From positions 1 through 64,000 of IMG/VR virus record IMGVR_UViG_3300023174_000042: a stretch of 64,000 bases of DNA; one strand, 5' to 3'. The notes beneath the pieces were generated by a model. The model had not been told where the DNA came from. It was given only the letters and a program-made list of their open reading frames with translations, and made no database searches. Shown here piece by piece: positions 1-64,000 of this stretch; positions within the stretch are counted from its first letter, which is position 1, and each line of letters starts with the position of its first letter. Both the position numbers and the translations under genes were made by a program.

Positions 1-134
1 TCTTTGGCTTGTTCTATTTTTTCAGCTAATACCCAAGATTGTATTTTAATAATATAATTCTCTTGGTCTTTAATATCAGCAAAATCATATTCTTTTAATT
101 GCTCAACCAACCACTCTACTGCTGTTTGTTTCAT
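1..134 (-). CDS. partial small phage protein, MKQTAVEWL family (runs off window edge)
   Basis: Manual translation from ATG at 134: MKQTAVEWLVEQLKEY...EKIEQAK; paralogous to 103..393. Confidence 0.7.
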   Translation of the reverse strand, partial: MKQTAVEWLVEQLKEYDFADIKDQENYIIKIQSWVLAEKIEQAK

Positions 135-393
135 TGTTCTTGTTTTTCAAATATTCTTTAAGTAAATCAATAGTTCTCTCAGCACCATCGTATTTTGATT
201 TTGCGTGTAACATTTCTCCATTAACATTTTTATTTTTATCAGTGTATGTTGCTACAAAATCTGCAAAATCACACATTTGTTGTTTTTCCATTTCTTTGGC
301 TTTTTCATAAAAAACTTTAGGAACATTAAAACCTTCTAATATTAATTCATTAATTAAACACTCTACTGCTGTTTGTTTTTTATTATTTTCCAT
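103..393 (-). CDS. hypothetical protein, KQTAVE...KAKEMEKQQ family
   Basis: ORF track; shares KQTAVE and (E/Q)AK motifs with the adjacent partial ORF. Confidence 0.7.
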   Translation of the reverse strand: MENNKKQTAVECLINELILEGFNVPKVFYEKAKEMEKQQMCDFADFVATYTDKNKNVNGEMLHAKSKYDGAERTIDLLKEYLKNKNNETNSSRVVG

Positions 394-395
394 TT

Positions 396-641
396 TTAAC
401 TTTCAATATTTAAATTATATGAATTAAGTGTTTCTCTTATTTCATCTCTAATTTTTTGACATATTTCTATTTCTTCAGAAGATGCTTCTTCATTTGAATA
501 AAACTTTAAACCATGTTTGGTTGTGGTTCTTAATTTTTGGTCTAATTCCCACATTGCTAGTTTCCACTTATGACCATCAAGAGCATCTCTCGCATCTTGT
601 GATTCTTCTACCGAATCAAATTCTATTATTATTTTTCCCAT
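396..641 (-). CDS. hypothetical protein
   Basis: ORF track; tightly packed in minus-strand run. Confidence 0.7.
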   Translation of the reverse strand: MGKIIIEFDSVEESQDARDALDGHKWKLAMWELDQKLRTTTKHGLKFYSNEEASSEEIEICQKIRDEIRETLNSYNLNIES

Positions 642-651
642 GAAAACAAAG

Positions 652-882
652 TTATAAATTTTTTTCTAATATATCAAGGTATTCATTAAAATCTTTTCTT
701 GATGGTGGTCTTCCATCAATGTTGTAATGACCATTATAGAAATTTCTAATCTTTTGAATTGTTTCATATTTTTCGACTTCATGAAGTCCGTCCATTAGTG
801 TGTTGTCCCATAGTTTTTGTTCTTCTTCATCCATGTAATAAAATCCGTCTGAACCTATATATGGTATTCTGTCTTCGCTCAT
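652..882 (-). CDS. hypothetical protein
   Basis: ORF track; packed run. Confidence 0.7.
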   Translation of the reverse strand: MSEDRIPYIGSDGFYYMDEEEQKLWDNTLMDGLHEVEKYETIQKIRNFYNGHYNIDGRPPSRKDFNEYLDILEKNL

Positions 883-927
883 AATGTTTTTTTTTAAAAA
901 TAGTTTAAATTTTTTTATCTATCAATA

Positions 928-1749
928 CTAAATCGAATCTGATATAATATCATCAACAACAATTTCTTCAAAGTCATAAGAATGTTTAATGTCTTGGACA
1001 TTATTTTTAATAAATTCTTCGATAAGATTTTGATTTCGTTCAGGTGAAGATTTAACACCATTTTGAATCGCATCTTGTATAGTGTAAGAAAATCTACCTC
1101 TTAATGGTGAAGTGTCTTTTACACTATCTTTCATACATTCATTTATTTTTGGATCTAGGTTATCAGTGTCATTAACACATTTGATTCCATTTTGGATAAT
1201 GTCTTTTACAAAAAATTCCATAGGCCTGATTGGATTTAAAACACGTTTTACACCATTTTGAATGGTGTCTTCAACGATTAATGATAAAAAACTTCTTGAA
1301 TGGATGGTGTGTCTTACCCCATTTTGAATGGTGTCTTCAATAATCCCAACATATGGGATTGGTTGACCCTCGGTGTGTCTTACCCCATTTTGAATGGTGT
1401 CTTCAACAACTACACCCCTGATAGCCCTTTTTCGAAAGGTGTGTCTTACCCCATTTTGAATGGTGTCTTCAACAGGTTCAATACCCAAAAATCTTGATTC
1501 AAACCAGTTCTTAATTAAATCTTTTTTTTCTGTGCAGTCCTTACCAATTAGTTCCAACTCACTTTGAAATAGGTTATAGTTGAACCACAAAGTTTTATCT
1601 TTTGTGAATTCAACCACCCATCTTTTGTCTTCGGTAAATATTAACCAAGTTGATCCTTGTTTTGTTGTATACTTGTCTGCACCTTCAATCATTTGGTCAA
1701 ACATTCTAAACACAAGTTTCTCTAATTTTTTTCCTGATGGATTTTTCAT
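928..1749 (-). CDS. protein with N-terminal globular domain and C-terminal VEDTIQNGVRHT repeats (22-aa period)
   Basis: 273-aa ORF; 12-aa constant plus 10-aa variable units; TATTTATT motif 33 nt upstream. Confidence 0.8.
   Translation of the reverse strand: MKNPSGKKLEKLVFRMFDQMIEGADKYTTKQGSTWLIFTEDKRWVVEFTKDKTLWFNYNLFQSELELIGKDCTEKKDLIKNWFESRFLGIEPVEDTIQNGVRHTFRKRAIRGVVVEDTIQNGVRHTEGQPIPYVGIIEDTIQNGVRHTIHSRSFLSLIVEDTIQNGVKRVLNPIRPMEFFVKDIIQNGIKCVNDTDNLDPKINECMKDSVKDTSPLRGRFSYTIQDAIQNGVKSSPERNQNLIEEFIKNNVQDIKHSYDFEEIVVDDIISDSI
1174..1473 (-). repeat. 36-bp repeat / 30-bp unique spacer array, 66-bp period, inside a CDS
   Basis: GTTGAAGACACCATTCAAAATGGGGTAAGACACACC at 1438-1473 and 1372-1407 (identical), 1306-1341 (35/36), 1240-1275 (29/36), 1174-1209 (degenerate); further degenerate copy 1045-1080. 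Confidence 0.95.
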
Positions 1750-1793
1750 ATAAAAAATATATGAATTAATTTTTGAATTAACAATAAATAAAA

Positions 1794-2231
1794 TTAATTT
1801 TCGGTGTCGTTATTTAAGAAATATTTTTCAAATGAAGTTAATTTATCAATACCAACGTCAAGTATTCTATCTAAAATACTATCAACATCTAAGTTGTCAG
1901 TTAGAAATTCATTTAATTTTTCCATAAAATAATCGGTGAATACCTCATTTGGGTTTGTTAAAAGGTTTTTGGTTAAATCTTCTTTAACAAATGAAACATC
2001 ATATTTTTTTAATATTGTTTCAATTTCATTTTCTAACTTTTCGTTTAAGAAAAAAAGATCCCAAGCTTTTGATTCTGTTAAATTTGCAGTATCATTAATA
2101 CCTTCCAAAGTTATTTGAATTGCCCAACTAACTTCTTTTTCGTTCATTTTATCCCAAACTTTTGTTTCAAGTTCTTCTGTGGAAAATTCGTATTGATATT
2201 TTACAATTTTGAAGTTTGTTAGATCAATCAT
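1794..2231 (-). CDS. hypothetical protein with C-terminal DUF6576-like motif
   Basis: VDSILDRILDVGIDKLTSFEKYFL resembles the DxILDKI..GxxSLT..EK..L motif; similar tail in 49740..50276. Confidence 0.55.
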   Translation of the reverse strand: MIDLTNFKIVKYQYEFSTEELETKVWDKMNEKEVSWAIQITLEGINDTANLTESKAWDLFFLNEKLENEIETILKKYDVSFVKEDLTKNLLTNPNEVFTDYFMEKLNEFLTDNLDVDSILDRILDVGIDKLTSFEKYFLNNDTEN

Positions 2232-2246
2232 TATTGGGTGACTTTA

Positions 2247-2501
2247 CTAATAAATAGTATCAAAATCAATTAGACGAATTTTAGCACAATAATTTTTAAT
2301 TAACATATTTTTTGTTGGACAATGTTCTCCTTTAACAACTATCTCAAAATCAACTGTTGATGTATTTTCTAAAACTTTAATTGTTGATTGTTCTTCAATC
2401 CAACGTAAAGTTTCTTCACATAATTCATATTGTTTAACTTCTTTGCCGTCTTGATGTTCGACAAAAAATTTATTTTCTCTTGTTACAATAAATCCTGTCA
2501 T
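2247..2501 (-). CDS. hypothetical protein
   Basis: ORF track; 4-nt overlap with neighbour. Confidence 0.7.
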   Translation of the reverse strand: MTGFIVTRENKFFVEHQDGKEVKQYELCEETLRWIEEQSTIKVLENTSTVDFEIVVKGEHCPTKNMLIKNYCAKIRLIDFDTIY

Positions 2502-2743
2502 AAATTAAGTTGTTTTTCGATTATTTCAAATCTTTTATTTGAACACATACTTTCCAAAGTTAAAATCATCATAGAAAAAACTCCGGTCAAATAATATTTT
2601 TCTGCATATTCTTTTTTTAATTGTTTTTCAAAGTTTGAAACCAAATTTCTTGCAACAGTTGTGTGTTCTTTTGTTTCGCAAGAATTGATTACCTTTTCAA
2701 TCCATTTTGCTACATCTCCGTAATGTTTGCTTCTATTTTCCAT
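2498..2743 (-). CDS. hypothetical protein
   Basis: ORF track; packed run. Confidence 0.7.
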   Translation of the reverse strand: MENRSKHYGDVAKWIEKVINSCETKEHTTVARNLVSNFEKQLKKEYAEKYYLTGVFSMMILTLESMCSNKRFEIIEKQLNL

Positions 2744-2745
2744 TT

Positions 2746-2925
2746 TTATCTAAATAAATTTTCAAGTTGTTTCATAATTAAAATTTGTCTTCTTTGAAGT
2801 TCAGAAATTTTTCTTTTTTCTTCTTCATTAAGTTCAAAACTATTTGCTTTGATGTCGGCAATTTCATTTGCTAATCTTCGATGTTCGTTCATCAAATGTC
2901 CGTGTATTATTCTTTTGTCTTCCAT
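2746..2925 (-). CDS. 59-aa coiled-coil hypothetical protein (not in ORF track)
   Basis: Manual translation MEDKRIIHGHLMNEHRRLANEIADIKANSFELNEEEKRKISELQRRQILIMKQLENLFR; fills the gap exactly. Confidence 0.7.
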   Translation of the reverse strand: MEDKRIIHGHLMNEHRRLANEIADIKANSFELNEEEKRKISELQRRQILIMKQLENLFR

Positions 2926-2938
2926 ATTTTATTTTTTT

Positions 2939-3520
2939 TTAATCCCACCATTGAGTGATCTTTTCCTCCAAAATTCGAAAAAGAAGTTTATTTGCTTTAC
3001 TATGATTATAATAAGATACTTCTAAACATAAAGTTTTTTTATTCTCAATAACCCCATTTTTTTTAATAACAGCACGAACTGAAGATGGATATTTATTTAA
3101 ATAATCATCAAATCTTTCATTTTTTGTTTTTATTTTAACATATTTTGAATTTGGTTTTTCTAAAACATTTTCAAAACTTATATTATCCTCCCAATAATCC
3201 ATACACTCCAATTCATAATAACCTTCTCTAACTCTTTCAAGTAGGTTAAGAACCAAGGTCATATCTCTATTATCTCTTTCAATATCCGTATGTCTATTGG
3301 CATTAACAAGTTCTTTTCTTTGAAACTCTATTTTCTTTTGTAGAATTTTTAAAATGAAGTCCCCGTCCCAATCTCTATCGTGGTATATAGTGGGCAACCA
3401 TCTAAAAATGTTTTTTACACCTGTAAGAAAGTATCTTAATCTCCAGTGTAATTTATAAAACAAAGTATTTCTATTCCACGCACTTTCTTTCGGAACCAAT
3501 AATTTTTTATATGTCTTCAT
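2939..3520 (-). CDS. hypothetical phage protein
   Basis: 193-aa ORF. Confidence 0.75.
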   Translation of the reverse strand: MKTYKKLLVPKESAWNRNTLFYKLHWRLRYFLTGVKNIFRWLPTIYHDRDWDGDFILKILQKKIEFQRKELVNANRHTDIERDNRDMTLVLNLLERVREGYYELECMDYWEDNISFENVLEKPNSKYVKIKTKNERFDDYLNKYPSSVRAVIKKNGVIENKKTLCLEVSYYNHSKANKLLFRILEEKITQWWD

Positions 3521-3785
3521 CTTTAAATCTTATTAAATATTCTTCTTTTAGATCATCATATTCTTGTAACGCAACATTGTATTTTTTTTCTAAATGATAA
3601 TTGGATAACAAAAAAAATATTATAAAAATAAAATAATACATGTCATACTTAATATAAGACATAAAACCCATTACAACTTCTAAAATTAATAGTAAATTCA
3701 CTATAATTTTAATAAAGTTATAAGTTGATAGTTCATTAACTTTTAATGCCATTTGTAGTAACAACTTATCTTTTTGATCTTCCAT
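3507..3785 (-). CDS. small membrane protein
   Basis: Two hydrophobic segments. Confidence 0.65.
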   Translation of the reverse strand: MEDQKDKLLLQMALKVNELSTYNFIKIIVNLLLILEVVMGFMSYIKYDMYYFIFIIFFLLSNYHLEKKYNVALQEYDDLKEEYLIRFKDEDI

Positions 3786-3790
3786 TTTTT

Positions 3791-5533
3791 TTAAGGTAAT
3801 TCGTCTAAAATATTAATATTAATAATGTTTTGATTAAAATAATCAAGGTTTAAAATATCATTTTGCCAATTTTGTAATTCAGGAGTTTCTGTATTCCACC
3901 TTGGAGTCCTTGCGGATACTATTGTTCTTTCATGTTCCAAACTTTTGAAGGTTGATTCTTGCACAATAGTTCTACCATTACGATATTTTTTTGTCATCTT
4001 TGGTAACTTCAATGTTCCAACTTTATACATAAGATTTATATTTGCTAGTTGTATTTGAGCAACCTGTGAAAACTCTATAGATGGCATTTGATTAAATTTT
4101 GCTCTTTCTTGAACATTCAATATTTCATTTTGTCTATATTGATATTCAACAGTAATTCTATCATCGCCATCACGAGAGTCTTTACGAATTGAAAATATTA
4201 AACAATCCGGTCTTTCTGAATAACCTCGAACACAGTTTCTTTGATGTTGTGATTCTTTTTCATAGTCCATAGTCTTTCTTAAAAGAACAGGATAATAAGT
4301 TTCACCTTCGTGTTCAATGGGGTTTTCTAAACTATCAACATCACCATAAAATCTTTCAACTTCACCTTTTCTGTACGATTGTAAAAGACGACTAAATTCT
4401 TCATGTTCTAAGTTGAAACTGCTAATGTTTGTAAATTTAAACTTAACATCTTCTCCCAAATTATTAAGGTCTTTTTTTAACTCTAAATGGTCCAATAATG
4501 TCATAAAATTTCTATCATCAAAATGATTTATAATGTTTAAAATTTTATCTTTTTCTTTTGGTAGTAATGGTATTAACAACTTGTTTTTCATCCACAGATG
4601 GTTTTCATAAAAACAATCGTAGTATCTGCCCATTTTATTTTTTTCTAGTAGTTGCGGATAAGGACTATTAGAAAAAAATTCATCAAAAATTTTATTATCA
4701 ATTTTATTAAATCTATCGATACCAAGAAGTTTGTAGAAAAAATTAAGTCGGTTAAAATCAACCCATTCAATTTCGTTTAAAATCTTTTTAACTTTCGAAC
4801 CTTTTAAATTTAGTTTTTTCATAATTGAATCGACCAAATTCATATCTGATGATTTTAAATCTTTTTTTGGAATAAAAACATTAGTGAATTTTTTCCAAGT
4901 GTTTGGAATTTTAATGCCGTTCACCAAGTAGTATGTTAAACTATAAAATGACTCAGCAGAGTCCCAAGAAAAATTTTGTGGATTTTCCATTCCCATTTTA
5001 TCCCATATTTTTTCTAAAAAGAAAATAAAATGATTTTCAGGTTTAACACTTTCATCAATATGAACACCTCTTAAAAAACCTTGAACTGCGCTAAAAGTTG
5101 GATTAACTTTCATACGTGCTCCAATTTTTCGTTTTTTCTTTGTGATAAGTGTTCCTGAGTAAAACAATTTAGTTTTGAAATTAAATGAAAAATATTCTGT
5201 TGTTTTTCTTTCAACAAAAAACTTACCTCCAACTCTTCTTTGTTTTGTGTATAGTTGATACTTTAAAGAAATTTTATTTTCACTTTCTTCAATAAAAAAT
5301 CTATATCTAACTCTATATACTGAAGCGCAAGGATTTCCATAATGTTTAACAAAATCATCTTCAGAAAATAGTTGGGTGTCGGTATAAAATTTTTCTTTGT
5401 TTTTTGTGATATGAACTGACTCATAACTGTTATTATGTTTTGAATCAATATCACAGAAGTTTTTATAAAGTTCAACTCTGTAATTCTTTTTTTCGATAAA
5501 CTTATGAAATGTTTTTCCTTCTACTTCTAACAT
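3791..5533 (-). CDS. PcfJ-like domain protein
   Basis: C-terminal LRKTMDYEKESQHQRNCVRGY...IFSIR...ITVEY fits the PcfJ-like pattern; TATCTTTG 4 nt upstream of ATG. Confidence 0.65.
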   Translation of the reverse strand: MLEVEGKTFHKFIEKKNYRVELYKNFCDIDSKHNNSYESVHITKNKEKFYTDTQLFSEDDFVKHYGNPCASVYRVRYRFFIEESENKISLKYQLYTKQRRVGGKFFVERKTTEYFSFNFKTKLFYSGTLITKKKRKIGARMKVNPTFSAVQGFLRGVHIDESVKPENHFIFFLEKIWDKMGMENPQNFSWDSAESFYSLTYYLVNGIKIPNTWKKFTNVFIPKKDLKSSDMNLVDSIMKKLNLKGSKVKKILNEIEWVDFNRLNFFYKLLGIDRFNKIDNKIFDEFFSNSPYPQLLEKNKMGRYYDCFYENHLWMKNKLLIPLLPKEKDKILNIINHFDDRNFMTLLDHLELKKDLNNLGEDVKFKFTNISSFNLEHEEFSRLLQSYRKGEVERFYGDVDSLENPIEHEGETYYPVLLRKTMDYEKESQHQRNCVRGYSERPDCLIFSIRKDSRDGDDRITVEYQYRQNEILNVQERAKFNQMPSIEFSQVAQIQLANINLMYKVGTLKLPKMTKKYRNGRTIVQESTFKSLEHERTIVSARTPRWNTETPELQNWQNDILNLDYFNQNIININILDELP

Positions 5534-5537
5534 AACA

Positions 5538-5545
5538 CAAAGATA
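5538..5545 (-). promoter_or_regulatory. Bacteroidota-type -7 element TATCTTTG
   Basis: TAnnTTTG exactly 4 nt before ATG 5533. Confidence 0.6.
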
Positions 5546-5568
5546 AACATTTTGTTTTAAAAAAACAA

Positions 5569-5919
5569 TTACGATTTTTTCATTATATCATATTTGTTTT
5601 TAAATTCTAACAAAATATAAATTAAATCATCAATGTCGGTGAAATTCCATTTTTCTGAACTTAATACAAAACTATCATTGCCATCACAACTTTCAGTTTT
5701 AATTTCCATAGTCTGATATAATTTACTACTATTACATCTATTTGTTGATTGCTCCCAAGTTACAGAAAACTTCTCATCACTTATAAAAAATTTATGTTCT
5801 TTTTTTTCTAATGTGTTTTTTTCTTCTATTATTTCTTCTTTAATAATTTTAGCCGGTTCAACTTTATCTATTATCAGATCATCGGCGGTGATTTTTTTTC
5901 TTGGTTTTCTTTCTTTCAT
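5569..5919 (-). CDS. hypothetical protein
   Basis: ORF track. Confidence 0.65.
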   Translation of the reverse strand: MKERKPRKKITADDLIIDKVEPAKIIKEEIIEEKNTLEKKEHKFFISDEKFSVTWEQSTNRCNSSKLYQTMEIKTESCDGNDSFVLSSEKWNFTDIDDLIYILLEFKNKYDIMKKS

Positions 5920-6137
5920 GTTAATTTAATAATTAATTTTCCAGGGTTGTTATATTCTTCCTCTATTGAAAACTGATAATCGTTAATTGTTTCCGAAACA
6001 ATCATTTTCATTTGATCACTAATTCCTGTAATTATTTCTACTTCTTGGGATTTTGATTTCATATTTTCCCAAATAAATTGATCGACCAATTTAGAAACTT
6101 CAGCATGTTTAATACCGTGTAGATCCAAAGTTTTCAT
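5916..6137 (-). CDS. Smr (small MutS-related) domain protein
   Basis: LDLHG start and EIITG motif; 73 aa. Confidence 0.75.
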   Translation of the reverse strand: MKTLDLHGIKHAEVSKLVDQFIWENMKSKSQEVEIITGISDQMKMIVSETINDYQFSIEEEYNNPGKLIIKLT

Positions 6138-6289
6138 TTTTTGGGTATTTGATTAGCGGGTTTTTGTGTTGGGGGAATAAATAACATTTTATTTATTTTT
6201 TTTAAAAAATCTATAAACAAGATGACAACAAATAATTAGAATTACGGATATGATTCCATAAAATTGTATTTGTGCTTCCAAGTTGAGCA

Positions 6290-6607
6290 TTAGATGCTAT
6301 ATTTATACACCCCATTTTCAAACTCAACATCCATAATACCTTCGTTTTCCAAAATCTTTTCAATCTGTTCTGGTTGAAATTTAACGTTTTCAGGTTCCAT
6401 GAATACTTTGTAAGCTTGATTTGAAGATAATTTATTTTGTGTTACCAAATTGTATATGGTTTCATTTTCACAGTTAATTAGTGATCCGTGTTGACCTGCG
6501 ACTGTGACGATTACTTTATCTCCTATTTCAATTTTCTCTAACGATACGATATATGGTTTTTCATCAACCATAATCATTTTTACTTTTTGTTTTGTTGTTT
6601 CACTCAT
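6290..6607 (-). CDS. hypothetical protein
   Basis: ORF track. Confidence 0.7.
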   Translation of the reverse strand: MSETTKQKVKMIMVDEKPYIVSLEKIEIGDKVIVTVAGQHGSLINCENETIYNLVTQNKLSSNQAYKVFMEPENVKFQPEQIEKILENEGIMDVEFENGVYKYSI

Positions 6608-6915
6608 AATCTTATACCGTATAATTCTGATACGACCTCCATGTATTTTTTTAAATTTATTACAGATTGTTCAAAGTTTATTTTTGGTTGTTCTTTAAAT
6701 CTTTGAGCCAATTCATTATCAGTTAAAGTATCACAACAACTATTATAGATGTCTTTTAATATCTGTAAATAAATCTCTTCTTTATTATAAGTATCATCAA
6801 TTTTATTTTCTAAAACTTGTCCTTCCAAGTCAACACAATACTCAATCAGGTCCTGAACTTCAGGATGGTCGATTAAACTTTTATTATTTTTGAATATTTG
6901 ATTTATGTTTTTCAT
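6604..6915 (-). CDS. hypothetical protein
   Basis: ORF track. Confidence 0.7.
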   Translation of the reverse strand: MKNINQIFKNNKSLIDHPEVQDLIEYCVDLEGQVLENKIDDTYNKEEIYLQILKDIYNSCCDTLTDNELAQRFKEQPKINFEQSVINLKKYMEVVSELYGIRL

Positions 6916-7270
6916 AGTGTGTGTCGCATAACGTGGTGTGCCAACCGATATTTGTTCTTAATTCACCTTTTTCACCACAGGTCTCACAGGTTTTATAACT
7001 TAGATTTTCAGCTTCACTTATTCTTTTATGAACCTCATCTGATGCGGAGTTTATATAAAATCTAAGTCCACCAAACTTTTCCTTCACCTGACAAGTTTGT
7101 TTATCCCATCCTAATTCTATTAGATCAATTATAAGATCCTTAATTAGTGAATACCAACCAGATCCAACATCAAAAAAAGATGAATCTTTAATTGGTTTTC
7201 TATCAGTGTAATATCCGTTTTCTAATCCTCCAATGGATTCCAAAAACTCATTCATTTCTTTATCTGTCAT
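6884..7270 (-). CDS. phage protein with QVKEKFGGLRFY motif and C-terminal CxxC...C..H zinc site
   Basis: QVKEKFGGLRFY, CETCG, TLCDTH. Confidence 0.75.
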   Translation of the reverse strand: MTDKEMNEFLESIGGLENGYYTDRKPIKDSSFFDVGSGWYSLIKDLIIDLIELGWDKQTCQVKEKFGGLRFYINSASDEVHKRISEAENLSYKTCETCGEKGELRTNIGWHTTLCDTHYEKHKSNIQK

Positions 7271-7464
7271 ATTGTATAATTTAAAGATCCCAAATTGATT
7301 TTCGTTTTTTCTTTGGAAATCTAAACGACCACCAAAGAAGTAGTTTTTGAATTGTTCTTTTCATCATTGTCTAAGTTTTCTTTTTATTTTTACAATTGAT
7401 AAAAATAATACTACAAATATATACAATATACCCCACATAAACAAATAATAGTCAATTTAATTAA

Positions 7465-7685
7465 ATAAAAAAGGGGGAGTAGCGAATTCCCCCTTTTGAT
7501 TGTTGCCTTAACAGACAACGGTCCTAAAAGCCCACCACTGAGGATGGGGTCTCTTAAAAAAAGATCCCCACCATTAAGATGGGGATTAATTTTACCTAGG
7601 GGTGGGATTTTCAACCTGTGTCGGATTACGCCAGACACCCTACGATTGGTATTTTTTAATGATTGAACCAATAACAATCAATTCT
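7465..7685 (-). ncRNA. candidate structured non-coding RNA A
   Basis: GC-rich intergenic island with own TATCTTTG (7690-7697), several hairpins and terminator-like ends; 28-nt core related to the 48.7-48.9 kb element. Confidence 0.4.
7469..7497 (-). terminator. intrinsic terminator
   Basis: AAAAGGGGGA/TCCCCCTTTT inverted repeat with flanking A/T tracts. Confidence 0.75.
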
Positions 7686-7705
7686 TATACAAAGATAGTA
7701 ATTTT

Positions 7706-8224
7706 TTACAACTCCACAACTATTTCACCACTTTTACATGAATTTTCTTTTAAATTTTCTTTTTTAGTTCTTGGTCTAACACCAAAATATAAAAAATTAC
7801 CGTCTTCAGAAAATGCTGAACTTATAATTTTTAATTCATTTTCATCTTTTTGTAAAACAAACTCAACAAAATCAAAATATTCTTCATCTTGATTGTCATT
7901 TCTTTCTTTTGTAAAAATAATTCTTTTATTACATGGATTGTGGGTTTTGAAACTTTCTATAATCTTTTGTATTTTATTTTCAATTATAGGAATTAATATT
8001 TTATCTGGAACACCTACTCTGTAATTTTCATCTGAAAGATTTTTTTCAAAAAACAAATCATAATTTTCATCATAAGAATTATCACCGTGTCTATCAAACC
8101 ATTGATGATACGTTGATATTATTTTATACATTATATTATTATAAATTTTATTTCCTTTTTGTTTTGGGAATTTTTTTGTTTCAAACAAATATTGTCTAAT
8201 AACTCTTTCTATTAATGTATCCAT
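7706..8224 (-). CDS. hypothetical late-class protein
   Basis: TATTTATA 4 nt before ATG; leader ends in YLFE. Confidence 0.7.
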   Translation of the reverse strand: MDTLIERVIRQYLFETKKFPKQKGNKIYNNIMYKIISTYHQWFDRHGDNSYDENYDLFFEKNLSDENYRVGVPDKILIPIIENKIQKIIESFKTHNPCNKRIIFTKERNDNQDEEYFDFVEFVLQKDENELKIISSAFSEDGNFLYFGVRPRTKKENLKENSCKSGEIVVEL

Positions 8225-8237
8225 ATGTTATAAATAT

Positions 8238-8260
8238 AAAACCCCACATTAAAAGTGGGG
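8238..8260 (-). terminator. intrinsic terminator
   Basis: CCCCAC-N7-GTGGGG stem plus U tract on the minus strand, downstream of 8267..8995. Confidence 0.7.
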
Positions 8261-8266
8261 ATTCAA

Positions 8267-8995
8267 TTATAAAATTTCAAGTAAGAAGTTGGAGTTACCT
8301 TCCCAATTTTTAAGTTGAGATTTTGGAACCCAGAAGATCATTTCTCCTATTTCTTCAACTCTTTTTAAATAGTCCTTTCGAAAACGATCCGCTTGACTCT
8401 TATCTTTAATGTATTCAACACCCATGTGTTTAGCACATGTTTTACCCATTGTGGTCAACATTGAAAACTCGTCGGTTAAACTTTTAGCACAACATACACA
8501 AACTTTAGCTCTTTTTACGGTCATTTTACCTGAGAACTTTACTGCTTTAGGCGAAATTGCCAAAACCTTAGTAATGTCCAAGATAGTTGGGTTGAACTCC
8601 AAACCATAAGTTTCTTTCATTTGTTGACCAATACGACGACCAACTTGGATGGTGTCTCCTTCAGTGGGGACATTCATTTGTTTGGTGGCCGCTTTTGTTT
8701 CTTCTTTTTTTATTTGATTGATTGCTGCTAACACTTGTTTGTCGGACAATTTACCATAGGTTTCAAGTTTAGATTGAATCTCTTTTACAAAAGAGTTTTC
8801 TCCTGCGTAAGATTGAATTTTTTTCATGTCGTCTGTTAACTCAACTTGTTTTGCTTCAACAGGAGCGTTTAAGATTTTTTCAATAGCAGCTTCTTGTTTA
8901 GAAGTTAAGGAACCGTATTTTTTTATTACATCTTTCATTTTTAAAACAAAAGAGTTAGATCCTTGATAATTTTGAACTTGAGTGATGGTAGACAT
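8267..8995 (-). CDS. early protein with duplicated N-terminal module and DUF6011-like Zn finger
   Basis: NYQGSNSFV..MK..I.KYGSLTSKQ repeated as SYAGENSFV.EIQ..L.TYGKLSDKQ; CVCCAKSLTD...MGKTCA. Confidence 0.6.
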   Translation of the reverse strand: MSTITQVQNYQGSNSFVLKMKDVIKKYGSLTSKQEAAIEKILNAPVEAKQVELTDDMKKIQSYAGENSFVKEIQSKLETYGKLSDKQVLAAINQIKKEETKAATKQMNVPTEGDTIQVGRRIGQQMKETYGLEFNPTILDITKVLAISPKAVKFSGKMTVKRAKVCVCCAKSLTDEFSMLTTMGKTCAKHMGVEYIKDKSQADRFRKDYLKRVEEIGEMIFWVPKSQLKNWEGNSNFLLEIL

Positions 8996-9020
8996 ATAAA
9001 GTGTTTAATTGATTACAATA

Positions 9021-9051
9021 CAAAGATAGTAATATTTTTGTTTCAACCAAA
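9021..9051 (-). promoter_or_regulatory. Bacteroidota sigma70-type promoter (-33 TTTG / -7 TATCTTTG)
   Basis: TTTGG-N18-TATCTTTG, same spacing as the copies at 31833-31863 and 48893-48923. Confidence 0.75.
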
Positions 9052-9063
9052 AACTTTATAAAA

Positions 9064-9291
9064 TTATTTTACAAATTTTATTGTATCAATAGAATAGTAA
9101 CAATAGTTTTCTTTTTCTATGTGACAATGTTCAACTTTAATTTTGATTGAATCATTTTTTATGTTGTTGTTTCCATAAGCATCGCAATTAGACTTACTTG
9201 ATTTACAACTAGTCAGTATAATATAAACATACATGACTATAAGTTTTATAGTTGTATACATAAAAGTTTTTTTATTAATTTCTAATTTCAT
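9064..9291 (-). CDS. small putative lipoprotein
   Basis: Hydrophobic stretch then LTSC lipobox-like, SCKSSKSNCDAY. Confidence 0.55.
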   Translation of the reverse strand: MKLEINKKTFMYTTIKLIVMYVYIILTSCKSSKSNCDAYGNNNIKNDSIKIKVEHCHIEKENYCYYSIDTIKFVK

Positions 9292-9499
9292 TTTTTTAAA
9301 TTTTGTTAATCGAATGACTATTTTGAATAAATAATCTGATCATATCATTTTTATTTTAAAAATCTTAAATAATATATCTCTGCCAACAAAAAAATTGACA
9401 TGGAAGACATTATAAATCCTAATTCTTGTTTTAGATAAAAACTTATAACCATTATAATAAACAACATTAAAAATAATGGTATGTAATAAATTTGTTTTT

Positions 9500-10492
9500 T
9501 CATTGTGCGAATCCTACTTTACCTGTTCCTTTTATTGATGGTGCTTTCTTTAGTCCTTCGAGGTTATCCATCACTTCCTCAAATTCTCTTCCCATAACTA
9601 TAGTTGAAATTACAACTTCTTTCAAGTGTGAAAGTGACATTCCTTCAGTTCTTTTTATCCATTCTTGAATATCAACGCTTTTGAGATCTTCATTTTTTAG
9701 TTTGTGTCTAATATATGCTTCTCTTATTTCTTTATTTGGTAGTTCAACTTTGTATCGTCTATCAAATCTAGAAGGTCTGTTTGTAATTCGTTCTTGTAGT
9801 TTTTCAGGATAGTTGGTTGTCGCAATATAAACAACGTCTTCAATTTGTTTTACACCATCTAAGATATTTAATAATCTACTAGTTGAATGACTATTTTCAC
9901 CCGCGATTGAATCAATGTCCTCTAATATCACAATTAAAGGTCTTTCTTTTTCAATTTTTCGAAATGTTGAAATAAAATCAATAAAATAATCAATATCATC
10001 ATGATCTTTTACGTTAATTATAATTCCATCATTTTCAATAAGTTGTTTTGATATTAGTTGAATTATTCCTGATTTGCCACAACCTGGTTCTCCATACATT
10101 AAAATGCCACGCTTATGAACAAAGTTATAGTTTCTATATTTGTCTTTACGATCCCAAAAATTTTGAATGTCTTTAAGAATATCTTGTATTTCATAAGATG
10201 GCAATTGATATAGTTCATCTGTTTTGAATGGTTGTTTTTTTAATGCGTGTGAATTTACTTGTCTGTTCCATACTATTTCATAAATACCCGCCGGAACTTT
10301 TTGAACTGATGTAAATGCAGGAACAAATTCTTCATCTTGTAAAGTTCCCCAACATGTTGGCGAATTGTTAATTGGTTTATCATTTTTATCTTGATTTAAA
10401 TTTTCAATATAAATATTGTTTGTTTCATCAATTTCATTAACACTAATGTGTTTTAAGTCTTTTATATAATTTTCTAATGTGTAATCTTCCAT
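9500..10492 (-). CDS. AAA+ ATPase
   Basis: Walker A GEPGCGKS, Walker B ILEDID, LLNILDG, TTNYPE, RPSRFDR. Confidence 0.9.
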   Translation of the reverse strand: MEDYTLENYIKDLKHISVNEIDETNNIYIENLNQDKNDKPINNSPTCWGTLQDEEFVPAFTSVQKVPAGIYEIVWNRQVNSHALKKQPFKTDELYQLPSYEIQDILKDIQNFWDRKDKYRNYNFVHKRGILMYGEPGCGKSGIIQLISKQLIENDGIIINVKDHDDIDYFIDFISTFRKIEKERPLIVILEDIDSIAGENSHSTSRLLNILDGVKQIEDVVYIATTNYPEKLQERITNRPSRFDRRYKVELPNKEIREAYIRHKLKNEDLKSVDIQEWIKRTEGMSLSHLKEVVISTIVMGREFEEVMDNLEGLKKAPSIKGTGKVGFAQ

Positions 10493-10674
10493 TCTTTATA
10501 TTTTTCTTGTAAATTATTCCAATCTTCTTTTTTTATTGCCACTCTAATATCATCTACTGAAAAAAAAACTTCATTTGGAAAAACTAAAACATTTTTAATT
10601 TTTTCAAGATCAATTTCTATTCTTGTATAGTATAAACTTTCGTTAGCAAATCTAACTAACAACTCTTCTTTCAT
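10474..10674 (-). CDS. hypothetical protein
   Basis: ORF track. Confidence 0.6.
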   Translation of the reverse strand: MKEELLVRFANESLYYTRIEIDLEKIKNVLVFPNEVFFSVDDIRVAIKKEDWNNLQEKYKEWKITH

Positions 10675-10934
10675 TACAATTTGTTTGAAATGTTTTTAAT
10701 TATTTCTTCGTCTTCTTTTGAGAGTCTATGTCTATTTTCATTTAAGGTGAGAATTGCGGTCTCCCACTCTTTATCTAATAAGTTCAAACTTTTATTTTCA
10801 TAAGGAGTTTTAGAAATTACAAAACCGTCTTCAACAAAAAAATCAATCAATTTTTTTATTTCTCGATCTGATAAATTATCATAAATTTCATTAACATCCA
10901 AACTTATTTCTGTTTCTTTCCAAAATGTTGCCAT
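10674..10934 (-). CDS. hypothetical protein
   Basis: ORF track. Confidence 0.7.
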   Translation of the reverse strand: MATFWKETEISLDVNEIYDNLSDREIKKLIDFFVEDGFVISKTPYENKSLNLLDKEWETAILTLNENRHRLSKEDEEIIKNISNKL

Positions 10935-10982
10935 AATATTTTCTTTTTTTAAATTATAATAAAAAAAGGTGATTCCATCAAG

Positions 10983-12104
10983 TTAATGGGAGTCACCTAC
11001 GTTGTTTTTTTCGCTGAATATGTGATAATCAGGATTGATAACTTTTCCAACTTTTTGACGATCACCGCTGATATGTTTTACAACAACACCTTCGTGCGGA
11101 ACTTTGGTTCCTTCAATAAAATTGTTAAATACAAAACTATCTTGAGTTTCTTTATTCCAATTACCTTGATAAAGTAAATCAACCACAGGTAAATCTAAGT
11201 CATTAAATATTCCCCTTTCAACTAGAAACTCACGATAAAACCCATCAACCTCAACGTCAAATCCAGAAAAACGAATATCACTTAATCCATAGTCATAATT
11301 TTTTTGTATTCCATGTCCATAGATCTCACCATAGATTACTATACCGGTTCCCAATCTTTCAGGGGTGTAATATTCTTTAACATACTTCCAAAGTTTGTTT
11401 TGGATATTGTATTGTTCTGCCACAGTTCTCCAAACATCAGTAGAATAAAATCCTTGAGATGTAGATCCTTTCTCTAAATTGTGGGATCCATAGACATAAT
11501 CGAATTCAACCCATTCATTACCAAAGAACTTTCTAACACGATCCCAAAGACTTATTCTTTTCTTTCTTACTATACCATAACGAGCATTTGTTCCGTGCAT
11601 TTTACGAGTGATAACAACCTCATCTTCTTCGGTGAATAACTCAGGAACATTCTTCAAGTTAGGAAACTTATAATAAACGTGGAAGTTAGGATTTTGGTGG
11701 TATTTAACCTTTCTACCTCCAACACTCATTTCAACCATCTTAACTGGCGGTTCGTATTTGGAAACCTCAAGTAATTCCATACAATCAGATCCTTCATATC
11801 TGTATTTATCAGGAACAAAACCTATTGGTATTATTAAACATTCAGAATATACTCCGCGAAGTTTTACAGTTCTAACTCTTTGACCTTTTCTCAAGTATCC
11901 TGTCACACCCAAACCATCAGAAAGTTTCAATGGTATTACAGCGTCGGTAGTCGCAACAACAACCAAATCAGTTACTTTATATTCACCTTTTTTAACTATT
12001 GCATTCCAACCACCAACTACCGCAAGTTCTATGTTATCTGCCCCTTCTATTGGTTTTATTTCACAAACTAAACCAACATAACATACGCTATTTAAATTTT
12101 CCAT
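10983..12104 (-). CDS. RNA ligase, Rnl2-like / DRB0094 family, with N-terminal OB-fold-like domain
   Basis: IKPIEGADNIE start; motif I KMHGTN, YGEIYG, FSGFD, EGVVVK, KVIN. Confidence 0.85.
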   Translation of the reverse strand: MENLNSVCYVGLVCEIKPIEGADNIELAVVGGWNAIVKKGEYKVTDLVVVATTDAVIPLKLSDGLGVTGYLRKGQRVRTVKLRGVYSECLIIPIGFVPDKYRYEGSDCMELLEVSKYEPPVKMVEMSVGGRKVKYHQNPNFHVYYKFPNLKNVPELFTEEDEVVITRKMHGTNARYGIVRKKRISLWDRVRKFFGNEWVEFDYVYGSHNLEKGSTSQGFYSTDVWRTVAEQYNIQNKLWKYVKEYYTPERLGTGIVIYGEIYGHGIQKNYDYGLSDIRFSGFDVEVDGFYREFLVERGIFNDLDLPVVDLLYQGNWNKETQDSFVFNNFIEGTKVPHEGVVVKHISGDRQKVGKVINPDYHIFSEKNNVGDSH

Positions 12105-12116
12105 AATATTTTAATT

Positions 12117-12431
12117 TTAGTATAAAGCGTCTTTTTCAACATACTTTCTAATTAATTTAAAAATTTCTTTAATATCAGTAAATTCTGATGGAGGACTATC
12201 AAGTCTAGGAGGTAGAAATATCAAAGTAAACCCATGATTTCCTTTAAATCTCTCTTTCACTTTGATGCCACAGATTTCGTGAATATAAACCCATGGGTAA
12301 TTACCCATAAGTTTAACCTCAATTCCAATTTTTTTCAATCTCTCCACAAAGACCTTGATTTTATCACCAGTCAATTTTGTAGGGTCGTTTTCTCTTTCTA
12401 TATAAGTTCCAAATTTAGTTTCTTTTTTCAT
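12117..12431 (-). CDS. hypothetical protein (start reassigned to MKKETK)
   Basis: ATG 12431 overlaps the upstream stop in ATGA-type fashion. Confidence 0.65.
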   Translation of the reverse strand: MKKETKFGTYIERENDPTKLTGDKIKVFVERLKKIGIEVKLMGNYPWVYIHEICGIKVKERFKGNHGFTLIFLPPRLDSPPSEFTDIKEIFKLIRKYVEKDALY

Positions 12432-12691
12432 TTTAATAATTCTAAAAATATTATAACAACAACGGACCCAAACAAATATCCAAGTCCTGAACATGATGCC
12501 AATTTTAATCTTTCGTTCCAAGTTTTTGACTCAATCATAAATCCTACAAAAGGTAATGATAAAAATGGGCCGATAAGTGCAAAAAATAACATTCCAAGAT
12601 AATTTTTATCACTAACTACCGATATGTAACATGTGCTTCCTACTTCTAATATTAGAGCAGAAAAAAATACAATCAAATATTTTTTAATCAT
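12428..12691 (-). CDS. small membrane protein
   Basis: Three hydrophobic segments. Confidence 0.65.
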   Translation of the reverse strand: MIKKYLIVFFSALILEVGSTCYISVVSDKNYLGMLFFALIGPFLSLPFVGFMIESKTWNERLKLASCSGLGYLFGSVVVIIFLELLK

Positions 12692-12909
12692 CGAAGAACA
12701 AATTGATGAATTACTACTACTAATTTTCCTTCAACTATGGCTCTATCTTTTTTTATTTCAATATTCATCCAACCCAAGTCTTCTTTTAGTCTATTGGCTT
12801 GAACTTCAACCTCGTGTTCGGCATCTTCTTTTGTTTTGAAGAATCCAAAATACGTCTCGCACGATCCTGTCTTATCACAAACTCCGTAAATTACTTCTCT
12901 ACTTTTCAT
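12688..12909 (-). CDS. hypothetical protein
   Basis: ORF track. Confidence 0.65.
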   Translation of the reverse strand: MKSREVIYGVCDKTGSCETYFGFFKTKEDAEHEVEVQANRLKEDLGWMNIEIKKDRAIVEGKLVVVIHQFVLR

Positions 12910-13105
12910 CTTTTAACCTTTTTTTTGATTCTTGTTTTAACCCTGTTAATATTCCTTTTTTATAAGCTACGTAATCTTCTTCGTATTTAGATGGCCAAGC
13001 CACAAGATAAGAATTTAAATTATCTTTTGGATAAGTATAGAAATCTTTTTCTAATCTTTTTTTGGTTTTTCTTGGTAATCTAAACTTCTTTATTTTTTGA
13101 ACCAT
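12899..13105 (-). CDS. basic hypothetical protein
   Basis: ORF track. Confidence 0.6.
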   Translation of the reverse strand: MVQKIKKFRLPRKTKKRLEKDFYTYPKDNLNSYLVAWPSKYEEDYVAYKKGILTGLKQESKKRLKDEK

Positions 13106-13262
13106 AACATTCTAATTTTTCGTTTTTAACATTCCACAAATCTTTTTTTCCTTCTGTCATATGACAATTATGACGTTTGTTGGTCCTACGACCAAAATCA
13201 ACAATCATATCATTATGACGATTAGAAATTAAGTGTGGGCATTCTTTACAGGGTTTTTTCAT
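13080..13262 (-). CDS. small Cys/His-rich hypothetical protein
   Basis: PCKECPH...HNCHM...C. Confidence 0.6.
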   Translation of the reverse strand: MKKPCKECPHLISNRHNDMIVDFGRRTNKRHNCHMTEGKKDLWNVKNEKLECYGSKNKEV

Positions 13263-13263
13263 A

Positions 13264-13500
13264 TTAGCAATGAATTTTATAAATTAAAAACCCCTCAATA
13301 TCTCTAAGAATTTGACCTATTCCGTTTTTTGCCGAATGAATATACAAAAAATTACCTCCATTCTTAATTGAAACTATCTTACCATTAGACAGGTGTATTC
13401 TTTTTTTTGTTTTTTTGGTAACGATTACATCGTTGTATCCTTCGCCAACATTCAAAGATAATAAAAACTTTTCGGCAAATTCGAAATCACTCATTTTCAT
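13264..13500 (-). CDS. hypothetical protein
   Basis: ORF track. Confidence 0.6.
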   Translation of the reverse strand: MKMSDFEFAEKFLLSLNVGEGYNDVIVTKKTKKRIHLSNGKIVSIKNGGNFLYIHSAKNGIGQILRDIEGFLIYKIHC

Positions 13501-13700
13501 AAAAACAAATATACGTAAGTTATTTGAATTAAAAAAAATAAATTGTAAAAAAAATAAAAAATTAGAAAAAATAAAATAAGAAGTATTATCACAGTAAGGT
13601 TTTTATTTTCATTCCACATATATGAAAAAAATTCATAAATATCGATCAATAAAAATCTTAAAACAAATGAAGTAAGAACTATTATAAATATTAAAATCAT
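13497..13700 (-). CDS. small membrane protein
   Basis: Very hydrophobic; overlaps both neighbours by 4 nt. Confidence 0.55.
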   Translation of the reverse strand: MILIFIIVLTSFVLRFLLIDIYEFFSYMWNENKNLTVIILLILFFLIFYFFYNLFFLIQITYVYLFL

Positions 13701-16700
13701 CTAATTATTAGTTTCAATGTCTCGGTTGAGTTTTCGGTCGAGAACACTGACACATAATAAACTCCTGATGGTAATTTAATATTTGACACATCAAATAGGT
13801 TAATACCTTTAATAATACTTACATTTAAAGAAAAAACTTCAGATCCTTTTGAATCTCTAACTATTAAAGTTCCATCACCAATCATTTGTTTATTATTTAA
13901 TACAACTTGAAAATCGCCTGAACTTGGATTTGGAAATATTGAAAAATAACCTTTTGAATTTCCATTACAAACAACATTTATCGGACCATGTTCTTTAAAT
14001 TGTCCGTCAATGTCGTATTGAATTAATTTATAATAATTATTTCCATCGATCGCATTTTCATCTTTTGTTGTATAATCTGTTATTTGATTTGAATTGCCAA
14101 CTGAATTTAAAGTGGTCAATTTAGACCAATTAATTCCATCTCTTGATTTTTGAATTTCAAAATAATCTGAGTTATGTTCAGTTGCTGTTTTCCAATTTAA
14201 AGTAATTAAATTATCACTACAAGTTCCATTGAAAGATAATAACTCAACTGGAAGTGCTTGTGAGTTTGGAGTTCCAATATTAAACCAACTAAACCCTTGT
14301 GTGTTATTACTTGATATCAAAAATGATTGTGGGTTTGCGTTTTGAGGAATTGTTACATGTGTTCCACAGGATTGCCAAGAAGTATGATTTGACCCTGGTG
14401 ATTTTATAATTCTACAAATCTGTGGTGTTGTCATACCAGTTATGTTATTTGCAAAAAACGTAATATTATATGGTGTTGAGTTTATGCTAGATGAATAATT
14501 TCCACCATTTGGAATTACTTCCCAATAACCATCAATAGAATAGTTTTGAATAAGTGAATTTGAAATTGTTAAAGGTAATCCGTTATATAAAGGACTTCCA
14601 TTAACAATAGGAGCTCCTGTATTATATCTAACGGTTAAAGATTGATTTACACCTGGCGATGAAGTAAAATTGATGTTTGAATATCTATTATAGGTTGATG
14701 TTCCAACAGGAAAAAATCCTTCAATACCGTTTGTAGGTAGGTTATTAAAAAACCTCTTAAATGGTCCTACAATTGTTCCTGTGTTATATGTTAAAGTTCC
14801 AGAATTTGAACTACTTGAACCTAATGTTAATAAATTAGTTGGTGTTGTAAAAATATTTCCTTGAATCATATTCAAGTTTCCTGTTACTACTACAGGATGG
14901 TTTAAGGTAAGGGTTGCTCCTCCCGTTTTATTTACTTTCATATTTAAAAGTTGTGAAGTTCCTGTTCCAATAAAAGATGAATTTTGACTTCCAACAAAAC
15001 TAACGGTTCCATTACTAGCGGTCAACGTTCCATTATTAACAATGTCATGATATATATGTAAACTATCATTTGTAAGATTTAAAGTTATTCCTGGATTTAC
15101 AAAAACATCATAAGCGTTTCCACTTGTAGTTAAAGTTGGGTTTGTATTTCCAATACAAATACCACCGTTTGCTTGATTTAATGTAAATACCTGACTTGAG
15201 TTTGTTGGTTGAGCATTTCCTGACATTCTAACAAAATGACCTGCTGGTTGTTTTTCATACCAATTTGTAGAAGTTGCCCAATCTGTAGATGTTAAACCTC
15301 CCCATAATAAATCAAATGAACCTATATTTGCTCCAAGTGAAGCCGCATTTGGCTGATTAAATGTAACTAATTTTTGATATGAAGTTGAGCATTGTCCATT
15401 AGTAACAGTCCATTGTAATGTATAAGATTGTCCGTAATTTCCTGTAAATGTTGATGTAGGTGAATTTACGTTTGAAAAAGAACCTCCAACTCCATTAAAA
15501 ACCATCCAAGTTCCAGTTTGACCTGCTTGTGGCGTGTTAGCTGCTAACTGAACCTGATTGATACCACAAGTAGAAACTCCAGTCTCCGGTTGACCTGCAT
15601 TTGCAACAGGTGCTGAAACTACTGTAACTGTTGTTGATGCGGTATTGGAACATCCATTTGAATTTGTTCCTGTTACAGTATAGGTTTGTGTTCCGTTTGG
15701 ATAAAAAGTAACTCCATTTGTTACTCCGTTATTCCAAGAGTAAGTGGTTGCTCCTGAACCGTTTAAAGATACTCCTGATCCTGAACAAATTGTTTGATTT
15801 GGTCCGGCACCAACTGATGGTAATGGGTTAACTGTAATTGTTCTACTTGAAGAGCTTGAACATCCATTTGAAGTGGCAATGACTGTATAAGTAGTTGTTG
15901 TAGTTGGAGTCGCAGTTGGGTTTGAAATTGAAGAATTATTAAGTGATGCTGATGGTGTCCATGAGTAAGTAATTGGTGGAGTTGTAGAACAAGTATTGAC
16001 CGATTGATTTACAACTTGACCTCCACCTAAACTTCCGCTCGAAATAGTCACTCCATTACAAGTAATTAGAAAAGTTGCTGTGTTGTCATTAAAAGTTCCT
16101 TGAGTTTCAATTGAAAATGTATAAGGTCCATTTGCTGTTGATCCAATTGTTATGGTATTTGTAGATCCTAAAGAATAATTTCCTCCTGAACCAATTAAAG
16201 ACCCTAAACTATTATATAATGTCCAACTTGTTTCATCCATAAATCCACCACTTGAAATTGTTACCACCAGATTCGCAGGAACAGATATACCTGAAACATT
16301 ACAATTAAGTTGAGTTGATGATCCAAGACAAATTGTATTTGATAAAGATGTGACACTGACAGTAGGCACTTGGTTTACTGTAATTGACGTAGATACACAA
16401 TTTGTACTAAATTGACTTCCATTATAGTTTCTTGCATAGTAGGTTGTGTTGGTAGTTGGTGAAACGGTAATTGAATTTCCTGTTCCGATTTGCGCCGTGC
16501 CACAACCTCCAGTATACCAATATACAGTTCCACTTGCTCCGTTTGCGGTTAATGTTGTAGATTGACCATTACATATTGTTGATTGTGTTGTAGAAATAGA
16601 AGTAGGATCTGGTGGTGGTGGGGTAGTACAAATAAGACCAATCTGAAAAGCGCTATTAGTGCTATATCCATGAACCAATATGTAATAAGTAAGACCTGGA

Positions 16701-17734
16701 ACTGATGTCCATTGATATGAAGCGGAAGTTGAAAGGCAACTTGGCCCGTTATCATCATTTCCTCCAACACACGTAAGTGATGAGCAGTTAGGTCCACTAA
16801 AAACGGAGATTTTGCTATCCCAAACTGTGTTACAAAGATAAGCCGTCATAATTTGACCTGTCCCTGTAATCTTAAACCAAACACCTGGCATTGTTTGTGT
16901 TACACTGCAAGTATTATTTTCTCCAGTTCCGCTATTAGTAGCATTTACAGTAGTGGCCGAAAGTAATTGACCACATGATATTGAATAAGCGTTACAAACC
17001 AAGTCGTTTGCCGGAGCAGAAGGAGCCGAACAAGTTATACAACTAACGGTAGATGTTCCACATGAAGACGCAGTTCCACAACTAGAATTTGTATTGTAAT
17101 GAACATAAACGGTTCCTGTATAGGATGAAGCCCAATTAAGAGGAGCAGTTCCATAAGCAACGATTGGTCCGTTATATGTTCCTGTATGAACAGTTATATA
17201 ACCACCCAGACTATATCCAAACTGATACGTTTGTCCGGCAACTACTCCTGATACGGTTGAATATTCACTTTGAAAGTTACAACTTGAAATTGTAACAGTT
17301 GTAGGTGTGTTTGGAGCAACCGCCGATCCGTATGAACTAGTATTTGTACATCCTGGTGTAGCAACACCACAACTTCCTATACAAGTTTGTCCTCCTGAAG
17401 TTGCCGTTCCAATTACAGGTTGAATGGTGTTTAACAGGACAGTTCCTACATTGTTTACTATCTGAACTCTCATTTCAGAAGGATATGACCCTGCAATTGT
17501 TCTAAAAACACGAATTGTTGAGCCTGAAGATGCTGAGAAATTATAGTTTAGTGGTCCATAACCTGAAGCAAGTGTTATGTTAGTTAGAACTGTAATACCA
17601 TTAACAGAAACAGAAACATAACCTCCATTCCAACCATCTCCCCAAGTATCGGTGAGTTTAATAGTATGGGTGCATGATTGTGAATAAAAAAAACTTGATA
17701 AAAACAAAAACAAATAAAGTAAAGCATTTCTCAT
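13697..17734 (-). CDS. large secreted Ig/PKD-like repeat protein with T9SS-type C-terminal sorting domain
   Basis: Signal peptide MRNALLYLFLFLSSFFYS/Q; T/S/N/G-rich beta domains; LPVELLSF; FSIFPNPSSG...LPSGVYYV...KLIIR. Confidence 0.85.
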   Translation of the reverse strand: MRNALLYLFLFLSSFFYSQSCTHTIKLTDTWGDGWNGGYVSVSVNGITVLTNITLASGYGPLNYNFSASSGSTIRVFRTIAGSYPSEMRVQIVNNVGTVLLNTIQPVIGTATSGGQTCIGSCGVATPGCTNTSSYGSAVAPNTPTTVTISSCNFQSEYSTVSGVVAGQTYQFGYSLGGYITVHTGTYNGPIVAYGTAPLNWASSYTGTVYVHYNTNSSCGTASSCGTSTVSCITCSAPSAPANDLVCNAYSISCGQLLSATTVNATNSGTGENNTCSVTQTMPGVWFKITGTGQIMTAYLCNTVWDSKISVFSGPNCSSLTCVGGNDDNGPSCLSTSASYQWTSVPGLTYYILVHGYSTNSAFQIGLICTTPPPPDPTSISTTQSTICNGQSTTLTANGASGTVYWYTGGCGTAQIGTGNSITVSPTTNTTYYARNYNGSQFSTNCVSTSITVNQVPTVSVTSLSNTICLGSSTQLNCNVSGISVPANLVVTISSGGFMDETSWTLYNSLGSLIGSGGNYSLGSTNTITIGSTANGPYTFSIETQGTFNDNTATFLITCNGVTISSGSLGGGQVVNQSVNTCSTTPPITYSWTPSASLNNSSISNPTATPTTTTTYTVIATSNGCSSSSSRTITVNPLPSVGAGPNQTICSGSGVSLNGSGATTYSWNNGVTNGVTFYPNGTQTYTVTGTNSNGCSNTASTTVTVVSAPVANAGQPETGVSTCGINQVQLAANTPQAGQTGTWMVFNGVGGSFSNVNSPTSTFTGNYGQSYTLQWTVTNGQCSTSYQKLVTFNQPNAASLGANIGSFDLLWGGLTSTDWATSTNWYEKQPAGHFVRMSGNAQPTNSSQVFTLNQANGGICIGNTNPTLTTSGNAYDVFVNPGITLNLTNDSLHIYHDIVNNGTLTASNGTVSFVGSQNSSFIGTGTSQLLNMKVNKTGGATLTLNHPVVVTGNLNMIQGNIFTTPTNLLTLGSSSSNSGTLTYNTGTIVGPFKRFFNNLPTNGIEGFFPVGTSTYNRYSNINFTSSPGVNQSLTVRYNTGAPIVNGSPLYNGLPLTISNSLIQNYSIDGYWEVIPNGGNYSSSINSTPYNITFFANNITGMTTPQICRIIKSPGSNHTSWQSCGTHVTIPQNANPQSFLISSNNTQGFSWFNIGTPNSQALPVELLSFNGTCSDNLITLNWKTATEHNSDYFEIQKSRDGINWSKLTTLNSVGNSNQITDYTTKDENAIDGNNYYKLIQYDIDGQFKEHGPINVVCNGNSKGYFSIFPNPSSGDFQVVLNNKQMIGDGTLIVRDSKGSEVFSLNVSIIKGINLFDVSNIKLPSGVYYVSVFSTENSTETLKLIIR

Positions 17735-17897
17735 AGCGTATAAAATTTTTTAATAAATTAATTTTACACTCACTTGAAGAATCCTTACTGGAAACCCCCA
17801 TCTACCATGGGCCGGTCGAGTTTTTAATAAATACACGAAAACACTTAAATTTTAAACAGAAAAACTCGTAAATTGAGCAAAACAACTATTTGGTTGA

Positions 17898-18305
17898 TTA
17901 TTTTTTAATTTTTACAGTATCAACAGGAATTAAGGTTACTTTTGTAACACCTCTTTTAATAAAATTAAGTTTTTTAGCCGTTCCATAACTAAGATCAATA
18001 ATAAATTTTGAACTTTTTGGTAGTCTGTCATTAACTTTAACATAACATACTGAGTCGTTGTTTTGATTTACAACTTTTAGAATTGTTCCAAACTTAAAGT
18101 GTTTATGAGCGGCCGTTAAACTATCGGCATGAAATCTTTCACCTGAAGCAGTTAATCTTCCTGTCCAATGTTGTCCGTAATAAGATGCGGTTCCTTCGTA
18201 ATTATTTGGTGTTGATATAAAAGAAACAAAAAATAATGAAGTAATTAAGATAAGTTTATTTAAAATTCCAATTTTTGTATTTAGTTTCGATTTTTCTTTT
18301 TCCAT
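17898..18305 (-). CDS. rlpA: RlpA-like lytic transglycosylase (DPBB fold)
   Basis: GTASYYG...TASGERF...LTAAHK...KVNDR...IIDLSY. Confidence 0.85.
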   Translation of the reverse strand: MEKEKSKLNTKIGILNKLILITSLFFVSFISTPNNYEGTASYYGQHWTGRLTASGERFHADSLTAAHKHFKFGTILKVVNQNNDSVCYVKVNDRLPKSSKFIIDLSYGTAKKLNFIKRGVTKVTLIPVDTVKIKK

Positions 18306-19506
18306 ATTTTTTTTCCATAATTTGTTGGTGAAGATCCCAATTCTGTATTGATTCTGTCATTTCTTTATCATCTTCAGCCATATCATATAACTTGACAATT
18401 TTTTTAATCATTTTATTTGCAACATAATTAAATTTTTCAAATTCATCTTCAAAAAATTTAGTTGGGTTTTTTTGGTATTTAGTAGTTTGGTTTAAAAATT
18501 TTTGTCTAACTTCATTGGTTTTACCCAACTTTTCAACTTCCCCTTGTAATTCATTTGGTAATAACCCAATTTGAGCACCAAATTTTAACATATCATCCAT
18601 TCCGTGTTCAGTCATTCTAAAAAACATTTCCAGTCTGTTATTTACTAAATCAATATAAACAATTTCTAAAACTTTGTCAATTTTTTCTTTAATTGTCATA
18701 TCAGAAGGGTCTTCACCAATATGTTCTATAAGTTTGTCCATTCTTTCTTCTTGTTCTTTTAGATTTGAAATAAAATCTTCAAAAGTAAAATTTCTTATTT
18801 CTAATAATTCTTTATAAACTCTGTTATTTTCAATAAAGTCCTTGAATTGTGATTTAGTTATTTTTTTTCTTTTCAAAGAATATGCAACTTCAGTTGGTCT
18901 AACCAAATTTTCAATTCCATGAATAAAATACATATACCTGTAAAAGACGTTATCAATAACAGGTATTGCAAAAGTTCCTCTTTGTTGTGTTGCTTGATAT
19001 TTGGCGTCAGGTCCAACTTTACTAAATATATTAACTTGTTTATCGTATTTATGTTTTAATTCATGAGCCAAAGATGCTACTTGTTCGTCTCGTTCTTCTT
19101 CTAATTTTTCATATAATTGATGAGGTTCCCAATTTTCACCAACAGCAAAAGTTATTGTTAAATCTAAAGTGCCTGATGGTTCTATTTCTTTTAAAAATTT
19201 ATCTCGATTAAACGCAAATCTTCCACCCATAGCCATCGACGTTATATCTAAAACACCTTCTTCATTAGAAATTTCTTCTGTAACAATTTTTAAAGTATAA
19301 GAATTTAAAAAAACTTTTTTATTGTCTCCTATTACAAAAATAAATCTACCATCAAAATTATACTCGTCTTCTTTTGTTTTAATTGATTTTAATTTTTTTA
19401 AAACAAGGTCATATAATTTATCAGCAGCATTTAAGATGTTATCTGGAACTCCTAAAGCTTCAGTAATTAGTTTTAATTGATTTTTGGTGATGATAATATT
19501 TCCCAT
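18256..19506 (-). CDS. late-class protein with HExxH putative zinc-metallopeptidase motif
   Basis: LAHELKHKYD; leader MGNIIITKNQLKLITE; TATTTATT 3 nt before ATG. Confidence 0.55.
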   Translation of the reverse strand: MGNIIITKNQLKLITEALGVPDNILNAADKLYDLVLKKLKSIKTKEDEYNFDGRFIFVIGDNKKVFLNSYTLKIVTEEISNEEGVLDITSMAMGGRFAFNRDKFLKEIEPSGTLDLTITFAVGENWEPHQLYEKLEEERDEQVASLAHELKHKYDKQVNIFSKVGPDAKYQATQQRGTFAIPVIDNVFYRYMYFIHGIENLVRPTEVAYSLKRKKITKSQFKDFIENNRVYKELLEIRNFTFEDFISNLKEQEERMDKLIEHIGEDPSDMTIKEKIDKVLEIVYIDLVNNRLEMFFRMTEHGMDDMLKFGAQIGLLPNELQGEVEKLGKTNEVRQKFLNQTTKYQKNPTKFFEDEFEKFNYVANKMIKKIVKLYDMAEDDKEMTESIQNWDLHQQIMEKKYGKRKIETKYKNWNFK

Positions 19507-19572
19507 ATTAATAAATATAACAAATAAAAAAACATAAACCTTAAACTACGTAAAAGGTTTAAATCATTTGTC

Positions 19573-19770
19573 TTAAATTATTATGACAGTTGTTGTTTGA
19601 ATAGGTATGTTTGTAACTGATGTTGCGGGCGGAGTTGCACCAACAACAGGTGGTTGGGGATTTCCTGTTACTTGTTCAGTTATCAAGTTCCATTCTTTAA
19701 TTTTTCTTGATTCGTGAAGATTTAAAATTCTATTTTTTTCCTCTTGACTTATTTGAAATCTTTTTTTTAT
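19573..19770 (-). pseudogene. leader-bearing 65-codon ORF with ATA in place of ATG (pseudogene or non-canonical start)
   Basis: ATA AAA AAA AGA TTT CAA: (I)KKRFQISQEEKNRILNLHE, paralogous to the N-terminus of 20008..20832; in-frame TAA two codons upstream. Confidence 0.5.
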
Positions 19771-19783
19771 TTTTTAAAAAAAA

Positions 19784-19993
19784 TTAGAATCTGTAAGATG
19801 TGTATTTTTCGATTGCCTTTTTTGTGTTTTCTCCAGCAATACCATCTTCAGTTAATCCAGCATTGAAACAAGAATTTAATTTTTTTTGAACTTGCATAAC
19901 TTGATCTGAAGTTTGTTCATTTAAAATTGAACTTTCGATTAAATTATTTTTTAATCTTTTATATTGGTCTTCGGTTAGTTTAATTTTACTCAT
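19784..19993 (-). CDS. small leader-bearing protein with peptidoglycan-binding-like motif
   Basis: VMQVQKKLN...LTEDGIAGENTKKAI matches the L..DGI.G..T..AI pattern. Confidence 0.6.
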   Translation of the reverse strand: MSKIKLTEDQYKRLKNNLIESSILNEQTSDQVMQVQKKLNSCFNAGLTEDGIAGENTKKAIEKYTSYRF

Positions 19994-20007
19994 GTTTATT
20001 TTTTTTA

Positions 20008-20832
20008 TTAAGCGATGAATGTTTGATATGCATCTTTAGTTATTGCTGGGCCAACTTCGGGTGTTGGTGCTCCTGTTGAAGTTCCTGCTGGTGTTGTTGT
20101 TTGTTGAGATGAACCAACAGTCTTACACTTAGATTCAATTTCTTTCATAATTGTATTAAAATCAAAGGTATATCTTGTTGATTTACTACCACCTTTTTTA
20201 GAAGTAGTTGTTTTTTTTACTTGATTTACTTGATTTACTTGATTTACTTGTTGTGTTTTTGGTGTTTTTGCCGCGACTTTTGCCAACTCTCTTGATTTTC
20301 TAACAGCAGTAAGTAATGGTTGATACACAAATTCGTTCCATTGTTCATCATCATCAAAATTTAGGTCTAAAAAATCAAACAATTTTCTACCTGGATGATT
20401 TTCAGCAAATCTTGTTGAAAGGGCACATAAATCAGGTATAGTTGGAATTGATTTAAGGGCTTTCTTAATTGCTTCTTCATTTGTGTTATATCCACCAACA
20501 CCTCCAGCATCCCATATTATTTTTACAAGTTTATCCAATACGTTTCCATTTAAAGTTTGTGGACCAACACCTTGAGCTTTACAAGCTTGGAAAATTTTTT
20601 TAACACCTTCGCTTGAACCATATGATTGACCCAATAATCCTAAAGAAGCTCCTATCACCGCTCCTGGAATACCATATAACTTGAATCCTAAAGCAGCACT
20701 TCCTACAACACCTGATGAAATTTGTTCGTTTAGATTGTTGTTATTTTTTTTCTCGTTTAAGAAAAATTCTTTATTATGAAGAGACAAAATTCTTTTTGAT
20801 TCTTCTTCTGTTAGTATAAAATTGTTTCTCAT
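20008..20832 (-). CDS. leader-bearing protein with glycine-zipper segment and annexin-like repeat
   Basis: GIPGAVIGASLGLLG; GGYNTNEEAIKKAL...DLCAL...GRKLFDFL. Confidence 0.5.
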   Translation of the reverse strand: MRNNFILTEEESKRILSLHNKEFFLNEKKNNNNLNEQISSGVVGSAALGFKLYGIPGAVIGASLGLLGQSYGSSEGVKKIFQACKAQGVGPQTLNGNVLDKLVKIIWDAGGVGGYNTNEEAIKKALKSIPTIPDLCALSTRFAENHPGRKLFDFLDLNFDDDEQWNEFVYQPLLTAVRKSRELAKVAAKTPKTQQVNQVNQVNQVKKTTTSKKGGSKSTRYTFDFNTIMKEIESKCKTVGSSQQTTTPAGTSTGAPTPEVGPAITKDAYQTFIA

Positions 20833-20866
20833 GAAATTATATTTTTAATATAAATACTATAAAAAT

Positions 20867-20898
20867 AAAAAAAGGTGAAGTAATCTCCACCTTTTTTT
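20867..20898. terminator. bidirectional-type intrinsic terminator
   Basis: AAAAAAAGGTG-N10-CACCTTTTTTT. Confidence 0.75.
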
Positions 20899-20958
20899 GG
20901 TCGACACCGAATGTGTCATCTTTCTCTCCACCACTTTGTTTTAAAGATAACAAAGAAA

Positions 20959-21393
20959 CTATTGTTTTACCATCCAAATTTTAACACTATTTTGTCCTGT
21001 AAAATAGTTTTTGAATTGACAATTTTCTATTAAACCTTGAATTAAATTGTAATCATAAATAGTTCCACTAATATGACCCCAAGGTGTGTTGTTTAATGTT
21101 AATGAATAACCAAAAACGTTTGGATATAAATTATATGTTGACTGAACACCATTAAAAGAATAAACAGTTTTTGAAACAAAAACAAGTGTGTCTGATCTTG
21201 TTTCTTGATTGAAACTTGTATTTAATATTTTTGTTATGACCCAAGTGGTGTTTTTTAAACTAATTGTTGAATCAACAGTGGTTGTGTCTGTGATAATAGG
21301 TTGTGGTGCCAATGGTTGTTGTGGTTTAATATCTTGTTTCACACAAGAAGTTATTGCCAAAATCAATAATAAAAGAAATGCCGCTTTTTTCAT
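20959..21393 (-). CDS. lipoprotein
   Basis: MKKAAFLLLLILAITSC lipobox. Confidence 0.75.
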   Translation of the reverse strand: MKKAAFLLLLILAITSCVKQDIKPQQPLAPQPIITDTTTVDSTISLKNTTWVITKILNTSFNQETRSDTLVFVSKTVYSFNGVQSTYNLYPNVFGYSLTLNNTPWGHISGTIYDYNLIQGLIENCQFKNYFTGQNSVKIWMVKQ

Positions 21394-21394
21394 G

Positions 21395-21670
21395 TTATAC
21401 TAATGTTTCAATTTTATTTCTAATTTGTTCACTTAAAGTAACCTCAACAACGTTTGTTAAAATTACCGAATCTTTTAAGATTTTGAAAGGGATATGAACC
21501 AAAAAAGTGTTTCCATCATAATAAGATAGATCCTCATTAAGGTTCAAGGCCCCATCGACCATTTTTAAAAAGATTTTGAATTGCGTTGGATCAACAAACG
21601 ATTCGGTTAATAAATTTCCGAACTTTTCGTTCATTATTGTAATCTTGTGGTTGAATGTTGATTTAATCAT
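21395..21670 (-). CDS. hypothetical protein
   Basis: ORF track; TATATTTG at 21686-21693 upstream. Confidence 0.7.
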   Translation of the reverse strand: MIKSTFNHKITIMNEKFGNLLTESFVDPTQFKIFLKMVDGALNLNEDLSYYDGNTFLVHIPFKILKDSVILTNVVEVTLSEQIRNKIETLV

Positions 21671-21719
21671 TGTTGTTTATTTCTACAAATATAATAAAAA
21701 CTTTCAAATAAAAAAAGTT

Positions 21720-22133
21720 TTAGAAAATTTTATTTAAAATTTCCAAAAGTTCTTCATTACCTTTTTGTTTTGGTATTTCATCTTGTTTAAAATATTTACA
21801 AGACGTATGTTCCCAACCATCTTTTGCTTCTTTAAGATCTGGTTCAAGTTTTTTGTCAGAATCAAATAAAAAAACAAACATGTGTCCTTTTTTTGTTTTG
21901 TTTTTTTTATACTTGTTTAAAAAACCAACAAAATCTAAATTTTTATTTAGTTTTAAATTTGTTTCTTCATAAAACTCCCGTAATGCCGCAACTCCTGGTG
22001 ACTCACCACTTTCTATTTTTCCTGATGGAATGGACCAAATGTTTGGTAATGATTTGTCGGGTGCTCTTTTACAAAGTAATACTTCGTCTTTATGTTTTAA
22101 TATAACTCCAGACCATTTTTTAAATTCAATCAT
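21720..22133 (-). CDS. NUDIX hydrolase (start reassigned to MIEFKKW)
   Basis: Nudix box GKIESGESPGVAALREFYEETNL. Confidence 0.85.
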   Translation of the reverse strand: MIEFKKWSGVILKHKDEVLLCKRAPDKSLPNIWSIPSGKIESGESPGVAALREFYEETNLKLNKNLDFVGFLNKYKKNKTKKGHMFVFLFDSDKKLEPDLKEAKDGWEHTSCKYFKQDEIPKQKGNEELLEILNKIF

Positions 22134-22135
22134 AG

Positions 22136-22147
22136 TATTTATAAATA
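22136..22147. promoter_or_regulatory. palindromic bidirectional TATTTATAAATA element
   Basis: Perfect 12-bp palindrome spanning the 13-nt gap between divergent ATGs at 22133 (-) and 22147 (+). Confidence 0.6.
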
Positions 22148-22491
22148 TGAAGGTTAAAATTAATAATAATCTTTTCGATGTTAAATGTGTATTAACTTCC
22201 AAAGATACTCAAAAAGGTATGATGGGAAAAAAATTTGACAAATCTTTTGATGGTATGTTGTTTTTTATGAAAAACGAACCACATTCATTTTGGATGAAAA
22301 ATTGTGTAATTTCTTTGGATATAATTTTTATGGAAGACAATGTAATTTCTAAAATTCATCATAATTGTAAACCATGTTTTTCAGATACCTGTGAGCATTA
22401 TATGGGAGATGGCGATATGATTTTAGAATTACGTGGCGGTGATTGTAAAAAATATAAAATAGAAGAGGGTGATTTTGTTGAATTAATTTAA
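22147..22491 (+). CDS. DUF192 family protein (start reassigned to MKVKIN)
   Basis: KGMMG...GMLF...FWMKN...LDIIF...ILEL. Confidence 0.8.
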
Positions 22492-23337
22492 ATCTTCAAT
22501 CTTTACCTTAGTTTTTTCATCTACAAAATGCTGGACTCTTTTTCTCGCGATTTCACAATAATTTTCTGATAGTTCAATTCCTAACCATCTGCGGTTCAAT
22601 ATTTCTGCGGCGACTAAAGTGGTCCCGCTACCAGCGAAAGGATCAAGAATTATATCGTTTTTGTAGGACAATATTTTAATTGCTTTGGTCGGTATGTCAA
22701 GCGAGAAAGTCGCTTTGGTGAGTGATTTAGTATCTGCAAAGTAATTCCACTGACCAAAAACAAGTTCCATGAATTCTTTTTTGTCAGATTCACTATAAAC
22801 CATTTTGTTTCTTTTAGTTCCATCCTCATTTTCAATTTCAGTTAATTCACCAGTCCATTCAGGTTGTCCTTTGACTTTTTTGATGTGTTTGTTTTTGTAT
22901 GCCAAAATTACACATTCCTTCGGGTTATAAATGTATGGCGAACTAGGACTCATCCAAGATCCCCAAGCTGTAGTTTTACTCCTATGTGGTGATTGTTCTT
23001 CAAGATCTACAATACCAAAAAACCCAAATCCAATTTCTTTCATGATTTGCCACATTTCAGAAACAAAGAAAATACGACCCCCTTTTTTTTGTCTGTTAAT
23101 TTCATAAGGTATGTTTAAAGCGATTCGTCCATCATCTTTTAACACTCTATACACCTCAGACAACCAAGACTTAGCAAATTCAATATATTGATCAAATTCA
23201 ACGTCATCTTGGTGAACATCGTAATCGATTCCAACTCCATAAGGAGGACTTGTCACAACTAAATCAACACACCCTTCAGGTAATGTTTTCATCACCTCAA
23301 TACAATCTCCGTTTATAATTTTATTTGTTTCTATCAT
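22483..23337 (-). CDS. orphan amino-DNA methyltransferase, beta class (N4-C or N6-A)
   Basis: INGDCIE, catalytic VTSPPY, SAM-binding [15 protein letters not shown]. Confidence 0.9.
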
Positions 23338-23340
23338 TTT

Positions 23341-23637
23341 TTAAATAATTGTTGTTAATAATTGTGCGACTTTATATCCTGTAAAGGCACCTGCGGCTGC
23401 TGATCCAGGAAGAACAATAAATTTTCCAAGTATTGTGTCGTATTTTTTTCTATTAACAATATAAGAAATTAAAATGTAATAGACAATATAGTTAATCAAA
23501 ACTAATAAGTCCAGTTCTTTTGAAGCAAAAACAACGATAGAGTTTCCTAAAAATCCCCATGTAAAATTAATCAAAGTTTCACGAATTAATTCATTTGGTG
23601 TGGTTAGTGCGTCTAAAACACTAATTTCCTTGTTCAT
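23341..23637 (-). CDS. small membrane protein (start reassigned to MNKEIS)
   Basis: Hydrophobic segments; ATG overlaps the DUF3310 stop region. Confidence 0.6.
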   Translation of the reverse strand: MNKEISVLDALTTPNELIRETLINFTWGFLGNSIVVFASKELDLLVLINYIVYYILISYIVNRKKYDTILGKFIVLPGSAAAGAFTGYKVAQLLTTII

Positions 23638-23869
23638 TGTTGATTTTTTGTTTGAGTTGTTCGATGTGGTGTTCGAGATACCATTTTGCTTTGGATAAAT
23701 CTTCCAATTCTTTGTTTTTTCCTTTTTTTCCTGCACGACTTATATATTTTATTGTATTTCCTAAACTAAACCCTAGATCCCAAGCATCGATCACTTTAAT
23801 GGCTTCGTAAGTGTTATCTTCTCCGCCATAATGTTGTGGGTGATTTACTTGTTCTTTATTGTTTTCCAT
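23621..23869 (-). CDS. DUF3310 (SaV-like) protein
   Basis: VNHPQHY...LGNTIKYISRAGKK...EDL.KA.WYL. Confidence 0.85.
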   Translation of the reverse strand: MENNKEQVNHPQHYGGEDNTYEAIKVIDAWDLGFSLGNTIKYISRAGKKGKNKELEDLSKAKWYLEHHIEQLKQKINNEQGN

Positions 23870-25079
23870 TTAAATCAAATTTAATTTCTTCAGTTGGTAT
23901 ATTTGATCCTTTCATGGTTTCTGAATCTATCAAATAATCTTCATCATTTTGATATTCATTTAATAGTTCATTACTTGTTAATGTTCCATATTTTTTATCT
24001 AAATCATTTACATCAACTTTATAATTAATTTTATACTTCATTTCATTAATTGCTTCAGCATTTTTTAATGAAAGAACAATTTGATTTATAATTTTATAAG
24101 GGTCTGCGTTTGATCCTGGTCTTCTATCTTCTAAATAACCTGTCCAATCTTCTGCCGTAGATTGTGGAACTCTAATCGATGCCCCTCTATCTGATACACC
24201 CCAACTAAACTTATCAATAGATTGTGTTTCAAATTGTCCTGTTAGTCTTAAATCGTTTTGTGATCCATAATTTTTAATATGTTCATAATGTCTTGATTCA
24301 AAACTTGAAAATAAAGATTTAAAGTATTCTTCTCTTTCAGTAAAACTTGTATTGTTTTTTTGGTTTCTCATTAAATCGGTTGAAAAGTTTGTGTGAAGTC
24401 CTGATCCGTTCCACTCTCCGTGTGTGATTGGTTTGGGGTGTAATTCAATGTGATATCCATATTTTTCTGAAGTTTTTAATAGAAAATATCTTGTCATCCA
24501 AAGATCATCTCCTGCTTGTAATTTACCTTGTGAAAATACTTGATACTCCCACTGACCTAAAGCAACTTCTGCGTTTATACCTGTAATGTTGATTCCGTAA
24601 TCTAAACACATATTCAAATGTTCATCAACAAAGTCACGACCAATTACGTTATGTCCAACCCCACAATAATATTCACCCTGACCTTTTAAAATATTTCTTT
24701 TATGACCTAAAATGTTTCCATTAACTTCTTCTCGAATAAAATATTCTTGTTCAAAACCAAACCAAAGATCTTCATATCCTTCAGCGACTTTAGCTCTTTT
24801 ATTAGATTCGTGTGGTGTTCCATCAGGATTTAAAACTTCGCATAAGACATAAATTGTTGATTGCATATTTCTAATATAATGTCTTACTGGTTTTAACATT
24901 CGATCTGAATTTCCTGTTTCTGCTTGCGATGTAGATGAACCATCGAAGTTCCAAGTTGGAAAATTGCCATCTAAAAAAGCGGTAGCTACTGAATCATAAT
25001 CAACAACTTTAACTTTGCTTCTTAAATTTGGTTCTGGTTTATATCCATCTAACCATACATACTCTAATATAATTTTCAT
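23856..25079 (-). CDS. glnII: glutamine synthetase type II with C-terminal extension
   Basis: EYVWLDG, FDGSST, GFEQEY, EVALGQWEYQ, WNGSGLHTNFST, RLTGQFET, RGASIRVP, YLEDRRP. Confidence 0.9.
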   Translation of the reverse strand: MKIILEYVWLDGYKPEPNLRSKVKVVDYDSVATAFLDGNFPTWNFDGSSTSQAETGNSDRMLKPVRHYIRNMQSTIYVLCEVLNPDGTPHESNKRAKVAEGYEDLWFGFEQEYFIREEVNGNILGHKRNILKGQGEYYCGVGHNVIGRDFVDEHLNMCLDYGINITGINAEVALGQWEYQVFSQGKLQAGDDLWMTRYFLLKTSEKYGYHIELHPKPITHGEWNGSGLHTNFSTDLMRNQKNNTSFTEREEYFKSLFSSFESRHYEHIKNYGSQNDLRLTGQFETQSIDKFSWGVSDRGASIRVPQSTAEDWTGYLEDRRPGSNADPYKIINQIVLSLKNAEAINEMKYKINYKVDVNDLDKKYGTLTSNELLNEYQNDEDYLIDSETMKGSNIPTEEIKFDLNGKQ

Positions 25080-25084
25080 AACTT

Positions 25085-25849
25085 TTAATAATTTTCGTTT
25101 ATATTTTCAAATTTTTTTGTTTGTAAAATAAATCCAGCAATTCTTCTTTTAAACATTGGAAGTAATGTTTCTTTTATTGGAAACTCACCTGAACTTATCA
25201 TATGAAATACTGGAGTTGTTTTTTTATCTTCACTATTGAGAGTAGAAAAATTATTTATAATTTTTGGTAATGTCAAATCATTCAACTGATCTTCGTAAAT
25301 TAGTTTTATATTTGTCATCTCTTGTGGGTTATATTTTGTTTCTTTTTTAATTGCATATTCCCAAACATAATATTTTTTATCCTTGTCAATAAAATAAAAA
25401 AAACCTTTAGAATTTGTAATGTTTTTTTTATTTCTTTTGATTTTCATATCCAAAGAATCATAAACAATTGTCCATACAGATTTTGCAATATTAAAATACT
25501 CTAAAATTCTTGGTGCAGAATATTTGAGTATTTTTTGAAACTCTTCAGTTTCTTCTTTTGTCATGGTTGGGATGTCTTTAAATTTAAGATCCTTAACCAT
25601 TATTTCATCATCTATATTGTTTAATTTTTTATCGGTGTAAAGAATTTTATGGTCTCTCATAAGAGCTTGAACATTCATCAAGTGTAATGACAATTCAATA
25701 AATCCTGGATATAACTCTAAATTGTCAAGTTTTTCTCCCATCTTTTGAAAATAGGAAAGTAATTTGTATTCTTTATACTCTTGATCAATTGGTTTTTCAA
25801 ACATCCAATCAGTATTTAATAAAAATTCTATTTTTTTTCTTCTTGCCAT
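25085..25849 (-). CDS. hypothetical protein
   Basis: 254-aa ORF. Confidence 0.75.
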   Translation of the reverse strand: MARRKKIEFLLNTDWMFEKPIDQEYKEYKLLSYFQKMGEKLDNLELYPGFIELSLHLMNVQALMRDHKILYTDKKLNNIDDEIMVKDLKFKDIPTMTKEETEEFQKILKYSAPRILEYFNIAKSVWTIVYDSLDMKIKRNKKNITNSKGFFYFIDKDKKYYVWEYAIKKETKYNPQEMTNIKLIYEDQLNDLTLPKIINNFSTLNSEDKKTTPVFHMISSGEFPIKETLLPMFKRRIAGFILQTKKFENINENY

Positions 25850-25892
25850 CTCTGTGTTAAAAAGTAATACAAAAAGATGAACAAATAAATAT

Positions 25893-27095
25893 TTAACTTG
25901 ATCTCATTACAAAATACCAATCACCATTTACCTGTGTTTCAAACATTTCTCCATCATAAGAGTTTAGTAAATGACCATAACCATCACTATTTACGACAAT
26001 ATCTGTAACCTCATCTAAATCAACAAAATCCATTATGAAATTTTTTTCATAACCGTAGTTTTTAATAAAATCATCTATGTCATCAACATATTCATTGACT
26101 CTATCGGCAACTTCTTGTTCAATCATATCTTCATCATAACCACCTTGTGGATCTTCTTTGATTTCTTCTATTGTTTCTTCTAACGTTTCTATTTTTTTTT
26201 CAATGTTTTCGTATTCTTCGTCAGACAATTCTTGATTTTTTAGTTTATTATTTAAGTTTTCTATAGTTTTTGTTAATTGATCCACTTGATGTTGTTGATT
26301 TACAGATAGTTGAAGTGGTATATCATAACTTTCGGGATCGTCTCTAATAATATCTTCATAAAAACTTTCTAACCAACTATTCCACTGTTCTCTATCAATT
26401 GCTTGATCCCACACCCAACTCATAAATGCCTCATAACCTAAGTCATCTACTATACTTTCAACATATTCTCTAGCGGCACTATCTAACTCATCTTGAGTAT
26501 AAACATCATATGTGTCTGGTTGTAAAGTATCATCACCTAACCATTCGTATTGTTTTCCACCGTAGTTTCCACGACCACTAGGATAAATAAAATACTTATC
26601 TTCTTCTATTTCTTCACCATTTTCATCTTCGTATAAAGTTGGGACTCCTTCTTCTACTAAAAATTCGTATAATGCTTCTGTTCTTTCAGATTCATCATCA
26701 CCGTTTTCAACATTCCATTCATCATCTTTTCTATATTCATCAAGTTCTGAAATTTTAGATTCTCGTTGTTTTTTTAGCTTTATTGTATTCATTGTTGATC
26801 CCCAATCACTAATGTATCGATCAACAGTAATACCATTAAGATGTGGGACGTTGGTTCCAGAAATATCTAATCTTCCCATAACTCTTACAATACCTGTAAG
26901 TGGTCCAACATTTTTGAAGTTTCTAAGATCTAAATCACCGTTAATTACAATACCTTTACCACGATATGGTTTAAGTTTTGAAATTCTTTCTGCTATTCCT
27001 CCAACATCTTCTAATGTTTCTAAATATTGTTCAGGAGTCAATGTTACAAGATTGTCATCTTGTTCCAACAAGAAATTTTTTATAAAATTTTTCAT
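25893..27095 (-). CDS. acidic late-class protein with short LRR-like N-terminal segment
   Basis: TATTTATA 4 nt before ATG; leader MKNFIKNFLLE; GDLDLR...GRLDISGT. Confidence 0.7.
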   Translation of the reverse strand: MKNFIKNFLLEQDDNLVTLTPEQYLETLEDVGGIAERISKLKPYRGKGIVINGDLDLRNFKNVGPLTGIVRVMGRLDISGTNVPHLNGITVDRYISDWGSTMNTIKLKKQRESKISELDEYRKDDEWNVENGDDESERTEALYEFLVEEGVPTLYEDENGEEIEEDKYFIYPSGRGNYGGKQYEWLGDDTLQPDTYDVYTQDELDSAAREYVESIVDDLGYEAFMSWVWDQAIDREQWNSWLESFYEDIIRDDPESYDIPLQLSVNQQHQVDQLTKTIENLNNKLKNQELSDEEYENIEKKIETLEETIEEIKEDPQGGYDEDMIEQEVADRVNEYVDDIDDFIKNYGYEKNFIMDFVDLDEVTDIVVNSDGYGHLLNSYDGEMFETQVNGDWYFVMRSS

Positions 27096-27200
27096 ATTTT
27101 ATAAATATAAGAAAAAAATATAATTGATTTTTATTTTTTTTAAGTTAAAGTTGTTTTACAAACTATTTATAAATAAATAAACTAATAAAAAACATTTAAC

Positions 27201-27356
27201 ATGGGGTGTGGATGCAAGCAAAAACAACAAGGACAACAAGGGCAACAGACTACTCAACAAGGTCAGCAAGCTCAACAAGGGTCAAACACCGCTCAAAATA
27301 ACTCTAATGTTCAAGAGTCGGTAAAAAAAATTATTAGCAAATATTATAGAAGATAA
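27201..27356 (+). CDS. 51-aa Q/G-rich protein starting MGCGC (not in ORF track)
   Basis: Manual translation; TATTTATAAATA at 27164-27175 upstream and terminator downstream. Confidence 0.75.
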   Translation: MGCGCKQKQQGQQGQQTTQQGQQAQQGSNTAQNNSNVQESVKKIISKYYRR

Positions 27357-27379
27357 TATTTCTAAATTATTAGAATTAT

Positions 27380-27408
27380 AGGTGTTCTTATTGGACACCT
27401 TTTTTTTT
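27380..27408 (+). terminator. intrinsic terminator
   Basis: AGGTGTTC-N5-GGACACCT followed by a T tract. Confidence 0.7.
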
Positions 27409-27437
27409 ATTTGATATTTATAAATTAAATCATTGAA

Positions 27438-28337
27438 ATGAACTCCCTTCACGAAGATATAAGAAGAATAAAAAAATTAATGAATCTACTTGAGGGCGAA
27501 CAACTCTATTTAGATTTAGATTTTGGCGAAAAGGACCAAAACAAAATTACAATTAATAGTCCTGAATTTAGTAAAGCGTTTAAAGAAAAAGTTTTTTTTA
27601 TATTAAAGGATATATACGGAAATACAAATTGGTCAAATCAAAAGGGTAAAGGAACAAGAGGTCGTGGTGGATTTGTAAATTTATACACTGTCTATGATTT
27701 AATGAAACAAAAAGGACTTGATGACTATGAAAAAGAAGGTGGTGATTGGTCAATAATAAATTATTTTGACACAAATCCACAAGTAAGAAAATATTTAGTA
27801 AATCTATGGAGAGCTGAGACTTCTAATGAATTGAAAAATGAAGAAAGTATTAAAGATTTTATTTTATGGATGTCAAGAAATAGAAATAAAATTTTCAAAG
27901 AAGGTCCTATACTTAAAAATTTGGTAGATTTGAATGCAACCTCTCTTTATAACGGAGAGCTAAATGAAAGAAAGGCTCACGAATATTTGTCAAAAGTTTT
28001 AAAAGAACTTCCTGATTGGGAACTTTTGAAAAGGTCTTTACCAGGTTCTACAAATGACAGAAAAGGTATTGACATCAAAATGAAAAATAAAAAAACAAAT
28101 AATGAGGCCGATTTTCAAGTAAAACCTTTATCAAACTTTGAAAAAACAAAAGATGGTTATTTGATTACTTCATATAATATAGTTGGTTTGAATGAAAAAC
28201 CTGTAGATTATTTTATATTTGCTTCTCACAATGTTGATGACGTATATATATTTAAAAATATAATAGGAAATTATGAAATTTTAAGCGATACAAAAGTTTT
28301 ATTTAAGGATAAACCTATAGAGTTTAAGTATTTATAA
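27438..28337 (+). CDS. leader-bearing protein with putative PD-(D/E)XK nuclease domain
   Basis: GELNE...DRKGID...FQVKP; TATTTATA at 27415-27422. Confidence 0.5.
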   Translation: MNSLHEDIRRIKKLMNLLEGEQLYLDLDFGEKDQNKITINSPEFSKAFKEKVFFILKDIYGNTNWSNQKGKGTRGRGGFVNLYTVYDLMKQKGLDDYEKEGGDWSIINYFDTNPQVRKYLVNLWRAETSNELKNEESIKDFILWMSRNRNKIFKEGPILKNLVDLNATSLYNGELNERKAHEYLSKVLKELPDWELLKRSLPGSTNDRKGIDIKMKNKKTNNEADFQVKPLSNFEKTKDGYLITSYNIVGLNEKPVDYFIFASHNVDDVYIFKNIIGNYEILSDTKVLFKDKPIEFKYL

Positions 28338-28340
28338 AAT

Positions 28341-29456
28341 ATGAGTTTAGAAAGAGCAAGACAATTAGTTGATTCATTTAATGATGGCGAATTTGAAGAT
28401 GAAATTGAGCCATATTTTAATGACCTTATTACTTTTTTTAAGTTTGTTAAAAAATATGGTCTTTTAGATGAAATTGATTTAGGTCAAATAGACCATCGTG
28501 ATTGGGATGATGAACTATTTAACTTTTTAGATGAAAATGGTGTTTTAACAAATCTTAGTTATGATGATTCACCTGAAGAACTTAAAAATTTATTACTTCT
28601 AAGAAATTTAGAAGACAACTACGAAGATACAGTTTATTTTATAATTAAAAATCTAATAACTGATGTTGAAATTAGAAATGGTGGTTTTTATCTAAGATTA
28701 AGAGATAGAGAAGAGTTAAGTGAATATTTTTGTAGTGGTAGTAGAAGAGGTGATAGTGACTCTAGACATGTTGCAAAACTAATTTTAAGTGATGAAGGTT
28801 TAGGTCACGATTGGTATTATGATTCTAGTATGACACCATACGATACAGTAGATGTTTTAAATGATTCTAATATTACACATCTTAAAGATGTTATTTATAA
28901 AAAAATAGGAAATCAAGAATTATCTTTAGAGGATTATGATTCGGACTTTTTTGAACACTTATCTGAAATACAAGAAACTGAAGGTTATTTTAGAATAAGA
29001 CCTGAAGATTTAAACGACCTATTAAAAGATAGTGACGCATCAAACGAACTTTTTAAAAATGATTTGGAAGATTTAGGTTCTGAGTTGAGAAGTGTCTATT
29101 ACAGCGCTGAAAATACAGCATACGAAGATGAGGTTTATGATTCCGTTTATAATGGTTTGGAGGAATACTTTGAGGGTCGTATTGATGAAGTTCCAAGAAA
29201 GGTCGGTGAAAAAACCAAATACGACCAATATATTAAAATCAGAGATTTTATTGGGAATATAACAACATTTTTAGAAAATAATAAGGTTGCAACATATTCT
29301 GACTCTTTTTTAGAATATTTTGGTGGATATACAACACTTATTAATAGTATGATTTATAATGGTGAATTAGAATGTATTGATATTAGAATACCTGATTATC
29401 CTGATTGGGACAGAACAAGAAGATACATTAACGAAATGTTTGAAGATTATATTTAA
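28341..29456 (+). CDS. acidic late-class hypothetical protein
   Basis: TATTTATA 4 nt before ATG; D/E-rich. Confidence 0.75.
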   Translation: MSLERARQLVDSFNDGEFEDEIEPYFNDLITFFKFVKKYGLLDEIDLGQIDHRDWDDELFNFLDENGVLTNLSYDDSPEELKNLLLLRNLEDNYEDTVYFIIKNLITDVEIRNGGFYLRLRDREELSEYFCSGSRRGDSDSRHVAKLILSDEGLGHDWYYDSSMTPYDTVDVLNDSNITHLKDVIYKKIGNQELSLEDYDSDFFEHLSEIQETEGYFRIRPEDLNDLLKDSDASNELFKNDLEDLGSELRSVYYSAENTAYEDEVYDSVYNGLEEYFEGRIDEVPRKVGEKTKYDQYIKIRDFIGNITTFLENNKVATYSDSFLEYFGGYTTLINSMIYNGELECIDIRIPDYPDWDRTRRYINEMFEDYI

Positions 29457-29505
29457 CTATTTATAGTTTCATTTAATTCTCATATTAATTATAAAAATTA
29501 AACAT

Positions 29506-30201
29506 ATGAGAAAATTAGAAAAAAACACAAGACGGTATTTTGTAAACCTATTTGCAGACTACATCCTGTCAAAATTCGACAAAAAAGAAAATACAATTAT
29601 TCAAATAACTGATTATGAATCTTTTGTTGTTGTAAATGGTCAAACAACAAGTAAAGAAATTATGGACCTTAATGAAATTAAATATGAGTTTTCAAATTGG
29701 TTTGATGATCTTTTAAGTTATTTAGGTATTAAAGAAATAAACATAATTGATGTAATAAAGTATGATCAAGAAATTTCTGATTTTGATAACAAATGGATTT
29801 TTGTTTCTAAAGAACTTTATACTATTGAACAAGAACCGATTTCTGAATTAAATTGTAGTTCGGAATTTCCTTACGGACATAGTTTAAGTTGCGGTAGATC
29901 AATTTTTTATTATACAAATTATATATTTAACCATATGTATTCCTTACTTGGCACTGATCAAACTTATTTTTATTACACCACCGAACAAAATGAAGATGAA
30001 GATTATAAAATTAAAGTTTCATGTAATTCCATAATTGACTCTAAAAAAATTAAAAGTTTGATTTTAGATTGTTTTGATATGGATTTGACAGAATTCAATA
30101 ACCGTCTTAGTGAATATTCATTTATGGATGATATTTTAGATCAAACATTAAATAAACCTTATTTAATTCAAGACAGGTTAGAAGATGTAATTTTAGTATA
30201 A
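29506..30201 (+). CDS. hypothetical protein, possibly a degenerate S-adenosylmethionine synthetase-like fold
   Basis: FADYIL...VVVNGQTTSK resembles MetK ISDAIL...V.GEITT; canonical MetK motifs absent. Confidence 0.35.
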   Translation: MRKLEKNTRRYFVNLFADYILSKFDKKENTIIQITDYESFVVVNGQTTSKEIMDLNEIKYEFSNWFDDLLSYLGIKEINIIDVIKYDQEISDFDNKWIFVSKELYTIEQEPISELNCSSEFPYGHSLSCGRSIFYYTNYIFNHMYSLLGTDQTYFYYTTEQNEDEDYKIKVSCNSIIDSKKIKSLILDCFDMDLTEFNNRLSEYSFMDDILDQTLNKPYLIQDRLEDVILV

Positions 30202-30202
30202 A

Positions 30203-30233
30203 AATAAACCCCATTTTTAAGGTGGGGTTTTTT
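30203..30233. terminator. bidirectional terminator between convergent genes
   Basis: AAACCCCA...TGGGGTTT with A and T tracts. Confidence 0.8.
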
Positions 30234-30235
30234 AT

Positions 30236-30523
30236 TTATCTTTTGTAAAACTCTTTTATTATTTTTACTCCATGTTTTACATCCTCAAAATCCCTGTCAG
30301 GAGCGTATAAACCAGTTATGGGAGTTTCACTTTCAGGATTTTCAATTAACATAAATGCAGGAACAAAATCATTTCCTGTTGCTTCAACAAACATATCATA
30401 CTCTTCTTCATACTCTTCAATATCTCTGTCAATAAAGTCTATTTCTGATTCTGTTAACATGTTTTTAAAAGTATGACAATGAGGACAACTTTTCATTGTA
30501 AAAACTACCGCTATTTTATCCAT
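30236..30523 (-). CDS. glutaredoxin/thioredoxin-like protein
   Basis: CPHC, VPAF. Confidence 0.8.
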   Translation of the reverse strand: MDKIAVVFTMKSCPHCHTFKNMLTESEIDFIDRDIEEYEEEYDMFVEATGNDFVPAFMLIENPESETPITGLYAPDRDFEDVKHGVKIIKEFYKR

Positions 30524-30546
30524 AAATTATTTTATAAATATTTATT

Positions 30547-30894
30547 TTAATCTTTTTTTAGTTTTTTCAAACTTAATATAAAAAACTCAACGTCTTTTTT
30601 CTTTCTTATAGGATAATAAATCTTACAAGAAAATGAAGAGACAATTGGATCGCTTTTAGATAAATATATATAAACATTTTCATCGAATAAAAAAATTGAG
30701 TCTGAATAAGATATTCCATTAGAGTATTGGACTCCTTCCATTAGGTATTGAACAAATTTATTCTTATCAATTAAAATTTCAGGTGATAATTGGTGTCCAT
30801 CTGCTAATTCAAAAATTGAAAATAATTCATTACTTTGATCAGTTATAAAGTTCAAAAATCTTTCTTCGTGTTTAAATATTTTTGGTTTTTCCAT
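30547..30894 (-). CDS. hypothetical protein
   Basis: ORF track. Confidence 0.7.
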   Translation of the reverse strand: MEKPKIFKHEERFLNFITDQSNELFSIFELADGHQLSPEILIDKNKFVQYLMEGVQYSNGISYSDSIFLFDENVYIYLSKSDPIVSSFSCKIYYPIRKKKDVEFFILSLKKLKKD

Positions 30895-30900
30895 AATTCA

Positions 30901-30928
30901 AAATGGGGGTCAGTGACCCCCGTTTTTT
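30901..30928. terminator. intrinsic terminator
   Basis: AAAATGGGGGTC-AGT-GACCCCCGTTTT. Confidence 0.75.
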
Positions 30929-31688
30929 AGTTTAAGACCAATTCTTCAGCGGCTTCCCAAAGTTTGGTATTTAGATTATGTGATGCTTGAATGCTTTTAA
31001 TTCCTCGTAGTTTAGTTGTTCGACCTTTTGGTGTTTGATAGGAAAATCCACCTCTTGTCATTTTCTCTTGAATTACGTTAAATACGGTCCAAAGATCACT
31101 TCCTTCATCTTCAGGTCGAAATGGTGTTAAAAGTTCTGAAATGTCAAGTGCTGAAGGCGCACTACCCAAAGCCCATCGAATCTCAACCGCCTTTTTGATC
31201 AAACGAAGTTTTTCTTTTTCGTTTAATTCTTTTTCCATCATTCGAGAAACAGAAGCCTCAATTTTTGGAAGTTTTTTAGAGAAGTCTTCTGCTAATCCTT
31301 TAACCTCATCTAAAGAAAAATGATTGTGACGAATTGAAAAACGTTCAACAACTGATGTGGGAACTGTGAGTCCGTTGGAGCATACTAGTCTGAAAAGTCC
31401 TGCTCCCATCGAAAATGTTGCTGATCCATCGTGAGAGTTACGAATAATTGCCTCAACAACCGTATCACCAACTTTGGGTAGTTGTCCGTTACGATATTTT
31501 AATTCATGAACGTTATGAATTCCTCTACCTGTTTGTTTTACAGATGAAAGTTGCCAACCTTCACGATCAAACATTTCCATAACCTCGTGTGTTGGGACAA
31601 ACTCATACTTGTTTGTCATTTTTAATGATGGAGATGTTGCGAATACTGCTGGAGCAATTGATTTGATTAATTCTGGTGTATATATCAT
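30927..31688 (-). CDS. DUF932/DUF945 family protein
   Basis: KYEFVPT, NSHDGS, GLFRLVCSNGL, LWTVFNVIQE, LNTKLW. Confidence 0.85.
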   Translation of the reverse strand: MIYTPELIKSIAPAVFATSPSLKMTNKYEFVPTHEVMEMFDREGWQLSSVKQTGRGIHNVHELKYRNGQLPKVGDTVVEAIIRNSHDGSATFSMGAGLFRLVCSNGLTVPTSVVERFSIRHNHFSLDEVKGLAEDFSKKLPKIEASVSRMMEKELNEKEKLRLIKKAVEIRWALGSAPSALDISELLTPFRPEDEGSDLWTVFNVIQEKMTRGGFSYQTPKGRTTKLRGIKSIQASHNLNTKLWEAAEELVLN

Positions 31689-31692
31689 AGTT

Positions 31693-31809
31693 TTAATTAT
31701 TTTCTTTGTTTTTGTGTTTTTGTTTTCTTGAATACGATTTTTTACTCTTCTGAACTGAAGGTCTAGTAGCCGCCCATATTTCTTTCATAGTAAGTTCTAT
31801 TGTTTTCAT
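31693..31809 (-). CDS. 38-aa basic peptide with ArfA-like C-terminal motif (not in ORF track)
   Basis: MKTIELTMKEIWAATRPSVQKSKKSYSRKQKHKNKENN; first ORF after a consensus promoter. Confidence 0.6.
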   Translation of the reverse strand: MKTIELTMKEIWAATRPSVQKSKKSYSRKQKHKNKENN

Positions 31810-31832
31810 TTCGCTTTTTGTTAATCACATTA

Positions 31833-31863
31833 CAAAGATAAATAAGTTTTAATAAATACCAAA
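31833..31863 (-). promoter_or_regulatory. Bacteroidota sigma70-type promoter
   Basis: TTTGG-N18-TATCTTTG. Confidence 0.75.
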
Positions 31864-31872
31864 CTTTTTTAT

Positions 31873-31904
31873 AAAAAAAAAACCACAGTTTTCTGACTGT
31901 GGTT
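31873..31904 (-). terminator. intrinsic terminator
   Basis: AACCACAG-N8-CTGTGGTT plus long U tract on the minus strand. Confidence 0.7.
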
Positions 31905-31925
31905 AAATTAATTGTATTCTAACAA

Positions 31926-32207
31926 TCAATTTAAATTAATATCGCCCCATTTTGTGATCTGAATATAAGATTCAACACTTTCTTCCGTTATTTCAGGGAT
32001 TTTTAAACTTAAAACAATTTCAATCATTTGATCTCTTGATATAATGTGATCACCTCCATTTTTTGAGTTTTTTTCACATTGTTCTCTCAGTTTGTCAAAA
32101 AATTGTTTTTTTTGAACGTCCCCAATTAATGTCATGAGATCATTTGGATTATTTTCAAAAAAAGTAACGAGTTGGCTAATGTATATTTCGCAGTCTATGT
32201 TTCCCAT
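31926..32207 (-). CDS. hypothetical protein
   Basis: ORF track. Confidence 0.7.
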   Translation of the reverse strand: MGNIDCEIYISQLVTFFENNPNDLMTLIGDVQKKQFFDKLREQCEKNSKNGGDHIISRDQMIEIVLSLKIPEITEESVESYIQITKWGDINLN

Positions 32208-32245
32208 GATATAAAAATAAGGTTTTTATTAAATTAAATCAAAAA

Positions 32246-33487
32246 TTAAATATCCAAATCACTCAAATCAACATCACCATAGTCCTCATCTTCGTCATCA
32301 TCATAACCCATCGCTTCTTTATAATCTTGTTCTTTAAGTTCTTTTACAATATCATCAACCATTTCTTGAATAAATCTTTCTCCTTGTGGATCACCTTTAA
32401 GAATCATTTTGGCAACTCTCATAAATTCTTCAGCATCAAGGGCGGAAAATCTCATGAAAAGATAATGTTGGATATGTTTTTTATCTTCATCAAATAACTC
32501 AAGTGGATATGTTGCTAAAAACTTTTCCCAAAATATCGGACCAAGTCTTGAATCCCAAATTTCAGCAGGAAGTGTGTCTTCAGCTTTCAATATCATTTCT
32601 TGTTGTCTTGGATCATCAGGAAGACCGTGTGTTCCAAATATTTCATAAACACCTTTAACAAGTTCATGAACAAGTAATGGAAATGTTACTGCTCTTGCCT
32701 TTACTGTTGGTGGATCAGTTTCTTCATCAACTTCTGATTGTCCCATTTGACCACCACCACCTCCGGCCATTCCTTCCATGTCAGGAAACAACCAATAAGC
32801 GTGTTCCATAAGAGACTGAGTTACAGCGTATAGATTCATTAATTGTGGATTGATATCATTAATTTCATCTCTTACAAGATTATACATATGACCACCTTTA
32901 AATGCCGCTCCTTGAATTAAGGAATTAATGAATCTTCTTTTTTCTCTTTCTAAATTAAAGTTTTCCATGTCTCCCATTAGTTCTTCCACTTCTTCTTCAC
33001 TTGGCATTTCAGATTCGCTTTGCATTCCTTCCGCTGCGCTCATGGGTTGCATAACAAGTTTTGCGTCAAATTGCATTGCTCCTTCAGGAATACCTAATTC
33101 GTTTTTGACCAATTCTACTGCTAAGTTTTCAAGTTCTTCTTTATTTTGAGATTGAATCATAATTACTCTTTGAAGTGCTTGTCCAACGGACATCATAAGT
33201 TGCATTAGAGCGTTTGGTCCTTGGATAGTTCTTGTATCTCCCATTGCCATTCTAACTTTTTCAACCGAATCCTTGAATCTTTTAGAAGATATTAACTCGA
33301 TAAAATCTTGGTCCATTTCTGGCATTGCAGGAAATTTATGATATGGTGTTTGTTTTCCTGTGATTTTTCTTTCGATATCCCCTGCCATTCTTTCAGGTCC
33401 TTCGTAGTCGATTGGGGCTTCCATAAGTCTTAGTAACTCTTTTTTGGTAATACCTTCGGTATATAATCTTTTTTTAATATTTTTCAT
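32246..33487 (-). CDS. late-class hypothetical protein with acidic tail
   Basis: 413 aa; leader ends LRLME; VHELVKG. Confidence 0.75.
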   Translation of the reverse strand: MKNIKKRLYTEGITKKELLRLMEAPIDYEGPERMAGDIERKITGKQTPYHKFPAMPEMDQDFIELISSKRFKDSVEKVRMAMGDTRTIQGPNALMQLMMSVGQALQRVIMIQSQNKEELENLAVELVKNELGIPEGAMQFDAKLVMQPMSAAEGMQSESEMPSEEEVEELMGDMENFNLEREKRRFINSLIQGAAFKGGHMYNLVRDEINDINPQLMNLYAVTQSLMEHAYWLFPDMEGMAGGGGGQMGQSEVDEETDPPTVKARAVTFPLLVHELVKGVYEIFGTHGLPDDPRQQEMILKAEDTLPAEIWDSRLGPIFWEKFLATYPLELFDEDKKHIQHYLFMRFSALDAEEFMRVAKMILKGDPQGERFIQEMVDDIVKELKEQDYKEAMGYDDDEDEDYGDVDLSDLDI

Positions 33488-33488
33488 T

Positions 33489-33845
33489 TTATCTTATATT
33501 AATTCCAAGTTTATCAAAAGTTAACCAATCTGGCATTTCTTCTTTTCTTGCCTTGGGGTTTTTCTTTGGTCCTGGTTTTGGTCTATATGGAGTTCCGGGT
33601 TTATTTGGTTTTGTTGGTGTTTTAATTCCCGGTCTAACAGGTGTTTCAATTTCTCTGTTTTCAAAAGTTTCATCTTTAAGATAATTTAAATCCTCTTCTT
33701 CTTCATTCCACTCTTCATCCATTTCAATTTCTTCAAAATCCACATCTTCAGATTCAAATTGTTCTTGTTCAGAAATTACACGACCTCTATTGTAATTAAA
33801 AAGATATTTAATATCCTTTAATTCCTCGTTTAATTTATTTTTCAT
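33489..33845 (-). CDS. leader-bearing protein with acidic and Pro/Lys-rich segments (start reassigned to MKNKLNE)
   Basis: TATTTATT at 33861-33868; leader ends VISE. Confidence 0.7.
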   Translation of the reverse strand: MKNKLNEELKDIKYLFNYNRGRVISEQEQFESEDVDFEEIEMDEEWNEEEEDLNYLKDETFENREIETPVRPGIKTPTKPNKPGTPYRPKPGPKKNPKARKEEMPDWLTFDKLGINIR

Positions 33846-33878
33846 AGATATTTTTTTTTTAATAAATATCAAGGTTTT

Positions 33879-34163
33879 TTATTCTGGCACCATATAATAA
33901 TGATAACCCAAAGAATAATACAAAAATTGTCCTTTTTTTCTCAAAACATCATTTAAATTTTCTCGATTATCAACTTTAACACCAACAATTTTGCGTCCTT
34001 TAATTAGTTTTCTTCCATGGTGTGTATTTAATACATCTTCAACCGGATCCAAATAGTATTTAAGTTTTTTAATTAAAGACTTTTTATCTCCAACAGGACT
34101 AATGTCGTATTGTTTGCAAAGTAATTTGATTTCGGGTAATTCGAGTTCGTTTAGATCTTCCAT
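33879..34163 (-). CDS. SAP/HeH-like DNA-binding domain protein
   Basis: LELPEIKLLCKQYDISPVGDKKSLIKKL; TATCTTTG 4 nt before ATG. Confidence 0.55.
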   Translation of the reverse strand: MEDLNELELPEIKLLCKQYDISPVGDKKSLIKKLKYYLDPVEDVLNTHHGRKLIKGRKIVGVKVDNRENLNDVLRKKGQFLYYSLGYHYYMVPE

Positions 34164-34181
34164 ACCACAAAGATAAGAAAA

Positions 34182-34421
34182 TTATTTTATTTGACCAAAA
34201 GTGAAATTTGAAAAATAATTTTTGTATTTAGCATCAAAGTAGTTCCAAGTTGGTTTTTTATTCATTTCTTTATCATAGAAGCCTTTTGTATATGCTTCAT
34301 TGATAAGTCTTTTTTCATCTTCTTTAACTTGATTTTTTAATATCGTTAAAGCCAACTTTGTTTCTTCAGAAAGTCCTTCTGTTTTTGATAAATCTATAAT
34401 TTTTTTTTCAATTGGTCCCAT
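34182..34421 (-). CDS. hypothetical protein
   Basis: ORF track. Confidence 0.7.
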   Translation of the reverse strand: MGPIEKKIIDLSKTEGLSEETKLALTILKNQVKEDEKRLINEAYTKGFYDKEMNKKPTWNYFDAKYKNYFSNFTFGQIK

Positions 34422-34440
34422 AGTGATAATAATTATAAAT

Positions 34441-35028
34441 TTAAATTTCTTTTAGATCAAGATCCACATCAATTGGTATTCCGTATTTTTCTAACTTTTT
34501 GTAAAAAAAGTCATAAACCTCACTTCTTAAATAAGCAAGAAGATCTCCAGTCTCATAATTACCCTGAGCCTCTAAATAAGCAGCTTCAATCGTATCATTT
34601 ACTTCTATTTCTCTATCAGTTCCTTCTTCATACATGTTGAAGTTCATTGTTCCTTGATCGTCAACATACACAAAAATATCAACTCCAAAATCTTCTCCTA
34701 ATCTACCAAACTGATTTACTTCAATAACCTTAATTCTTGTATCAAGATTACCCCAACTACTTTTCAGATCATATATTTTATCATCAATTTCATTTTTTAA
34801 TTTTTTAAATAGGTTATTAAAACCACCGTTGTATTCATACCAAATGGGTCTAATAAGTTGGAAGTCTTCGTTTGTATTTTTTCTAATGTCTGTAATGTCA
34901 TATATCACATCATCAAGATGTGGTTCTTCACCCATCTTTTTTTGTTTATTCCATACCGTATAGCAAAGTTTTCGAAGGTTATCTTCGGTTAATCTATTAT
35001 ATTGTTTTTCTGTAATTATTATTTTCAT
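34441..35028 (-). CDS. MKIIITE-leader cassette protein 5
   Basis: ATG 35028 overlaps upstream stop (TAATG); MKIIITEKQYNRLTE. Confidence 0.8.
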   Translation of the reverse strand: MKIIITEKQYNRLTEDNLRKLCYTVWNKQKKMGEEPHLDDVIYDITDIRKNTNEDFQLIRPIWYEYNGGFNNLFKKLKNEIDDKIYDLKSSWGNLDTRIKVIEVNQFGRLGEDFGVDIFVYVDDQGTMNFNMYEEGTDREIEVNDTIEAAYLEAQGNYETGDLLAYLRSEVYDFFYKKLEKYGIPIDVDLDLKEI

Positions 35029-35378
35029 TACCAATCTGTTCTTGGATTTTCGTTTATAACATTAAGTAATTTGAATTTGAAATTATTTTTCCCTAAATAG
35101 TTTTCCAAATTTAATTTTAAGTCCCACAAATAGTCACCAACATCAAATGTGTCAAAAATTGTATCTATATAAATAATTATTCCTAACTCAACAACATTAT
35201 CAGTCTTGTATGCCGTTACCACATCAATTTTTGTAATCGCTTCGTAATTATCCCCATATCCACCTTCATCATAATAATCTTCTTCTTTTATGTTATCAGC
35301 AATGTCTTTCCAAGCCATATCAACCGCATTTTGAAATGATATAGTTTTTAATTGTGATTCTGTTATTATTATTTTCAT
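35028..35378 (-). CDS. MKIIITE-leader cassette protein 4
   Basis: MKIIITESQL; TATTTATT 4 nt before ATG. Confidence 0.8.
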   Translation of the reverse strand: MKIIITESQLKTISFQNAVDMAWKDIADNIKEEDYYDEGGYGDNYEAITKIDVVTAYKTDNVVELGIIIYIDTIFDTFDVGDYLWDLKLNLENYLGKNNFKFKLLNVINENPRTDW

Positions 35379-35380
35379 TT

Positions 35381-35932
35381 CTAATAAATAGTAACCAAAG
35401 GAACCGTTACATAATATCCTGTAACAGGTAAAATTATTTCATTCATGCAATCTTGAACAACATCATTAACTTCTTCTTGGATTTCCCAACCTATATCTTC
35501 ATCCTCCAAAGCTTGATCTAAGGTTAGATGTCTTCCATCCTCCATAAGTGTTACGGAACCTCCAGGTAGAGTTTTTCCATATAGAAAAACATCATAATCT
35601 CTATATTCCATATTAGTGATTTCCCACTCAAAATCATAACCACCAACTAATCTTTCACTAAAATCTTTTGTTGAAAATTTCTTGTTTTTTAATGTATTTA
35701 TAAATTTTTTAACAAATGCCTCATCCCCAACTAATTCTTGAAATTCTGTTTGAGCGTGTAACTTATCGGTAAATTCGGTTATACCCCAAAATTCAAGTTC
35801 ATCTCTATCAAATCTAATTTTGTTACCTTTTTCTAACTCTTTTTTCCAATACTTAATAACCGCACCAATACCTTTATTTCGGTAAGATTCTTTAATAAGA
35901 CTATATTGTTTATTAGATATTATTACTTTCAT
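35381..35932 (-). CDS. MKIIITE-leader cassette protein 3
   Basis: MKVIISNKQYSLIKE. Confidence 0.8.
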   Translation of the reverse strand: MKVIISNKQYSLIKESYRNKGIGAVIKYWKKELEKGNKIRFDRDELEFWGITEFTDKLHAQTEFQELVGDEAFVKKFINTLKNKKFSTKDFSERLVGGYDFEWEITNMEYRDYDVFLYGKTLPGGSVTLMEDGRHLTLDQALEDEDIGWEIQEEVNDVVQDCMNEIILPVTGYYVTVPLVTIY

Positions 35933-36255
35933 AATTCCGCTTTGATATATTTTACATCAACATTAAATTTATTTTCAAAAGAGTTTTTAATCATATCTAA
36001 CACTTTTTCTTTTTTGATTGGGAACCAAGATTCTAAGTTGTTTAAATATTTTTTTGATATCCACAATCTACCATCAGATTTATCATATTCAATAAACGGC
36101 TCGTTATCAATGTTCCAAACATTTCTCTTATCCCAAATAACAATATAATAATCAACATAAGAAGGTTCATTTTCATCTAAGGTATCATCTACGAGTGATT
36201 TAATAAAATCATTCAATAGTTTTTTTTTCTGTGATTCTGTAATTATTATTTTCAT
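35929..36255 (-). CDS. MKIIITE-leader cassette protein 2
   Basis: MKIIITESQKKKL. Confidence 0.8.
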   Translation of the reverse strand: MKIIITESQKKKLLNDFIKSLVDDTLDENEPSYVDYYIVIWDKRNVWNIDNEPFIEYDKSDGRLWISKKYLNNLESWFPIKKEKVLDMIKNSFENKFNVDVKYIKAEL

Positions 36256-36257
36256 GA

Positions 36258-36632
36258 CTATACAATATTAGCCCCACTTACCTCTTTTATTTCAATATCA
36301 GGAAAAAGTCCTTTGAAGTAATCATAAACTGCGTTTTTTAAGTGTCTTGACATTATATGAGAAGGTATATAATCTTCCATATCTCTATCTATTGAATAAT
36401 CGTAATATAGTGATTTTGATTCTTTTCTATACACAAATAAAGGTTCCCCGTTTTCGTTCATCAAATATATTGAGTTGTGAACCTCACCCCAACTTTTAAC
36501 ATCTTTAGAAATGGTCTTTAAAAACAACTTCTTATATTTTGGGTATTCATCCTCATACTTAGCATCAAAACGATCTCTTCTATAAGTTTCGTTGATTAAA
36601 TCAAGTTGATGTTGGGTTACAATGATTTTCAT
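36258..36632 (-). CDS. MKIIITE-leader cassette protein 1
   Basis: MKIIVTQHQLDLINE; TATTTATC 4 nt before ATG. Confidence 0.8.
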   Translation of the reverse strand: MKIIVTQHQLDLINETYRRDRFDAKYEDEYPKYKKLFLKTISKDVKSWGEVHNSIYLMNENGEPLFVYRKESKSLYYDYSIDRDMEDYIPSHIMSRHLKNAVYDYFKGLFPDIEIKEVSGANIV

Positions 36633-36654
36633 ATAAGATAAATACTTTATAAAA

Positions 36655-36690
36655 GAAAAAACCCCCGATCAAAAGAAAGAAGGGGGGTTA
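36655..36690 (-). terminator. intrinsic terminator
   Basis: ACCCCC...GGGGGGT stem with U tract on the minus strand. Confidence 0.6.
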
Positions 36691-36710
36691 TGTTTTTATT
36701 TAATTTAATA

Positions 36711-38093
36711 TTAACTATGTGTAAATAAGTTGAAGTCCTCATCTTCTTCAGCTCTTCTGAAAACAGAATCAGGTAGAACTCTTTTTGGATCAGATCCTCC
36801 TAAGTTTAAAACCATAAGGTTTGGCATATCACCAATACATTCAGGTAGTTTTTGTAAATCAGGATTATTAACTAATGATAGATATTGTAAATTTTGTAAA
36901 CCACAAATTGCTTCAGGTAAAGAAGCCACGCACCCAACAAAGTTAATTGCACTTAGATTTTTGAACCTACCGATGTCATTTGGAATATTAAGTGATAGTT
37001 TATCTTTTGAAGAATTTTTAAAGGTAAATCTTTGTAAAGATTGAGGTAAGGTCGCAAAAAACTCATCGAATCCATAAAGTGCGATAAACTTAGACGCCGA
37101 ATCACCTGGATAATCAATAACCACTTTTTCACCTTTCTCACCTGCTAATGACTTCATAAACTCAGGTTTGAAGAATTGTTTTAGACCTTCTTCGTTTGTA
37201 TTTAAAAATTCAATCAAATTGATTTGTCTATCATCAGCATCCATGAATTGATTATCAGGGAAGTGGAACTGATAACGATTTGCTGGAAGTCCTGAAACTT
37301 CACCAGTTTCTTTTCCATAAGATTTAAAAGATGTTGGTGTGTTTGGAATTACAACATATAAAGGTCCTTTAGCGATATATCTTTCAAACCAACTATATCC
37401 TGGTGATGAGGTGCACCAATTGGTTTCTCCTCTTCTTGCTTCATTATGAGATCCACCGTAGAAACATGCCGCTTCTTTTCCTAATGGCCCTGTGTTTGAT
37501 ATTTTAGCAACCGTCCAATCTTGACCTCTATAAACGATGTCAGCTCCAGGGTGAGCAAATGTCTGAGAAGCCTCTTTTTTCTCAGCGGCAGTTGCTTTAG
37601 TTTTTTCTAAACTGAAATCTTTAACTTGATCATATAAAGTCTCAGGAGTTAGTTTATTTATATCTCTAAACTCTTGAGGTAATCTATTTTTGAATCTTTC
37701 AAACTTTTGAAGGTTTGTCGTAACTTTATATAAGTCTTCCATGAAAAGGTCTTGAAATGACTTTAAAGCCGCCTTATATTGACCTGATTGTGGATCAGAA
37801 ATCATTAATGGGTGATCTGCTGGTAACTTAGGTGTAACAAAGTTTTTTAATAACCACTGAGCGTATTTTCCAATTTTAACCCTCTCCATTTGTTCAGGTT
37901 TAACATTATTAACGTCCATTCCGTCCGGAACTTTTGTTGTCGGATCTGCGGCGATAATTGTAAATAAAGTTTCGAAAGGCATTATACCTCTTTGACCTTT
38001 TTCTTTTGGTTTTACGAACTTATCAAATAATACTTGAAATCTTGAGCTTTCAACAATTAAATCTCTTAAAATGTTTGTAAATCTTAACGACAT
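36711..38093 (-). CDS. late-class protein with TxWCT motif and C-terminal leucine-rich repeats
   Basis: ETNWCTSS, YQFHF; LPQSLQRF, IPNDIGRFKNLSAINF, LPEAICGLQNLQYLSL, LPECIGDMPNLMVLNL. Confidence 0.75.
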   Translation of the reverse strand: MSLRFTNILRDLIVESSRFQVLFDKFVKPKEKGQRGIMPFETLFTIIAADPTTKVPDGMDVNNVKPEQMERVKIGKYAQWLLKNFVTPKLPADHPLMISDPQSGQYKAALKSFQDLFMEDLYKVTTNLQKFERFKNRLPQEFRDINKLTPETLYDQVKDFSLEKTKATAAEKKEASQTFAHPGADIVYRGQDWTVAKISNTGPLGKEAACFYGGSHNEARRGETNWCTSSPGYSWFERYIAKGPLYVVIPNTPTSFKSYGKETGEVSGLPANRYQFHFPDNQFMDADDRQINLIEFLNTNEEGLKQFFKPEFMKSLAGEKGEKVVIDYPGDSASKFIALYGFDEFFATLPQSLQRFTFKNSSKDKLSLNIPNDIGRFKNLSAINFVGCVASLPEAICGLQNLQYLSLVNNPDLQKLPECIGDMPNLMVLNLGGSDPKRVLPDSVFRRAEEDEDFNLFTHS

Positions 38094-38132
38094 AATATAA
38101 TTTTATAATAAATATTCGTATATAGTAAAAAA

Positions 38133-38984
38133 TTAATAGTTCATTATCAATATTTCCTCTCCCATGTTTTGTTTCTCACCTTTTTTAGCGGAAGCGGCCT
38201 TTGCAAACTCTTTTTTAACCCAAGTGTATTGGTCTTCGGGGAACCATTCGTGAAGAAGTTCAAAGTCATAATAGGATAATGAAAACTTACCTTTAACTTC
38301 GTGTAATACATTTGCCAATCTTTCATGGTCTTGACGATCAAAGTCGTGATTGGAGTAGTATGATCCTTCTCCCACAACATAATAGGGTGGGTCAACATAA
38401 AAATATGTATTTGGTGAATCATATTTTTCTATCACTTCCTGAAAGTCCATATTTTCAACAAAAGTAATAGATTCGAACATCTTTTGCCACTTTTCATTTT
38501 TTAATTTGTTTATGAAAGATGTGAATTTAGAATGGTATTTACCTTTTAAATCAATAAACTTTGATTTTGAAGGATTGGCTCCTGAAAAAACTTGTGTTAA
38601 AACATAGATATATTTTGCGGCAACTTCATAGTCATAAGCCTTTGGGCTGAAGTTTTCTTCGAATATTTCAGCCTGAAACCTTATAAATTGTTCTTCACAA
38701 ATTGGATCTGTTGGTCGTATATCTTTTTTTTGAACAACTAATTTTTCACACTCTTGAAGTAATTTTTGGTGATCTTTCAAACATTGATACATATTAAAGT
38801 TCAACTTGTTAAAGTCGTTATACACAACGGTTTTTAAATTTGGGTAATCTTCCAAGTTCATCTTAAAAAATGTCCAAAATTGACCACTAAATGGTTCTAC
38901 AAATGTCTCAATGTCTTTAGGGATGTTAGGTATTATTAATTGTGGGGCGATTTTTGATTTACCTCCGATATAACTTACGCACAT
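38133..38984 (-). CDS. Dam-like (D12 class) N6-adenine DNA methyltransferase
   Basis: YIGGKSK, VEPFSG, YND, YVDPPY. Confidence 0.85.
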   Translation of the reverse strand: MCVSYIGGKSKIAPQLIIPNIPKDIETFVEPFSGQFWTFFKMNLEDYPNLKTVVYNDFNKLNFNMYQCLKDHQKLLQECEKLVVQKKDIRPTDPICEEQFIRFQAEIFEENFSPKAYDYEVAAKYIYVLTQVFSGANPSKSKFIDLKGKYHSKFTSFINKLKNEKWQKMFESITFVENMDFQEVIEKYDSPNTYFYVDPPYYVVGEGSYYSNHDFDRQDHERLANVLHEVKGKFSLSYYDFELLHEWFPEDQYTWVKKEFAKAASAKKGEKQNMGEEILIMNY

Positions 38985-39114
38985 AATTATTATTTTAAAT
39001 TTTATTTGATTTAGTTAAATTGTCTTTAACCCATAAAGGTTGTAAGTTATCTAACGAATTAATTATAGTAATTTTATTATTTATTTTCAACTGAATACTA
39101 ATTAAATTATAGGT

Positions 39115-39276
39115 ATGGAAGAACAAAAAGCAACAGAAGTTAAATGTAAAGCGTGTGAAAGTAGCAGACAAGTTAAAAATACCCAAACGTTTGTTTTATT
39201 ATTTGGTGGCATTTTTACTTTTTTCGCAATCTATGGATTAATTTCAGCAATTAGAGATTTTATCAATATTTTTTAA
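39115..39276 (+). CDS. 53-aa CxxC plus transmembrane peptide (not in ORF track)
   Basis: MEEQKATEVKCKACESSRQVKNTQTFVLLFGGIFTFFAIYGLISAIRDFINIF. Confidence 0.65.
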   Translation: MEEQKATEVKCKACESSRQVKNTQTFVLLFGGIFTFFAIYGLISAIRDFINIF

Positions 39277-40196
39277 TCTCTGTCAAATTTAACAAACTGA
39301 TTAACAATTAGGTCACCAACTGTGTCTAATTTGAACCCTTTGGACTTAACTCTTAAGGGTTTTGATGTATCAATATGTTTTGGTAATTTAATGTTTAATG
39401 TCCCTTCTGGATGTGGAATTGTAATATTTCCTACTTTCAAGTCTTCCAAGTTTAAATAAGCATCATAAACAAGATGGTTATCCACTTTATTAAACCCGTC
39501 TTGTGGTTTAAGATCAATTCTAACAACCAAATCGCCATAAATTCCATGTTTATAGTCTCCCATCCCTTGAAGTCTTAGAAATTGTCCGTTGTCGATTCCA
39601 TGTGGCAATGAAATATCCAAAACTTTCATTTCGGGTTTTGATCCGACACCGGCACACATAAAACAAGGGTTGATTAAAATTGATCCGGTTCCATGACAAC
39701 TATCACACCCCATTTGTATTAATTGGACAAACATTCCTGATCCAACTTGTTTTACAACGCTTCCTGAACCTCCACAAGTCTGACATGGTTTTTTATCCCC
39801 ACCTGAACCATTACAGGGTTGACACATAGTTTGTCTTTTATAAGACAAGGTGTGCTTTCCTCCATTGAAGGAGTTTAATGTTCCAATATTTACGGTAATG
39901 TTTGACGTGTGTGTCTGTCTTTGTTGTTTTGTTGTTCTTTGATTAAAAAAACTATTAAACATATCATTCATATTAAATCCACCGCCAAATGGATTTTTTC
40001 TTTGATTGTCGTATTGTTGTCTTTTTTGTTCATCTCCTAGTATATCATAAGCAGATGATATTTTTTTAAAAAGATCTTCATTTCCTCCGGCATCGGGATG
40101 ATTTTCTTTTGCTAACTTTCTATATTTTTTTTTAATTTCTTCTTGTGTTGCGGTTTCTTCCAAACCCAAAACATCATAAAAATTTTCATTATTCAT
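39273..40196 (-). CDS. dnaJ: DnaJ/Hsp40 co-chaperone
   Basis: J-domain HPD; four CxxCxGxG repeats; C-terminal GDL.V domains. Confidence 0.9.
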   Translation of the reverse strand: MNNENFYDVLGLEETATQEEIKKKYRKLAKENHPDAGGNEDLFKKISSAYDILGDEQKRQQYDNQRKNPFGGGFNMNDMFNSFFNQRTTKQQRQTHTSNITVNIGTLNSFNGGKHTLSYKRQTMCQPCNGSGGDKKPCQTCGGSGSVVKQVGSGMFVQLIQMGCDSCHGTGSILINPCFMCAGVGSKPEMKVLDISLPHGIDNGQFLRLQGMGDYKHGIYGDLVVRIDLKPQDGFNKVDNHLVYDAYLNLEDLKVGNITIPHPEGTLNIKLPKHIDTSKPLRVKSKGFKLDTVGDLIVNQFVKFDRD

Positions 40197-40226
40197 TTAT
40201 TATGATATAATATTATTATTGTTAAT

Positions 40227-40865
40227 ATGAACTATATTGTAGTATTGTTTAAAAATAAGGAAAGAAAAAAAATAATCAATAAGTTTAAGACCATTGAGCG
40301 AGCAACTGAGTTTTTCAACAAAAAAATAGAAGAAAATAAAAATGTTTTATTTGAAAAACAGGTGGAAAACGCAAACGATTGTAATTTTGAGTTGTGTCTA
40401 CTTCAAAAAAAAGATTCTAATTTTGATAGTTTATATGTCAGAGACAATTTAGGAAGGCAAATTAAAATTGAAACGGATGATCCTGAATATAAAATAATTA
40501 ATGTTTCAAATTACAAAGTGGAAGAGTTGGTTTTTGATATTTCTGAAAACAAAAAAATTACAATTAAAGAGTTTATTAGAAAATACTTACCAAAAAGTTC
40601 AATAAAATTAGTATCGAGATTAAATAACAAAATTGTTGTTCAAAATGACGATAAGGTTAATTTATTTTCTTTGAAAAATGAATATGAATCAAAAAGGTTT
40701 TTGGAATCTTTGAGTGATTACTTTTTTGAAAAGGATAGAACTGACTCTATTTTTGTTATAGATGCTTCAAAAGAACAAAAGAAATATTTGTATGAAATAT
40801 TATCAAAGGTGGGAATAGATAAACAATTACTTTACAGAAAATCAACCACGTTTAAACCAAGATAA
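40227..40865 (+). CDS. hypothetical protein
   Basis: 212-aa ORF divergent from dnaJ. Confidence 0.75.
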   Translation: MNYIVVLFKNKERKKIINKFKTIERATEFFNKKIEENKNVLFEKQVENANDCNFELCLLQKKDSNFDSLYVRDNLGRQIKIETDDPEYKIINVSNYKVEELVFDISENKKITIKEFIRKYLPKSSIKLVSRLNNKIVVQNDDKVNLFSLKNEYESKRFLESLSDYFFEKDRTDSIFVIDASKEQKKYLYEILSKVGIDKQLLYRKSTTFKPR

Positions 40866-41162
40866 TAATTTATCTTTGAATGATAGTTTTTTAGCAGGTT
40901 CAATTTGTGGTTTAAGATCATTTGTTAATTCATTTGAGATTTCTTCATCAATAAAAACATGTTCAACTCCTGATATGTCGACAGAGAATTTTTTGAACTG
41001 GTTATCTATTCTTCTGAAGTTATTTTGAACTTTTTTGAAATCCTTACTGTTTAATTCATAAAGACATATAATTTTACCATCAGGGAAAATGTTTTGTAGT
41101 CCATCTGTAATAAGTGCCAAATTTGCTAAGACCCCATCATCACTTTTTTTATTCTCATCCAT
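40842..41162 (-). CDS. hypothetical protein
   Basis: ORF track. Confidence 0.7.
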   Translation of the reverse strand: MDENKKSDDGVLANLALITDGLQNIFPDGKIICLYELNSKDFKKVQNNFRRIDNQFKKFSVDISGVEHVFIDEEISNELTNDLKPQIEPAKKLSFKDKLLSWFKRG

Positions 41163-41326
41163 AAAGTCAATCTTTCTTTTTGTTTAAATATGTTTTCTTT
41201 TTTAAGATTCTTAATTGACTCAATTAATTTTTTCTTTTCGATTTCAAGTTCAATTTTATCTTTTTCAATCTCACTTTTAAGCCAATTAATCGATTGCTCC
41301 TCTCGTGTCAACGATTTCTTCTCCAT
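41126..41326 (-). CDS. small coiled-coil hypothetical protein
   Basis: ORF track. Confidence 0.6.
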   Translation of the reverse strand: MEKKSLTREEQSINWLKSEIEKDKIELEIEKKKLIESIKNLKKENIFKQKERLTLWMRIKKVMMGS

Positions 41327-41705
41327 GTTCCAATTTTTCTTCTTGTTCTAAAATATCAAATTTTAATAATTGTAAATTTTCAAGATTTTCTTTTTCAAAT
41401 ATTTTTTTGAGTTCGTCAATTTTTTGTTTTAATAATCTTTCTTTCATCTCAATTTCTTTATTGTAATGAATGATGTTTTTAATATTATCAACCGTAGTAT
41501 TTAAAACTTTTTCATCAAACTCACACACAAACGAAAAAAATCTAGTGTTTTCTGTTACTTTTTGATTTTCAACAATTTTATCTTCTTGGACAAATTTCTT
41601 TGGTATTTTCCAACTAATTGGAAATTCGATATCGATTGATAGATATGTTTTAAGTTTTCTTACGGAAACTAAATACTCAAAAATACTTTTTAGTTCATTA
41701 TACAT
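41286..41705 (-). CDS. hypothetical protein
   Basis: ORF track. Confidence 0.7.
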   Translation of the reverse strand: MYNELKSIFEYLVSVRKLKTYLSIDIEFPISWKIPKKFVQEDKIVENQKVTENTRFFSFVCEFDEKVLNTTVDNIKNIIHYNKEIEMKERLLKQKIDELKKIFEKENLENLQLLKFDILEQEEKLEHGEEIVDTRGAID

Positions 41706-41706
41706 A

Positions 41707-41907
41707 TTATAGGATTTTTGTTATAAAATACGTTATAAGATAAGAAATGAAGAAATAGTTGGATATTTTTTCCCAAAAACCGTAAACGATTTTTCTGGGT
41801 TCTTCACTAAATATATTTTTAATAATGTTAAATATTTGATTTGAAACAAATATTATTGATAAAACAAAAATAAATTTAAAAAAAATATCCAAGCTAATCA
41901 TAATCAT
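41707..41907 (-). CDS. small membrane protein
   Basis: Two hydrophobic segments. Confidence 0.6.
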   Translation of the reverse strand: MIMISLDIFFKFIFVLSIIFVSNQIFNIIKNIFSEEPRKIVYGFWEKISNYFFISYLITYFITKIL

Positions 41908-42074
41908 TTTTTTCTTTCTTCTAAAATTTCAGTTCTTAATTGTTGCAAAATTGTTTTCAAGTCTTGTGAAGTTTTTCTTGCTCTTGTTCCAGCACTGTTG
42001 TTTCCTGCATAAAACTTAGTGACATCAATACTTAATTGCTCAGTAAGTTCTTTAATTTTTTCTAATGTATCCAT
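41904..42074 (-). CDS. histone H1-like (Hc1-type) small helical protein (not in ORF track)
   Basis: MDTLEKIKELTEQLSIDVTKFYAGNNSAGTRARKTSQDLKTILQQLRTEILEERKK; GNxxAGxRARK motif. Confidence 0.7.
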   Translation of the reverse strand: MDTLEKIKELTEQLSIDVTKFYAGNNSAGTRARKTSQDLKTILQQLRTEILEERKK

Positions 42075-42136
42075 TTTTTTTAAAAAATTATAGTTTATTT
42101 AGTATAAAATACTATTTGATCTTTAAATTGTAAAGA

Positions 42137-42604
42137 TTATCTAATTAAATTTTTGTCCAATGATTTATATATGTTGTAAATTAAATCTAAATCAACTTGG
42201 GTAAAGGCCTTTTCTCTATTGAATAGATCATTGAAGAATATATCTATTGATTTTTTTAAATCTTCATTATTTTGATTGTAATAAATTTCCATAAACAAGG
42301 ATTTGAAATAGTCGTGGTGATCCCCTTCTGTTGCAAAAATTATATTTTCTTTTTTAAAGTTTTCAATTGTTTTTTTCCAACACCAATCAAAATGTCTTTG
42401 GTTATCATCATCATTCATTTCCACATTAGTTTCGTTTTTATTATTTAACGATCCCAAATATGTTGTTTTGATTAACAAAAAAATACTATATGAAAAATCA
42501 TAATATAACTCCATTTTTTCAGGAATTATATTATTTGACCTAAACCAAGTATCAACTTGTTCAGGATCAATATTTTTTGTTATGTAGTTGAAAAAATTTG
42601 TCAT
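42137..42604 (-). CDS. hypothetical protein
   Basis: ORF track. Confidence 0.75.
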   Translation of the reverse strand: MTNFFNYITKNIDPEQVDTWFRSNNIIPEKMELYYDFSYSIFLLIKTTYLGSLNNKNETNVEMNDDDNQRHFDWCWKKTIENFKKENIIFATEGDHHDYFKSLFMEIYYNQNNEDLKKSIDIFFNDLFNREKAFTQVDLDLIYNIYKSLDKNLIR

Positions 42605-42651
42605 AGTAAAAAACTATGAAAAAATTATAAGTTAAGACCCAATAATGTAAA

Positions 42652-44316
42652 TTATTGAGTCTTTCTATTATAAGACATTAAACTATTGATTCTATCAAAT
42701 TCTTCATTAAGTTTTTCAACTTTTTTGAAGTCTTCAGACTCATCAACTTTATTTAAAATTGATTGTGCCGTTATTTTTCCTTTTTTTGACTTTAGTGAAC
42801 CTCTTTCAGTATGTTCTCCCGCTTGATCAACAGGTTGTGGTTGTCTTTTATAAGATGCGCTCATTTGTTCTTGGCCGTAAAAATTGTCTTTGTAGTTTTT
42901 AAAGAATTTTTCACCAACTTTACTTGGAACTACATTTCCTAATGCCTTTCCATCGTCATCAACTTGAGCATTTCCTGTTGTTCTGTGACCTTTCAAGTAT
43001 TTTTCAATATTTTCATCGTTAGGCTTAATTTCGTCGTAAACCAAGTTAGTTTGACCAGGATAAGAAAATGCGTCAAGGTATTCATCAACCGCATCAGATG
43101 GTGTATATTTTTTTCTATTACCTTTTTTTAATCCTCCATTTTCAGTTGGAAACTTTTGAGTTTCTTTCATTTCGTATTTAGATCCAGAATCTGAAGCCCC
43201 CTTCAAATAATCAGTCATTTTTTTAGCAACGCTTTTCAAATAATCGTCGTTTTCTTTTTTATCTGCCTTATGTGCTCTTTCGTATTCTCTATAACCTTTT
43301 GGTTCTTTAACTTTAAATTTTGTTTCTTCTTTAACCAATTTTTCTATAAGATCAATCAAGTCTGTTTCAGTAAAAAGAATAGTTTCATTAACTTTGGCTT
43401 TGCCCTTTCCTTTCCAACCTTGTTTTGCTCTTTTTGCGAAATAAAGTTGACTCATTTTTGTTCGATCTGCGTGTGAAACTTTTTTTCCTGATTCTTTGGT
43501 TCTATCGTTTTTATCTTTTTGTTTTTTAATAGCCGCGTTTAATTCTTCAATTGACATGTCAGAATATTCACCTGTATGTTCCACTTCAACATCTCCTTTC
43601 CACTTTTCAGTAACCTCATATTTTTTTCCATCAACTTCAAAAGAATCTTCTCCTCGTTTTTTTGCTTTTGCTAATGCCCCTGTAAATGCGTTACCTTCAT
43701 CAGTTTCTTGTTTTTCAAACTCAATTTCATAAAGTTGTTCCTCTTCGTTTTGATGTTTTCTTAACATTTTAAAATCTTCAGAATCTAATCTACCATTTTT
43801 ATTTTTGTCAAGTTTATATTGTTTTCCATATAATTTTTCCTTCATTTCATATGAAGAACCACATTCCATACATTCAGACTCATCGATTTCAAGTTCGTAT
43901 TCAAACTCCTCATCATCATGATCGTCAAATTTTCTTTTTGGACGGTTTTCCATTTTTTTAAATTTATCATCAAAAGAATGTTCGTAATTTCTATCTGAAA
44001 TAAGATCTTCCTTTTCTTTTCGAGACATTTTTGATAAATTTTTATTTCCGAATCTTGGGTGTCCGTCGTCCATACCACCTAACTCCATAACCTCACCACT
44101 ACCTTTCCATCCACACTCCATACATTCGCCTTCATACATTTCTCCACCACATTCACAAGTCTCCCCTTCTTGGACATAATCAAATGCTTCACCACTAGGG
44201 TTAAAAGGGACTTCTTTTTTGTAATTCAATTTATTTAAAATTGATTCACTTTTTTCTTTTATATTTTCTTGTAAAATTTTTTTAAATCTTGATACGATAT
44301 ATTGTTCTTTGTTCAT
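42652..44316 (-). CDS. large charged late protein, possibly prohead core/scaffold-like
   Basis: TATTTATT at 44332-44339; many xxE sites; CECGG/CMECG; EF-hand-like LDKNKNGRLDSEDF; EGNAFTGAL. Confidence 0.55.
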   Translation of the reverse strand: MNKEQYIVSRFKKILQENIKEKSESILNKLNYKKEVPFNPSGEAFDYVQEGETCECGGEMYEGECMECGWKGSGEVMELGGMDDGHPRFGNKNLSKMSRKEKEDLISDRNYEHSFDDKFKKMENRPKRKFDDHDDEEFEYELEIDESECMECGSSYEMKEKLYGKQYKLDKNKNGRLDSEDFKMLRKHQNEEEQLYEIEFEKQETDEGNAFTGALAKAKKRGEDSFEVDGKKYEVTEKWKGDVEVEHTGEYSDMSIEELNAAIKKQKDKNDRTKESGKKVSHADRTKMSQLYFAKRAKQGWKGKGKAKVNETILFTETDLIDLIEKLVKEETKFKVKEPKGYREYERAHKADKKENDDYLKSVAKKMTDYLKGASDSGSKYEMKETQKFPTENGGLKKGNRKKYTPSDAVDEYLDAFSYPGQTNLVYDEIKPNDENIEKYLKGHRTTGNAQVDDDGKALGNVVPSKVGEKFFKNYKDNFYGQEQMSASYKRQPQPVDQAGEHTERGSLKSKKGKITAQSILNKVDESEDFKKVEKLNEEFDRINSLMSYNRKTQ

Positions 44317-44342
44317 TTTAAGTTGTTTTATAATAAATATCT

Positions 44343-45095
44343 TTATCTTTGCGTTTTTACTATTTCTTCAAAAACAAGATCAGAAATATATTCTTTGTTT
44401 ATTTTATATTTAACAGAAACATTTTCTATCGCTTTTTGGACTTGTTCACTTTCAAAAATTTTCAAAGCGTTTATATCTCCCTGATTACAGTAGGGAAACT
44501 TTTTACACTTCTTTTTAACTTGAACTCTTTTGGATCCAGGCATGAACTTTGTTGTCGCACCCTTCCAATCTTTTTTACTGAGCGATTTTGCCCAAATTGC
44601 TGGTTGTGAATATTGTCCTGAAGATGCTGATGTTGTTGCTTCTTTTGTTTCAGCCTTTTTAAGTTCTGAGTCTTCAATATCTAAACTTTCCCTAACAGTT
44701 TTTATACCTTTTGTAATGTCTCCTTTTGTTGTAGAGAATAATGGCATAGAATATCCACCCGCAGATGCCGCTCCTGTTGATTCAGTATTTTCTTCTTTTT
44801 TGTTAGGTTTCTCGTCTAAAATTGATTGTAAAAATTTTTTTACATCTTCGGGGTTTTTTAAATAATTTTTTATTTTTGACTTTATTTGATTGTTTGAAAG
44901 TTTCTTGTTTGTTATTAATCGGTAAATCTCTATAATGTCGTTTTTATCTTTTAAGAAGTTTAAATATTTTTTTATTCTTTCTTCTTTAACTTCGGCTTTT
45001 TCGATACTTTTAATCACATTTCTTCTTAGCTCAGGTTCGCCAGCCAAAGCACTTGTCATGGCCGATTTTAATTTTTCTGTTACATTTGAGTCCAT
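44343..45095 (-). CDS. hypothetical protein, possibly head-associated
   Basis: ESTGAASAGGY and EATTSASSGQY repeats; CKKFPYC. Confidence 0.6.
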   Translation of the reverse strand: MDSNVTEKLKSAMTSALAGEPELRRNVIKSIEKAEVKEERIKKYLNFLKDKNDIIEIYRLITNKKLSNNQIKSKIKNYLKNPEDVKKFLQSILDEKPNKKEENTESTGAASAGGYSMPLFSTTKGDITKGIKTVRESLDIEDSELKKAETKEATTSASSGQYSQPAIWAKSLSKKDWKGATTKFMPGSKRVQVKKKCKKFPYCNQGDINALKIFESEQVQKAIENVSVKYKINKEYISDLVFEEIVKTQR

Positions 45096-45340
45096 TATAA
45101 ACTTTTAAATTTTTGTTCCCAAAATCCTCTCTGTTGATACATAACAGTAAAGTATTCTTGAAAAGATTTTATGACTATATCTTTTACGTCTTTTTTTAAT
45201 TCACCTTTTTGTAAATCTTGAGAAATTTTATCCAATAATTTTTTTTCAAATTGTTTAGATGTGTTTGAGTCAAAAAAATCTTTAATTTCTTTTCTGATCA
45301 ATACTTCAATTTCTTTTTTTTCTGTTGATGAAAGTGCCAT
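45095..45340 (-). CDS. hypothetical protein
   Basis: ORF track. Confidence 0.7.
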   Translation of the reverse strand: MALSSTEKKEIEVLIRKEIKDFFDSNTSKQFEKKLLDKISQDLQKGELKKDVKDIVIKSFQEYFTVMYQQRGFWEQKFKSL

Positions 45341-45768
45341 TATTTAAAAACCGCAATGTAAGTTAATGGAGCAATTATTACTGCCGAAATTATATTAAAT
45401 AAAACACCTTTGGTTTTAATTCTTTTGTTTTCCTTTTTTAAATCAAGATTTTCTTTTTCATAAATCTTAATTTTTTCATTTTTTTCTGAAATAATAATTC
45501 TGTTCAAGGAATCTTCTGACATCCATGATTTATTTTCTTTTTGAAGAAATAAGATTTTATTGTTTAACTCTAGTATTTCTTTTTTATCTAATTGGGACAA
45601 TTCTTTTAACTTATCGTAATCGTTAAGATCTATAAGTATTTTTTGGACCACGGAATATGGTATACACATTTTTGATGTGTCAGAATTTGAACTATTGTTT
45701 TTTTGGGAAAATACATTTAACCCAAATAAAATTATTACCAAAGTTGTAAATATTTTTTTCATGTTCAA
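45340..45768 (-). CDS. periplasmic coiled-coil protein with signal peptide and C-terminal TM (spanin-like candidate)
   Basis: MNMKKIFTTLVIILFGLNVFS/Q; C-terminal VLFNIISAVIIAPLTYIAVF. Confidence 0.5.
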   Translation of the reverse strand: MNMKKIFTTLVIILFGLNVFSQKNNSSNSDTSKMCIPYSVVQKILIDLNDYDKLKELSQLDKKEILELNNKILFLQKENKSWMSEDSLNRIIISEKNEKIKIYEKENLDLKKENKRIKTKGVLFNIISAVIIAPLTYIAVFK

Positions 45769-46118
45769 AAGTTATATTTTTTTCTTAATAAACTATCAAT
45801 TTTTTTCTTGTCAGCAGTTTTAATCTCTTCTTCTTTTATTGTATAATAATTATTAACCTGATTTTTTTCTACTTTTATGTTTGAAATTTTGGTGTCGATG
45901 TCTTTTATTTTTAATTTATATGATATTATTGAATCTTTAAGGTCACTTTGAAGTTTTTTTATTTCTTCGGTTTTTTTATCAATTTGTTCTAGTTTATATT
46001 TATTCAATTCACTATGATTGGGTATTGGTGTAAAAACACGAATTAATAAATACACAAAAATCACCCCTAAAATTGTAAGAGTGATTGTTTTCCAATTATG
46101 TGTTAAAAATTCTTTCAT
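45765..46118 (-). CDS. N-terminal TM coiled-coil protein (i-spanin-like candidate)
   Basis: Single N-terminal TM then coiled coil; near the amidase. Confidence 0.5.
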   Translation of the reverse strand: MKEFLTHNWKTITLTILGVIFVYLLIRVFTPIPNHSELNKYKLEQIDKKTEEIKKLQSDLKDSIISYKLKIKDIDTKISNIKVEKNQVNNYYTIKEEEIKTADKKKIDSLLRKKYNF

Positions 46119-46702
46119 ACGTCTTCTTGTCTTGATGATACTATTTTACCCCATTTTGATTTAAATTTTTCGTAATAGGATTGTATTTTACCAATCATTT
46201 CTAAATATTGTTGATCTATTTTAACCATCTGTCCATTAACATAGATGCCATTAGGTTCATTAATTGTGTAAAAAAACTCCAAATTTAATTCTAAAATTTT
46301 TCCACTCCATTCAACATTGTCAGGAAAAACATTTAATTTGCCAAAATCAACCAACTCTGCAACTTGATTTCTAAACTCATCAACACTTTCAACAAAAGCA
46401 GTTTTTTCGTCTGTTGTTAATTGGGTATCGGCCTTTGTTTTCCCGTGTAATACGATGATGTTTCCTTGTATTCTAAACGCCTTTTGTTTGTCTCTTGGTG
46501 TTCCAATATCGTCAGAGTCTTTTGATTCTGAACTTTTTTCGGGGTCTTTTTTTGTATCGATGGTTAAATCAACCTCTTCTTCTTGTTCTAAAATTAGACC
46601 ATATTGTTTTCTGATTTCACTTTTGGAACTTTCGTTGATGTTGGCATTAAGAACTTTTCTTGATGCTTCAATCAATTTTTTTATTTCATCGTAATTATTC
46701 AT
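46115..46702 (-). CDS. leader-bearing hypothetical protein
   Basis: NINE, LILEQE sites. Confidence 0.7.
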   Translation of the reverse strand: MNNYDEIKKLIEASRKVLNANINESSKSEIRKQYGLILEQEEEVDLTIDTKKDPEKSSESKDSDDIGTPRDKQKAFRIQGNIIVLHGKTKADTQLTTDEKTAFVESVDEFRNQVAELVDFGKLNVFPDNVEWSGKILELNLEFFYTINEPNGIYVNGQMVKIDQQYLEMIGKIQSYYEKFKSKWGKIVSSRQEDV

Positions 46703-47288
46703 TTTTTAACAAATTATTAAATCTTTCAAAATCAAATGCCGGACTTACGTCTGTGGCGTATTCATCAAAGTTGGATCTTGTTATAATACCCAAGTAAGTT
46801 TCCGATCCTTTTACTTTGGTATTATGTCCTATACATTTCAAGTTTATATTATGTTTTTTTGACAACTCGATACAAAGTTTAGCTGTATTTTTCAACTGAA
46901 TTTCTGTATATGGGTGCCAAAAAAAATAATCTCTCCACTTCTTTTCTACAACTTTTTTCTTATAAATATTGCCGATCCAGTTTATGTGTTGATTTTTTAA
47001 AGGTTGTTTTTCTAACCAACCAAAATTTTCTAAAGAAATTACTATGGATTTGTAATTTATTGTGATATTATTAAAATAATTAGAATTAGTTTTATCTTCT
47101 AAAGTTTGTATAACTTTTCCATCCTGTCCTACAATGTAGTGTGGTAATTTTTGTGGTTTTCCATTATATCTTGTTTTTAAAGAAACAACATAGTCTAACA
47201 AATTTCTTGACGTATGGACCAAAACAATTTGATTTTTATTTTCAATTTTTGAGAAATTTGTTTCAAACAATTGGTCGATAATTTCCAT
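46695..47288 (-). CDS. N-acetylmuramoyl-L-alanine amidase (Amidase_2-like), probable endolysin
   Basis: IVLVHT, PHYIVGQDG, SIVISLEN, YTEIQL, IGH, DVSP. Confidence 0.75.
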   Translation of the reverse strand: MEIIDQLFETNFSKIENKNQIVLVHTSRNLLDYVVSLKTRYNGKPQKLPHYIVGQDGKVIQTLEDKTNSNYFNNITINYKSIVISLENFGWLEKQPLKNQHINWIGNIYKKKVVEKKWRDYFFWHPYTEIQLKNTAKLCIELSKKHNINLKCIGHNTKVKGSETYLGIITRSNFDEYATDVSPAFDFERFNNLLKNE

Positions 47289-47291
47289 ACT

Positions 47292-48623
47292 TTATTTTTT
47301 ATAAGATAAAACCCTTCTATTTGAATCTTTATTTTTTTTTAAAAAATTTACTTCATCTATTATATTTCCTTCTTGGTCCAAGATTTCACCGCTTTCTCTA
47401 ACATAGTAATTAACAGGAACCTCAACAATTTTTTCAACTTCTTTAATAACCTCAACAGGAACCTCAACAATTTTTTCAACTTCTTTAATAACCTCAACAG
47501 GAATTTCGCGAACAACCTCAACCAATCTATCAACAGGAACCTCACGAACAACCTCAACCAATCTATCAACAGGAACCTCAACAATTTTTTCAACTTCTTT
47601 GATAACTTCAACAGGAACCTCAACAATTTTTTCAACTTCCACAATTCTGTCAATTTCAAATGGAATTTCTATTGGAACTTCAACAATTTTTTCAATTATT
47701 TCAGGCTCAACTTGGGGGGTATCTTGGGAGTCATCTAAGGTTAAAAAACTTTCAGGAACTTCAACTTCGTCTTCTTCAAAGACTTCTTTAATAACAGGTT
47801 TAATTTCTTCATCCTCTTCTTTTCTTCTATATTTTTTAAATGCCTGATTTGTTGATATAACAAGAGCAATTGCCAATGGATCAAAAACAAATATTAAAGT
47901 TAAAATAAAAAAGTTTGCGGTTTTTTTAACATCCCATCCGGTGATTTCACTAAGATATTTAATTGCCCCCAGTTCCCCTGATTCAATCTCTTTAGATGAT
48001 ATATCCAATATTTGAATATCCAAATTGGTAATGCTGTCATTTAGATTATCAATCTTTTTACTTAAAGTGTCTCTTGATTTTTGAGCGATGTTTAATTGTT
48101 GTTGAAATGCTCTTCTATTTCCATCATTTGCCTTTGTTAAAACTTGTCCTGACCTTCTATCAATAGTTTGAGTTGTTGTGCTTGTAGAAAGGGATGTTCT
48201 TAAACTTGTGATGTCTTTATCCAACCCATTTTTTTCTTTTTGGTATTCTTTTTTAATCTCCTCAAATCTTTGTTTCTTTACTTCAATATTTTTAATTTTT
48301 TTATTGTTGATTTCAAGACCAGCAATACTCTTTTGAAACCCTGTTGCCAAAAGTCCATAAATACCGATTGAAGTCAAAATTGATAACGTGACAAGAGCAA
48401 TGGTTAAATATAACTTTAATACACCATATATCTTGTTCCAAGCGTCATGAAGATAAGTGGCAATTGATATTTTAGAAATCTCCAAAAAAGATCCCATAAT
48501 GATTACAGGTATTGAAACTCCTGAAAAAATAATTGAAAGTCCGTATACACTATAATATGCTGCCGTTCCCGATAGTCCAAGTGCACAAAACAATAATAAC
48601 CAAGGTAAAAATTTACTATTCAT
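47292..48623 (-). CDS. multi-TM coiled-coil protein with VEVP/KEVEK repeats
   Basis: Three N-terminal TMs, coiled coil, fourth TM, alveolin-like repeats; TATTTATA at 48640-48647. Confidence 0.75.
   Translation of the reverse strand: MNSKFLPWLLLFCALGLSGTAAYYSVYGLSIIFSGVSIPVIIMGSFLEISKISIATYLHDAWNKIYGVLKLYLTIALVTLSILTSIGIYGLLATGFQKSIAGLEINNKKIKNIEVKKQRFEEIKKEYQKEKNGLDKDITSLRTSLSTSTTTQTIDRRSGQVLTKANDGNRRAFQQQLNIAQKSRDTLSKKIDNLNDSITNLDIQILDISSKEIESGELGAIKYLSEITGWDVKKTANFFILTLIFVFDPLAIALVISTNQAFKKYRRKEEDEEIKPVIKEVFEEDEVEVPESFLTLDDSQDTPQVEPEIIEKIVEVPIEIPFEIDRIVEVEKIVEVPVEVIKEVEKIVEVPVDRLVEVVREVPVDRLVEVVREIPVEVIKEVEKIVEVPVEVIKEVEKIVEVPVNYYVRESGEILDQEGNIIDEVNFLKKNKDSNRRVLSYKK
47410..47700 (-). repeat. 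coding tandem repeats: 42-bp (VEVIKEVEKIVEVP) x3 and 36-bp (VDRLVEVVRE[V/I]P) x2
   Basis: Near-identical DNA units visible directly. Confidence 0.9.
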
Positions 48624-48689
48624 TTAAATTCTTCTTAAATATAAATATCAAAATAACTAAATAGATTGAAAATATAAACTCTATAACAA

Positions 48690-48888
48690 ATAAAACCCCC
48701 CACCGATATCAGTGGGGGAGTGTAGTTTCATCTCACCATATAGATAAGATTGAGGATTTTCACCTTGAGAACCTCGTGTCTCATTCCGCCGAGTTGTTAG
48801 GGTAATCTCGGTTCAACCCTTTTTTTTCGGTCCAATTCTAAAAATTCAAACCCGACAAACTTAATTGATTATATCTATCGTCGTTTAT
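48690..48888 (-). ncRNA. candidate structured non-coding RNA B with two potential H-type pseudoknots
   Basis: Consensus promoter upstream, terminator downstream, no ORF over 18 codons seen; core related to element A. Confidence 0.45.
48692..48718 (-). terminator. intrinsic terminator
   Basis: CCCCCAC...GTGGGGG stem plus U tract on the minus strand. Confidence 0.75.
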
Positions 48889-48892
48889 TATA

Positions 48893-48923
48893 CAAAGATA
48901 AAACAAATATTTAATTTACCAAA
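48893..48923 (-). promoter_or_regulatory. Bacteroidota sigma70-type promoter
   Basis: TTTGG-N18-TATCTTTG. Confidence 0.75.
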
Positions 48924-48929
48924 ACTTTT

Positions 48930-49730
48930 TTATAAATAATCGAATAATTCTGAAGAATCATTTCTAAGTCTTCGAAGGGCCTTTTCTTTGATTTGTCGAA
49001 CACGTTCTTTGGTTAGACCAAAATCAGATCCAATATCTTCTAAAGTTCTTGGAGTTCCAGTAAGTCCAAAATAATCACCAACAATCGACTTTTCACGATC
49101 ATCCAAAACATCCAAAAGTTTTAATAATTTGTCTTTAAGAATGTCTTTTGTATCAAATATCGCGTCCGGAAGTTCGGCATCCTTATTTGCGATCATATCC
49201 AACAAAGTATCACCATCTTCATTTATATTCATATCAAGATCAATCATAGATGGAAGAGAAGCAAACTTATCTTCAAGTTTTTTTCCGGTTTGCTCAACCT
49301 CTTTTTTTGCCTTATGAAGATCCTGAACCACATTAACGGGAAGACGAATTGTTCTTGAGTTATCATTTAACGATTGGATGATAGATTGTTTTACCCACCA
49401 TACCGCATATGATATAAATCTCAAATCTTTGTTCCAATCAAAGTTTTTAATTGCCTTCATTAAACCCAAATTTCCTTCAGCAATCAAGTCAGATAAATCA
49501 AGTCCCTGATTTTGATATTGTTTTGCCACCGTAATTACAAAACGAAGATTTCCTGTTAAAAGTTCTTCTTCAACTTTTTGTTTTTCTTTTAGTTCAATAT
49601 TATCAGACTTCATTTTTACCGCCAGTTCGCGTTCTCTTTCTGCGGTCATTACCTTAATTTTTCGAATATCTTTAAGGTAGTGATAAATTTCATCCTGATT
49701 AATTGGGGATCCTGCGCTTTTTTCTTTCAT
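48930..49730 (-). CDS. rpoD: RpoD-like sigma70 factor lacking region 1.1
   Basis: YLKDI (1.2), NLRFVITVAKQY, DLIAEGNLGL, RFISYAVWW, RTIRLP, region 4 TLEDIG..FGLTKERVRQI. Confidence 0.9.
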   Translation of the reverse strand: MKEKSAGSPINQDEIYHYLKDIRKIKVMTAERERELAVKMKSDNIELKEKQKVEEELLTGNLRFVITVAKQYQNQGLDLSDLIAEGNLGLMKAIKNFDWNKDLRFISYAVWWVKQSIIQSLNDNSRTIRLPVNVVQDLHKAKKEVEQTGKKLEDKFASLPSMIDLDMNINEDGDTLLDMIANKDAELPDAIFDTKDILKDKLLKLLDVLDDREKSIVGDYFGLTGTPRTLEDIGSDFGLTKERVRQIKEKALRRLRNDSSELFDYL

Positions 49731-49739
49731 ATATTATAT

Positions 49740-50276
49740 TTAAATTGTTTTTGAGTATTCTTCTAACTTTTGTTTTTCTAAATCAGTTAAGGAGTTCATA
49801 CCTTTTTCGATAATCTTATCAAGCAATTCGTCCAAAGTCATATTACAGGTCAAAGGTTGTTTGAAGTGGTTAATAATCTCTGTGTATTGTTCAAATGGAT
49901 TAACGAACTTTCGTCTTTTATTAAAACTTTCTTTTAACTGGTTTGTGTCATCAATATTATTGTTTTTTGGTGAAGTCTTTTTTAAGGTCATTAGATGATC
50001 TAAATTTTCTTGACCAAAGTTTGATGCGTAATCCTTAGACTTTTTTGTAACAAAATATTCAAAGTTTCCAACCTCCTCAGAGATAAACAAAATAACATCA
50101 CTAACGTCTTGAAATTCTCCTTTGTATCCGAAATGAAATACCGCATGTGTTGGTCCATACATAAATTTTACTTGACCGCTTGTCATGTGTTCGGCAATTT
50201 TTGTTCCAATTTCTTGTGTTTTTTTCTCGGCGTTTTTTACAGTTTTATCAAAGTAAGCAAAAAGTAAGTAATTCAT
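49740..50276 (-). CDS. hypothetical protein with C-terminal DUF6576-like motif
   Basis: LDELLDKIIEKGMNSLTDLEKQKL. Confidence 0.6.
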   Translation of the reverse strand: MNYLLFAYFDKTVKNAEKKTQEIGTKIAEHMTSGQVKFMYGPTHAVFHFGYKGEFQDVSDVILFISEEVGNFEYFVTKKSKDYASNFGQENLDHLMTLKKTSPKNNNIDDTNQLKESFNKRRKFVNPFEQYTEIINHFKQPLTCNMTLDELLDKIIEKGMNSLTDLEKQKLEEYSKTI

Positions 50277-50300
50277 ATGTTTATGTTTTTAATTGTTTCT

Positions 50301-50340
50301 ACAAATATAAGGATAAAATTGGGATTTGTTACAAGTTTTT
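50301..50340 (-). repeat. 40-bp direct repeat copy 1 (contains TATATTTG)
   Basis: 35/40 identical to 54012-54051. Confidence 0.85.
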
Positions 50341-50473
50341 TAAAAAAAATACACAAATGACTAATTGTGAATTTAATATATACTCCCAACTTCAACTTCC
50401 ATGATAGATTACAATGTAACTACCTTTACCCATTTCCCATGTCTTGAATGTTTGTGTGATATACAAATATGAA

Positions 50474-51928
50474 TTAACATAATTTATATATATTTTCATA
50501 CTTAAATACTTTAGTACGATATACAGTATTAATAGAATGAATTGTACGTATATAAAAATCCTTATCGAAATTTGTATCAGTATTTAAATAGAAATCCTCC
50601 GAGTCAATCATATTTATGTTAGAAATAACAATATTTTTACAAATATTTTCACAATCATTCACCTTATTAATTCTCGATAATGAATGATCTGTAAATATAT
50701 CACAACCTTTTTCTTCTTGTTGTATAAAAATATATTTTCTATTAACATTTTGTAATTTATCGGATTCAACTAATCCGTGATATGTTGAGTTTGACCCCGC
50801 ACACCAATCAAGAATAATATCACCATCGTTAGTGAATGATGTAATAATGTCCCTCATTAATATAATTGATTTAGGAGTGTTAAACGTTTTTTCACCGTAT
50901 AGTTTCTTCAACACATCAGTTGCCTGTGTATTTCCATATTCAGTTTTATCCATAATGGTCTTCATAGGTTGGAATGTTTTTACTTTTTCCATGTAGTTGA
51001 TAACACCGTTATTTTCATGTAAAACATCATATGGTTTATTTTTATTTAAAATAGTCTCATATGTTGGTACCCATCTACCCCACTTTTCTCCATATTTTGG
51101 AAATATTACTTTATGAGTTTTAGAGTATTTCTCCTCAATATTTTTAACATATTCACTAATTTTATTATTCATATCATCAGTGTATATTTTTGTTTTACTG
51201 TAGTCTTTACAGACATTATTAACAAACTTTTTTAGTAAAAGATATTCATTCTTACTTATTGTTGAGATTTTATTAGTTCCTTTTTCAATTAAGAATGGGT
51301 AAAATTGTCCTTGTCTATCGCAAACTAACTTTGCATTATATGCCAACAGACTTCTAGGTTTTACGTCTTTACCCTTGTCTTTACTTTCATTCAAAACACC
51401 TTCACCATATTCAAGTAAATTAATATTTTTAGCACAAACCACTAAATATTCATTAGTCGTTACTAAATCTTTTTTATTCCTTCTTCCACCACCACCTCTA
51501 TTTGACACAACAGTTGCAGTTGTTAATACATTTTTTTCACCAAAAACATCAACACATAAATTTTCCAAATTTCTTTTCTCATTGTGATCAATAGAAATAA
51601 CCATAACCCCATTATCGGAAAGTAGTTCTCTAACAATAATTAATCTAGGTAACATCCAAGAAATCCAATCTGAATGATAATTTAATGAATCGGTAGTATT
51701 AAATGTATCATTATAAATGAAATCCTCATTTCCGGTGTTATAAGGTACATCAGCATATGCTAATTTTATTTTTCCCTTATAAATGGAACTTAACCCTATT
51801 AATGATTGTAAATTATCACCTTTAACACCTAAAACATCAAATTCATCACTAAAATTAATGTTTGGAATTTTAACACCGTCTAAAATTTCTTTGTACTCGT
51901 TTGGTACTGTATTTTTATAAACTACCAT
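50474..51928 (-). CDS. mod: type III Mod-like DNA methyltransferase with variant motifs
   Basis: GDNL..L, YADVPYNTG (DPPY variant), SWMLPRL, ISID, FNTPKS, ILDWCAGSNST (DFFAGSGTT variant). Confidence 0.75.
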   Translation of the reverse strand: MVVYKNTVPNEYKEILDGVKIPNINFSDEFDVLGVKGDNLQSLIGLSSIYKGKIKLAYADVPYNTGNEDFIYNDTFNTTDSLNYHSDWISWMLPRLIIVRELLSDNGVMVISIDHNEKRNLENLCVDVFGEKNVLTTATVVSNRGGGGRRNKKDLVTTNEYLVVCAKNINLLEYGEGVLNESKDKGKDVKPRSLLAYNAKLVCDRQGQFYPFLIEKGTNKISTISKNEYLLLKKFVNNVCKDYSKTKIYTDDMNNKISEYVKNIEEKYSKTHKVIFPKYGEKWGRWVPTYETILNKNKPYDVLHENNGVINYMEKVKTFQPMKTIMDKTEYGNTQATDVLKKLYGEKTFNTPKSIILMRDIITSFTNDGDIILDWCAGSNSTYHGLVESDKLQNVNRKYIFIQQEEKGCDIFTDHSLSRINKVNDCENICKNIVISNINMIDSEDFYLNTDTNFDKDFYIRTIHSINTVYRTKVFKYENIYKLC

Positions 51929-53990
51929 ATCTTTGATTTATATTAATCCAACATTTATTATTAAGAAAACTACTTTCTTCGTATTCATCTTTCAACAAAG
52001 TTACTAAATTTTCTTGATTATTTATAACAACTAACATGTAATTATTAGGAACTCCTTCAGATTTAATAAATTTTTCCTTTTCTGAAATCATATTCCATGA
52101 AGTAATCTCCACAAACAATATTCTACCATTGTAACTAATTATATAGTCAGGCGAGTGGTTAACATCATATTCTGGAATATAAAATGAAATACCACCTTGA
52201 TTAGTTCTAGGATTTTGGAAAACCCAATCTGTTTTTTTTCGACTAATAATCTCATCAAAAAATTTAAGTTCACCCTTAGAATCAAAATAAACTTTATTGT
52301 CACAATCAGAATATAAAACTTTATCATAAAAAAGAGTATCTTCATCCATATATTTAACAATATTAGATTTATGACGAAGTATTTCTTTAGGAAAAATATA
52401 TTCTTTAGAACCACAAACTTTATAAGTTTTATTTATCTTTTTAAATTCGTCTAAAGTTTTTTTTACTAATTCACGTACTTTTAAATTTTTAGCAACATCA
52501 ACAACCAATTGTTTTTTATTAATACCTAATTTACTTAAGAAATAATTAAAAGACCCTTCAAGTATTGTGTTGTAATTATTCTCAAATCTATCAACAAAAT
52601 CAATCGCATCACATAAACTAATTTTATCAAAGAAATTTTTCTCAGAGTCTTTTTCCACATTATTAATTGTATCACCAGATAATAGATTATCAGTTATATA
52701 ATACATAGTTGTTAAAGTGTAAATTTGGTTTCTAATATTATTATAATTTATACCAAGTAATATTTTATCAATATTTTTAAAATTCTTATTAACATTAACC
52801 GTTTCAACGATAGGTTTAATAATTTTAACTTCGTCAATTTTTAAAGGGTTCTTTAATTCATAGACGGTTTTTTCTTGATTTAATATTTCTTTCATCATGT
52901 ATGATGGTAAGATAAAATCATCTTTAATAAAAAGAAAAACGGTATCCTGTACTTCATTTTCAACTTCAGATCCATTAAAAGTCCTTTTTGCTCTACCAAT
53001 AATTTGTATCTTTTGTTTTTCTGCCGATTTGGGTAAATTCCTCATTAACGCCAAGATACTAATTGATGGGCAATCAAACCCAATAGTTCCTGCGTATTTA
53101 GTTAAAATGATTTTATATTTATGTTTAGTGTTTTCACTAATCTCTTTAGTAAATGTTTCATACCCGTCAACATTATCTGACTTACCAACAACACTCAAGT
53201 CAAAAATTTCATCTTCTTTTATACCCCTTAATCTACATACATCATGTATAATTTTTTTCATTACTTTAAAATCTGAACCTTTTTCACATACAAATTGGGC
53301 CGTAACGGTATTACCATTGTAGAAAGGTTCAATCTCAAATAATTTATTTATTACGTCGTTAACAGTTTCATAATCATCAGTGTGACCTAATCGTAATAAC
53401 ATGATATTATTTTTAACACGTTTAGTTTTTTTAACTTCAACATCATCCATTACAAATATTTTATCATATTCAATATTTAAATCGGGTGTTGCGGAAAAAT
53501 GAAGTTCTAAGGTATTAATAGGTAATTTTTTAATTATTTTAACAGTCTCATTATTTTTATCGGTCACAAAAATACCTGATTCATCAATTGATAATATAAT
53601 ATTATAACCAATTTGACTATACTCATGTAAAAGAGTTAAAACACCTTTATCGTCACCATCAAGATGAAGTTTAGAACTTTCAGAATTAATAGAAGCGTGA
53701 GTATCAACAATACTAATTACATTCTGTAAAGGTTTTACATCTCTAAATTCACTAAACGTATATGATGTCACACCTAATTTACTTTGATTATGTTTTATAC
53801 GTAATGACACATTTTTAGATGGTGATAAAGTAATAAACAAAATTTTACCACCATTAATATATTTGGGTAAGTAACTAATTAAAGTTGTTTTACCACAACC
53901 AGTTCCCCCTTGGAATAATACTCTTATGGGTGATCCGTTGTTATCATTAACAAATTTAAGAAATTCTTTAGGTGTTTTAGTTAAATTCAT
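51915..53990 (-). CDS. res: type III Res-like SF2 helicase-endonuclease
   Basis: GGTGCGKT, IDESG, FSATP, GFDCPSI, QIIGRAKR; C-terminal SPDY...FVEIT. Confidence 0.7.
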   Translation of the reverse strand: MNLTKTPKEFLKFVNDNNGSPIRVLFQGGTGCGKTTLISYLPKYINGGKILFITLSPSKNVSLRIKHNQSKLGVTSYTFSEFRDVKPLQNVISIVDTHASINSESSKLHLDGDDKGVLTLLHEYSQIGYNIILSIDESGIFVTDKNNETVKIIKKLPINTLELHFSATPDLNIEYDKIFVMDDVEVKKTKRVKNNIMLLRLGHTDDYETVNDVINKLFEIEPFYNGNTVTAQFVCEKGSDFKVMKKIIHDVCRLRGIKEDEIFDLSVVGKSDNVDGYETFTKEISENTKHKYKIILTKYAGTIGFDCPSISILALMRNLPKSAEKQKIQIIGRAKRTFNGSEVENEVQDTVFLFIKDDFILPSYMMKEILNQEKTVYELKNPLKIDEVKIIKPIVETVNVNKNFKNIDKILLGINYNNIRNQIYTLTTMYYITDNLLSGDTINNVEKDSEKNFFDKISLCDAIDFVDRFENNYNTILEGSFNYFLSKLGINKKQLVVDVAKNLKVRELVKKTLDEFKKINKTYKVCGSKEYIFPKEILRHKSNIVKYMDEDTLFYDKVLYSDCDNKVYFDSKGELKFFDEIISRKKTDWVFQNPRTNQGGISFYIPEYDVNHSPDYIISYNGRILFVEITSWNMISEKEKFIKSEGVPNNYMLVVINNQENLVTLLKDEYEESSFLNNKCWININQRYGSL

Positions 53991-54011
53991 GGTATTACGT
54001 TTTTTATTAAA

Positions 54012-54051
54012 ACAAATATACGAATAAAGTTGAGATTTGTTTCAAGTTTTT
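54012..54051 (-). repeat. 40-bp direct repeat copy 2 (contains TATATTTG)
   Basis: 35/40 identical to 50301-50340. Confidence 0.85.
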
Positions 54052-56422
54052 ACAAAACTTTTGACAAATTATTTTCTTTTTTAATTTTCACCACATGGTC
54101 ACCCCATGAGGACACAGCACTATTATGCGATATAACAAACACTTTTTCAAAATAATCTTTAATCTTCACAAAGAATTCATAAACCATATCTAAGTTCTCA
54201 GGAGATATTTTACCAAAGACTTCGTCTAATACGACGAGATTCGGAGTTGGTAAAGTACATATCTTTGTTAATACCGCTCTTAATGCTAATGATGATAAAG
54301 TCTTCTCATATCCACTTCCTGATGTCATTAGTTTTTCAACACCTGTTCCATTATCAATCATCATAAACTCAACTTCATTTTTGTCGTTAATTCTTATTTC
54401 CATTTTGAAATAACATGAATCTTCCATAAGTCTTTGAAGTTCCGTATTGATTAAAGGCATCATAGTTTTCATAATCATTTTTGAAATCCCATTTTTACCA
54501 TAAAGTTCCAAATAGATCTTAAAGATTTTTTCTTTCTCTTCTTCTTCTTTGATTTTAACAATCATTTTTTTGTTATTATCAATCTTTTCATCAAGTGATT
54601 TAATTGATGTTTCATTTGTTAAAATTGAGTTTGTAATAGTTCTATTTTGAATTTCTAAATCTTCTAATCTAAGGTCAGCCTTTATCAACTGTGCGTCTAT
54701 TTTATGATTTTCAGAAATTTTATCTTGTATTTCTTCCCAACGTTTAATCTTATCGTTTAATGAACCAATCTTTAAATCACAACTTTCAACAGATATTTCA
54801 TATTTTTCTTTAACCAGTTTGTTTTTTTCGTATTCATCAAATTCTTTTTTGAGTCTCACAAATGATTGTTCTTTTTTGAAAAAATCATTCATAAGTGTTG
54901 TTTTTGTGTTTTTTTTCACAATAAGTCCATTTAACTCTGCAATTTTTGAATTTGTGATTGCTGCGTTCATTAACTCAATTCCACAATGTTCGCATTTGAT
55001 TCCACCCTCAACTGAAGATTTTAATTTGTTGATTGATTCTATTTCAGTGTCAATTTGAATAATTTCTTTATAAACATTGTTATATTGTTCTTTAATTTCA
55101 TCATGTTTATCCTCATGGTAAAACTCAGATGGTTCAACGACTTTGATTTCAGAAATTTTTGTTAAATAACCTGACTTTTCTTTTTCAATTTCTTTTATTT
55201 CATCTTTGGTTTTATCAGGATTTAATAAACTTAATTCTTGATCAATGTTTGTATGTTTTCTTTTTAACATATCATCACGATATGTTTTTCCTTTCGAAAT
55301 TGCTTGATTTACGTCTGATAAATTTTTCTTTTCTTCTTCAATTTTATTTTTTAATTCTATAATTGAAGTTTGGTATGTTTCAATATCAGTTTTTAATTGT
55401 TCTGAAGAATATAGATTTGATATCTTTTGTTTTGAAAACTCTAAATAGATTTCTTTTGCGACTTCTTCTTTTCTTTTCAAAAACTCAAGTCCCATAAATC
55501 TTGATAACACCTGACCTCTTGCTGTTGGTTTTGATTCCAATAAATCTTCAAGGTTTGATCCTGTTGTAAGGATCGTCATTAAAAAGTCTTCCTTTGTTCC
55601 AATTGAGTTTTTAATGAAGGCTTCTGTTTCTCTTCTTTGTTCTCCCGTAAAATTTAATAAAGAACCATCTGACAACTTTTTAAAAAAGTCCAGTTCGGTT
55701 TTGACATTCCATTCACCTTTTTTGGACATCTTTCTTTCGATGTTTCTAACAATAACATAATCTTCACCATCAATTGTAATTTCACCTTTAACATGAACGT
55801 TATCTTTGTTTGAAAATCGGTTAAATATTTCTTCTGCTTTTGTTGTTTTTGTTGTTTCGTTAAAAAACAAAAACATTAAAAGATCCACCGTTAATACAGT
55901 TTTTCCACCAAAATTGGGAGGATCAGATTCAACCACCACAATACCATTTAAACTATCAAAGTTTAATCTTTGGTTTTCACCGTAGGATAAAAAGTTTGAA
56001 AATTCAATATTTCTGATATACCATTTTTTAAATTGTGATGAAGTTTCTTCATCTCCACTCATCTTATTTTCGACCATTTTGTTGATGTTTAATACATCAT
56101 CAGTTTTGTCTTCATGTCCTTTTGATTTAAGGTAATTTGAAATAAGATCAAGTTGGTATTGTGTGTCAGAGATATTCACCGACACATCAATACTTTGTAT
56201 AGTTTCACTTTCAACATTTTTTGCCTTTGTTAAAACATTAACGTTTGTTGTGTTATACTTTTTAGAAAAATAATGCTTGACACTTTTGATTTTATCTTGT
56301 GTAAAGTTTTCTGGTACGTCTTCCCAAACAACTTGTATAGTGGGATTTTCAAATTTTGAAAAGTCCAAATCTTTTATCATAATATCGTAATTGAATAATT
56401 TCGGTGGATTGAATAAATCCAT
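54050..56422 (-). CDS. sbcC: SbcC/Rad50/T4 gp46-like ATPase
   Basis: FSNFLSYG, NFGGKT, Zn hook CEHCG, signature SGSGYE, LDEVF, VISH. Confidence 0.9.
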   Translation of the reverse strand: MDLFNPPKLFNYDIMIKDLDFSKFENPTIQVVWEDVPENFTQDKIKSVKHYFSKKYNTTNVNVLTKAKNVESETIQSIDVSVNISDTQYQLDLISNYLKSKGHEDKTDDVLNINKMVENKMSGDEETSSQFKKWYIRNIEFSNFLSYGENQRLNFDSLNGIVVVESDPPNFGGKTVLTVDLLMFLFFNETTKTTKAEEIFNRFSNKDNVHVKGEITIDGEDYVIVRNIERKMSKKGEWNVKTELDFFKKLSDGSLLNFTGEQRRETEAFIKNSIGTKEDFLMTILTTGSNLEDLLESKPTARGQVLSRFMGLEFLKRKEEVAKEIYLEFSKQKISNLYSSEQLKTDIETYQTSIIELKNKIEEEKKNLSDVNQAISKGKTYRDDMLKRKHTNIDQELSLLNPDKTKDEIKEIEKEKSGYLTKISEIKVVEPSEFYHEDKHDEIKEQYNNVYKEIIQIDTEIESINKLKSSVEGGIKCEHCGIELMNAAITNSKIAELNGLIVKKNTKTTLMNDFFKKEQSFVRLKKEFDEYEKNKLVKEKYEISVESCDLKIGSLNDKIKRWEEIQDKISENHKIDAQLIKADLRLEDLEIQNRTITNSILTNETSIKSLDEKIDNNKKMIVKIKEEEEKEKIFKIYLELYGKNGISKMIMKTMMPLINTELQRLMEDSCYFKMEIRINDKNEVEFMMIDNGTGVEKLMTSGSGYEKTLSSLALRAVLTKICTLPTPNLVVLDEVFGKISPENLDMVYEFFVKIKDYFEKVFVISHNSAVSSWGDHVVKIKKENNLSKVL

Positions 56423-56425
56423 ATT

Positions 56426-56743
56426 TTAATCTTCGGTTGGCAACTCCCTATCTTCTATTGTAAATTCAGCACTATCATATTCAGGTTCAAATTCTTTATT
56501 GATTTTTGCAGATTCTTCTTCATTTGGTGTGAATTTGAATGCGTGTTCAACAACTTTATCTTCAACAATCTCAAAGTTCATTTCTTCACCATTATTTTCA
56601 ACTTTCATTTCATTTTCTTTTAATTTATTAAGTTGTTCTTGTAATAATAGATCAAATGCTTTTTGCATTCCCGATTTTTTTTGAGCAATTTTTGCGTTTC
56701 TTTTTGCAACTTTTTTTCTGTGTTCTTTATCCTTCTTTCCCAT
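56426..56743 (-). CDS. hypothetical protein
   Basis: ORF track; basic N-terminus, acidic C-terminus. Confidence 0.7.
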   Translation of the reverse strand: MGKKDKEHRKKVAKRNAKIAQKKSGMQKAFDLLLQEQLNKLKENEMKVENNGEEMNFEIVEDKVVEHAFKFTPNEEESAKINKEFEPEYDSAEFTIEDRELPTED

Positions 56744-56909
56744 TTTCTTGTGTGTTTAAATTATTAAATTCTTCCGATCCTTCAACGTTTGCAGGATATT
56801 CATCTCTCATTTCTTCAATTTCGTCGCTAACAACAATTTGTATTGATTGTGGAAAAATTTGATCCGTTCCAACTCCGAGATTTACTTCGATAACTTTTTT
56901 TGTTTCCAT
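56727..56909 (-). CDS. hypothetical protein
   Basis: ORF track. Confidence 0.55.
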   Translation of the reverse strand: METKKVIEVNLGVGTDQIFPQSIQIVVSDEIEEMRDEYPANVEGSEEFNNLNTQENGKEG

Positions 56910-56919
56910 TTATTTATTT

Positions 56920-57273
56920 TTAATTATTACTAGGTCTATTTTCTTCAAACCATTCTATTACACCATTCAACGCCCAAACGGCACCTGCGGATGTAATACC
57001 GTCAAAAAACCACGAATAGTATAAAGGTGTGTTAAACATATGATTTGTTGGTGAATAAATCAACAAGGATAATACAAAACCTCCCCAAGTGGAAAAACAC
57101 AACGGGCAATTAATTAAACCTGATAAAAACTTACCCAAAAAATTGAAGGGTAATGTTTTATTTTCTCCCCATCGACTTAGAAAGTCTCTCAATCCTTGAA
57201 AAATTGATCCGTAGACCATAATGTTCATTAGTCCGTAACTCATTACAAACCATACTAATACTTGTGTTGTCAT
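56920..57273 (-). CDS. DUF1360-like membrane protein
   Basis: TM segments around LINCPLCFSTW. Confidence 0.6.
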   Translation of the reverse strand: MTTQVLVWFVMSYGLMNIMVYGSIFQGLRDFLSRWGENKTLPFNFLGKFLSGLINCPLCFSTWGGFVLSLLIYSPTNHMFNTPLYYSWFFDGITSAGAVWALNGVIEWFEENRPSNN

Positions 57274-58169
57274 AATCTATTATTTAAATTTGATCCCCTT
57301 AAAAAGTAACCCTGATTTTGGTTACCATTCAAAAGTTCTCGGTTTATTTTTTCTAATTCTTTTATTTGTTCGTTCTTTTGTTGTAGTTCATTTCTTAGAT
57401 TTTGTAAAGTCTCTTGTAACATTTTTAACTTATTATTTGTTACAGGATCGTCTAACTTTTGTCTAAGTTCATCTAACTCATTATTCTTTTTTAACATTTC
57501 ATTTTGGAAAAAAATTTCCATTTCTTCTGTTTTAGTGAAAGATTCTTGTCTGATATTGTCAATTTCTGCGGTCTTAATCGAAATTTCTCCGTTTAAGTGT
57601 TCTATTTTTGACAACAATTCATTCAACTGTTCGGAATTTCTTAACAGTTCAATTTCCAACTTGGAGTTTTTTTCGCCAAGTTCGTTTATTTGACTGTCAT
57701 CGGTGGTATAGATTATTTTCTCAACCAATCTATCAACCGGAACTTCTTTAATAACTTCCTTAACAACTACCCTGTCAACAGGTATTTCTTTTGTAACCTC
57801 AACAATCTTTTCTATCTCCTTTACAACATTAAAAGGAACCTCAACTATCTTTTCTACCTCTTTTATTATTTCTACAGGAACCTCAATGATCTTTTCAACT
57901 TCTTTAATTACCTCAACCTCTTTGATGACTTCAACAGGAACTTCCACACGTTTTTCACGGATTACCTCTTTTATTAAGTCTTTTTCACCTTCATTATCCG
58001 TTTTTCCCAAAAACCCATATTTTTTAATATCGAATCCTTGTTTGAAACATAGATATATGAAATTATCGATATCCTTAATTTCTTGTGATTCACAAAATGC
58101 AGACACTGCCTGCATCATTTCTTTACTAAATATTTTGGAGTTTTTCGAATCCATTTTCAATATCTTCAA
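57270..58169 (-). CDS. soluble protein with VEVP/KEVEK repeats and C-terminal coiled coil
   Basis: Same repeat vocabulary as 47292..48623. Confidence 0.8.
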   Translation of the reverse strand: MKILKMDSKNSKIFSKEMMQAVSAFCESQEIKDIDNFIYLCFKQGFDIKKYGFLGKTDNEGEKDLIKEVIREKRVEVPVEVIKEVEVIKEVEKIIEVPVEIIKEVEKIVEVPFNVVKEIEKIVEVTKEIPVDRVVVKEVIKEVPVDRLVEKIIYTTDDSQINELGEKNSKLEIELLRNSEQLNELLSKIEHLNGEISIKTAEIDNIRQESFTKTEEMEIFFQNEMLKKNNELDELRQKLDDPVTNNKLKMLQETLQNLRNELQQKNEQIKELEKINRELLNGNQNQGYFLRGSNLNNRL

Positions 58170-58905
58170 ATGATTTTATGGAGAACTTCAAAAATGGTTT
58201 TGGGTTTGGTAAATCAACGTAAGAATATTCTTTTGTTTCAACATCATAAATACCATAACCATGTTTTCCAATACTCTCTCCAATGTTTTGTTGAATTGGT
58301 GATCCGATCATATAACCTTTACCAGTCTTGAATTTGAATTCTTGTCTTTTGTGAATATCTCCACATAATACGGTTTCAAGTCCATCAAACTTTTCAACAT
58401 CGTATGCCTCTTCACCAAAGTCAAATCCAAGATCTGTTTTCATTCCTTGAATTGGTCCGTGAAACAATCCAATTCTTTTACCTTTTGATTCTGTAATGTC
58501 AGGTGGAATATTTCCTTGATATTGTGAAAACACACACCAACTGATGTTTTCATCTTCATAAACACCTCTGTCTTTGTAATAATAAATGTTTTTACTATTC
58601 AAAGAACTAATGATTGGTGATAAAGCATCCATTCTTTCGGTGTTATTTACCAAGAAGTCGTGGTTTCCAGGTATAATAATTGTCTTTGCAACAAACGAAC
58701 ATTCGGTCAATAACCATCTAACCATTTCAATAAGTTCAGGTGTCATTTGGTTTTTAGAATGAACTAAATCTCCCGTAAAAACAATACGATCAGGTTCTAA
58801 CTCTATCCATTGTTCAATTGCCGTTTTCAAAATAGATTTATACAAATCGTGGTCTTTAAAAAGACGGATGTGTAGGTCAGAAAAATGTATTAGTTTTTTA
58901 ATCAT
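58126..58905 (-). CDS. sbcD: SbcD/Mre11/T4 gp47-like metallophosphoesterase nuclease
   Basis: HFSDLH, TGD, PGNHD, FHG, GDIH. Confidence 0.9.
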   Translation of the reverse strand: MIKKLIHFSDLHIRLFKDHDLYKSILKTAIEQWIELEPDRIVFTGDLVHSKNQMTPELIEMVRWLLTECSFVAKTIIIPGNHDFLVNNTERMDALSPIISSLNSKNIYYYKDRGVYEDENISWCVFSQYQGNIPPDITESKGKRIGLFHGPIQGMKTDLGFDFGEEAYDVEKFDGLETVLCGDIHKRQEFKFKTGKGYMIGSPIQQNIGESIGKHGYGIYDVETKEYSYVDLPNPKPFLKFSIKSFEDIENGFEKLQNI

Positions 58906-59146
58906 TTAATTGTTTTTTATCACCACAATATACCTCAAATGGTGGTTTATATGGGTCGTCTTGAATTGGAAAAGGATTCACCGGTATTGGTATTCTTTCA
59001 AATGGTGTAATTTTAACCGATTGGTTTGTTTCTTCTTTGACTTGTCCCATTTTTTCCACAATTGGTGTAATATCAATATTTTTATCTTCTAATTTTCCAT
59101 GAAGATAACCTTCTAGCCAAATATAAAATTCTTTATAACTTAACAT
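58898..59146 (-). CDS. hypothetical protein
   Basis: ORF track. Confidence 0.7.
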   Translation of the reverse strand: MLSYKEFYIWLEGYLHGKLEDKNIDITPIVEKMGQVKEETNQSVKITPFERIPIPVNPFPIQDDPYKPPFEVYCGDKKQLND

Positions 59147-59286
59147 AATTCTCTACAATAAAGGTTTATTAAAATAGTTCTTGCTAACTTAAATTCTTTT
59201 GCCCTATTAAGTTTTAAACCATAAATGTCAGCAATGATTTGAAGGTGTGGATACGCTTCAGTTATATTCATTTTTCTTGTTTCCAT
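59140..59286 (-). CDS. 48-aa hypothetical protein (not in ORF track)
   Basis: METRKMNITEAYPHLQIIADIYGLKLNRAKEFKLARTILINLYCRELC; fills the gap. Confidence 0.6.
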   Translation of the reverse strand: METRKMNITEAYPHLQIIADIYGLKLNRAKEFKLARTILINLYCRELC

Positions 59287-59504
59287 TAGTCAATAAACAA
59301 TTCGAAGTCTGAATTCACATGACCACAATCATTACACATGTAAGTTGGAAATGGAACAATTGTGTCTTCATGACTTCCTGTTAGTAATTTTGGAACTTTC
59401 TTCAACATTGTTATTTCTTTGAAGAATTTTGACTCGCACTTTTCACATTTAATTGTTTCTTGTTGCCGTAAGTCGATTTTTGGTCTGATAATATCGTCGC
59501 TCAT
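59286..59504 (-). CDS. small zinc-ribbon protein
   Basis: CEKC...CNDCGH. Confidence 0.75.
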   Translation of the reverse strand: MSDDIIRPKIDLRQQETIKCEKCESKFFKEITMLKKVPKLLTGSHEDTIVPFPTYMCNDCGHVNSDFELFID

Positions 59505-59507
59505 AAC

Positions 59508-59756
59508 TTAATAATTTACAATTTCTTCTTCCTCGTTTGAGTATTTTTGTTTTATCATTTCAGTATTAAACTGAAATTCATCTGCTAGCGTAGATTCGCT
59601 CCCACCTTTAATGTTTTCTTCATACATAATGCTGTTAAAGTGTTCAAGAATTTCTTCTTCTGTTTTTCCTTCTAATTCGGGATAGTCCTCCATATTAACC
59701 TCGATAGGCCCGTAGGATTCAAAAACCGAATACGTTTTTGTCATGTAAATTTTCAT
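59508..59756 (-). CDS. hypothetical protein
   Basis: ORF track. Confidence 0.65.
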   Translation of the reverse strand: MKIYMTKTYSVFESYGPIEVNMEDYPELEGKTEEEILEHFNSIMYEENIKGGSESTLADEFQFNTEMIKQKYSNEEEEIVNY

Positions 59757-59855
59757 TTTATTATATAATTTATGTTTATTTTAATTGTTTCATTATCCAA
59801 AGATGTATTGGTATAATAAATTGGTGTAATTGTTGTTTTCATACCTAATTATAGT

Positions 59856-60719
59856 TTATTTTTTAATTTTAGTCAAATAATGTTTCATATCCATTTCTAA
59901 AATTGTGTTGATTGTTTTTTTAGATACTCGGTATTCGTGATATTCCCTCTCATCAGTGATCAATACCACAATACAACCTAATAATTGTATGTTTTCATAT
60001 TTGGTTCCCTCCAACATCTTCAAAAGTAACTTACCATAAAAAGGTAATTGAGTGTTGTAATGTCCCAAAGCATTATCAGGTAAATCTTCGAATGGTTTTT
60101 TCATTTGTTTTGTATAACGTGTTACCACAAAGTTTTTTGGTCGGTTTGATTTCCAATCAGATATTAAAATACCAACATTACCATTTGTTCCAACAACTAA
60201 CCAAACCTTATCTGGTTGACCTGTATATTCTAAGTCAGGATGTCCCAAAACCATTTCTGTATCAATCAATTCACATCCCCTCTCTTTTAAAAGTTTAATA
60301 TAATTTTTTCCTGCAATAATCATAGAATCACTTTTAATTATTTGTTCTGCGTCGCAATCAAATATTGGTTGCCGAACTTCTTTTTCAATACCAAATTCTT
60401 TTAATGTGTGTTCTTCTAACAAGTAGTGACAACGGGATCCAAGATTTGTTGATTTTCTTCCTAATTCTGCCCATTCATTTATCAACCTTTCGGCTTCATC
60501 AGGATCACCACCGGCTTTATTAAAGGCAGCCTGTTCGGTTGGAAACTCATTATAAAAAAGTTTCATTACTTTTGAAACTGATGGAAAATCACTTCTCAAA
60601 TTTCCATCCTTATCCAACATTGTGTATTTGTGACTTTCCTCTTCAAACGTTAGTTGTAATTCTTTCTGTTTTTTTGAAATTATTTCTCTAATTTCTTTTG
60701 CTATTTTTTTTAAATCCAT
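59856..60719 (-). CDS. PD-(D/E)XK exonuclease (RecB-like family)
   Basis: PSVSKV, LGSRCH, GQPD, DWKS, YNTQLPFY. Confidence 0.8.
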   Translation of the reverse strand: MDLKKIAKEIREIISKKQKELQLTFEEESHKYTMLDKDGNLRSDFPSVSKVMKLFYNEFPTEQAAFNKAGGDPDEAERLINEWAELGRKSTNLGSRCHYLLEEHTLKEFGIEKEVRQPIFDCDAEQIIKSDSMIIAGKNYIKLLKERGCELIDTEMVLGHPDLEYTGQPDKVWLVVGTNGNVGILISDWKSNRPKNFVVTRYTKQMKKPFEDLPDNALGHYNTQLPFYGKLLLKMLEGTKYENIQLLGCIVVLITDEREYHEYRVSKKTINTILEMDMKHYLTKIKK

Positions 60720-61618
60720 TACTTTATTTCAACATAATATTCATCTTTTATCTCACCTCGAAGATCAGCAATATCTGAATCATCAGGTAATTTGATTAAT
60801 TTAATTCTACCCCATAAATCACCGCCACTTAATTCGTGATATAGTTTGATTGCGTTTTGCCACGCATCAGCGTCAAGACAAATAATAATATCACCTTTAG
60901 CTTTTGTATATAAAGTTTCAAACAATAGTTCAGACATATGTTTGCCAAGCATTGGTATTGAGTTTTCTAAAAATAACCCGTCAAATGCACCCTCAACCAA
61001 AAAAACATCTTTTTCCCAATTAATAAGATTTTCCCAAAATATAATTTTATCTTTTTCACACTCAGGATTCTTGTATTTGGCCCTACTTTTAGGATTCCAA
61101 CTTCTTGCGATATAATAGTTAAGTTCACCTTTGGTGTTATAAGATGGAATTACAATACGACCTGAATGGTCACCTTTATCACAAAATCCAATACCATACC
61201 TTTCGATCATATCATCTGTAACACCACGATTTTTTAAATAATTCATGGCTTGTTTTCTAACGGGATATACCGGACTTGAGTCTTTGAATAATGTAAATCC
61301 GTTTGGAAGTTTAAGTGTTTTTTTTGGTCTTTCTCTTTTAACAACTGTTTCTGGTTTAAAAACATTGTAAAGTTTTTTTTGTTTTTTGTTTCCAAACTTA
61401 TCAATTAATTTTCCCAAAGGTCCATGTGTTCCTTCACTATCTCCACAGGACCAACACTTGAAAACGTTGTCTATGTAATTAACTTCTAAATTATGTTTGT
61501 TTCTATCATCATCACAAACAGGGCAATTGAAGGATATTTGACCTCGATTAGGATAGTGAAGTCCGTAATCTCCAAGAATTTCTTCTAATAACTCAACTAA
61601 TCCTTCGTTTTCATCCAT
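60719..61618 (-). CDS. dnaG: DNA primase (Zn-binding domain plus TOPRIM)
   Basis: CPVC...CWSC, RIVIP, KYKNP, LVEGAFD, LDADA, DIAD. Confidence 0.85.
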   Translation of the reverse strand: MDENEGLVELLEEILGDYGLHYPNRGQISFNCPVCDDDRNKHNLEVNYIDNVFKCWSCGDSEGTHGPLGKLIDKFGNKKQKKLYNVFKPETVVKRERPKKTLKLPNGFTLFKDSSPVYPVRKQAMNYLKNRGVTDDMIERYGIGFCDKGDHSGRIVIPSYNTKGELNYYIARSWNPKSRAKYKNPECEKDKIIFWENLINWEKDVFLVEGAFDGLFLENSIPMLGKHMSELLFETLYTKAKGDIIICLDADAWQNAIKLYHELSGGDLWGRIKLIKLPDDSDIADLRGEIKDEYYVEIK

Positions 61619-61866
61619 TATGGTTTAACAATATGTTTTTCAAATATATTAATCAAGCCCTGAACATCACCAAATTCGGTAAATCTAATATATGGATCTG
61701 TGTTAAATACATCAACATACCACTCTTGATCTTCTTTTACCTCATCGTTAGCGCAACTGATAAATTCAAATCCGTCAACAATTTTATATACGTAATAATA
61801 AAATGGATCTTCGTCTAAATGTTCTTCTTTTTGAAAACCTAGTAGTTGTATTTCTTTTTCTGTCAT
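61618..61866 (-). CDS. hypothetical protein
   Basis: TATATTTG (61871-61878) 4 nt before ATG. Confidence 0.7.
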   Translation of the reverse strand: MTEKEIQLLGFQKEEHLDEDPFYYYVYKIVDGFEFISCANDEVKEDQEWYVDVFNTDPYIRFTEFGDVQGLINIFEKHIVKP

Positions 61867-61940
61867 ATAACAAATATAAAAAACATCTTTTATTTAATCA
61901 ACTACACAAACTTTTTTCTTTTTTTATATTTATACTTGAT

Positions 61941-62159
61941 ATGCCAACGCAAATTACAATTTCATCACTTTCTGGTCTTCCTCCGTTTGATGTTTACACT
62001 TGTGACACAGGTTTTACAAGTTGTATTTACATAAACACAATCGGTTTGGGTCAAATACCATATGTTTTTAACCTTCCATTTATTATGGAAGACATGCATT
62101 CATATGTTGTAAAAGTTGTTGATAGTAATAACTGTATGGTAACACAAGAATTTACATAA
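61941..62159 (+). CDS. small late-class beta-rich protein (start reassigned to MPTQIT)
   Basis: TATTTATA at 61927-61934. Confidence 0.7.
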   Translation: MPTQITISSLSGLPPFDVYTCDTGFTSCIYINTIGLGQIPYVFNLPFIMEDMHSYVVKVVDSNNCMVTQEFT

Positions 62160-62160
62160 T

Positions 62161-63963
62161 ATGGCTTGTAGTGGTTTAGGTTTATTTGCGGTGGACACTA
62201 GTCCAAATTATTCTTTGTGTTTTTCAGCACGAACAAGTCCCGTTTATGGGACTACATTAGGTTTAGGTAATTATCTTTATATCGATTCTGGATGCACTTT
62301 CGCATATTCAACATCTTATTTAAGTGATGGTTCTAATATATATGTGACAAATGGACTTGGAAAAATTACTGAAATTACTGCCTGTGCTTGTAATTTCTTG
62401 GGAACTTTCGCATCAGCATCAGACCCAAATTTATCTTGTATTTCTCCTTTGCTTTTTGATCTTTGGGGTCCAGGATTACTTGTTGGAAATGTGGTATACA
62501 TTGACTCAGGTTGCACCACCCCTTCCACTAATACTTTTTATTCAGATGGAGTTACAATCTATGAAGTTGATTCATCAGGAACGATATTGTCAATTTCTAC
62601 TTGTTCTTGTCCTGGTATTTTTTGTGTTCAAAATGATTCAAATTACGATGATACATATGTATATGCCGGAATGTATGGATCTTATACTTATTATACAGGT
62701 CAGACAAACGGATATTCTATCTTTTATTCTACTGGTGAAACAAGATGGTGCTTGGCTCAAAATCTTGGGGATCCTTGTAATCAATTTGGTCCATATGGGA
62801 GTGTTTCAACTTGTCCCGATTTAGATGATAGTGTTGTTTATTATGGTTCTTGTATAACAACCACAACGACCACAAATCCGTGTGTGGATTTTAATTTTGA
62901 AGCGATTTTTGATTGTTATATTCCACCAACACCAAGTTTTAGTCCGACACCAACACATACACCAACGCCGACACCAACGCCAACAACTTCAAACATTTGT
63001 GGAGGAGTCTCTATGGTAGTTACATCAACCAAAGTTACTCCAACACCAACACCATCTTATTCTCCCACACCTACCCCAACACCTCAAGTTGAGCGTCCTT
63101 GTAATTTTTCGGGTGAAGTTGTGTTTAATACATTTTCCGAAATTATACAATGTGCTAATAGTAAAAAATTCCGTGATTGCTTTACAGGTATTGAATACTT
63201 TACTTCAGATCTCGTATTGGTTTCGGGATCAACGTCACCTAAAGAAAACTACGTTTATAACGCAACTATCAATGGATTAAATTATTGTGTAATTTATGAT
63301 GGTCTATTTGAAAATATCAGTGGTGTTGATAACATTACTTTAACAAATGAAGTAGGTTCTGCTATGGAAGGGTCTTGTTTAGAGTGTGTGCCATCTCCTA
63401 AAGAACCTGTAGCACAATGTTTGGTTATTCATGGAGAATGTGGCACAAGTAATGTAAGTCCAAACGTATTTATAAACGGCAAATTATCTTATATTTGGAG
63501 TTTTAGTTCATATCCTGCGGTATATAGAATATATTGGGATAATTTAAACGTAAGGTGGGTTGCTGAAAATTACGGAACAAACGTTTCTGGATCATATTTG
63601 TATAAGGACACTCAACTTCCGATTGGTTCAAGTATGGAGTGGGTTGATAATCCAAACCATGGTCCTGATGAAACTTGTTTGACTCAAAGCGTTGGATTTT
63701 ATACAACAGTGTTAGATGTTCCTTGTCCTACACCATCAGCAACACCAACACCAACGCCCACACCAAGTCCATGTGTTTCTAGTCAATATAGAATAACAAA
63801 TATTAGTCCTTCAAAAATTACGGCCAAATATTTTGACTGTGTAAAAGGTATGTTGTCAGTTTCAATAAGTCCAAATTCTTCTTTGATATTATGTTCAACA
63901 ACTACACCATCGACAGCAAACCCACAGAACTTACAAATCACAAACTTAGGAACTAGTTGTTAA
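62161..63963 (+). CDS. Cys-rich modular protein with Pro-Thr linkers, probable virion surface/fibre protein
   Basis: Two ~70-aa YIDSGCT...SDG..IY modules; TTTTTT and PTPTPT linkers. Confidence 0.6.
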   Translation: MACSGLGLFAVDTSPNYSLCFSARTSPVYGTTLGLGNYLYIDSGCTFAYSTSYLSDGSNIYVTNGLGKITEITACACNFLGTFASASDPNLSCISPLLFDLWGPGLLVGNVVYIDSGCTTPSTNTFYSDGVTIYEVDSSGTILSISTCSCPGIFCVQNDSNYDDTYVYAGMYGSYTYYTGQTNGYSIFYSTGETRWCLAQNLGDPCNQFGPYGSVSTCPDLDDSVVYYGSCITTTTTTNPCVDFNFEAIFDCYIPPTPSFSPTPTHTPTPTPTPTTSNICGGVSMVVTSTKVTPTPTPSYSPTPTPTPQVERPCNFSGEVVFNTFSEIIQCANSKKFRDCFTGIEYFTSDLVLVSGSTSPKENYVYNATINGLNYCVIYDGLFENISGVDNITLTNEVGSAMEGSCLECVPSPKEPVAQCLVIHGECGTSNVSPNVFINGKLSYIWSFSSYPAVYRIYWDNLNVRWVAENYGTNVSGSYLYKDTQLPIGSSMEWVDNPNHGPDETCLTQSVGFYTTVLDVPCPTPSATPTPTPTPSPCVSSQYRITNISPSKITAKYFDCVKGMLSVSISPNSSLILCSTTTPSTANPQNLQITNLGTSC

Positions 63964-63968
63964 AAAAA

Positions 63969-63992
63969 AATATCGGTTAAAAAACCGATATT
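63969..63992 (+). terminator. probable terminator hairpin
   Basis: AATATCGGTT-AAAA-AACCGATATT just after the stop. Confidence 0.6.
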
Positions 63993-64000
63993 TCAAATTA

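What the first reader, a model, noticed from the sequence alone, without database searches (positions are those of the whole stretch)
13697..17734. Phage-encoded 1345-aa type IX secretion substrate
Seen: SPI signal peptide with Gln at +1, adhesin-like Ig/PKD modules, the LPVELLSF motif and a terminal (Y/F)PNP...G.Y...K sorting domain; TATTTATT 92 nt upstream. Known: such CTDs direct export by the Bacteroidota T9SS, and Gln at +1 is typical of Bacteroidota secreted proteins. Inference: the phage uses the host T9SS to display or release a large surface protein (superinfection exclusion, aggregation, grazing defence).
Basis: partly seen in the sequence, partly recalled or inferred. Interest (0 to 1): 0.6.

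Follow-up and report, generated by a model that had tools for sequence, protein, structure and literature searches.

The report
Jumbo-phage T9SS cargo gene cassette
A giant freshwater phage of Flavobacteria-like hosts carries its own large, non-enzymatic "sticky" protein with all the sequence signals for export through the host's type IX secretion system. The gene is part of a swappable cassette headed by a conserved, phage-only RNA leader.

Summary
**Observation confirmed.** Window 13697-17734 (minus strand) encodes a 1345-aa protein with:
- a signal peptide and Gln at +1;
- a string of beta-sandwich binding modules;
- an Fn3-type "LPVELLSF" module;
- a type A T9SS sorting domain that passes both curated cut-offs.

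**The contig is phage.** It is a 272.6-kb T4-like jumbo phage, not host DNA. About 16 independent viral contigs keep the gene between the same phage neighbours, and its codon usage is native to the phage.

**The idea is not new.** Bellas et al. 2020 described phage-encoded T9SS type A cargo.

**What is new:**
- The family is large (1096 protein hits).
- Relatives swap their middle modules and C-terminal tails.
- Giant surface proteins of freshwater Flavobacteriales MAGs are 50-75% identical over shared modules.
- The phage encodes a second cargo with a type B (CHU_C) domain.
- Every phage copy follows a general phage promoter box plus a ~57-nt leader. The leader occurs in 66 viral contigs, once per genome, and shows compensatory base pairs. 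It matched no Rfam family and was not found in 156 Flavobacteriales genomes.

**Untested.** Function (surface remodelling, adhesion or exclusion) and T9SS dependence are inferred, not shown.

The parts
13697..17734 (-). CDS of the 1345-aa secreted protein (P0001), stop codon included
   Evidence: ORF list and translation. There are 1096 homologues at E<=1e-5. The gene is syntenic in related phage contigs and its codon usage is native to the phage.
17681..17734 (-). Signal peptide, aa 1-18. The predicted SPI cut falls between Ser18 and Gln19, putting Gln at +1
   Evidence: Read from the sequence. The [S/A]-Q junction is kept across homologues and across unrelated passengers. No SignalP run was available.
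17369..17677 (-). D1, aa 20-122: beta-sandwich with the DTWGDGWNG motif. CUB-like is a lead only
   Evidence: AlphaFold model, pLDDT mostly 81-97 here. The top Foldseek hit is cubilin CUB domains. A sister cassette (L110) carries a Pfam CUB domain. The atlas gives no name.
17030..17335 (-). D2, aa 134-235: beta-sandwich that pairs with D3 like the tandem collagen-binding domains of ColG
   Evidence: VIA match to 5iku over model residues 115-350: Z 11.0, 199 aligned, but rmsd 9.4 A.
16628..17029 (-). D3, aa 236-369: PPC / ColG collagen-binding-domain-like beta-sandwich. This is the most conserved module
   Evidence: VIA match to 2o8o: Z 11.2, rmsd 2.6 A, 105 aligned. Many columns are invariant. 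The module is shared at 50-75% identity with Flavobacteriales MAG proteins.
16373..16612 (-). Ig-like domain, aa 375-454 (PF19081 Ig_7, 'CHU_C associated')
   Evidence: Pfam 35 bits against a cut-off of 27.3. VIA match to GhpA repeats (9flx): Z 11.8, rmsd 1.9 A, 27% identity.
14315..16306 (-). Variable middle, aa 477-1140: Ig-like repeats (~aa 590-800), then a beta-helix-like and beta-sandwich block (~aa 800-1140). This stretch is replaced or deleted in other phage variants
   Evidence: Module map by BLAST. The second model has mean pLDDT 67 and is confident for aa ~889-1039. No enzyme fold was found, only weak generic hits.
13958..14260 (-). Fn3-type 'LPVELLSF' module, aa 1159-1259. It is present in every length class and in most unrelated passengers
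   Evidence: VIA wide search: Z 10-11, rmsd 2.2-2.8 A, about 90-100 aligned to Fn3 domains. Shared segments.
13700..13939 (-). T9SS type A C-terminal sorting domain, aa 1266-1345
   Evidence: PF18962 36.8 bits (cut-off 27), TIGR04183 27.3 bits (cut-off 23). Six-frame hit at 13703-13939.
17767..17823 (-). Conserved ~57-nt 5' leader with a predicted three-helix RNA fold: P1 CUC/GAG, P2 a long bulged hairpin, P3 a variable hairpin
   Evidence: Alignments. 98.2% of cells pair, against at most 57% when partners are slid. 3 pairs / 16 cells are compensatory, reached by 0 of 500 shuffles. The covariance model scores 83.4 bits and finds a single copy in the genome. No Rfam match. Found in 66 viral contigs and in none of 156 Flavobacteriales genomes.
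17826..17833 (-). TATTTATT, a variant of the phage's general promoter-like box TATTTAT[AT]. It ends a few nt (~6) before the leader's first helix
   Evidence: Position. Conserved in relatives. The box is 6.5-fold enriched upstream of genes in the sense orientation, and occurs in 54 of 116 upstream regions against 13.3 in shuffles.

Best explanation
The gene belongs to a T4-like jumbo phage of freshwater Flavobacteriales-type hosts. It encodes a non-catalytic, multi-module binding protein.

**Proposed route (inferred).** The infected cell exports the protein in two steps:
1. The Sec system takes it across the inner membrane. Signal peptidase I then cuts the signal peptide, leaving Gln at +1.
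2. The host's type IX secretion system takes it across the outer membrane, directed by the type A C-terminal domain.

**Proposed expression (inferred).** Transcription starts at the phage's own general promoter box (TATTTAT[AT]). The mRNA begins with a conserved structured leader that is specific to this cassette and probably controls its stability or translation.

**The cassette.** It consists of promoter box + leader + signal peptide + passenger + Fn3 module + C-terminal tail. The ends are conserved while the passenger modules are exchanged among phages and with giant surface proteins of the host lineage.

**Most likely role (inferred).** The protein changes what the infected cell's surface binds or shows. 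That could mean adhesion to particles or polymers, or masking of T9SS-dependent phage receptors (superinfection exclusion).

**Shown:** sequence signals, phage origin, conservation, modularity, cellular relatives, leader conservation and pairing.
**Not shown:** export route, timing of expression, function.
For: - **Export signals.** The CTD is above both curated cut-offs. The signal peptide and the S|Q junction are conserved.
- **Real phage.** Structural and replication genes are present, and CheckV gives 93% completeness.
- **Native gene.** Synteny holds on both sides in about 16 contigs, and codon usage is native.
- **Selection for export.** All variants of 812 aa or more among the 10 scanned match the type A CTD (5 of 7 over Pfam's cut-off). 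84 of the 120 best hits end in a type-A-like tail by a regex screen.
- **Binding, not catalysis.** The folds found are ColG-type collagen-binding/PPC, GhpA-like Ig, Fn3 and CUB-like. No enzyme fold appeared.
- **Host lineage.** Cellular relatives occur almost only in freshwater Flavobacteriales MAGs, with Crocinitomicaceae the commonest, in cellular gene contexts. The closest cultured capsid relative includes Flavobacterium phage immuto.
- **A second cargo.** The same phage encodes a type B CTD cargo, plus at least six other ORFs with the S|Q junction.
- **Leader.**
- **Promoter box.**
- **Precedent.** Bellas 2020.
- **Context for exclusion.** Flavobacterium phage resistance maps to gliding/T9SS genes (titles listed).
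Against: - There is no experimental or expression evidence.
- The host is not identified. T9SS presence in it is inferred only from its lineage.
- The 622- and 768-aa variants lack any recognised CTD. An apparent similarity of their tail to the CTD was an artefact. So T9SS export may not be essential to the family's function.
- The block at aa ~800-1140 is only moderately modelled (pLDDT 67) and barely tested by fold search, so a hidden activity is not excluded.
- The leader's P2 helix is nearly invariant, so most of the support for its fold comes from P3 plus single sequences.
Confidence: 0.72

Rival explanations
1. Assembly chimera or host flank: the gene is bacterial DNA joined to a phage contig near its end.
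For: The gene lies only ~14 kb from the contig's left end. Local GC is higher, 0.34-0.36 against ~0.28. Close cellular relatives exist.
Against: The same phage neighbours flank it on both sides in about 16 independent assemblies, and phage genes continue to the contig end. GC3 and codon bias are phage-like, and the GC rise is at codon position 2 only. Cellular loci have GC 0.34-0.67 and no phage synteny. The phage-only leader precedes every phage copy.
Confidence: 0.02
2. A secreted enzyme: the protein is a depolymerase or lyase (capsule, slime or polysaccharide) whose catalytic part is the unassigned beta-helix-like block at aa ~800-1140. It is released through the T9SS to help progeny escape or to feed the host.
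For: Cryophage's T9SS cargo are glycoside hydrolases. The confident part of model 2 is a stack of repeated strands. Fold search barely tested that region.
Against: That block is absent from most family members, which keep only binding modules. No Pfam, NCBIfam or PHROG enzyme family matches. No enzyme fold scored among the hits.
Confidence: 0.1
3. A virion protein: an Ig/Fn3-rich decoration or fibre component, as Hoc is in T4. The 'signal peptide' and CTD would be relics of the cellular gene it came from.
For: Ig-like and Fn3 modules are common on phage particles. Some fold hits are phage tail-tip Fn3 domains. The promoter box is shared with tail sheath and tail fibre genes.
Against: The signal peptide, the Q junction and the CTD are conserved across hundreds of diverged copies and across unrelated passengers, so they are not decaying relics. 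The gene lies among small accessory genes, RNA ligase and methyltransferases, more than 60 kb from the structural block. An N-terminal Sec signal would remove the protein from the cytoplasm, where virions assemble.
Confidence: 0.06
4. A selfish or neutral mobile cassette: leader plus gene spread among jumbo phages by recombination without benefit to phage or host. Alternatively the leader is a DNA-level recombination or protein-binding site rather than an RNA.
For: The cassette sits in non-syntenic contexts in the 520-kb and 339-kb contigs. Passengers are swapped. The core of the leader is an inverted repeat, which would equally suit a dimeric DNA-binding protein.
Against: The ORFs are intact, with conserved export signals, in all complete copies. 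The core has strongly conserved columns. Compensatory changes in P1 and P3, and a stem-extending insertion in L122, fit RNA pairing better than a DNA site.
Confidence: 0.1

Closest known systems
T9SS cargo genes of 'Cryophage', a 76-kb Bacteroidetes phage from cryoconite (Bellas et al. 2020, Nat Commun, PMC7468147)
   Same: The genes are phage-encoded and carry a T9SS type A sorting domain. They vary between phage variants. The authors propose hijack of the host T9SS and a role in competition or superinfection exclusion.
   Different: Cryophage's cargo are an endoglucanase, a GH39 and a PA14 protein in a 76-kb phage. Here the cargo is a non-catalytic chain of binding modules in a 273-kb T4-like jumbo phage. 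The phage also has a type B cargo. A dedicated conserved leader was found with the gene in 66 viral contigs. I did not compare the sequences directly.
Giant T9SS surface proteins of Bacteroidota: the cellular homologue P0013 in a Flavobacteriia MAG, Crocinitomicaceae MAG proteins, and GhpA grappling hooks of Aureispira (PDB 9flx and related entries)
   Same: P0013 has the same module types: PPC/collagen-binding-like, Ig_7 and Fn3/LPVELLSF. It is 64% identical over the N-terminal core, and other cellular proteins reach 75% over D3+Ig. The Ig domain superposes on GhpA repeats with Z 11.8.
   Different: The cellular proteins are mostly larger (1000-2800 aa) and lie in cellular gene neighbourhoods at GC 0.34-0.67. 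They lack the leader. The direction of transfer is unresolved: the AU test does not reject phage monophyly, p = 0.36.
Phage 'moron' surface proteins and superinfection-exclusion proteins, such as lambda Lom/Bor and T4 Imm/Sp (from my own knowledge, not tested here)
   Same: These too are phage-encoded proteins that act at the host envelope during infection or lysogeny rather than in the virion.
   Different: They are small, use Sec or lipoprotein routes in Proteobacteria, and have no T9SS signal. There is no sequence or fold relation to them.
Cis-regulatory leader RNAs (riboswitches, RNA thermometers, phage 5' UTR elements) as catalogued in Rfam 15
   Same: The leader is a short conserved structured element between promoter and start codon, with a variable-length peripheral hairpin.
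   Different: No Rfam family matches at E<=1. No ligand or partner is known. The element is tied to one gene cassette and was found only in viral contigs.

Membership tests
T9SS type A cargo (TIGR04183 / PF18962 proteins) | C-terminal sorting domain that matches the curated model above its cut-off and lies at the extreme C-terminus | tested here: met
   PF18962 36.8 bits against 27. TIGR04183 27.3 bits against 23. aa 1266-1345 of 1345.
T9SS type A cargo (TIGR04183 / PF18962 proteins) | N-terminal Sec signal peptide, for the first step across the inner membrane | tested here: met
   Basic n-region, 11-residue hydrophobic core and S|Q junction, conserved in homologues. This is by inspection only; no dedicated predictor was available.
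T9SS type A cargo (TIGR04183 / PF18962 proteins) | The producing cell has a T9SS (Bacteroidota / FCB group) | tested here: inconclusive
   The host was not identified. Cellular relatives come almost only from Flavobacteriales and Saprospiraceae MAGs. The cellular homologue sits next to an S8 peptidase with its own Por_Secre_tail. The closest cultured capsid relative includes a Flavobacterium phage. I did not search for T9SS machinery genes.
T9SS type A cargo (TIGR04183 / PF18962 proteins) | Secretion depends on the T9SS, and the CTD is removed by the PorU-type sortase | not testable with these tools
   Needs secretion assays in wild-type and T9SS-null strains.
Bacteroidota 'Q-rule' signal peptidase I substrates (from my own knowledge: Bochtler et al. 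2018) | Gln at position +1 after the SPI cleavage site | tested here: met
   Gln19 follows the predicted cut. 95 of the 120 best hits match a strict ...SQ(x)C[TL]H pattern, and most of the rest show AQ or SQ. Unrelated passengers behind the same leader also have S/A/T-Q. The cleavage site itself is predicted, not measured.
Phage-encoded T9SS cargo (as in Cryophage, PMC7468147) | Encoded in a bona fide phage genome rather than in host DNA | tested here: met
   Hallmark genes, synteny, native codon usage.
Phage-encoded T9SS cargo (as in Cryophage, PMC7468147) | The cargo gene varies between closely related phage variants | tested here: met
   Length classes of 622, 768, ~815, ~915 and ~1345 aa, and up to 1796 aa, occupy the same locus with swapped middle modules and tails.
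PPC / bacterial collagen-binding domain (ColG s3b type) | Fold match covering the whole domain; sequence-family match | tested here: inconclusive
   The fold matches: Z 11.2, rmsd 2.6 A, 105 of 110 residues. No Pfam PPC model matches, and Ca-binding residues were not checked.
T9SS type B cargo (CHU_C / SprB-like), for the phage's second cargo at G000 224469-226916 | CHU_C domain above the cut-off; adjacent PorP/SprF-type partner gene | tested here: inconclusive
   CHU_C scores 45.4-49.1 bits against 27, and SprB repeats score 58 bits. No PF11751 match was found in the phage, but the control genomes were silent too, so this negative is not validated.
Any Rfam 15 RNA family, for the 5' leader | Covariance-model match | tested here: not met
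   No match at E<=1 in window 17600-18000.

The most novel reading that the evidence does not exclude
The leader is a new class of phage-specific cis-regulatory RNA. Together with a signal peptide and an Fn3+tail export/anchor module, it forms a portable 'surface-display cassette'. Jumbo phages of freshwater Bacteroidota would use this cassette to plug in interchangeable binding domains borrowed from host adhesins, and so to reprogramme the infected cell's surface through the host T9SS. The short, CTD-less tail that always follows the Fn3 module would then be a second, still unrecognised sorting or anchoring signal.
Probability: 0.3. Interest if true: 0.8.

Novelty: new member of a known kind. 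Interest (0 to 1): 0.6.

Why it matters
T9SS cargo build the surface coat, adhesins and gliding machinery of Bacteroidota. Flavobacterium phages select for resistance mutations in those same systems. A large and widespread family of phage-borne cargo genes suggests that abundant lake phages routinely rewrite their host's surface during infection. That has consequences for particle attachment, phage-phage competition and carbon flow in lakes.

The conserved ends and swappable middle give a natural test bed for what the T9SS needs in order to accept a substrate. The phage-only leader is a candidate new regulatory RNA that can be tested directly with reporters.

Tried and rejected
- **Short tail as a truncated CTD: rejected.** hhalign gave 92% probability. 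That result came entirely from one row, P0013, whose tail is a half CTD. Without it the probability is 0.5%, no better than shuffled columns.
- **Near-identical DNA in isolated phages.** None found by megablast.
- **Protein search of isolated phages.** Only module-level hits, in four uncultured huge phages.
- **Rfam on the leader.** No match.
- **Raw count of TATTTATT in the window.** At chance. Only the test by position and orientation shows enrichment.
- **Fold searches of aa 790-1140.** No clear match. The region was barely tested because the Fn3 domain filled the hit lists.
- **Protein atlas for D1 and for the Fn3 module.** Unnamed clusters only; leads, not evidence.
- **Direction of transfer.** The D3+Ig tree interleaves phage and cell sequences, but its backbone is weak. 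The AU test does not reject phage monophyly, p = 0.36.
- **PorP/SprF in the phage.** No match, but the controls were silent.
- **uORF reading of the leader (MVDGGFQ*).** Unlikely. The positions that vary are non-synonymous while the third codon positions are invariant.
- **Not used.** The big representative protein search and complex prediction were not needed.

Full report
**1. The observation**

Window 13697-17734 holds one uninterrupted ORF of 1345 codons.
- The product starts with a typical signal peptide. Its predicted cut, '...FFYS|QSC', puts Gln19 at +1.
- It contains LPVELLSF at aa 1161-1168.
- It ends in a type A T9SS sorting domain. PF18962 scores 36.8 bits against a cut-off of 27, and TIGR04183 scores 27.3 against 23, over aa 1266-1345.
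- An Ig_7 domain (PF19081, 35 bits) lies at aa 375-454.
- TATTTATT lies at 17826-17833, 92 nt before the ATG.

'PKD' is the only label that no model supports for this protein.

**2. Phage or host?**

The window is the first 64 kb of a 272,576-b IMG/VR virus record that CheckV rates 93% complete.
- The record encodes tail sheath, baseplate wedge, a T4-type major head protein, a collagen-like tail fibre, a family B DNA polymerase, ribonucleotide reductase and a helicase.
- Coding density is 93%.
- The nearest cultured capsid relatives are a Microcystis phage (44% identity) and Flavobacterium phage vB_FspM_immuto (41%).

The gene is only ~14 kb from the contig end and sits in a local GC bump, so I tested contamination directly.
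- **Relatives.** A scan of IMG/VR found 31 contigs with relatives, including contigs of 216 kb and 292 kb.
- **Synteny.** In about 16 of them the homologue has the same phage genes on both sides. Upstream are a 416-aa protein and a DPBB/RlpA-like exported protein. Downstream are a set of small ORFs, an RNA ligase and an AAA ATPase.
- **Codon usage.** GC3 is 0.162 against 0.200 +/- 0.032 for the genome. The codon-bias score lies at z = +0.5.
- **The GC bump.** It comes only from codon position 2 (0.518, z = +2.7), which reflects the Thr/Ser/Asn/Gly-rich composition.

Chimerism and a host flank are therefore excluded for practical purposes.

A read-level check was attempted. I worked beside those places afterwards. 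Word matches show the 5.5-kb stretch in lake and freshwater metagenomes from 9 studies. None of them is an RNA run.

**3. Anatomy of the protein**

An AlphaFold model of aa 20-480 (mean pLDDT 82) is all-beta.
- aa ~236-369 superpose on the ColG collagen-binding / PPC domain (Z 11.2, rmsd 2.6 A, 105 residues).
- aa ~134-369 superpose on the tandem ColG s3a-s3b pair.
- aa ~372-455 superpose on the Ig repeats of the T9SS-secreted grappling-hook protein GhpA (Z 11.8, rmsd 1.9 A, 27% identity).
- D1 (aa 20-122, DTWGDGWNG motif) is a beta-sandwich with only a CUB-like lead.

A second model, of aa 790-1265, has mean pLDDT 67.
- It shows a stack of repeated strands at aa ~889-1039.
- The LPVELLSF module is a confident Fn3-type sandwich (Z 10-11).

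No enzyme family or enzyme fold turned up anywhere. The aa 800-1140 block is only weakly tested.

**4. The family**

The word-index protein search returned 1096 proteins at E<=1e-5. The best 120 are nearly all metagenomic, on contigs of up to 523 kb. The members fall into length classes of 622, ~768, ~815, ~915, ~1345 and up to ~1800 aa.
- All keep the signal peptide, the N-terminal core (aa 1-377 or 1-476) and the Fn3 module.
- The middle, aa 477-1140, is exchanged or deleted.
- All scanned classes of 812 aa or more match the type A CTD, most of them above the cut-off.
- The 622- and 768-aa classes end instead in a ~40-aa tail ('...G-x-x-x-E-x-Y-x-D-G-x-x-K/R-x-x-I-K/R') that no model recognises.
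- An hhalign similarity between that tail and the CTD was an artefact of a single row and is withdrawn.

**5. Cellular relatives and host lineage**

P0013 is 64% identical over the core and 51% over aa 621-1250. It lies on a 107-kb contig of a Flavobacteriia MAG among RecJ, MlaD, an amidase and an S8 peptidase with its own T9SS CTD. That is a cellular neighbourhood.

A scan of species-representative genomes with the core alignment found 40 loci.
- Nearly all are in freshwater Flavobacteriales MAGs. Crocinitomicaceae is the commonest label, many of those from a lake time series. There are also Saprospiraceae.
- Their GC is 0.34-0.67 and they show no phage synteny.
- They share mostly D2/D3/Ig, at 50-75% identity, inside proteins of 1000-2800 aa.

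On a D3+Ig tree, phage and cellular sequences interleave, but the backbone is weak. The AU test does not reject phage monophyly (p = 0.36). The gene was clearly exchanged with this host lineage, but the direction and the number of events are open.

**6. The rest of the phage's secretome**

The same genome encodes a second T9SS cargo at 224469-226916 (minus strand, 815 aa).
- It has an S|Q signal peptide, SprB repeats, a PKD-like domain and a type B CHU_C domain (45-49 bits against a cut-off of 27).
- No PorP/SprF partner was detected, but that negative has no working control.

At least five more small ORFs carry the same S|Q junction, one of them with a CAP domain. Three ORFs have lipoboxes, and the DPBB neighbour has an N-terminal anchor.

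**7. Promoter box and leader**

The 163-nt spacer upstream of the gene is far better conserved than the coding sequence.

*The box.* TATTTATT is a variant of TATTTAT[AT].
- This box is the commonest 8-mer in this phage's intergenic upstream regions. It occurs in 54 of 116 regions, against 13.3 +/- 3.3 in shuffles.
- It is 6.5-fold enriched upstream of genes in the sense orientation, usually 3-40 nt from the start codon.
- It is present before the tail sheath, tail fibre and type B cargo genes.

*The leader.* About 6 nt after the box begins a ~57-nt element (17767-17823).
- It occurs once in the genome.
- It matches no Rfam family.
- It precedes every phage homologue, including those in non-syntenic 520-kb and 339-kb contigs. 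It precedes none of the 41 cellular loci.
- An exact-pattern scan found it in 66 viral contigs.
- In each locus with enough downstream sequence (57 of 62 examined) it is followed, 34-69 nt later, by a gene for a protein with a Bacteroidota-type signal peptide.

*The passengers.* Some are unrelated to this family: 691-, 665-, 357-, 318- and 133-aa proteins.
- Most of them still end in the Fn3 module plus a short tail or a CTD.
- Where Pfam sees anything in them, it sees CUB, Ig_7 or Por_Secre_tail, and never an enzyme.

*The RNA fold.* I propose P1 CUC/GAG, P2 a bulged hairpin, and P3 a variable hairpin.
- 98.2% of cells pair, against at most 57% when the partners are slid.
- Three pairs carry compensatory changes in 16 cells, a level reached by 0 of 500 shuffles.
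- P3 takes a stem-extending insertion in one lineage.

*Caveats.*
- I derived the structure from these same sequences.
- P2 is almost invariant.
- The later loci were retrieved with a pattern that covers P2.

*Phage-only, as far as tested.* A covariance model finds nothing significant in five MAGs that carry cellular homologues (best 21 bits). It finds nothing in 151 further genomes of the same order.

*Not a uORF.* That reading is unlikely, because the variable positions would be non-synonymous while the third codon positions are invariant.

**8. Mechanism**

*Shown:*
- A native, conserved phage gene carries a complete set of Sec and T9SS type A export signals.
- Its modules are of binding type.
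- It has conserved ends and a swappable middle.
- Its relatives are host-lineage surface proteins.
- It has a dedicated conserved leader behind a general phage promoter box.

*Inferred:*
- Transcription from that box, possibly together with late genes.
- Leader-dependent control of expression.
- Export by Sec and then by the host T9SS.
- Display on, or release from, the infected cell.
- A role in adhesion or in masking T9SS-dependent receptors.

The last point borrows from reports that Flavobacterium phage resistance maps to gliding and T9SS genes (titles) and from the proposal of Bellas et al..

**9. Novelty**

Phage-encoded T9SS type A cargo that varies between phage variants was described in 2020 for a 76-kb Bacteroidetes phage (PMC7468147). 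It is the only such paper my library searches returned. The finding as given is therefore a new member of a known kind.

The parts I did not find described are:
- the size and modular logic of this family in jumbo phages;
- type A and type B cargo together in one phage;
- the close kinship to Crocinitomicaceae-type giant adhesins;
- the CTD-less Fn3+tail ending;
- above all, the phage-only structured leader that defines the cassette.

Noticed in passing
G000 224469-226916 (minus strand), outside the window; locus L009:469-2916: A second T9SS cargo in the same phage, 815 aa. It has an S|Q signal peptide, SprB repeats, a PKD-like domain and a type B CHU_C sorting domain (45-49 bits against a cut-off of 27). 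A homologous 811-aa SprB/CHU_C gene lies next to the type A cargo in a 339-kb contig (L047). No PorP/SprF partner was found in the phage, but that negative has no working control.
   Followed up: partly
window 17767-17823 (minus strand), and 66 IMG/VR contigs (L012-L042, L089-L150): A ~57-nt conserved leader with a predicted three-helix RNA fold and some compensatory changes. It matches no Rfam family and occurs once per genome. It always lies 34-69 nt before a gene for a signal-peptide protein. It was not found in 156 Flavobacteriales genomes.
   Followed up: yes
whole G000; in the window for example 19510-19517, 25884-25891, 38107-38114, 44332-44339 (minus strand): TATTTAT[AT] is the phage's dominant promoter-like box. 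It occurs in 54 of 116 intergenic upstream regions against 13.3 expected, and it lies before the tail sheath and tail fibre genes. It resembles the T4 late promoter TATAAATA in form.
   Followed up: partly
L024, L026-L038, L016 and others (622- and 768-aa variants); L090, L104, L110, L145: An alternative ~40-aa C-terminal tail ('...GxxxExYxDGxxKxxIK') always follows the Fn3/LPVELLSF module, even behind unrelated passengers. No T9SS model recognises it. It may be an unrecognised sorting or anchoring signal.
   Followed up: partly
window 17898-18305 (minus strand): The gene just upstream, conserved in most related contigs, encodes a 135-aa DPBB_1 / RlpA-like lytic-transglycosylase-type protein (59 bits) with an N-terminal membrane anchor or signal. 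It is another envelope-directed phage product.
   Followed up: no
window 45340-45768 and 9064-9291, 20959-21393; G000 198843-200281, 211918-212526, 218190-218693: A small phage secretome. There are at least five further ORFs with the Bacteroidota S|Q signal-peptide junction, one with a CAP / cysteine-rich secretory domain, and three ORFs with lipoboxes.
   Followed up: partly
L045 (520-kb contig) and L047 (339-kb contig): Huge-phage-like contigs carry the same cassette in unrelated neighbourhoods. One has SmpB, thioredoxin and a Fapy glycosylase. The other has a sigma-70 factor, TerC, ClpP and a GDSL lipase. The cassette therefore moves between phage lineages.
   Followed up: partly
They lie in a T-rich small ORF downstream of the gene.
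   Followed up: no
window 10983-12104, 38133-38984, 50474-51928, 54050-56422 (all minus strand): The accessory region around the gene also encodes a T4-type RNA ligase, two DNA methyltransferases and an SbcC-like nuclease subunit.
   Followed up: no

Follow-up and report, generated by a model that had tools for sequence, protein, structure and literature searches.

A phage gene array in which cassettes sharing an N-terminal leader are gained, lost and reordered at that leader

Introduction

Why should five neighbouring genes of a phage begin with nearly the same few amino acids when the remainder of the proteins they encode differs? This question arose from a window of 64,000 nucleotides (positions 1 to 64,000 of IMG/VR record IMGVR_UViG_3300023174_000042). 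Within it, an initial annotation made from the sequence alone had picked out a tandem array of five genes with a constant N-terminal tag and variable cargo. It proposed that the array is an expandable effector locus in which the tag both routes the protein and offers a recombination handle, by analogy with the hypervariable internal-protein locus of T-even phages, whose IPI* blocks a restriction enzyme. Here, we ask whether the array is real, how far the leader extends beyond it, how the locus varies among relatives, and what the leader peptide might do.

The window lies in a 272.6-kb virus from a lake. The virus belongs to the T4 superfamily, as it encodes a gp21-type prohead protease (Peptidase_S77, PF03420; 81 bits; G000:184046-184774, where G000 is this genome), a gp23-type capsid protein (E 1e-24) and a gp20 portal (Portal_T4; 258 bits). 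A scaffold protein is encoded at G000:182170-183693. The host is probably a member of the Bacteroidota. The gene content resembles that of the "moraphages", aquatic jumbo phages of Bacteroidota (PMC12619734), with which this phage shares a genome of about 270-300 kb, glutamine synthetase, DnaJ, ClpA (here a ClpA/B-type AAA+ protein), a sigma factor and T4-type core genes including the prohead core protease, with a T9SS sorting domain also present. This resemblance is one of gene content, source and genome size. No close cultured relative was found in the phage database, where the best terminase identity was 26-29%, and the locus had no nucleotide match and cargo E no homologue there.

Results

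The five genes and their leaders

The observation made in the initial annotation is confirmed: five abutting genes on the minus strand (34441-36632) begin MK[IV]I[IV][TS].xQ, and their N-termini are exactly as it gave them. Cassette A (36258-36632; 124 aa) has the leader MKIIVTQHQLDLINE, with Gln at residue 7 but INE ending at residue 15 (INE-15), and is always first in the array. Cassette B (35929-36255; 108 aa) has the leader MKIIITESQ (ITE-7), and its stop codon overlaps the ATG of C (ATGA). Cassette C (35381-35932; 183 aa) has the leader MKVIISNKQYSLIKE (IKE-15) and is acidic (net charge -11). Cassette D (35028-35378; 116 aa) again has MKIIITESQ (ITE-7) and is very acidic (pI 4.2). Cassette E (34441-35028; 195 aa from the ATG at 35028) has the leader MKIIITEKQYNRLTE (ITE-7 and LTE-15), is acidic (net charge -15) and is always last.

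The leader-coding DNA lies at 36606-36632 (A), 36229-36255 (B), 35906-35932 (C), 35352-35378 (D) and 35002-35028 (E), all on the minus strand. Both DNA identities that had been reported hold, with 35008-35028 identical to 36235-36255 (21/21) and 35353-35378 matching 36230-36255 at 25 of 26 positions.

The array is flanked by conserved genes on the same strand. Upstream is a 460-aa protein with C-terminal leucine-rich repeats, below Pfam cut-offs (36711-38093; 77-93% aa identity and syntenic in all relatives), and downstream is a 79-aa protein beginning MGPIEKK (34182-34421).

Other details of the initial annotation required correction. It had described the block as bounded by a terminator, but the terminator-like hairpin lies only on the upstream side, between the leucine-rich repeat gene and A (36660-36689, minus strand), where it is followed by a U-run (dG -16 kcal/mol, z -3.2; 0 of 200 shuffles fold as well). 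A simple terminator scan missed this large-loop hairpin. On the other side, E is followed after 19 nt by the next gene.

It had also noted internal TATTTAT motifs. On the coding strand there are three: at 36638-36644 and 35384-35390, each 5 nt before the ATGs of A and D respectively, and at 35169-35175 inside D. The box before D lies inside the 3' end of C, travels with cassette C, and in relatives then precedes D or a further cassette, F. As a bare 7-mer TATTTAT is not enriched in the window (61 observed against 48.7 +/- 7.9), and we treat it as promoter-like only because of its fixed 4-5-nt spacing to ATGs. The same box precedes terminase, baseplate-wedge and tail-fibre genes, whereas host-type TAnnTTTG promoters almost never precede tagged genes. 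Sigma-70-type promoter hits in the locus are no more frequent than in shuffled sequence (14 against 19.3). Late expression of the array is inferred only from a shared promoter-like box, and the RNA evidence consists of four 151-nt contigs in one metatranscriptome, for which DNA carry-over is possible.

Relatedness of the cargos

By eye, the bodies had been grouped into two loose paralogue pairs. Of these only C/E is supported. In AlphaFold models C and E have the same secondary-structure order and the same single BFVD neighbour (TM 0.75 and 0.63). An hhalign comparison of E against C gave 95.5% with the leaders included, but the shared leader had inflated this value, and with the leaders trimmed the signal was weak (E 0.005; 7% probability). 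Every other pair was null in profile-profile comparison, and BLASTP among the bodies gave no hit below E 0.09.

These results bear on the possibility that the array is an ordinary tandem-duplicated paralogue family, diverged beyond recognition except at a constrained N-terminal structural element, so that there is no tag at all. The predicted fold shared by C and E, with its weak residual sequence signal, and the frequency of local duplication in jumbo phages are consistent with this view. However, the other pairs show no similarity, the sizes range from 29 to 518 aa, and the cargos include a lysozyme and Cys-rich, zinc-ribbon-like proteins. Moreover, the leader lies outside the confidently modelled fold, homologous bodies carry different leader types or none, and cassettes move as units between genomes. 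We therefore consider this explanation very unlikely.

No search returned a function for the cargos. Pfam and PHROGs searches with the five cargos and about 25 other tagged proteins gave no family apart from one lysozyme. Searches of the ESM Atlas by features and by shape returned only unnamed viral clusters, or TM below 0.5. Foldseek searches against PDB and AFDB found no neighbour, leaving E with an orphan predicted fold; hits to chimallin at TM 0.23 are rejected as noise.

The leader is found across the genome and the clade

The leader is not confined to five genes or to this locus, and in this respect the initial annotation underestimated its scale. The motif K[IV][IVL][IVL][ST][EQN].Q sits at residue 2 in 12 genes of a greedy gene set and in 14 genes of a six-frame scan of this genome, against 1 internal occurrence in 84,726 residues and 0.0003 expected from composition. 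At least 14 genes of this genome thus carry the leader, which is strictly N-terminal. In five genomes, the reversed pattern gave 0 hits against 44 forward hits. Related complete genomes carry 5-14 tagged genes each, and the viral collection holds at least 120 loci (149 ORFs), whereas prokaryote genomes have almost none. The cultured Flavobacterium phage immuto has no leader of this type (A-type), and literature searches for the leader strings found nothing relevant.

Sibling leader families bring the total to roughly 43 genes, or about 13% of the genome. A neighbouring gene (33489-33872, minus strand) has a C-type leader, MKNKLNEELKDIKYLF, on a body whose length varies between 118 and 190 aa in relatives. 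A 416-aa gene (18256-19506, minus strand) has a leader variant (MGNIIITKNQLKLITE), while its homologues in other phages carry the canonical MKIIITESQ leader. A basic protein with a D-type leader sits beside the capsid gene, and one tagged protein is a TM-lysozyme distinct from the canonical endolysin. This is thus a genome-wide and clade-wide leader system with several sibling leader types.

Cassettes are exchanged at the leader

Fixed gene content and order in all relatives, together with no virion association, had been named beforehand as what would refute the proposal, and the first half of this condition is clearly not what is seen. Thirteen genomes show eight cassette architectures between syntenic flanks. 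Every junction falls at the leader's ATG (-4 to +2 nt), and the only homology between swapped partners is the roughly 27-nt leader DNA. The 18 nt upstream of each leader are always the 3' end of whichever cassette precedes it, with 12 different adjacencies seen.

Among the relatives (numbered with the prefix L), B lies between D and E in L124/125 and after C' in L130-135, and its nucleotide identity is 93-97% in all genomes. D is 99% identical in amino acids and 96-98% in nucleotides wherever present, and is absent from L130-132, L134 and L135. In comparison, neighbouring genes are only 65-85% identical. Body A carries the alternative leader MKIIITEEQYNLINE in L129-L135, and an MKV/MKI variant swaps between B and C. 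Leaders in one locus share synonymous sites more than leaders in different loci (0.746 against 0.589; 0 of 5,000 permutations reached this), and metagenome contigs break or branch at the leaders.

Conservation acts on the peptide

One option is that conservation acts mainly at the nucleic-acid level, with an A/U-rich start region optimising translation initiation or re-initiation of tightly packed, Shine-Dalgarno-less genes, or with gene conversion alone maintaining a recombination site, and that the peptide itself has no function. In favour of this, cassettes abut or overlap and mostly lack their own promoters, leader codons show a slight excess of ATA and AAA, leaders within one locus are homogenised at synonymous sites, and the DNA identities described above are high. 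Against it, across genomes every synonymous codon is used, at about body frequencies, yet M-K-I-I-I-T-E-x-Q and L/I-13 stay invariant, and A/U-richness could be met by many other residues. The leader is also conserved on isolated, promoter-proximal genes, and sibling leader families differ in DNA but share the [LI]-x-E theme. We consider a purely nucleic-acid role very unlikely; synonymous sites vary freely, so selection acts on the peptide.

The AlphaFold models show a low-confidence leader region next to a confident body, with a pLDDT of 87.2 for E (residues 1-5 below 50) and 85.7 for C (leader blocks 58-59). Homologous bodies carry different leader types, or none, with variable linkers. A signal-peptide or lipoprotein role was rejected by inspection, because the leader is short and polar after five residues. 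Likewise, membership among polymorphic toxins (Rhs/CDI orphans) was rejected, because the constant part is only 9-16 aa, each cassette is a complete gene, and no immunity-like partner genes are evident.

The leader carries a gp21-type motif

The leader is bipartite, with [LI]-x-E at residues 7 and 15. All five genes of the array have at least one such site, although two of the five lack Glu-7, and 97 of 137 leaders have a second site, peaking at residues 15-16. Genome-wide, [LI]-x-E is enriched at N-termini (30% against 17%, p 3e-8) while the controls [LI]-x-D and [VFM]-x-E are not. However, this is a short motif in a Leu/Ile/Glu-rich proteome, and the enrichment statistics count paralogous, non-independent leaders.

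The published specificity of gp21 is L/I-X-E, the propeptides that act as T4 capsid-targeting sequences (CTS) are 10-19 aa, T4 Alt is cut at ITE-6 and LTE-619, and Asp at P1 blocks cutting but not targeting. The capsid propeptide of this phage carries IKE-23, LKE-44, LYE-51 and INE-60, about where the mature end of the T4 protein aligns. All four tag-bearing records that are at least 90% complete carry S77. A complex prediction for the protease with leader residues 1-40 gave no answer and is not used as evidence.

Discussion

In light of these findings, the interpretation offered in the initial annotation is partly supported. Comparison of genomes shows that the array is hypervariable and expandable, and that the leader DNA is the only homology between cassettes and serves as the crossover or gene-conversion point at which whole cassettes are inserted, deleted, permuted and exchanged between co-circulating phages; in this part we have high confidence. 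By contrast, that the array genes are of late type is inferred from the shared promoter-like box, and that the leader routes proteins into the virion, that it is cleaved and that the cargos are ejected are inferences by analogy. Taken as a whole, we hold the explanation to be about as likely as not.

What might the role of the leader be? Our leading but tentative reading, which we hold at slightly less than even, is that it is an N-terminal propeptide, MKIIITE(7)-x-Q-[YLF]-x-x-[LI]-x-E(15), that works like the T4 CTS. In this view it would bind the assembling prohead core so that unrelated cargos are packed into the head, the gp21-type S77 protease would then remove it by cutting after Glu in [LI]-x-E, and the mature cargos would be ejected with the DNA into the next host. 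The head module, the leader motif, the sites in the capsid propeptide, the tagged protein beside the capsid gene and the tagged lysozyme are consistent with this reading, as is the promoter-like box shared with virion genes. There is, however, no direct evidence of cleavage, virion location or ejection, the leader by inspection has no sequence similarity to the T4 CTS (MKTYQEFIAE) beyond the [LI]-x-E ending and the ITE of T4 Alt, and roughly 43 tagged genes, some of them large (529 and 1018 aa), is a large number for head-internal proteins. A role for the cargos in host take-over or anti-defence remains speculation by analogy with T4 IPI* and Alt.

Alternatively, the leader may be a recognition tag that mature proteins keep, read by a partner other than the prohead. 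This could be the ClpA/B-type unfoldase of the phage or its DnaJ (with host DnaK), giving timed unfolding, remodelling or degradation, or it could be a common host target. The unfoldase and DnaJ, the latter encoded close to the array, are both reported as typical of the moraphage lineage, the leader is flexible and exposed in the models, as degrons are, and the tagged genes would not all have to fit into the capsid. We nevertheless consider this unlikely, since no ClpP is encoded, since it does not explain the strict preference for Glu over Asp and for Leu/Ile over Val/Phe/Met at two fixed positions, which matches gp21 specificity, and since the shared promoter-like box links tagged genes to virion genes.

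The closest known system is that of the T-even internal proteins (IPI, IPII, IPIII) and Alt, with their CTS and polymorphic locus, and the analogy drawn in the initial annotation is apt. In both there is a phage of the T4 superfamily with a gp21-type protease, a short N-terminal leader with the L/I-X-E motif shared by otherwise unrelated small proteins (ITE-6 in T4 Alt, ITE-7 here), and a locus that differs between related phages. Here, however, the leader sequence is unrelated and has sites at residues 7 and 15, several sibling leader classes occur on roughly 43 genes per genome against a handful in T4, and the cassettes form tightly abutted arrays whose junctions are the leader itself, in a genome of about 270-300 kb whose host is probably of the Bacteroidota.

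A second comparison is with the PeSL (promoter-early stem-loop) mobile regulatory cassettes that mediate modular shuffling in T4-type phages (PMC2839356, PMC4122927). In both, short repeats in hyperplastic regions act as points of homologous exchange between otherwise unrelated ORFan genes, producing indels and replacements between close relatives, and a terminator-plus-promoter composite does sit upstream of cassette A and of several other tagged genes. Within the array, though, only the A boundary has a hairpin plus promoter-like box, and the interior junctions have no intergenic element. The exchanged homology lies inside the coding sequence, so it is constrained as both peptide and DNA, and the box resembles a late rather than an early type.

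Thirdly, in the giant phages phiKZ, 201phi2-1 and SPN3US, dozens of head proteins are cut after Glu at a three-residue motif by a diverged gp21 homologue, and paralogues such as SPN3US gp53/gp54 share identical N-terminal propeptides carrying two candidate sites. Those propeptides are mostly over 100 residues with the motif S/A-X-E, the phages belong to a different lineage (virion RNA polymerase, inner body), and cassette shuffling at the leader has not been described for them. The report on moraphages (PMC12619734) does not mention N-terminal leaders, paralogue arrays or internal proteins.

A bolder possibility, which we regard as unlikely, is that this clade runs a multi-class N-terminal address-label system. 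Four or five leader families (A, MKIIITExQ; B, MKRIIRLTESDLxRIVKRVIxE; C, MNLQEQIxRIKxLM; D, MKELIRHILKEET; and E-type, LIINEEEKxRILxLH) would direct a very large, rapidly exchangeable set of proteins into the capsid, and the classes might specify different amounts, layers or release order. Because the labels also act as recombination sites, any new gene that acquires a leader would become an injectable, horizontally tradable cassette, and the injected-protein set of uncultured phages could be read directly from sequence.

Whatever the role of the peptide, the locus is an unusually clean natural example of a coding micro-homology that doubles as a recombination site for whole-gene cassettes, which is relevant to how phage ORFan repertoires turn over and to why such regions fragment in metagenome assemblies. 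The leader could also serve as a packaging tag for engineering once a host system exists. If the leader is a capsid-targeting propeptide, a simple sequence rule (a leader plus [LI]-x-E at residues 7 and 15) would identify the proteins that an abundant, uncultured lineage of lake phages injects into Bacteroidota, and such proteins are the prime candidates for new host take-over and anti-defence functions. It would also show that the T4 CTS principle is old and has expanded greatly in large genomes.

Five abutting genes share an N-terminal leader

Here, we confirm that five genes abut one another on the minus strand of the window: A (36258-36632, 124 aa), B (35929-36255, 108 aa), C (35381-35932, 183 aa), D (35028-35378, 116 aa), and E (34441-35028, 195 aa from the ATG at 35028). 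Their products begin MKIIVTQHQ, MKIIITESQ, MKVIISNKQ, MKIIITESQ, and MKIIITEKQ, respectively, and the two DNA identities described in the initial annotation are exact (21/21 and 25/26). The observation made in that annotation therefore holds. The upstream edge of the array is marked by a terminator-like hairpin (about 36660-36689, dG -16 kcal/mol, z -3.2) and by a TATTTAT box 5 nt before the ATG of A, while there is no terminator at the downstream edge. A second TATTTAT box lies in the 3' end of C, 5 nt before the ATG of D.

The leader is not a chance resemblance and reaches well beyond these five genes. The motif occurs at residue 2 of 12 genes in our gene set, and of 14 ORFs in a six-frame scan, but only once internally in 84,726 residues, with 0.0003 occurrences expected by composition. 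A search of the viral collection with a degenerate DNA pattern for the leader returned at least 120 stretches, which hold 149 tagged ORFs, all at true ORF starts, with bodies of 29-518 aa. The same pattern found only 15 stretches in 596 Gb of prokaryote genomes, all on contigs of metagenome-assembled genomes. Five complete or near-complete genomes of the clade carry 5-14 copies each, while a reversed-pattern control found none. Thus, the feature is real, phage-specific, and much wider than the five genes.

The phage and its probable host

The window is bases 1-64000 of a virus record that is 272,576 bp long (30% G+C, CheckV completeness 93%) and encodes a Peptidase_S77 (T4 gp21-type) prohead protease, a gp23-type major capsid protein, a gp20-type portal, and a terminase whose nearest cultured relatives are only 26-29% identical. 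A 1345-aa protein (window 13697-17734), with an Ig-like CHU_C-associated domain and a C-terminal type-9-secretion sorting domain (Por_Secre_tail), points to a Bacteroidota host and suggests that the phage uses the host's secretion system. The DNA is found in many freshwater lake metagenomes. Among the auxiliary and take-over genes in the window (23856-25079, 39273-40196, 48930-49730, 38133-38984, 50474-51928) are glutamine synthetase, a full-length DnaJ, a sigma-70-family factor, and two DNA methyltransferases (Dam-type D12 and N6_N4). Judged by content rather than by phylogenetic placement, this is consistent with the published description of the 'moraphages' (PMC12619734), a paper that does not mention N-terminal leaders. 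The genome also encodes a ClpA/B-type unfoldase but no ClpP, and one alternative, which we consider unlikely, is that the leader is a retained tag read by this unfoldase or by DnaJ.

The locus is hypervariable and the leader is the joint

To ask whether gene content and order are fixed in relatives, the condition that would have spoken against an expandable locus, we retrieved twelve related loci using cargo E as the query (numbered L124 to L135). The flanking genes are syntenic, with the leucine-rich repeat (LRR) protein 77-93% identical and the 413-aa protein 81-89% identical. Between the LRR gene and the 79-aa gene, however, the arrays differ. The window has A-B-C-D-E, L124 and L125 have A-C-D-B-E, L126 has x-new153-A-B-C-D-E, L128 has x-A-B-C-F-D-E, L129 has x-A-C'-new134-F-D-E, L130, L131, L132, and L135 have x-A-C'-B-E, and L134 has x-A-F-E', while L133, which is cut and in which A is inferred from 18 nt, has A-D-E. 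In this notation F is a homologue of a gene that sits 228 kb away in this genome, and x is an extra 229-276-aa gene, with leaders such as MNRRLIINEEEKRRILNL or MKNLLNLTESEKSRILNL, that lies between the LRR gene and cassette A in most relatives (L126, L128-L132, L134, and L135); the window (36633-36710), L124, and L125 have only a 78-nt spacer there.

All cassette junctions are -4 to +2 nt. The 18 nt upstream of each leader are simply the 3' end of whichever cassette precedes, with twelve different adjacencies seen, and the only sequence that the partners share is the leader DNA ATGAAAATAATAATTACAGAATCACAA. Body A occurs with two different leader versions, and an MKV/MKI variant swaps between B and C. 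In addition, cassettes D (96-98% nt) and B (93-97% nt) are nearly identical in genomes whose neighbouring cassettes and flanks are 65-85% identical, which implies recent exchange of single cassettes. Contigs from independent lake metagenomes end or branch exactly at the leaders: one contig spans 35007-35378, and three different continuations meet at 35028. Gene content and order are therefore not fixed, and the proposal that the leader is a recombination handle is well supported, a conclusion in which we have high confidence.

Variability is also seen just downstream of the array. The leader-bearing gene at 33489-33872 keeps its first ~30 residues in its homologues in L124-L135, but its middle, an acidic and Pro/Lys-rich low-complexity part, varies from 118 to 190 aa between relatives. 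A small 94-aa protein (33879-34163) with an N-terminal SAP (DNA-binding) domain, scoring just under the Pfam cut-off, is conserved and syntenic just downstream of the array.

Selection acts on the peptide

Across genomes the leader uses every synonymous codon at roughly the frequencies seen in the bodies, while the amino acids are invariant. Within a locus, leaders share synonymous choices more than between loci (0.746 vs 0.589; none of 5,000 permutations reached this), which fits local gene conversion or recent duplication. Hence the DNA identity serves recombination, but the sequence is kept because of what the peptide does. A purely nucleic-acid-level role for the leader is, in our view, very unlikely.

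The leader is a separable module

The bodies of the 14 tagged proteins show no pairwise similarity (best E 0.09), and with leaders trimmed, profile comparisons are null except for a weak C-E signal. Homologues of cargo E mostly carry this leader, whereas diverged members carry a different leader type or none, and indels fall exactly between leader and body. Conversely, homologues of the 529-aa and 416-aa proteins of this genome, which carry other leaders here, carry MKIIITESQ elsewhere. AlphaFold models of E (pLDDT 87.2, pTM 0.81) and C (85.7, 0.77) place the leader in a low-confidence N-terminal extension, with the mean pLDDT of residues 1-10 being 45 and 59, against 85 or more for the bodies. 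That the array is an ordinary diverged paralogue family is likewise very unlikely in our estimation, although C and E have the same predicted secondary-structure order and the same single structural neighbour, an uncharacterised uncultured-phage protein, and are therefore one genuine remote paralogue pair. E, D, and C are strongly acidic (net -15, -11, and -11), but in the structure and family searches that we made no structure or family gives a function.

A possible T4-type capsid-targeting propeptide

What might the leader do? The reading we favour, though only tentatively, is that of a T4-type capsid-targeting propeptide. In T4, gp21 cuts after Glu in L/I-X-E, and the internal proteins (IPs) and Alt carry 10-19-residue N-terminal propeptides (CTS) that load them into the prohead core and are then removed. 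The first 10 residues of IPIII suffice for targeting, Asp at the cleavage position blocks cutting but not targeting, Alt is cut at ITE-6 and LTE-619, and T-even IPs are described as 'a highly diverse set... with only a conserved CTS' (PMC9026906, PMC5694885, PMC3012670).

In this phage, the same protease family is present and the leader reads ITE at residue 7. Of 137 leaders, 71% have a second [LI]-x-E, peaking sharply at residues 15-16, against 10-13% in deeper windows and 11% for the [LI]-x-D control. All five genes of the array have at least one site: INE-15 in A, ITE-7 in B, IKE-15 in C, ITE-7 in D, and ITE-7 plus LTE-15 in E. The capsid protein's own propeptide carries IKE-23, LKE-44, LYE-51, and INE-60, about where the mature N-terminus of T4 aligns. 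Genome-wide, [LI]-x-E is enriched in residues 4-15 (30% vs 17%, p 3e-8) and [LI][TS]E spikes at positions 7 and 9, while [LI]-x-D and [VFM]-x-E are not enriched, although these counts are dominated by paralogous leaders. We draw a distinction between the expandable locus and its recombination handle, which are supported by comparison of the related loci, and the cleavage of the leader, the location of the tagged proteins in the virion, and their ejection, which are inferred by analogy with T4; any function of the cargos is speculation by the same analogy. A 305-aa leader-bearing protein elsewhere in the record (256758-257675), with an internal transmembrane segment and a C-terminal phage-lysozyme domain, could be a virion-borne or ejected wall hydrolase; the genome also has a canonical endolysin (PG_binding_1 + Amidase_2, 269282-270166).

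Sibling leaders

The genome carries further N-terminal families, counted by eye: MKRIIRLTESDLxRIVKRVIxE (about 9 genes), MNLQEQIxRIKxLM (about 13 genes), MKELIRHILKEET (about 12 genes), and LIINEEEKxRILxLH (about 4 genes). A regex classifier that pools all leader types tags 43 genes in total, and no Pfam family covers any of these leaders. A second, much larger region outside the window (228000-264000 of the record; loci L138-L140) is dense with leader-bearing small genes, holding runs of MKRIIRLTESDL genes (234152-238341), MNLQEQI genes (240030-243170), and MKELIRHILKEET genes (243199-252778), mixed with MKIIITE genes. Gene 237417-237836 (MKIIITEDQYGQLTNLVKRVISE) is a hybrid of two leader types and bridges the first family to the leader of the array, while one member of the MKELIRHILKEET family sits beside the capsid gene. 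Within the window, further genes at 7706-8224, 18256-19506, 19784-19993, 20008-20832, 25893-27095, 27438-28337(+), and 33489-33872 carry variant or sibling N-terminal leaders: MGNIIITKNQLKLITE, MSKIKLTEDQYKRL, MRNNFILTEEESKRIL, MKNFIKNFLLEQ, MNSLHEDIRRIKKLM, and MKNKLNEELKDIKYLF.

Two promoter-like classes

Two distinct promoter-like classes are seen genome-wide, with examples at window 49731-49800 and 51929-51990 (upstream of genes 49740 and 51915). A phage-type (A)TATTTAT element without a -35 partner lies 4-5 nt from the ATG of about 44 genes, implying near-leaderless mRNAs, and these genes include the terminase, a baseplate wedge subunit, a tail fibre, and cassettes A and D. A separate Bacteroidota-type TAnnTTTG class, a TATATTTGTAGAAATAA element with 15-25-nt leaders, precedes a different gene set and almost never precedes tagged genes. 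This suggests, but does not show, co-expression of the tagged genes with virion genes; one lake metatranscriptome has short contigs on E, B, and A, for which DNA carry-over cannot be excluded.

Relation to known systems

The interpretation offered by the initial annotation is thus supported only in part: the expandable locus and the recombination handle are borne out, while routing of the proteins by the leader and anti-restriction activity are, on present evidence, no more than proposals. Both the T4 CTS/IP principle and T4-type modular shuffling are already known. In the literature we searched, we found no description of the features that set this system apart, namely a bipartite leader that is unrelated in sequence to the T4 CTS, the use of the leader itself as the crossover site in abutted arrays, and a genome-wide scale with several leader classes in an uncultured jumbo-phage lineage of probable Bacteroidota hosts.

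What the first reader, a model, noticed from the sequence alone, without database searches (positions are those of the whole stretch)
48690..48923. Candidate ncRNA B with two tandem potential pseudoknots, just downstream of the sigma gene
Seen (minus strand): full consensus promoter, then AGGGU-UGAA-CCGAG-AUU-ACCCU-AACAA-CUCGG (two interleaved 5-bp stems, 48789-48820) and UGAGA-CAC-GAGG-U-UCUCA-AGGUGAAAAU-CCUC (48752-48782), ending in a terminator; about 200 nt. It also contains an 18-codon ORF (MRHEVLKVKILNLIYMVR). Inference: a structured RNA (ribozyme, decoy or regulator) or a micro-peptide mRNA. I do not recognise the family.
Basis: partly seen in the sequence, partly recalled or inferred. 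Interest (0 to 1): 0.62.

Follow-up and report, generated by a model that had tools for sequence, protein, structure and literature searches.

The report
Orphan pseudoknot sRNA of jumbo phages
This is a real, conserved small structured RNA gene of a previously undescribed family in freshwater jumbo phages; it begins with a pseudoknot supported by covariation, and in about half of related phages it sits tail-to-tail with a small RelE-like putative RNase gene that this phage lacks.

Summary
The window is the first 64 kb of a 272-kb IMG/VR jumbo phage. The RNA is real. A 99-nt core (48725-48823, minus strand) plus an intrinsic terminator recurs in at least 80 distinct phage loci. It matches no Rfam family and occurs once in this genome.

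Covariation supports one H-type pseudoknot, three hairpins and the terminator. The second pseudoknot helix exists in six sequence versions. The 18-codon ORF is not conserved.

The promoter is of the Bacteroidota type (TTTG, 19 nt, TAnnTTTG), not a full E. coli consensus. In many relatives it lies 16-31 nt upstream of the core, and in some the RNA is antisense to its neighbours. It is therefore a stand-alone sRNA gene, not a leader.

In 44 of 80 loci a 130-150-aa protein ("P140") is encoded convergently, ending at the RNA terminator. Its resemblance to RelE/BECR RNases is weak. Nearly every P140 gene examined has a convergent sRNA, of several classes. This phage carries the RNA alone, and it is still under purifying selection.

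Best guess: an RNA partner or antidote of P140-type RNases, orphaned here. Function is untested.

The parts
48920..48923 (-). -33 element TTTG of a Bacteroidota-type promoter
   Evidence: Read. It lies 19 nt upstream of the -7 box. The same TTTG-N19-TAnnTTTG layout precedes the core in at least 20 other contexts.
48893..48900 (-). -7 element TATCTTTG (TAnnTTTG); TATAAT at 48887-48892 overlaps its 3' side
   Evidence: The motif TATCTTTG recurs in the window. No E. coli-type -35 is present.
48824..48886 (-). Non-conserved 5' leader with two predicted local hairpins. It contains a second TAnnTTTG-like box at 48856-48863.
   Evidence: Fold. Shared only with L021 and partly with L003, L005 and L028. 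In most relatives the core starts 10-20 nt after the promoter or directly after the sigma stop codon.
48725..48823 (-). Conserved 99-nt RNA core (type A)
   Evidence: Covariance model R1 scores it at 118 bits, E = 1.6e-24, and finds a single copy in the 272-kb genome. Alignments A1 and A2 hold 62 distinct sequences.
48799..48820 (-). Pseudoknot helix S1: AGGGU (48816-48820) pairs with ACCCU (48799-48803)
   Evidence: GGG/CCC is invariant. The closing pair is A-U in 33, U-A in 20 and unpaired in 9 sequences. The L200 lineage has U-A in place of one G-C.
48789..48811 (-). Pseudoknot helix S2: CCGAG (48807-48811) pairs with CUCGG (48789-48793), interleaved with S1
   Evidence: Six sequence versions keep the helix: CCGAG/CUCGG, CCGGG/CUCGG, UAUCUAA/UUAGAUA, UUGGUUAA/UUAACCGA, UCGGUUAA/UUAAUCGA and UUGGUUAG/CUAAUCAA.
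48766..48783 (-). Hairpin P3 (UGAGA/UCUCA) with the conserved loop motif ACGAR
   Evidence: Four covarying pairs: GAGA/UCUC, GGUG/CACC, GGGA/UCCC. An inner C-G to G-C swap is also seen.
48753..48765 (-).
   Evidence: Closing pair is AU 30, GU 20, GC 9; C-G and U-A occur in L224 and L223. The stem is lengthened in L098 and L105.
48730..48750 (-). Hairpin P5 (AUCUUA/UGAGAU) with a variable loop
   Evidence: Four covarying pairs and 94.6% of cells paired.
48686..48719 (-). Intrinsic terminator: 10-bp G+C-rich hairpin (48696-48719) plus U-tract. It also looks terminator-like on the + strand.
   Evidence: Scan. Seven covarying pairs. In relatives the stop codon of the convergent P140 gene abuts this U-tract.
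48728..48784 (-). 18-codon ORF plus stop; not a conserved coding frame
   Evidence: ATG is present in 42 of 62 sequences and the frame is intact in 28 of 62. Substitutions follow base pairing, not codons.
48930..49730 (-). Upstream neighbour: phage sigma-70-family factor (266 aa)
   Evidence: Pfam Sigma70_r2, r4 and r1_2; PHROG 351.
47292..48623 (-). Downstream neighbour: 443-aa membrane protein with acidic C-terminal repeats, followed by an Amidase_2 gene (46695-47288)
   Evidence: No P140 gene lies between the terminator and this gene (only a 62-nt gap), nor anywhere in the genome.

Best explanation
The locus is a stand-alone gene for a small structured RNA of a new family, called type A here.

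Shown: the RNA sits behind a host-type (Bacteroidota sigma-A-like) promoter. In this phage a roughly 60-nt non-conserved leader is followed by a 99-nt conserved core and a terminator, about 190 nt in all. The core consists of a 5' H-type pseudoknot with near-invariant loops, then three hairpins. The RNA-coding strand is the minus strand.

Inferred: the RNA acts in trans as the partner of a small RelE/BECR-like putative endoribonuclease, P140. In 44 of 80 related loci P140 is encoded tail-to-tail with the RNA and shares its terminator. The most likely role is an antidote, inhibitor or decoy that binds or occupies P140, which is type III toxin-antitoxin-like logic. Control through the shared 3' hairpin is a second possibility.

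This phage has lost P140 while its nearest relative keeps it, and it retains the RNA as an orphan. Because the orphan is still under purifying selection, it must be useful alone. It could, for example, neutralise P140-type RNases of co-infecting relatives, or act on a host factor.
For: Structure and family: 62 distinct homologues with 94% of cells paired, 17 pairs with double changes and 0 of 500 shuffles reaching the observed values. Pseudoknot helix S2 occurs in six compensated versions.

Strand: frequent G-U pairs on this strand would be A-C mismatches on the other.

Independent gene: a TTTG-N19-TAnnTTTG promoter lies 16-31 nt upstream of the core in at least 20 contexts. In L082, L093 and L213 the RNA lies antisense between two genes. 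In L132, L105 and L098 it is followed by a convergent gene.

Link to P140: the RNA-P140 pair is kept tail-to-tail in at least six unrelated backbones. The P140 3' end lies a median of 135 nt after the core start. Seventeen of 19 loci fetched through eight P140 proteins, not through the RNA, carry a convergent promoter-sRNA-terminator unit; L208 and L211 were not examined. The units are of type A, a divergent type A, type C or type D.

P140 as an RNase: about 20 of the 50 best structural rows are RelE, ParE, HigB, YoeB, YafQ, BrnT, RegB or Cami1. The nearest named clusters by language-model features are PBECR2, PBECR3 and EndoU. One member hits DUF4258 at E = 0.0011. E, H, R, T and Q residues are invariant or nearly so. 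No adjacent protein antitoxin candidate is conserved.

Orphan under selection: the core of P140-less loci is 81-94% identical to the window, against 52-63% at third codon positions of the adjacent sigma gene. Compensatory changes continue within P140-less clades. L021 (sigma 94% identical, RNA core 100% identical) still has P140.
Against: The fold evidence for P140 is weak: Z is at most 5.6, Foldseek finds nothing at E <= 0.001, and the feature scores of about 0.8 are in the range that shuffled proteins reach.

Of 80 loci, 36 carry the RNA without P140, and the RNA is equally conserved there. P140 may therefore be an accessory to the RNA rather than its target.

In L212, L114 and L164 the convergent partner of P140 is a different RNA (type C), and type A lies on the other side of the gene.

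A P140 homologue in the 635-kb uncultured phage LR745206.1 has no sRNA, only a convergent S1-domain ORF and a terminator.

RNA class does not track P140 subfamily cleanly: the L002 protein, with a type B RNA, is closer to proteins that accompany type A RNAs.

P140 was not found in 401 Flavobacteriales genomes, so a host-encoded target of that kind has no support.
Confidence: 0.4

Rival explanations
1. A trans-acting sRNA or decoy that works on a host or phage factor unrelated to P140, for example sequestering an RNA-binding protein or RNase early in infection. The adjacency to P140 would reflect only two small accessory genes sharing a bidirectional terminator in a hypervariable island between the sigma gene and the lysis-like genes.
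For: Of 80 loci, 36 carry the RNA alone, with undiminished conservation. Three related jumbo genomes at least 93% complete lack it altogether, so it is accessory. The island also holds variable DNA methyltransferases and other sRNA classes. Type A and type C RNAs coexist around one P140 gene in L212. One P140 homologue has no sRNA.
Against: The RNA-P140 tail-to-tail pair is retained across backbones that share almost no other flanking gene. Nearly every P140 locus examined has some convergent sRNA. That is more than chance adjacency would predict.
Confidence: 0.3
2. A cis-acting ligand- or protein-sensing element (riboswitch or attenuator). Its pseudoknot aptamer would control read-through of its own terminator, either into the downstream membrane and amidase genes or, in cassette loci, antisense into P140.
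For: The pseudoknot loops and the P4 loop are near-invariant, as in small pseudoknot aptamers. A terminator follows the core in nearly all copies. Read-through would run antisense into P140 in 44 loci.
Against: No alternative antiterminator pairing between core and terminator was seen in the aligned sequences; this rests on inspection, not a formal search. The downstream same-strand gene is not constant, and in L082, L093, L098 and L132 there is none. L105, L132 and L169 lack the terminator. No riboswitch model in Rfam matches, even at E <= 10.
Confidence: 0.12
3. A 3'-end element of the sigma mRNA (a stabiliser, processing site or self-cleaving ribozyme). It would release or protect the upstream message.
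For: In many relatives the core begins 1-15 nt after the sigma stop codon with no promoter of its own. In L003-type loci it follows a 184-aa ORF in the same way. The conserved pseudoknot could be a catalytic or nuclease-blocking fold.
Against: In at least 20 contexts it has its own promoter and no upstream same-strand gene. It is absent from one third of sigma-bearing relatives, some with intact 100-nt intergenic regions. No ribozyme family matches.
Confidence: 0.08
4. An mRNA for the 18-residue peptide MRHEVLKVKILNLIYMVR.
For: The ORF exists, and 25 of 62 homologues keep an 18-codon frame.
Against: The start codon is missing in 20 of 62 sequences, and premature stops occur in others. Substitutions are compensatory for helices P3-P5.
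Confidence: 0.01

Closest known systems
Type III toxin-antitoxin systems (ToxI/ToxN, CptIN, TenpIN) and phage 'pseudo-ToxI' (from my own knowledge of the literature)
   Same: A structured, pseudoknot-forming RNA is encoded next to a small endoribonuclease-like protein with no protein antitoxin. The RNA can occur alone in a phage, as an orphan antidote would.
   Different: There are no tandem repeats. The RNA is convergent with the protein gene, not upstream and co-directional. The protein resembles RelE/BECR weakly, not ToxN/Kid. Neither toxicity nor binding has been tested.
Convergent type I toxin-antitoxin pairs of Bacillus prophages (txpA/RatA, bsrG/SR4; my own knowledge)
   Same: An sRNA and a protein gene are transcribed toward each other and overlap at their 3' ends.
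   Different: The overlap here is only the shared terminator hairpin. The protein is a 130-150-aa soluble alpha/beta protein, not a short hydrophobic peptide. The RNA has an elaborate conserved fold that is kept even without the protein gene.
Phage T4 RegB and the RelE/ParE/BECR RNases, including PBECR domains of phage polyvalent proteins
   Same: P140 is phage-encoded, of RegB size, and gives weak structural and feature matches to this fold class.
   Different: There is no significant sequence or Foldseek match. No RNA partner is known to me for RegB or for RelE-type toxins.
Small H-type pseudoknot riboswitch aptamers (preQ1-I, SAM-II/V, fluoride, guanidine-III)
   Same: A compact H-type pseudoknot with highly conserved loops, followed by an intrinsic terminator.
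   Different: None of these Rfam models matches. No switching helix was seen. There is no constant regulated gene. Three further conserved hairpins follow the pseudoknot.
Lambda pR'-6S-tR' leader and HK022 put RNAs (my own knowledge)
   Same: A short promoter-proximal structured transcript ends at a terminator just upstream of lysis-type genes.
   Different: The element is absent from a third of close relatives. It is often antisense to, or convergent with, its neighbours, and it is not tied to the lysis genes.

Membership tests
Any Rfam 15 family | Score at or above the family's gathering threshold | tested here: not met
   There are 0 matches in the whole window at gathering thresholds. At E <= 10 only sub-threshold matches appear (SprX 23.7 of 80 bits, L10 leader 23.7 of 44), driven by the terminator.
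H-type RNA pseudoknot | Two interleaved helices, each maintained by compensatory change | tested here: met
   S2 occurs in six sequence versions of 5-8 bp. S1 has an A-U/U-A closing pair (33 and 20 sequences) and one G-C to U-A change. The slid-partner controls drop to 20-61% of cells paired.
   Only 72% of cells are paired. The pair at columns 54-75 is unpaired in 48 of 62 sequences, with no double changes.
Stand-alone bacterial-type sRNA gene | Own promoter and own intrinsic terminator, independent of neighbour orientation | tested here: met
   Promoter motif. Terminator. Antisense or convergent placements. Transcription itself has not been observed.
Type III antitoxin RNA (ToxI-like) | Tandem array of short direct repeats | tested here: not met
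   There is no tandem repeat in the RNA, and it is a single copy.
Type III antitoxin RNA (ToxI-like) | RNA gene upstream of and co-directional with the toxin gene, separated by a terminator | tested here: not met
   P140 is convergent in 44 of 44 paired loci and on the same strand in none.
Type III antitoxin RNA (ToxI-like) | The RNA binds and inhibits its cognate endoribonuclease | not testable with these tools
   It needs co-expression and binding assays. Complex prediction handles proteins only.
Type I antitoxin RNA | Extended antisense complementarity to the toxin mRNA; small hydrophobic toxin | tested here: not met
   The overlap is limited to the terminator hairpin, since the P140 stop codon abuts the U-tract. 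P140 is 127-153 aa and is predicted as a soluble alpha/beta fold.
Riboswitch | Aptamer coupled to an expression platform with mutually exclusive pairing, and a constant class of regulated genes | tested here: not met
   No antiterminator was seen by inspecting the alignment. Downstream genes vary or are absent on that strand. Ligand binding cannot be tested here.
RelE/ParE/BECR-fold RNase (for the partner protein P140, which is absent from the window) | Significant sequence-profile or structural match to the fold | tested here: inconclusive
   AF2 model pLDDT is 77. Foldseek finds nothing at E <= 0.001. VIA-align gives Z of 3.4-4.5 to many RelE-type toxins, against a noise level of about Z 7-8. 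The Atlas feature search points to PBECR2, PBECR3 and EndoU at a score of 0.8. DUF4258 is hit by 1 of 21 members at E = 0.0011. PADLOC, PHROGs and PDB sequence searches give nothing relevant.
Protein-coding small ORF | Conserved start codon, frame and codon-like substitution pattern | tested here: not met
   ATG is present in 42 of 62 sequences and the frame is intact in 28 of 62.

The most novel reading that the evidence does not exclude
The sRNA-P140 cassette is a new kind of toxin-antidote or RNase-immunity module. A RelE/BECR-fold phage endoribonuclease would be held in check by a structured RNA rather than by a protein. The RNA classes would be interchangeable (type A pseudoknot RNA, type B, and type C with two identical octaloop hairpins). 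The window's copy would be an orphan 'immunity RNA', kept to survive the RNases of co-infecting relatives.
Probability: 0.2. Interest if true: 0.85.

Novelty: new variant of a known kind. Interest (0 to 1): 0.66.

Why it matters
It adds a well-supported, unannotated structured RNA family, with a pseudoknot supported by covariation, to the small set of phage-encoded non-coding RNAs. It also shows that the RNA travels with a small RelE-like protein gene as a two-gene cassette through unrelated freshwater phage genomes. To my knowledge RelE/BECR RNases are known only with protein antidotes. If the RNA controls that protein, this would be an RNA-based antidote for that fold and a clear case of orphan RNA immunity in phage-phage competition. 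If it does not, an abundant, highly conserved orphan sRNA that is apparently expressed from a host-type promoter in jumbo phages is still a tractable entry point to RNA-based host takeover in Bacteroidota. sRNA biology in that phylum is poorly known.

Tried and rejected
Searches that found nothing:
- Rfam at gathering and at permissive thresholds found nothing usable.
- ARAGORN found no tRNA or tmRNA.
- blastn of the intergenic region against GenBank phages found no match.
- The covariance model found no second copy in the genome. It found no copy in about 30 sigma-bearing relatives or in three near-complete related genomes.
- One exact-pattern scan of 185,579 species genomes gave a single hit, L195. 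It lies on a 5.7-kb contig of a Crocinitomicaceae MAG, next to a hydrolase with a T9SS sorting tail.
- The model was not found in 150 other genomes of that family. That search scored only 27 candidates per genome.
- P140 was not found in 401 genomes of that order or in the window's own genome.

Tools that could not be used:
- The search for related loci with the P140 alignment failed for lack of a conserved stretch.
- The catalogue paper of 10,006 viral candidate RNAs (PMC10690425) could not be checked for this motif, because no supplement is held.

Ideas considered and dropped:
- The micro-peptide reading.
- Stop-codon readthrough or frameshift stimulation. The distance from the sigma stop to the pseudoknot ranges from 1 nt to more than 2 kb.
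- HDV-like and other ribozyme topologies. No hairpins are nested inside the pseudoknot, and there is no Rfam hit.
- Homology of the 184-aa ORF of L003 to P140 (hhalign probability 0.3%).
- A G39-C51 / A39-U51 tertiary pair. It is seen but rests on a single lineage split.

Full report
**Setting.** The window is bases 1-64000 of a 272,576-bp IMG/VR virus record, a jumbo phage estimated 93% complete. The finding lies in the 306-nt gap between a sigma-70-family gene (48930-49730, minus strand; Pfam regions 2, 4 and 1.2) and a 443-aa membrane protein gene (47292-48623). An Amidase_2 gene follows the membrane gene.

The recurring box TATCTTTG fits the Bacteroidota promoter consensus TTTG...TAnnTTTG, which I know from the literature. 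The only non-viral hit is on a Crocinitomicaceae MAG contig. Both point to a Bacteroidota host.

**Observation.** The 32-nt pseudoknot string is unique in the window. The region folds better than every one of its shuffles, z = -3.2. A strong terminator lies at 48696-48719. Rfam has no match.

**Homologues.**
- The sigma protein retrieved 80 related viral loci at 76-94% identity.
- blastn showed that only the part from just upstream of GGGUUGAACC to beyond the terminator is conserved. The promoter and the first 60 nt are not.
- A 15-nt pattern scan and a scan anchored on the 3' half of the core added more loci. These include divergent lineages recognised by covariance model R1.
- In all I examined more than 60 distinct sequences (alignments A1, A2, A4).

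**Structure.** On A1, 94.4% of cells are paired. Seventeen pairs show changes on both sides, no shuffle of 500 reaches these values, and slid controls fall to 41-53%.

| Element | Support |
|---|---|
| P3, P5, terminator | four, four and seven covarying pairs |
| P4 | a short hairpin whose closing pair occurs in five standard pair types |
| S1 | invariant GGG/CCC with a covarying closing pair |
| S2 | invariant among canonical copies, replaced by fully complementary 7-8-bp helices of different sequence in the L200, L272, L224/L223 and L278 lineages |

- The pseudoknot is therefore supported by covariation.
- G-U pairs fix the RNA strand as the minus strand.
- The 18-codon ORF is not conserved.

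**An independent gene.**
- In at least 20 contexts a TTTG-N19-TAnnTTTG promoter ends 16-31 nt upstream of the core. In the window and in L021 it lies 81 nt upstream.
- Where the core abuts the sigma stop codon there is no such promoter, so it is presumably co-transcribed with sigma.
- In L082, L093 and L213 the RNA is antisense to both neighbours.
- In L098, L105 and L132 a convergent gene follows it.
- It occurs once per genome.
- It is missing from about a third of sigma-bearing relatives, including three genomes at least 93% complete.

It is thus an accessory, self-contained sRNA gene, not a leader of the lysis-like genes.

**The partner gene.** Clustering of flanking ORFs revealed one family shared by otherwise unrelated contexts. 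It is a 127-153-aa protein, called P140 here, encoded convergently so that its stop codon abuts the RNA's U-tract.
- Of 80 distinct type A loci with enough downstream sequence, 44 have P140 in that arrangement, none has it on the same strand, and 36, including the window, lack it.
- Starting from eight P140 proteins rather than from the RNA, 17 of the 19 fetched loci carry a convergent promoter-sRNA-terminator unit. L208 and L211 were not examined.
- In those 17 loci the unit is type A in seven, a divergent type A in three, type C in six and type D in one. Type B accompanies P140 in L002, L004 and L020-type loci. Type C consists of two hairpins that share the octaloop UCAGAAUA.
- Exceptions matter. 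In L212, L114 and L164 the convergent partner is type C, and type A lies beyond the other end of P140. A 47%-identical homologue in LR745206.1 has no sRNA.

**What P140 is.**
- It has no significant Pfam, PHROG, PADLOC or PDB sequence match.
- It is found only as 'hypothetical protein' in 151 clusters from metagenomes.
- An AlphaFold2 model (pLDDT 77) gives no significant Foldseek hit.
- About 20 of the 50 best VIA-align rows are RelE, ParE, HigB, YoeB, YafQ, BrnT, RegB or Cami1, at Z 3.4-4.5.
- The Atlas feature search points to PBECR2, PBECR3 and EndoU clusters at a score of about 0.8.
- One member hits DUF4258 at E = 0.0011.

These three weak leads agree on a RelE/BECR-type RNase fold, but none is significant alone. 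The invariant or near-invariant residues are E15, H38, R45, T128 and Q144.

**The orphan.** P140 is absent from the window and from the whole genome. L021 has a sigma 94% identical and an RNA core 100% identical, and it still has P140.

In P140-less loci the core is 81-94% identical to the window's. Third codon positions of the adjacent sigma gene are only 52-63% identical. Compensatory changes continue within P140-less clades. The RNA is therefore selected for a function that does not need a P140 gene in cis.

**Interpretation.**
- Shown: this is a new structured sRNA family with a pseudoknot supported by covariation, a host-type promoter, a terminator, accessory distribution and a strong but not absolute genomic linkage to P140.
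- Inferred: the RNA and P140 act together. The most economical model is that the RNA is an antidote or decoy for a RelE-like RNase. Protein antitoxin candidates are missing, nearly every P140 has an sRNA, and the RNA survives alone much as orphan immunity genes do.
- I put this at about 0.4.
- The main rival, at 0.3, is a trans-acting sRNA with another target, whose adjacency to P140 is incidental to a hypervariable island.
- Riboswitch, 3'-end element or ribozyme, and micro-peptide readings are less likely, for the reasons given under rivals.

**Limits.**
- Covariation support for S2 comes from four or five lineages.
- The P140 fold assignment is tentative.
- All homologues are metagenomic.
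- I could not check whether the motif is already among the 10,006 unnamed candidates of PMC10690425.

Noticed in passing
L002:3853-3975 (+); L020:5530-5650 (+); also L004, L029, L037; a copy in L003 at about 3853-3990: A second, unrelated structured-looking RNA (type B). It sits behind the same promoter and a leader beginning ACAAAC, and it takes the place of type A convergent to P140. Long-range complementarity (GAGUAG...CUACUC, GAUAGG...CCUAUC) suggests a fold of its own.
   Followed up: partly
L203:1900-1975 (-); L207, L209, L212, L214, L215: A short type C sRNA made of two hairpins that each present the same octaloop, UCAGAAUA, closed by G-C. The same loop, or UUAGAAUA, caps the terminator hairpin of divergent type A RNAs (L200, L272, L224, L278, L082). 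It looks like a repeated protein-binding site.
   Followed up: partly
L003:4190-4744 (+); homologous C-termini upstream of the RNA in L087, L091, L094, L104, L108 and L131: A 184-aa ORF is inserted between the window-type promoter and leader and the RNA core, and its stop codon touches the core. It is not detectably related to P140 (hhalign probability 0.3%).
   Followed up: partly
window 47292-48623 (-): The 443-aa membrane protein upstream of the amidase has a conserved N-terminal 270 residues and a variable, highly acidic C-terminal array of VEVPVEVIKEVEKI-like repeats. It has no Pfam or PHROG match. It may be a lysis-associated protein.
   Followed up: no
window: 5532, 7684, 9015, 13447, 16827, 31827, 34162, 40870, 55800 and others: The box (T/C)TATCTTTG recurs and matches the Bacteroidota -7 promoter element TAnnTTTG. 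The sites look like early promoters read by the host polymerase and could be used to map early transcription units.
   Followed up: no
L195:3020-3117 (+), contig JBILIY010000085.1: A type A copy (70 bits) without an obvious terminator lies on a 5.7-kb contig binned to a Lake Mendota Crocinitomicaceae MAG. It is divergent from a PETase-like hydrolase with a T9SS sorting domain. It could be a host clue, a prophage remnant or a binning error.
   Followed up: partly
L068:3770-6353; L170:3444-6031; L090, L172, L020, L210: One to three tandem C-5 cytosine DNA methyltransferase paralogues lie directly upstream of the sRNA-P140 cassette. L082 has a Dam-type methylase next to it, and the window has an N6/N4 methylase at 50474-51928. 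The cassette sits in what looks like an anti-restriction island.
   Followed up: no
L287 (LR745206.1:315277-315651): The only GenBank phage record with a P140 homologue is a 635-kb uncultured 'huge phage'. There the gene faces an S1-domain ORF and a plain terminator, with no sRNA.
   Followed up: yes
window 48856-48863 (-): A second TAnnTTTG-like box (TAAGTTTG) lies inside the non-conserved leader, 44 nt upstream of the core and without a matching -33 TTTG. It could be a weaker internal start giving a shorter RNA.
   Followed up: no
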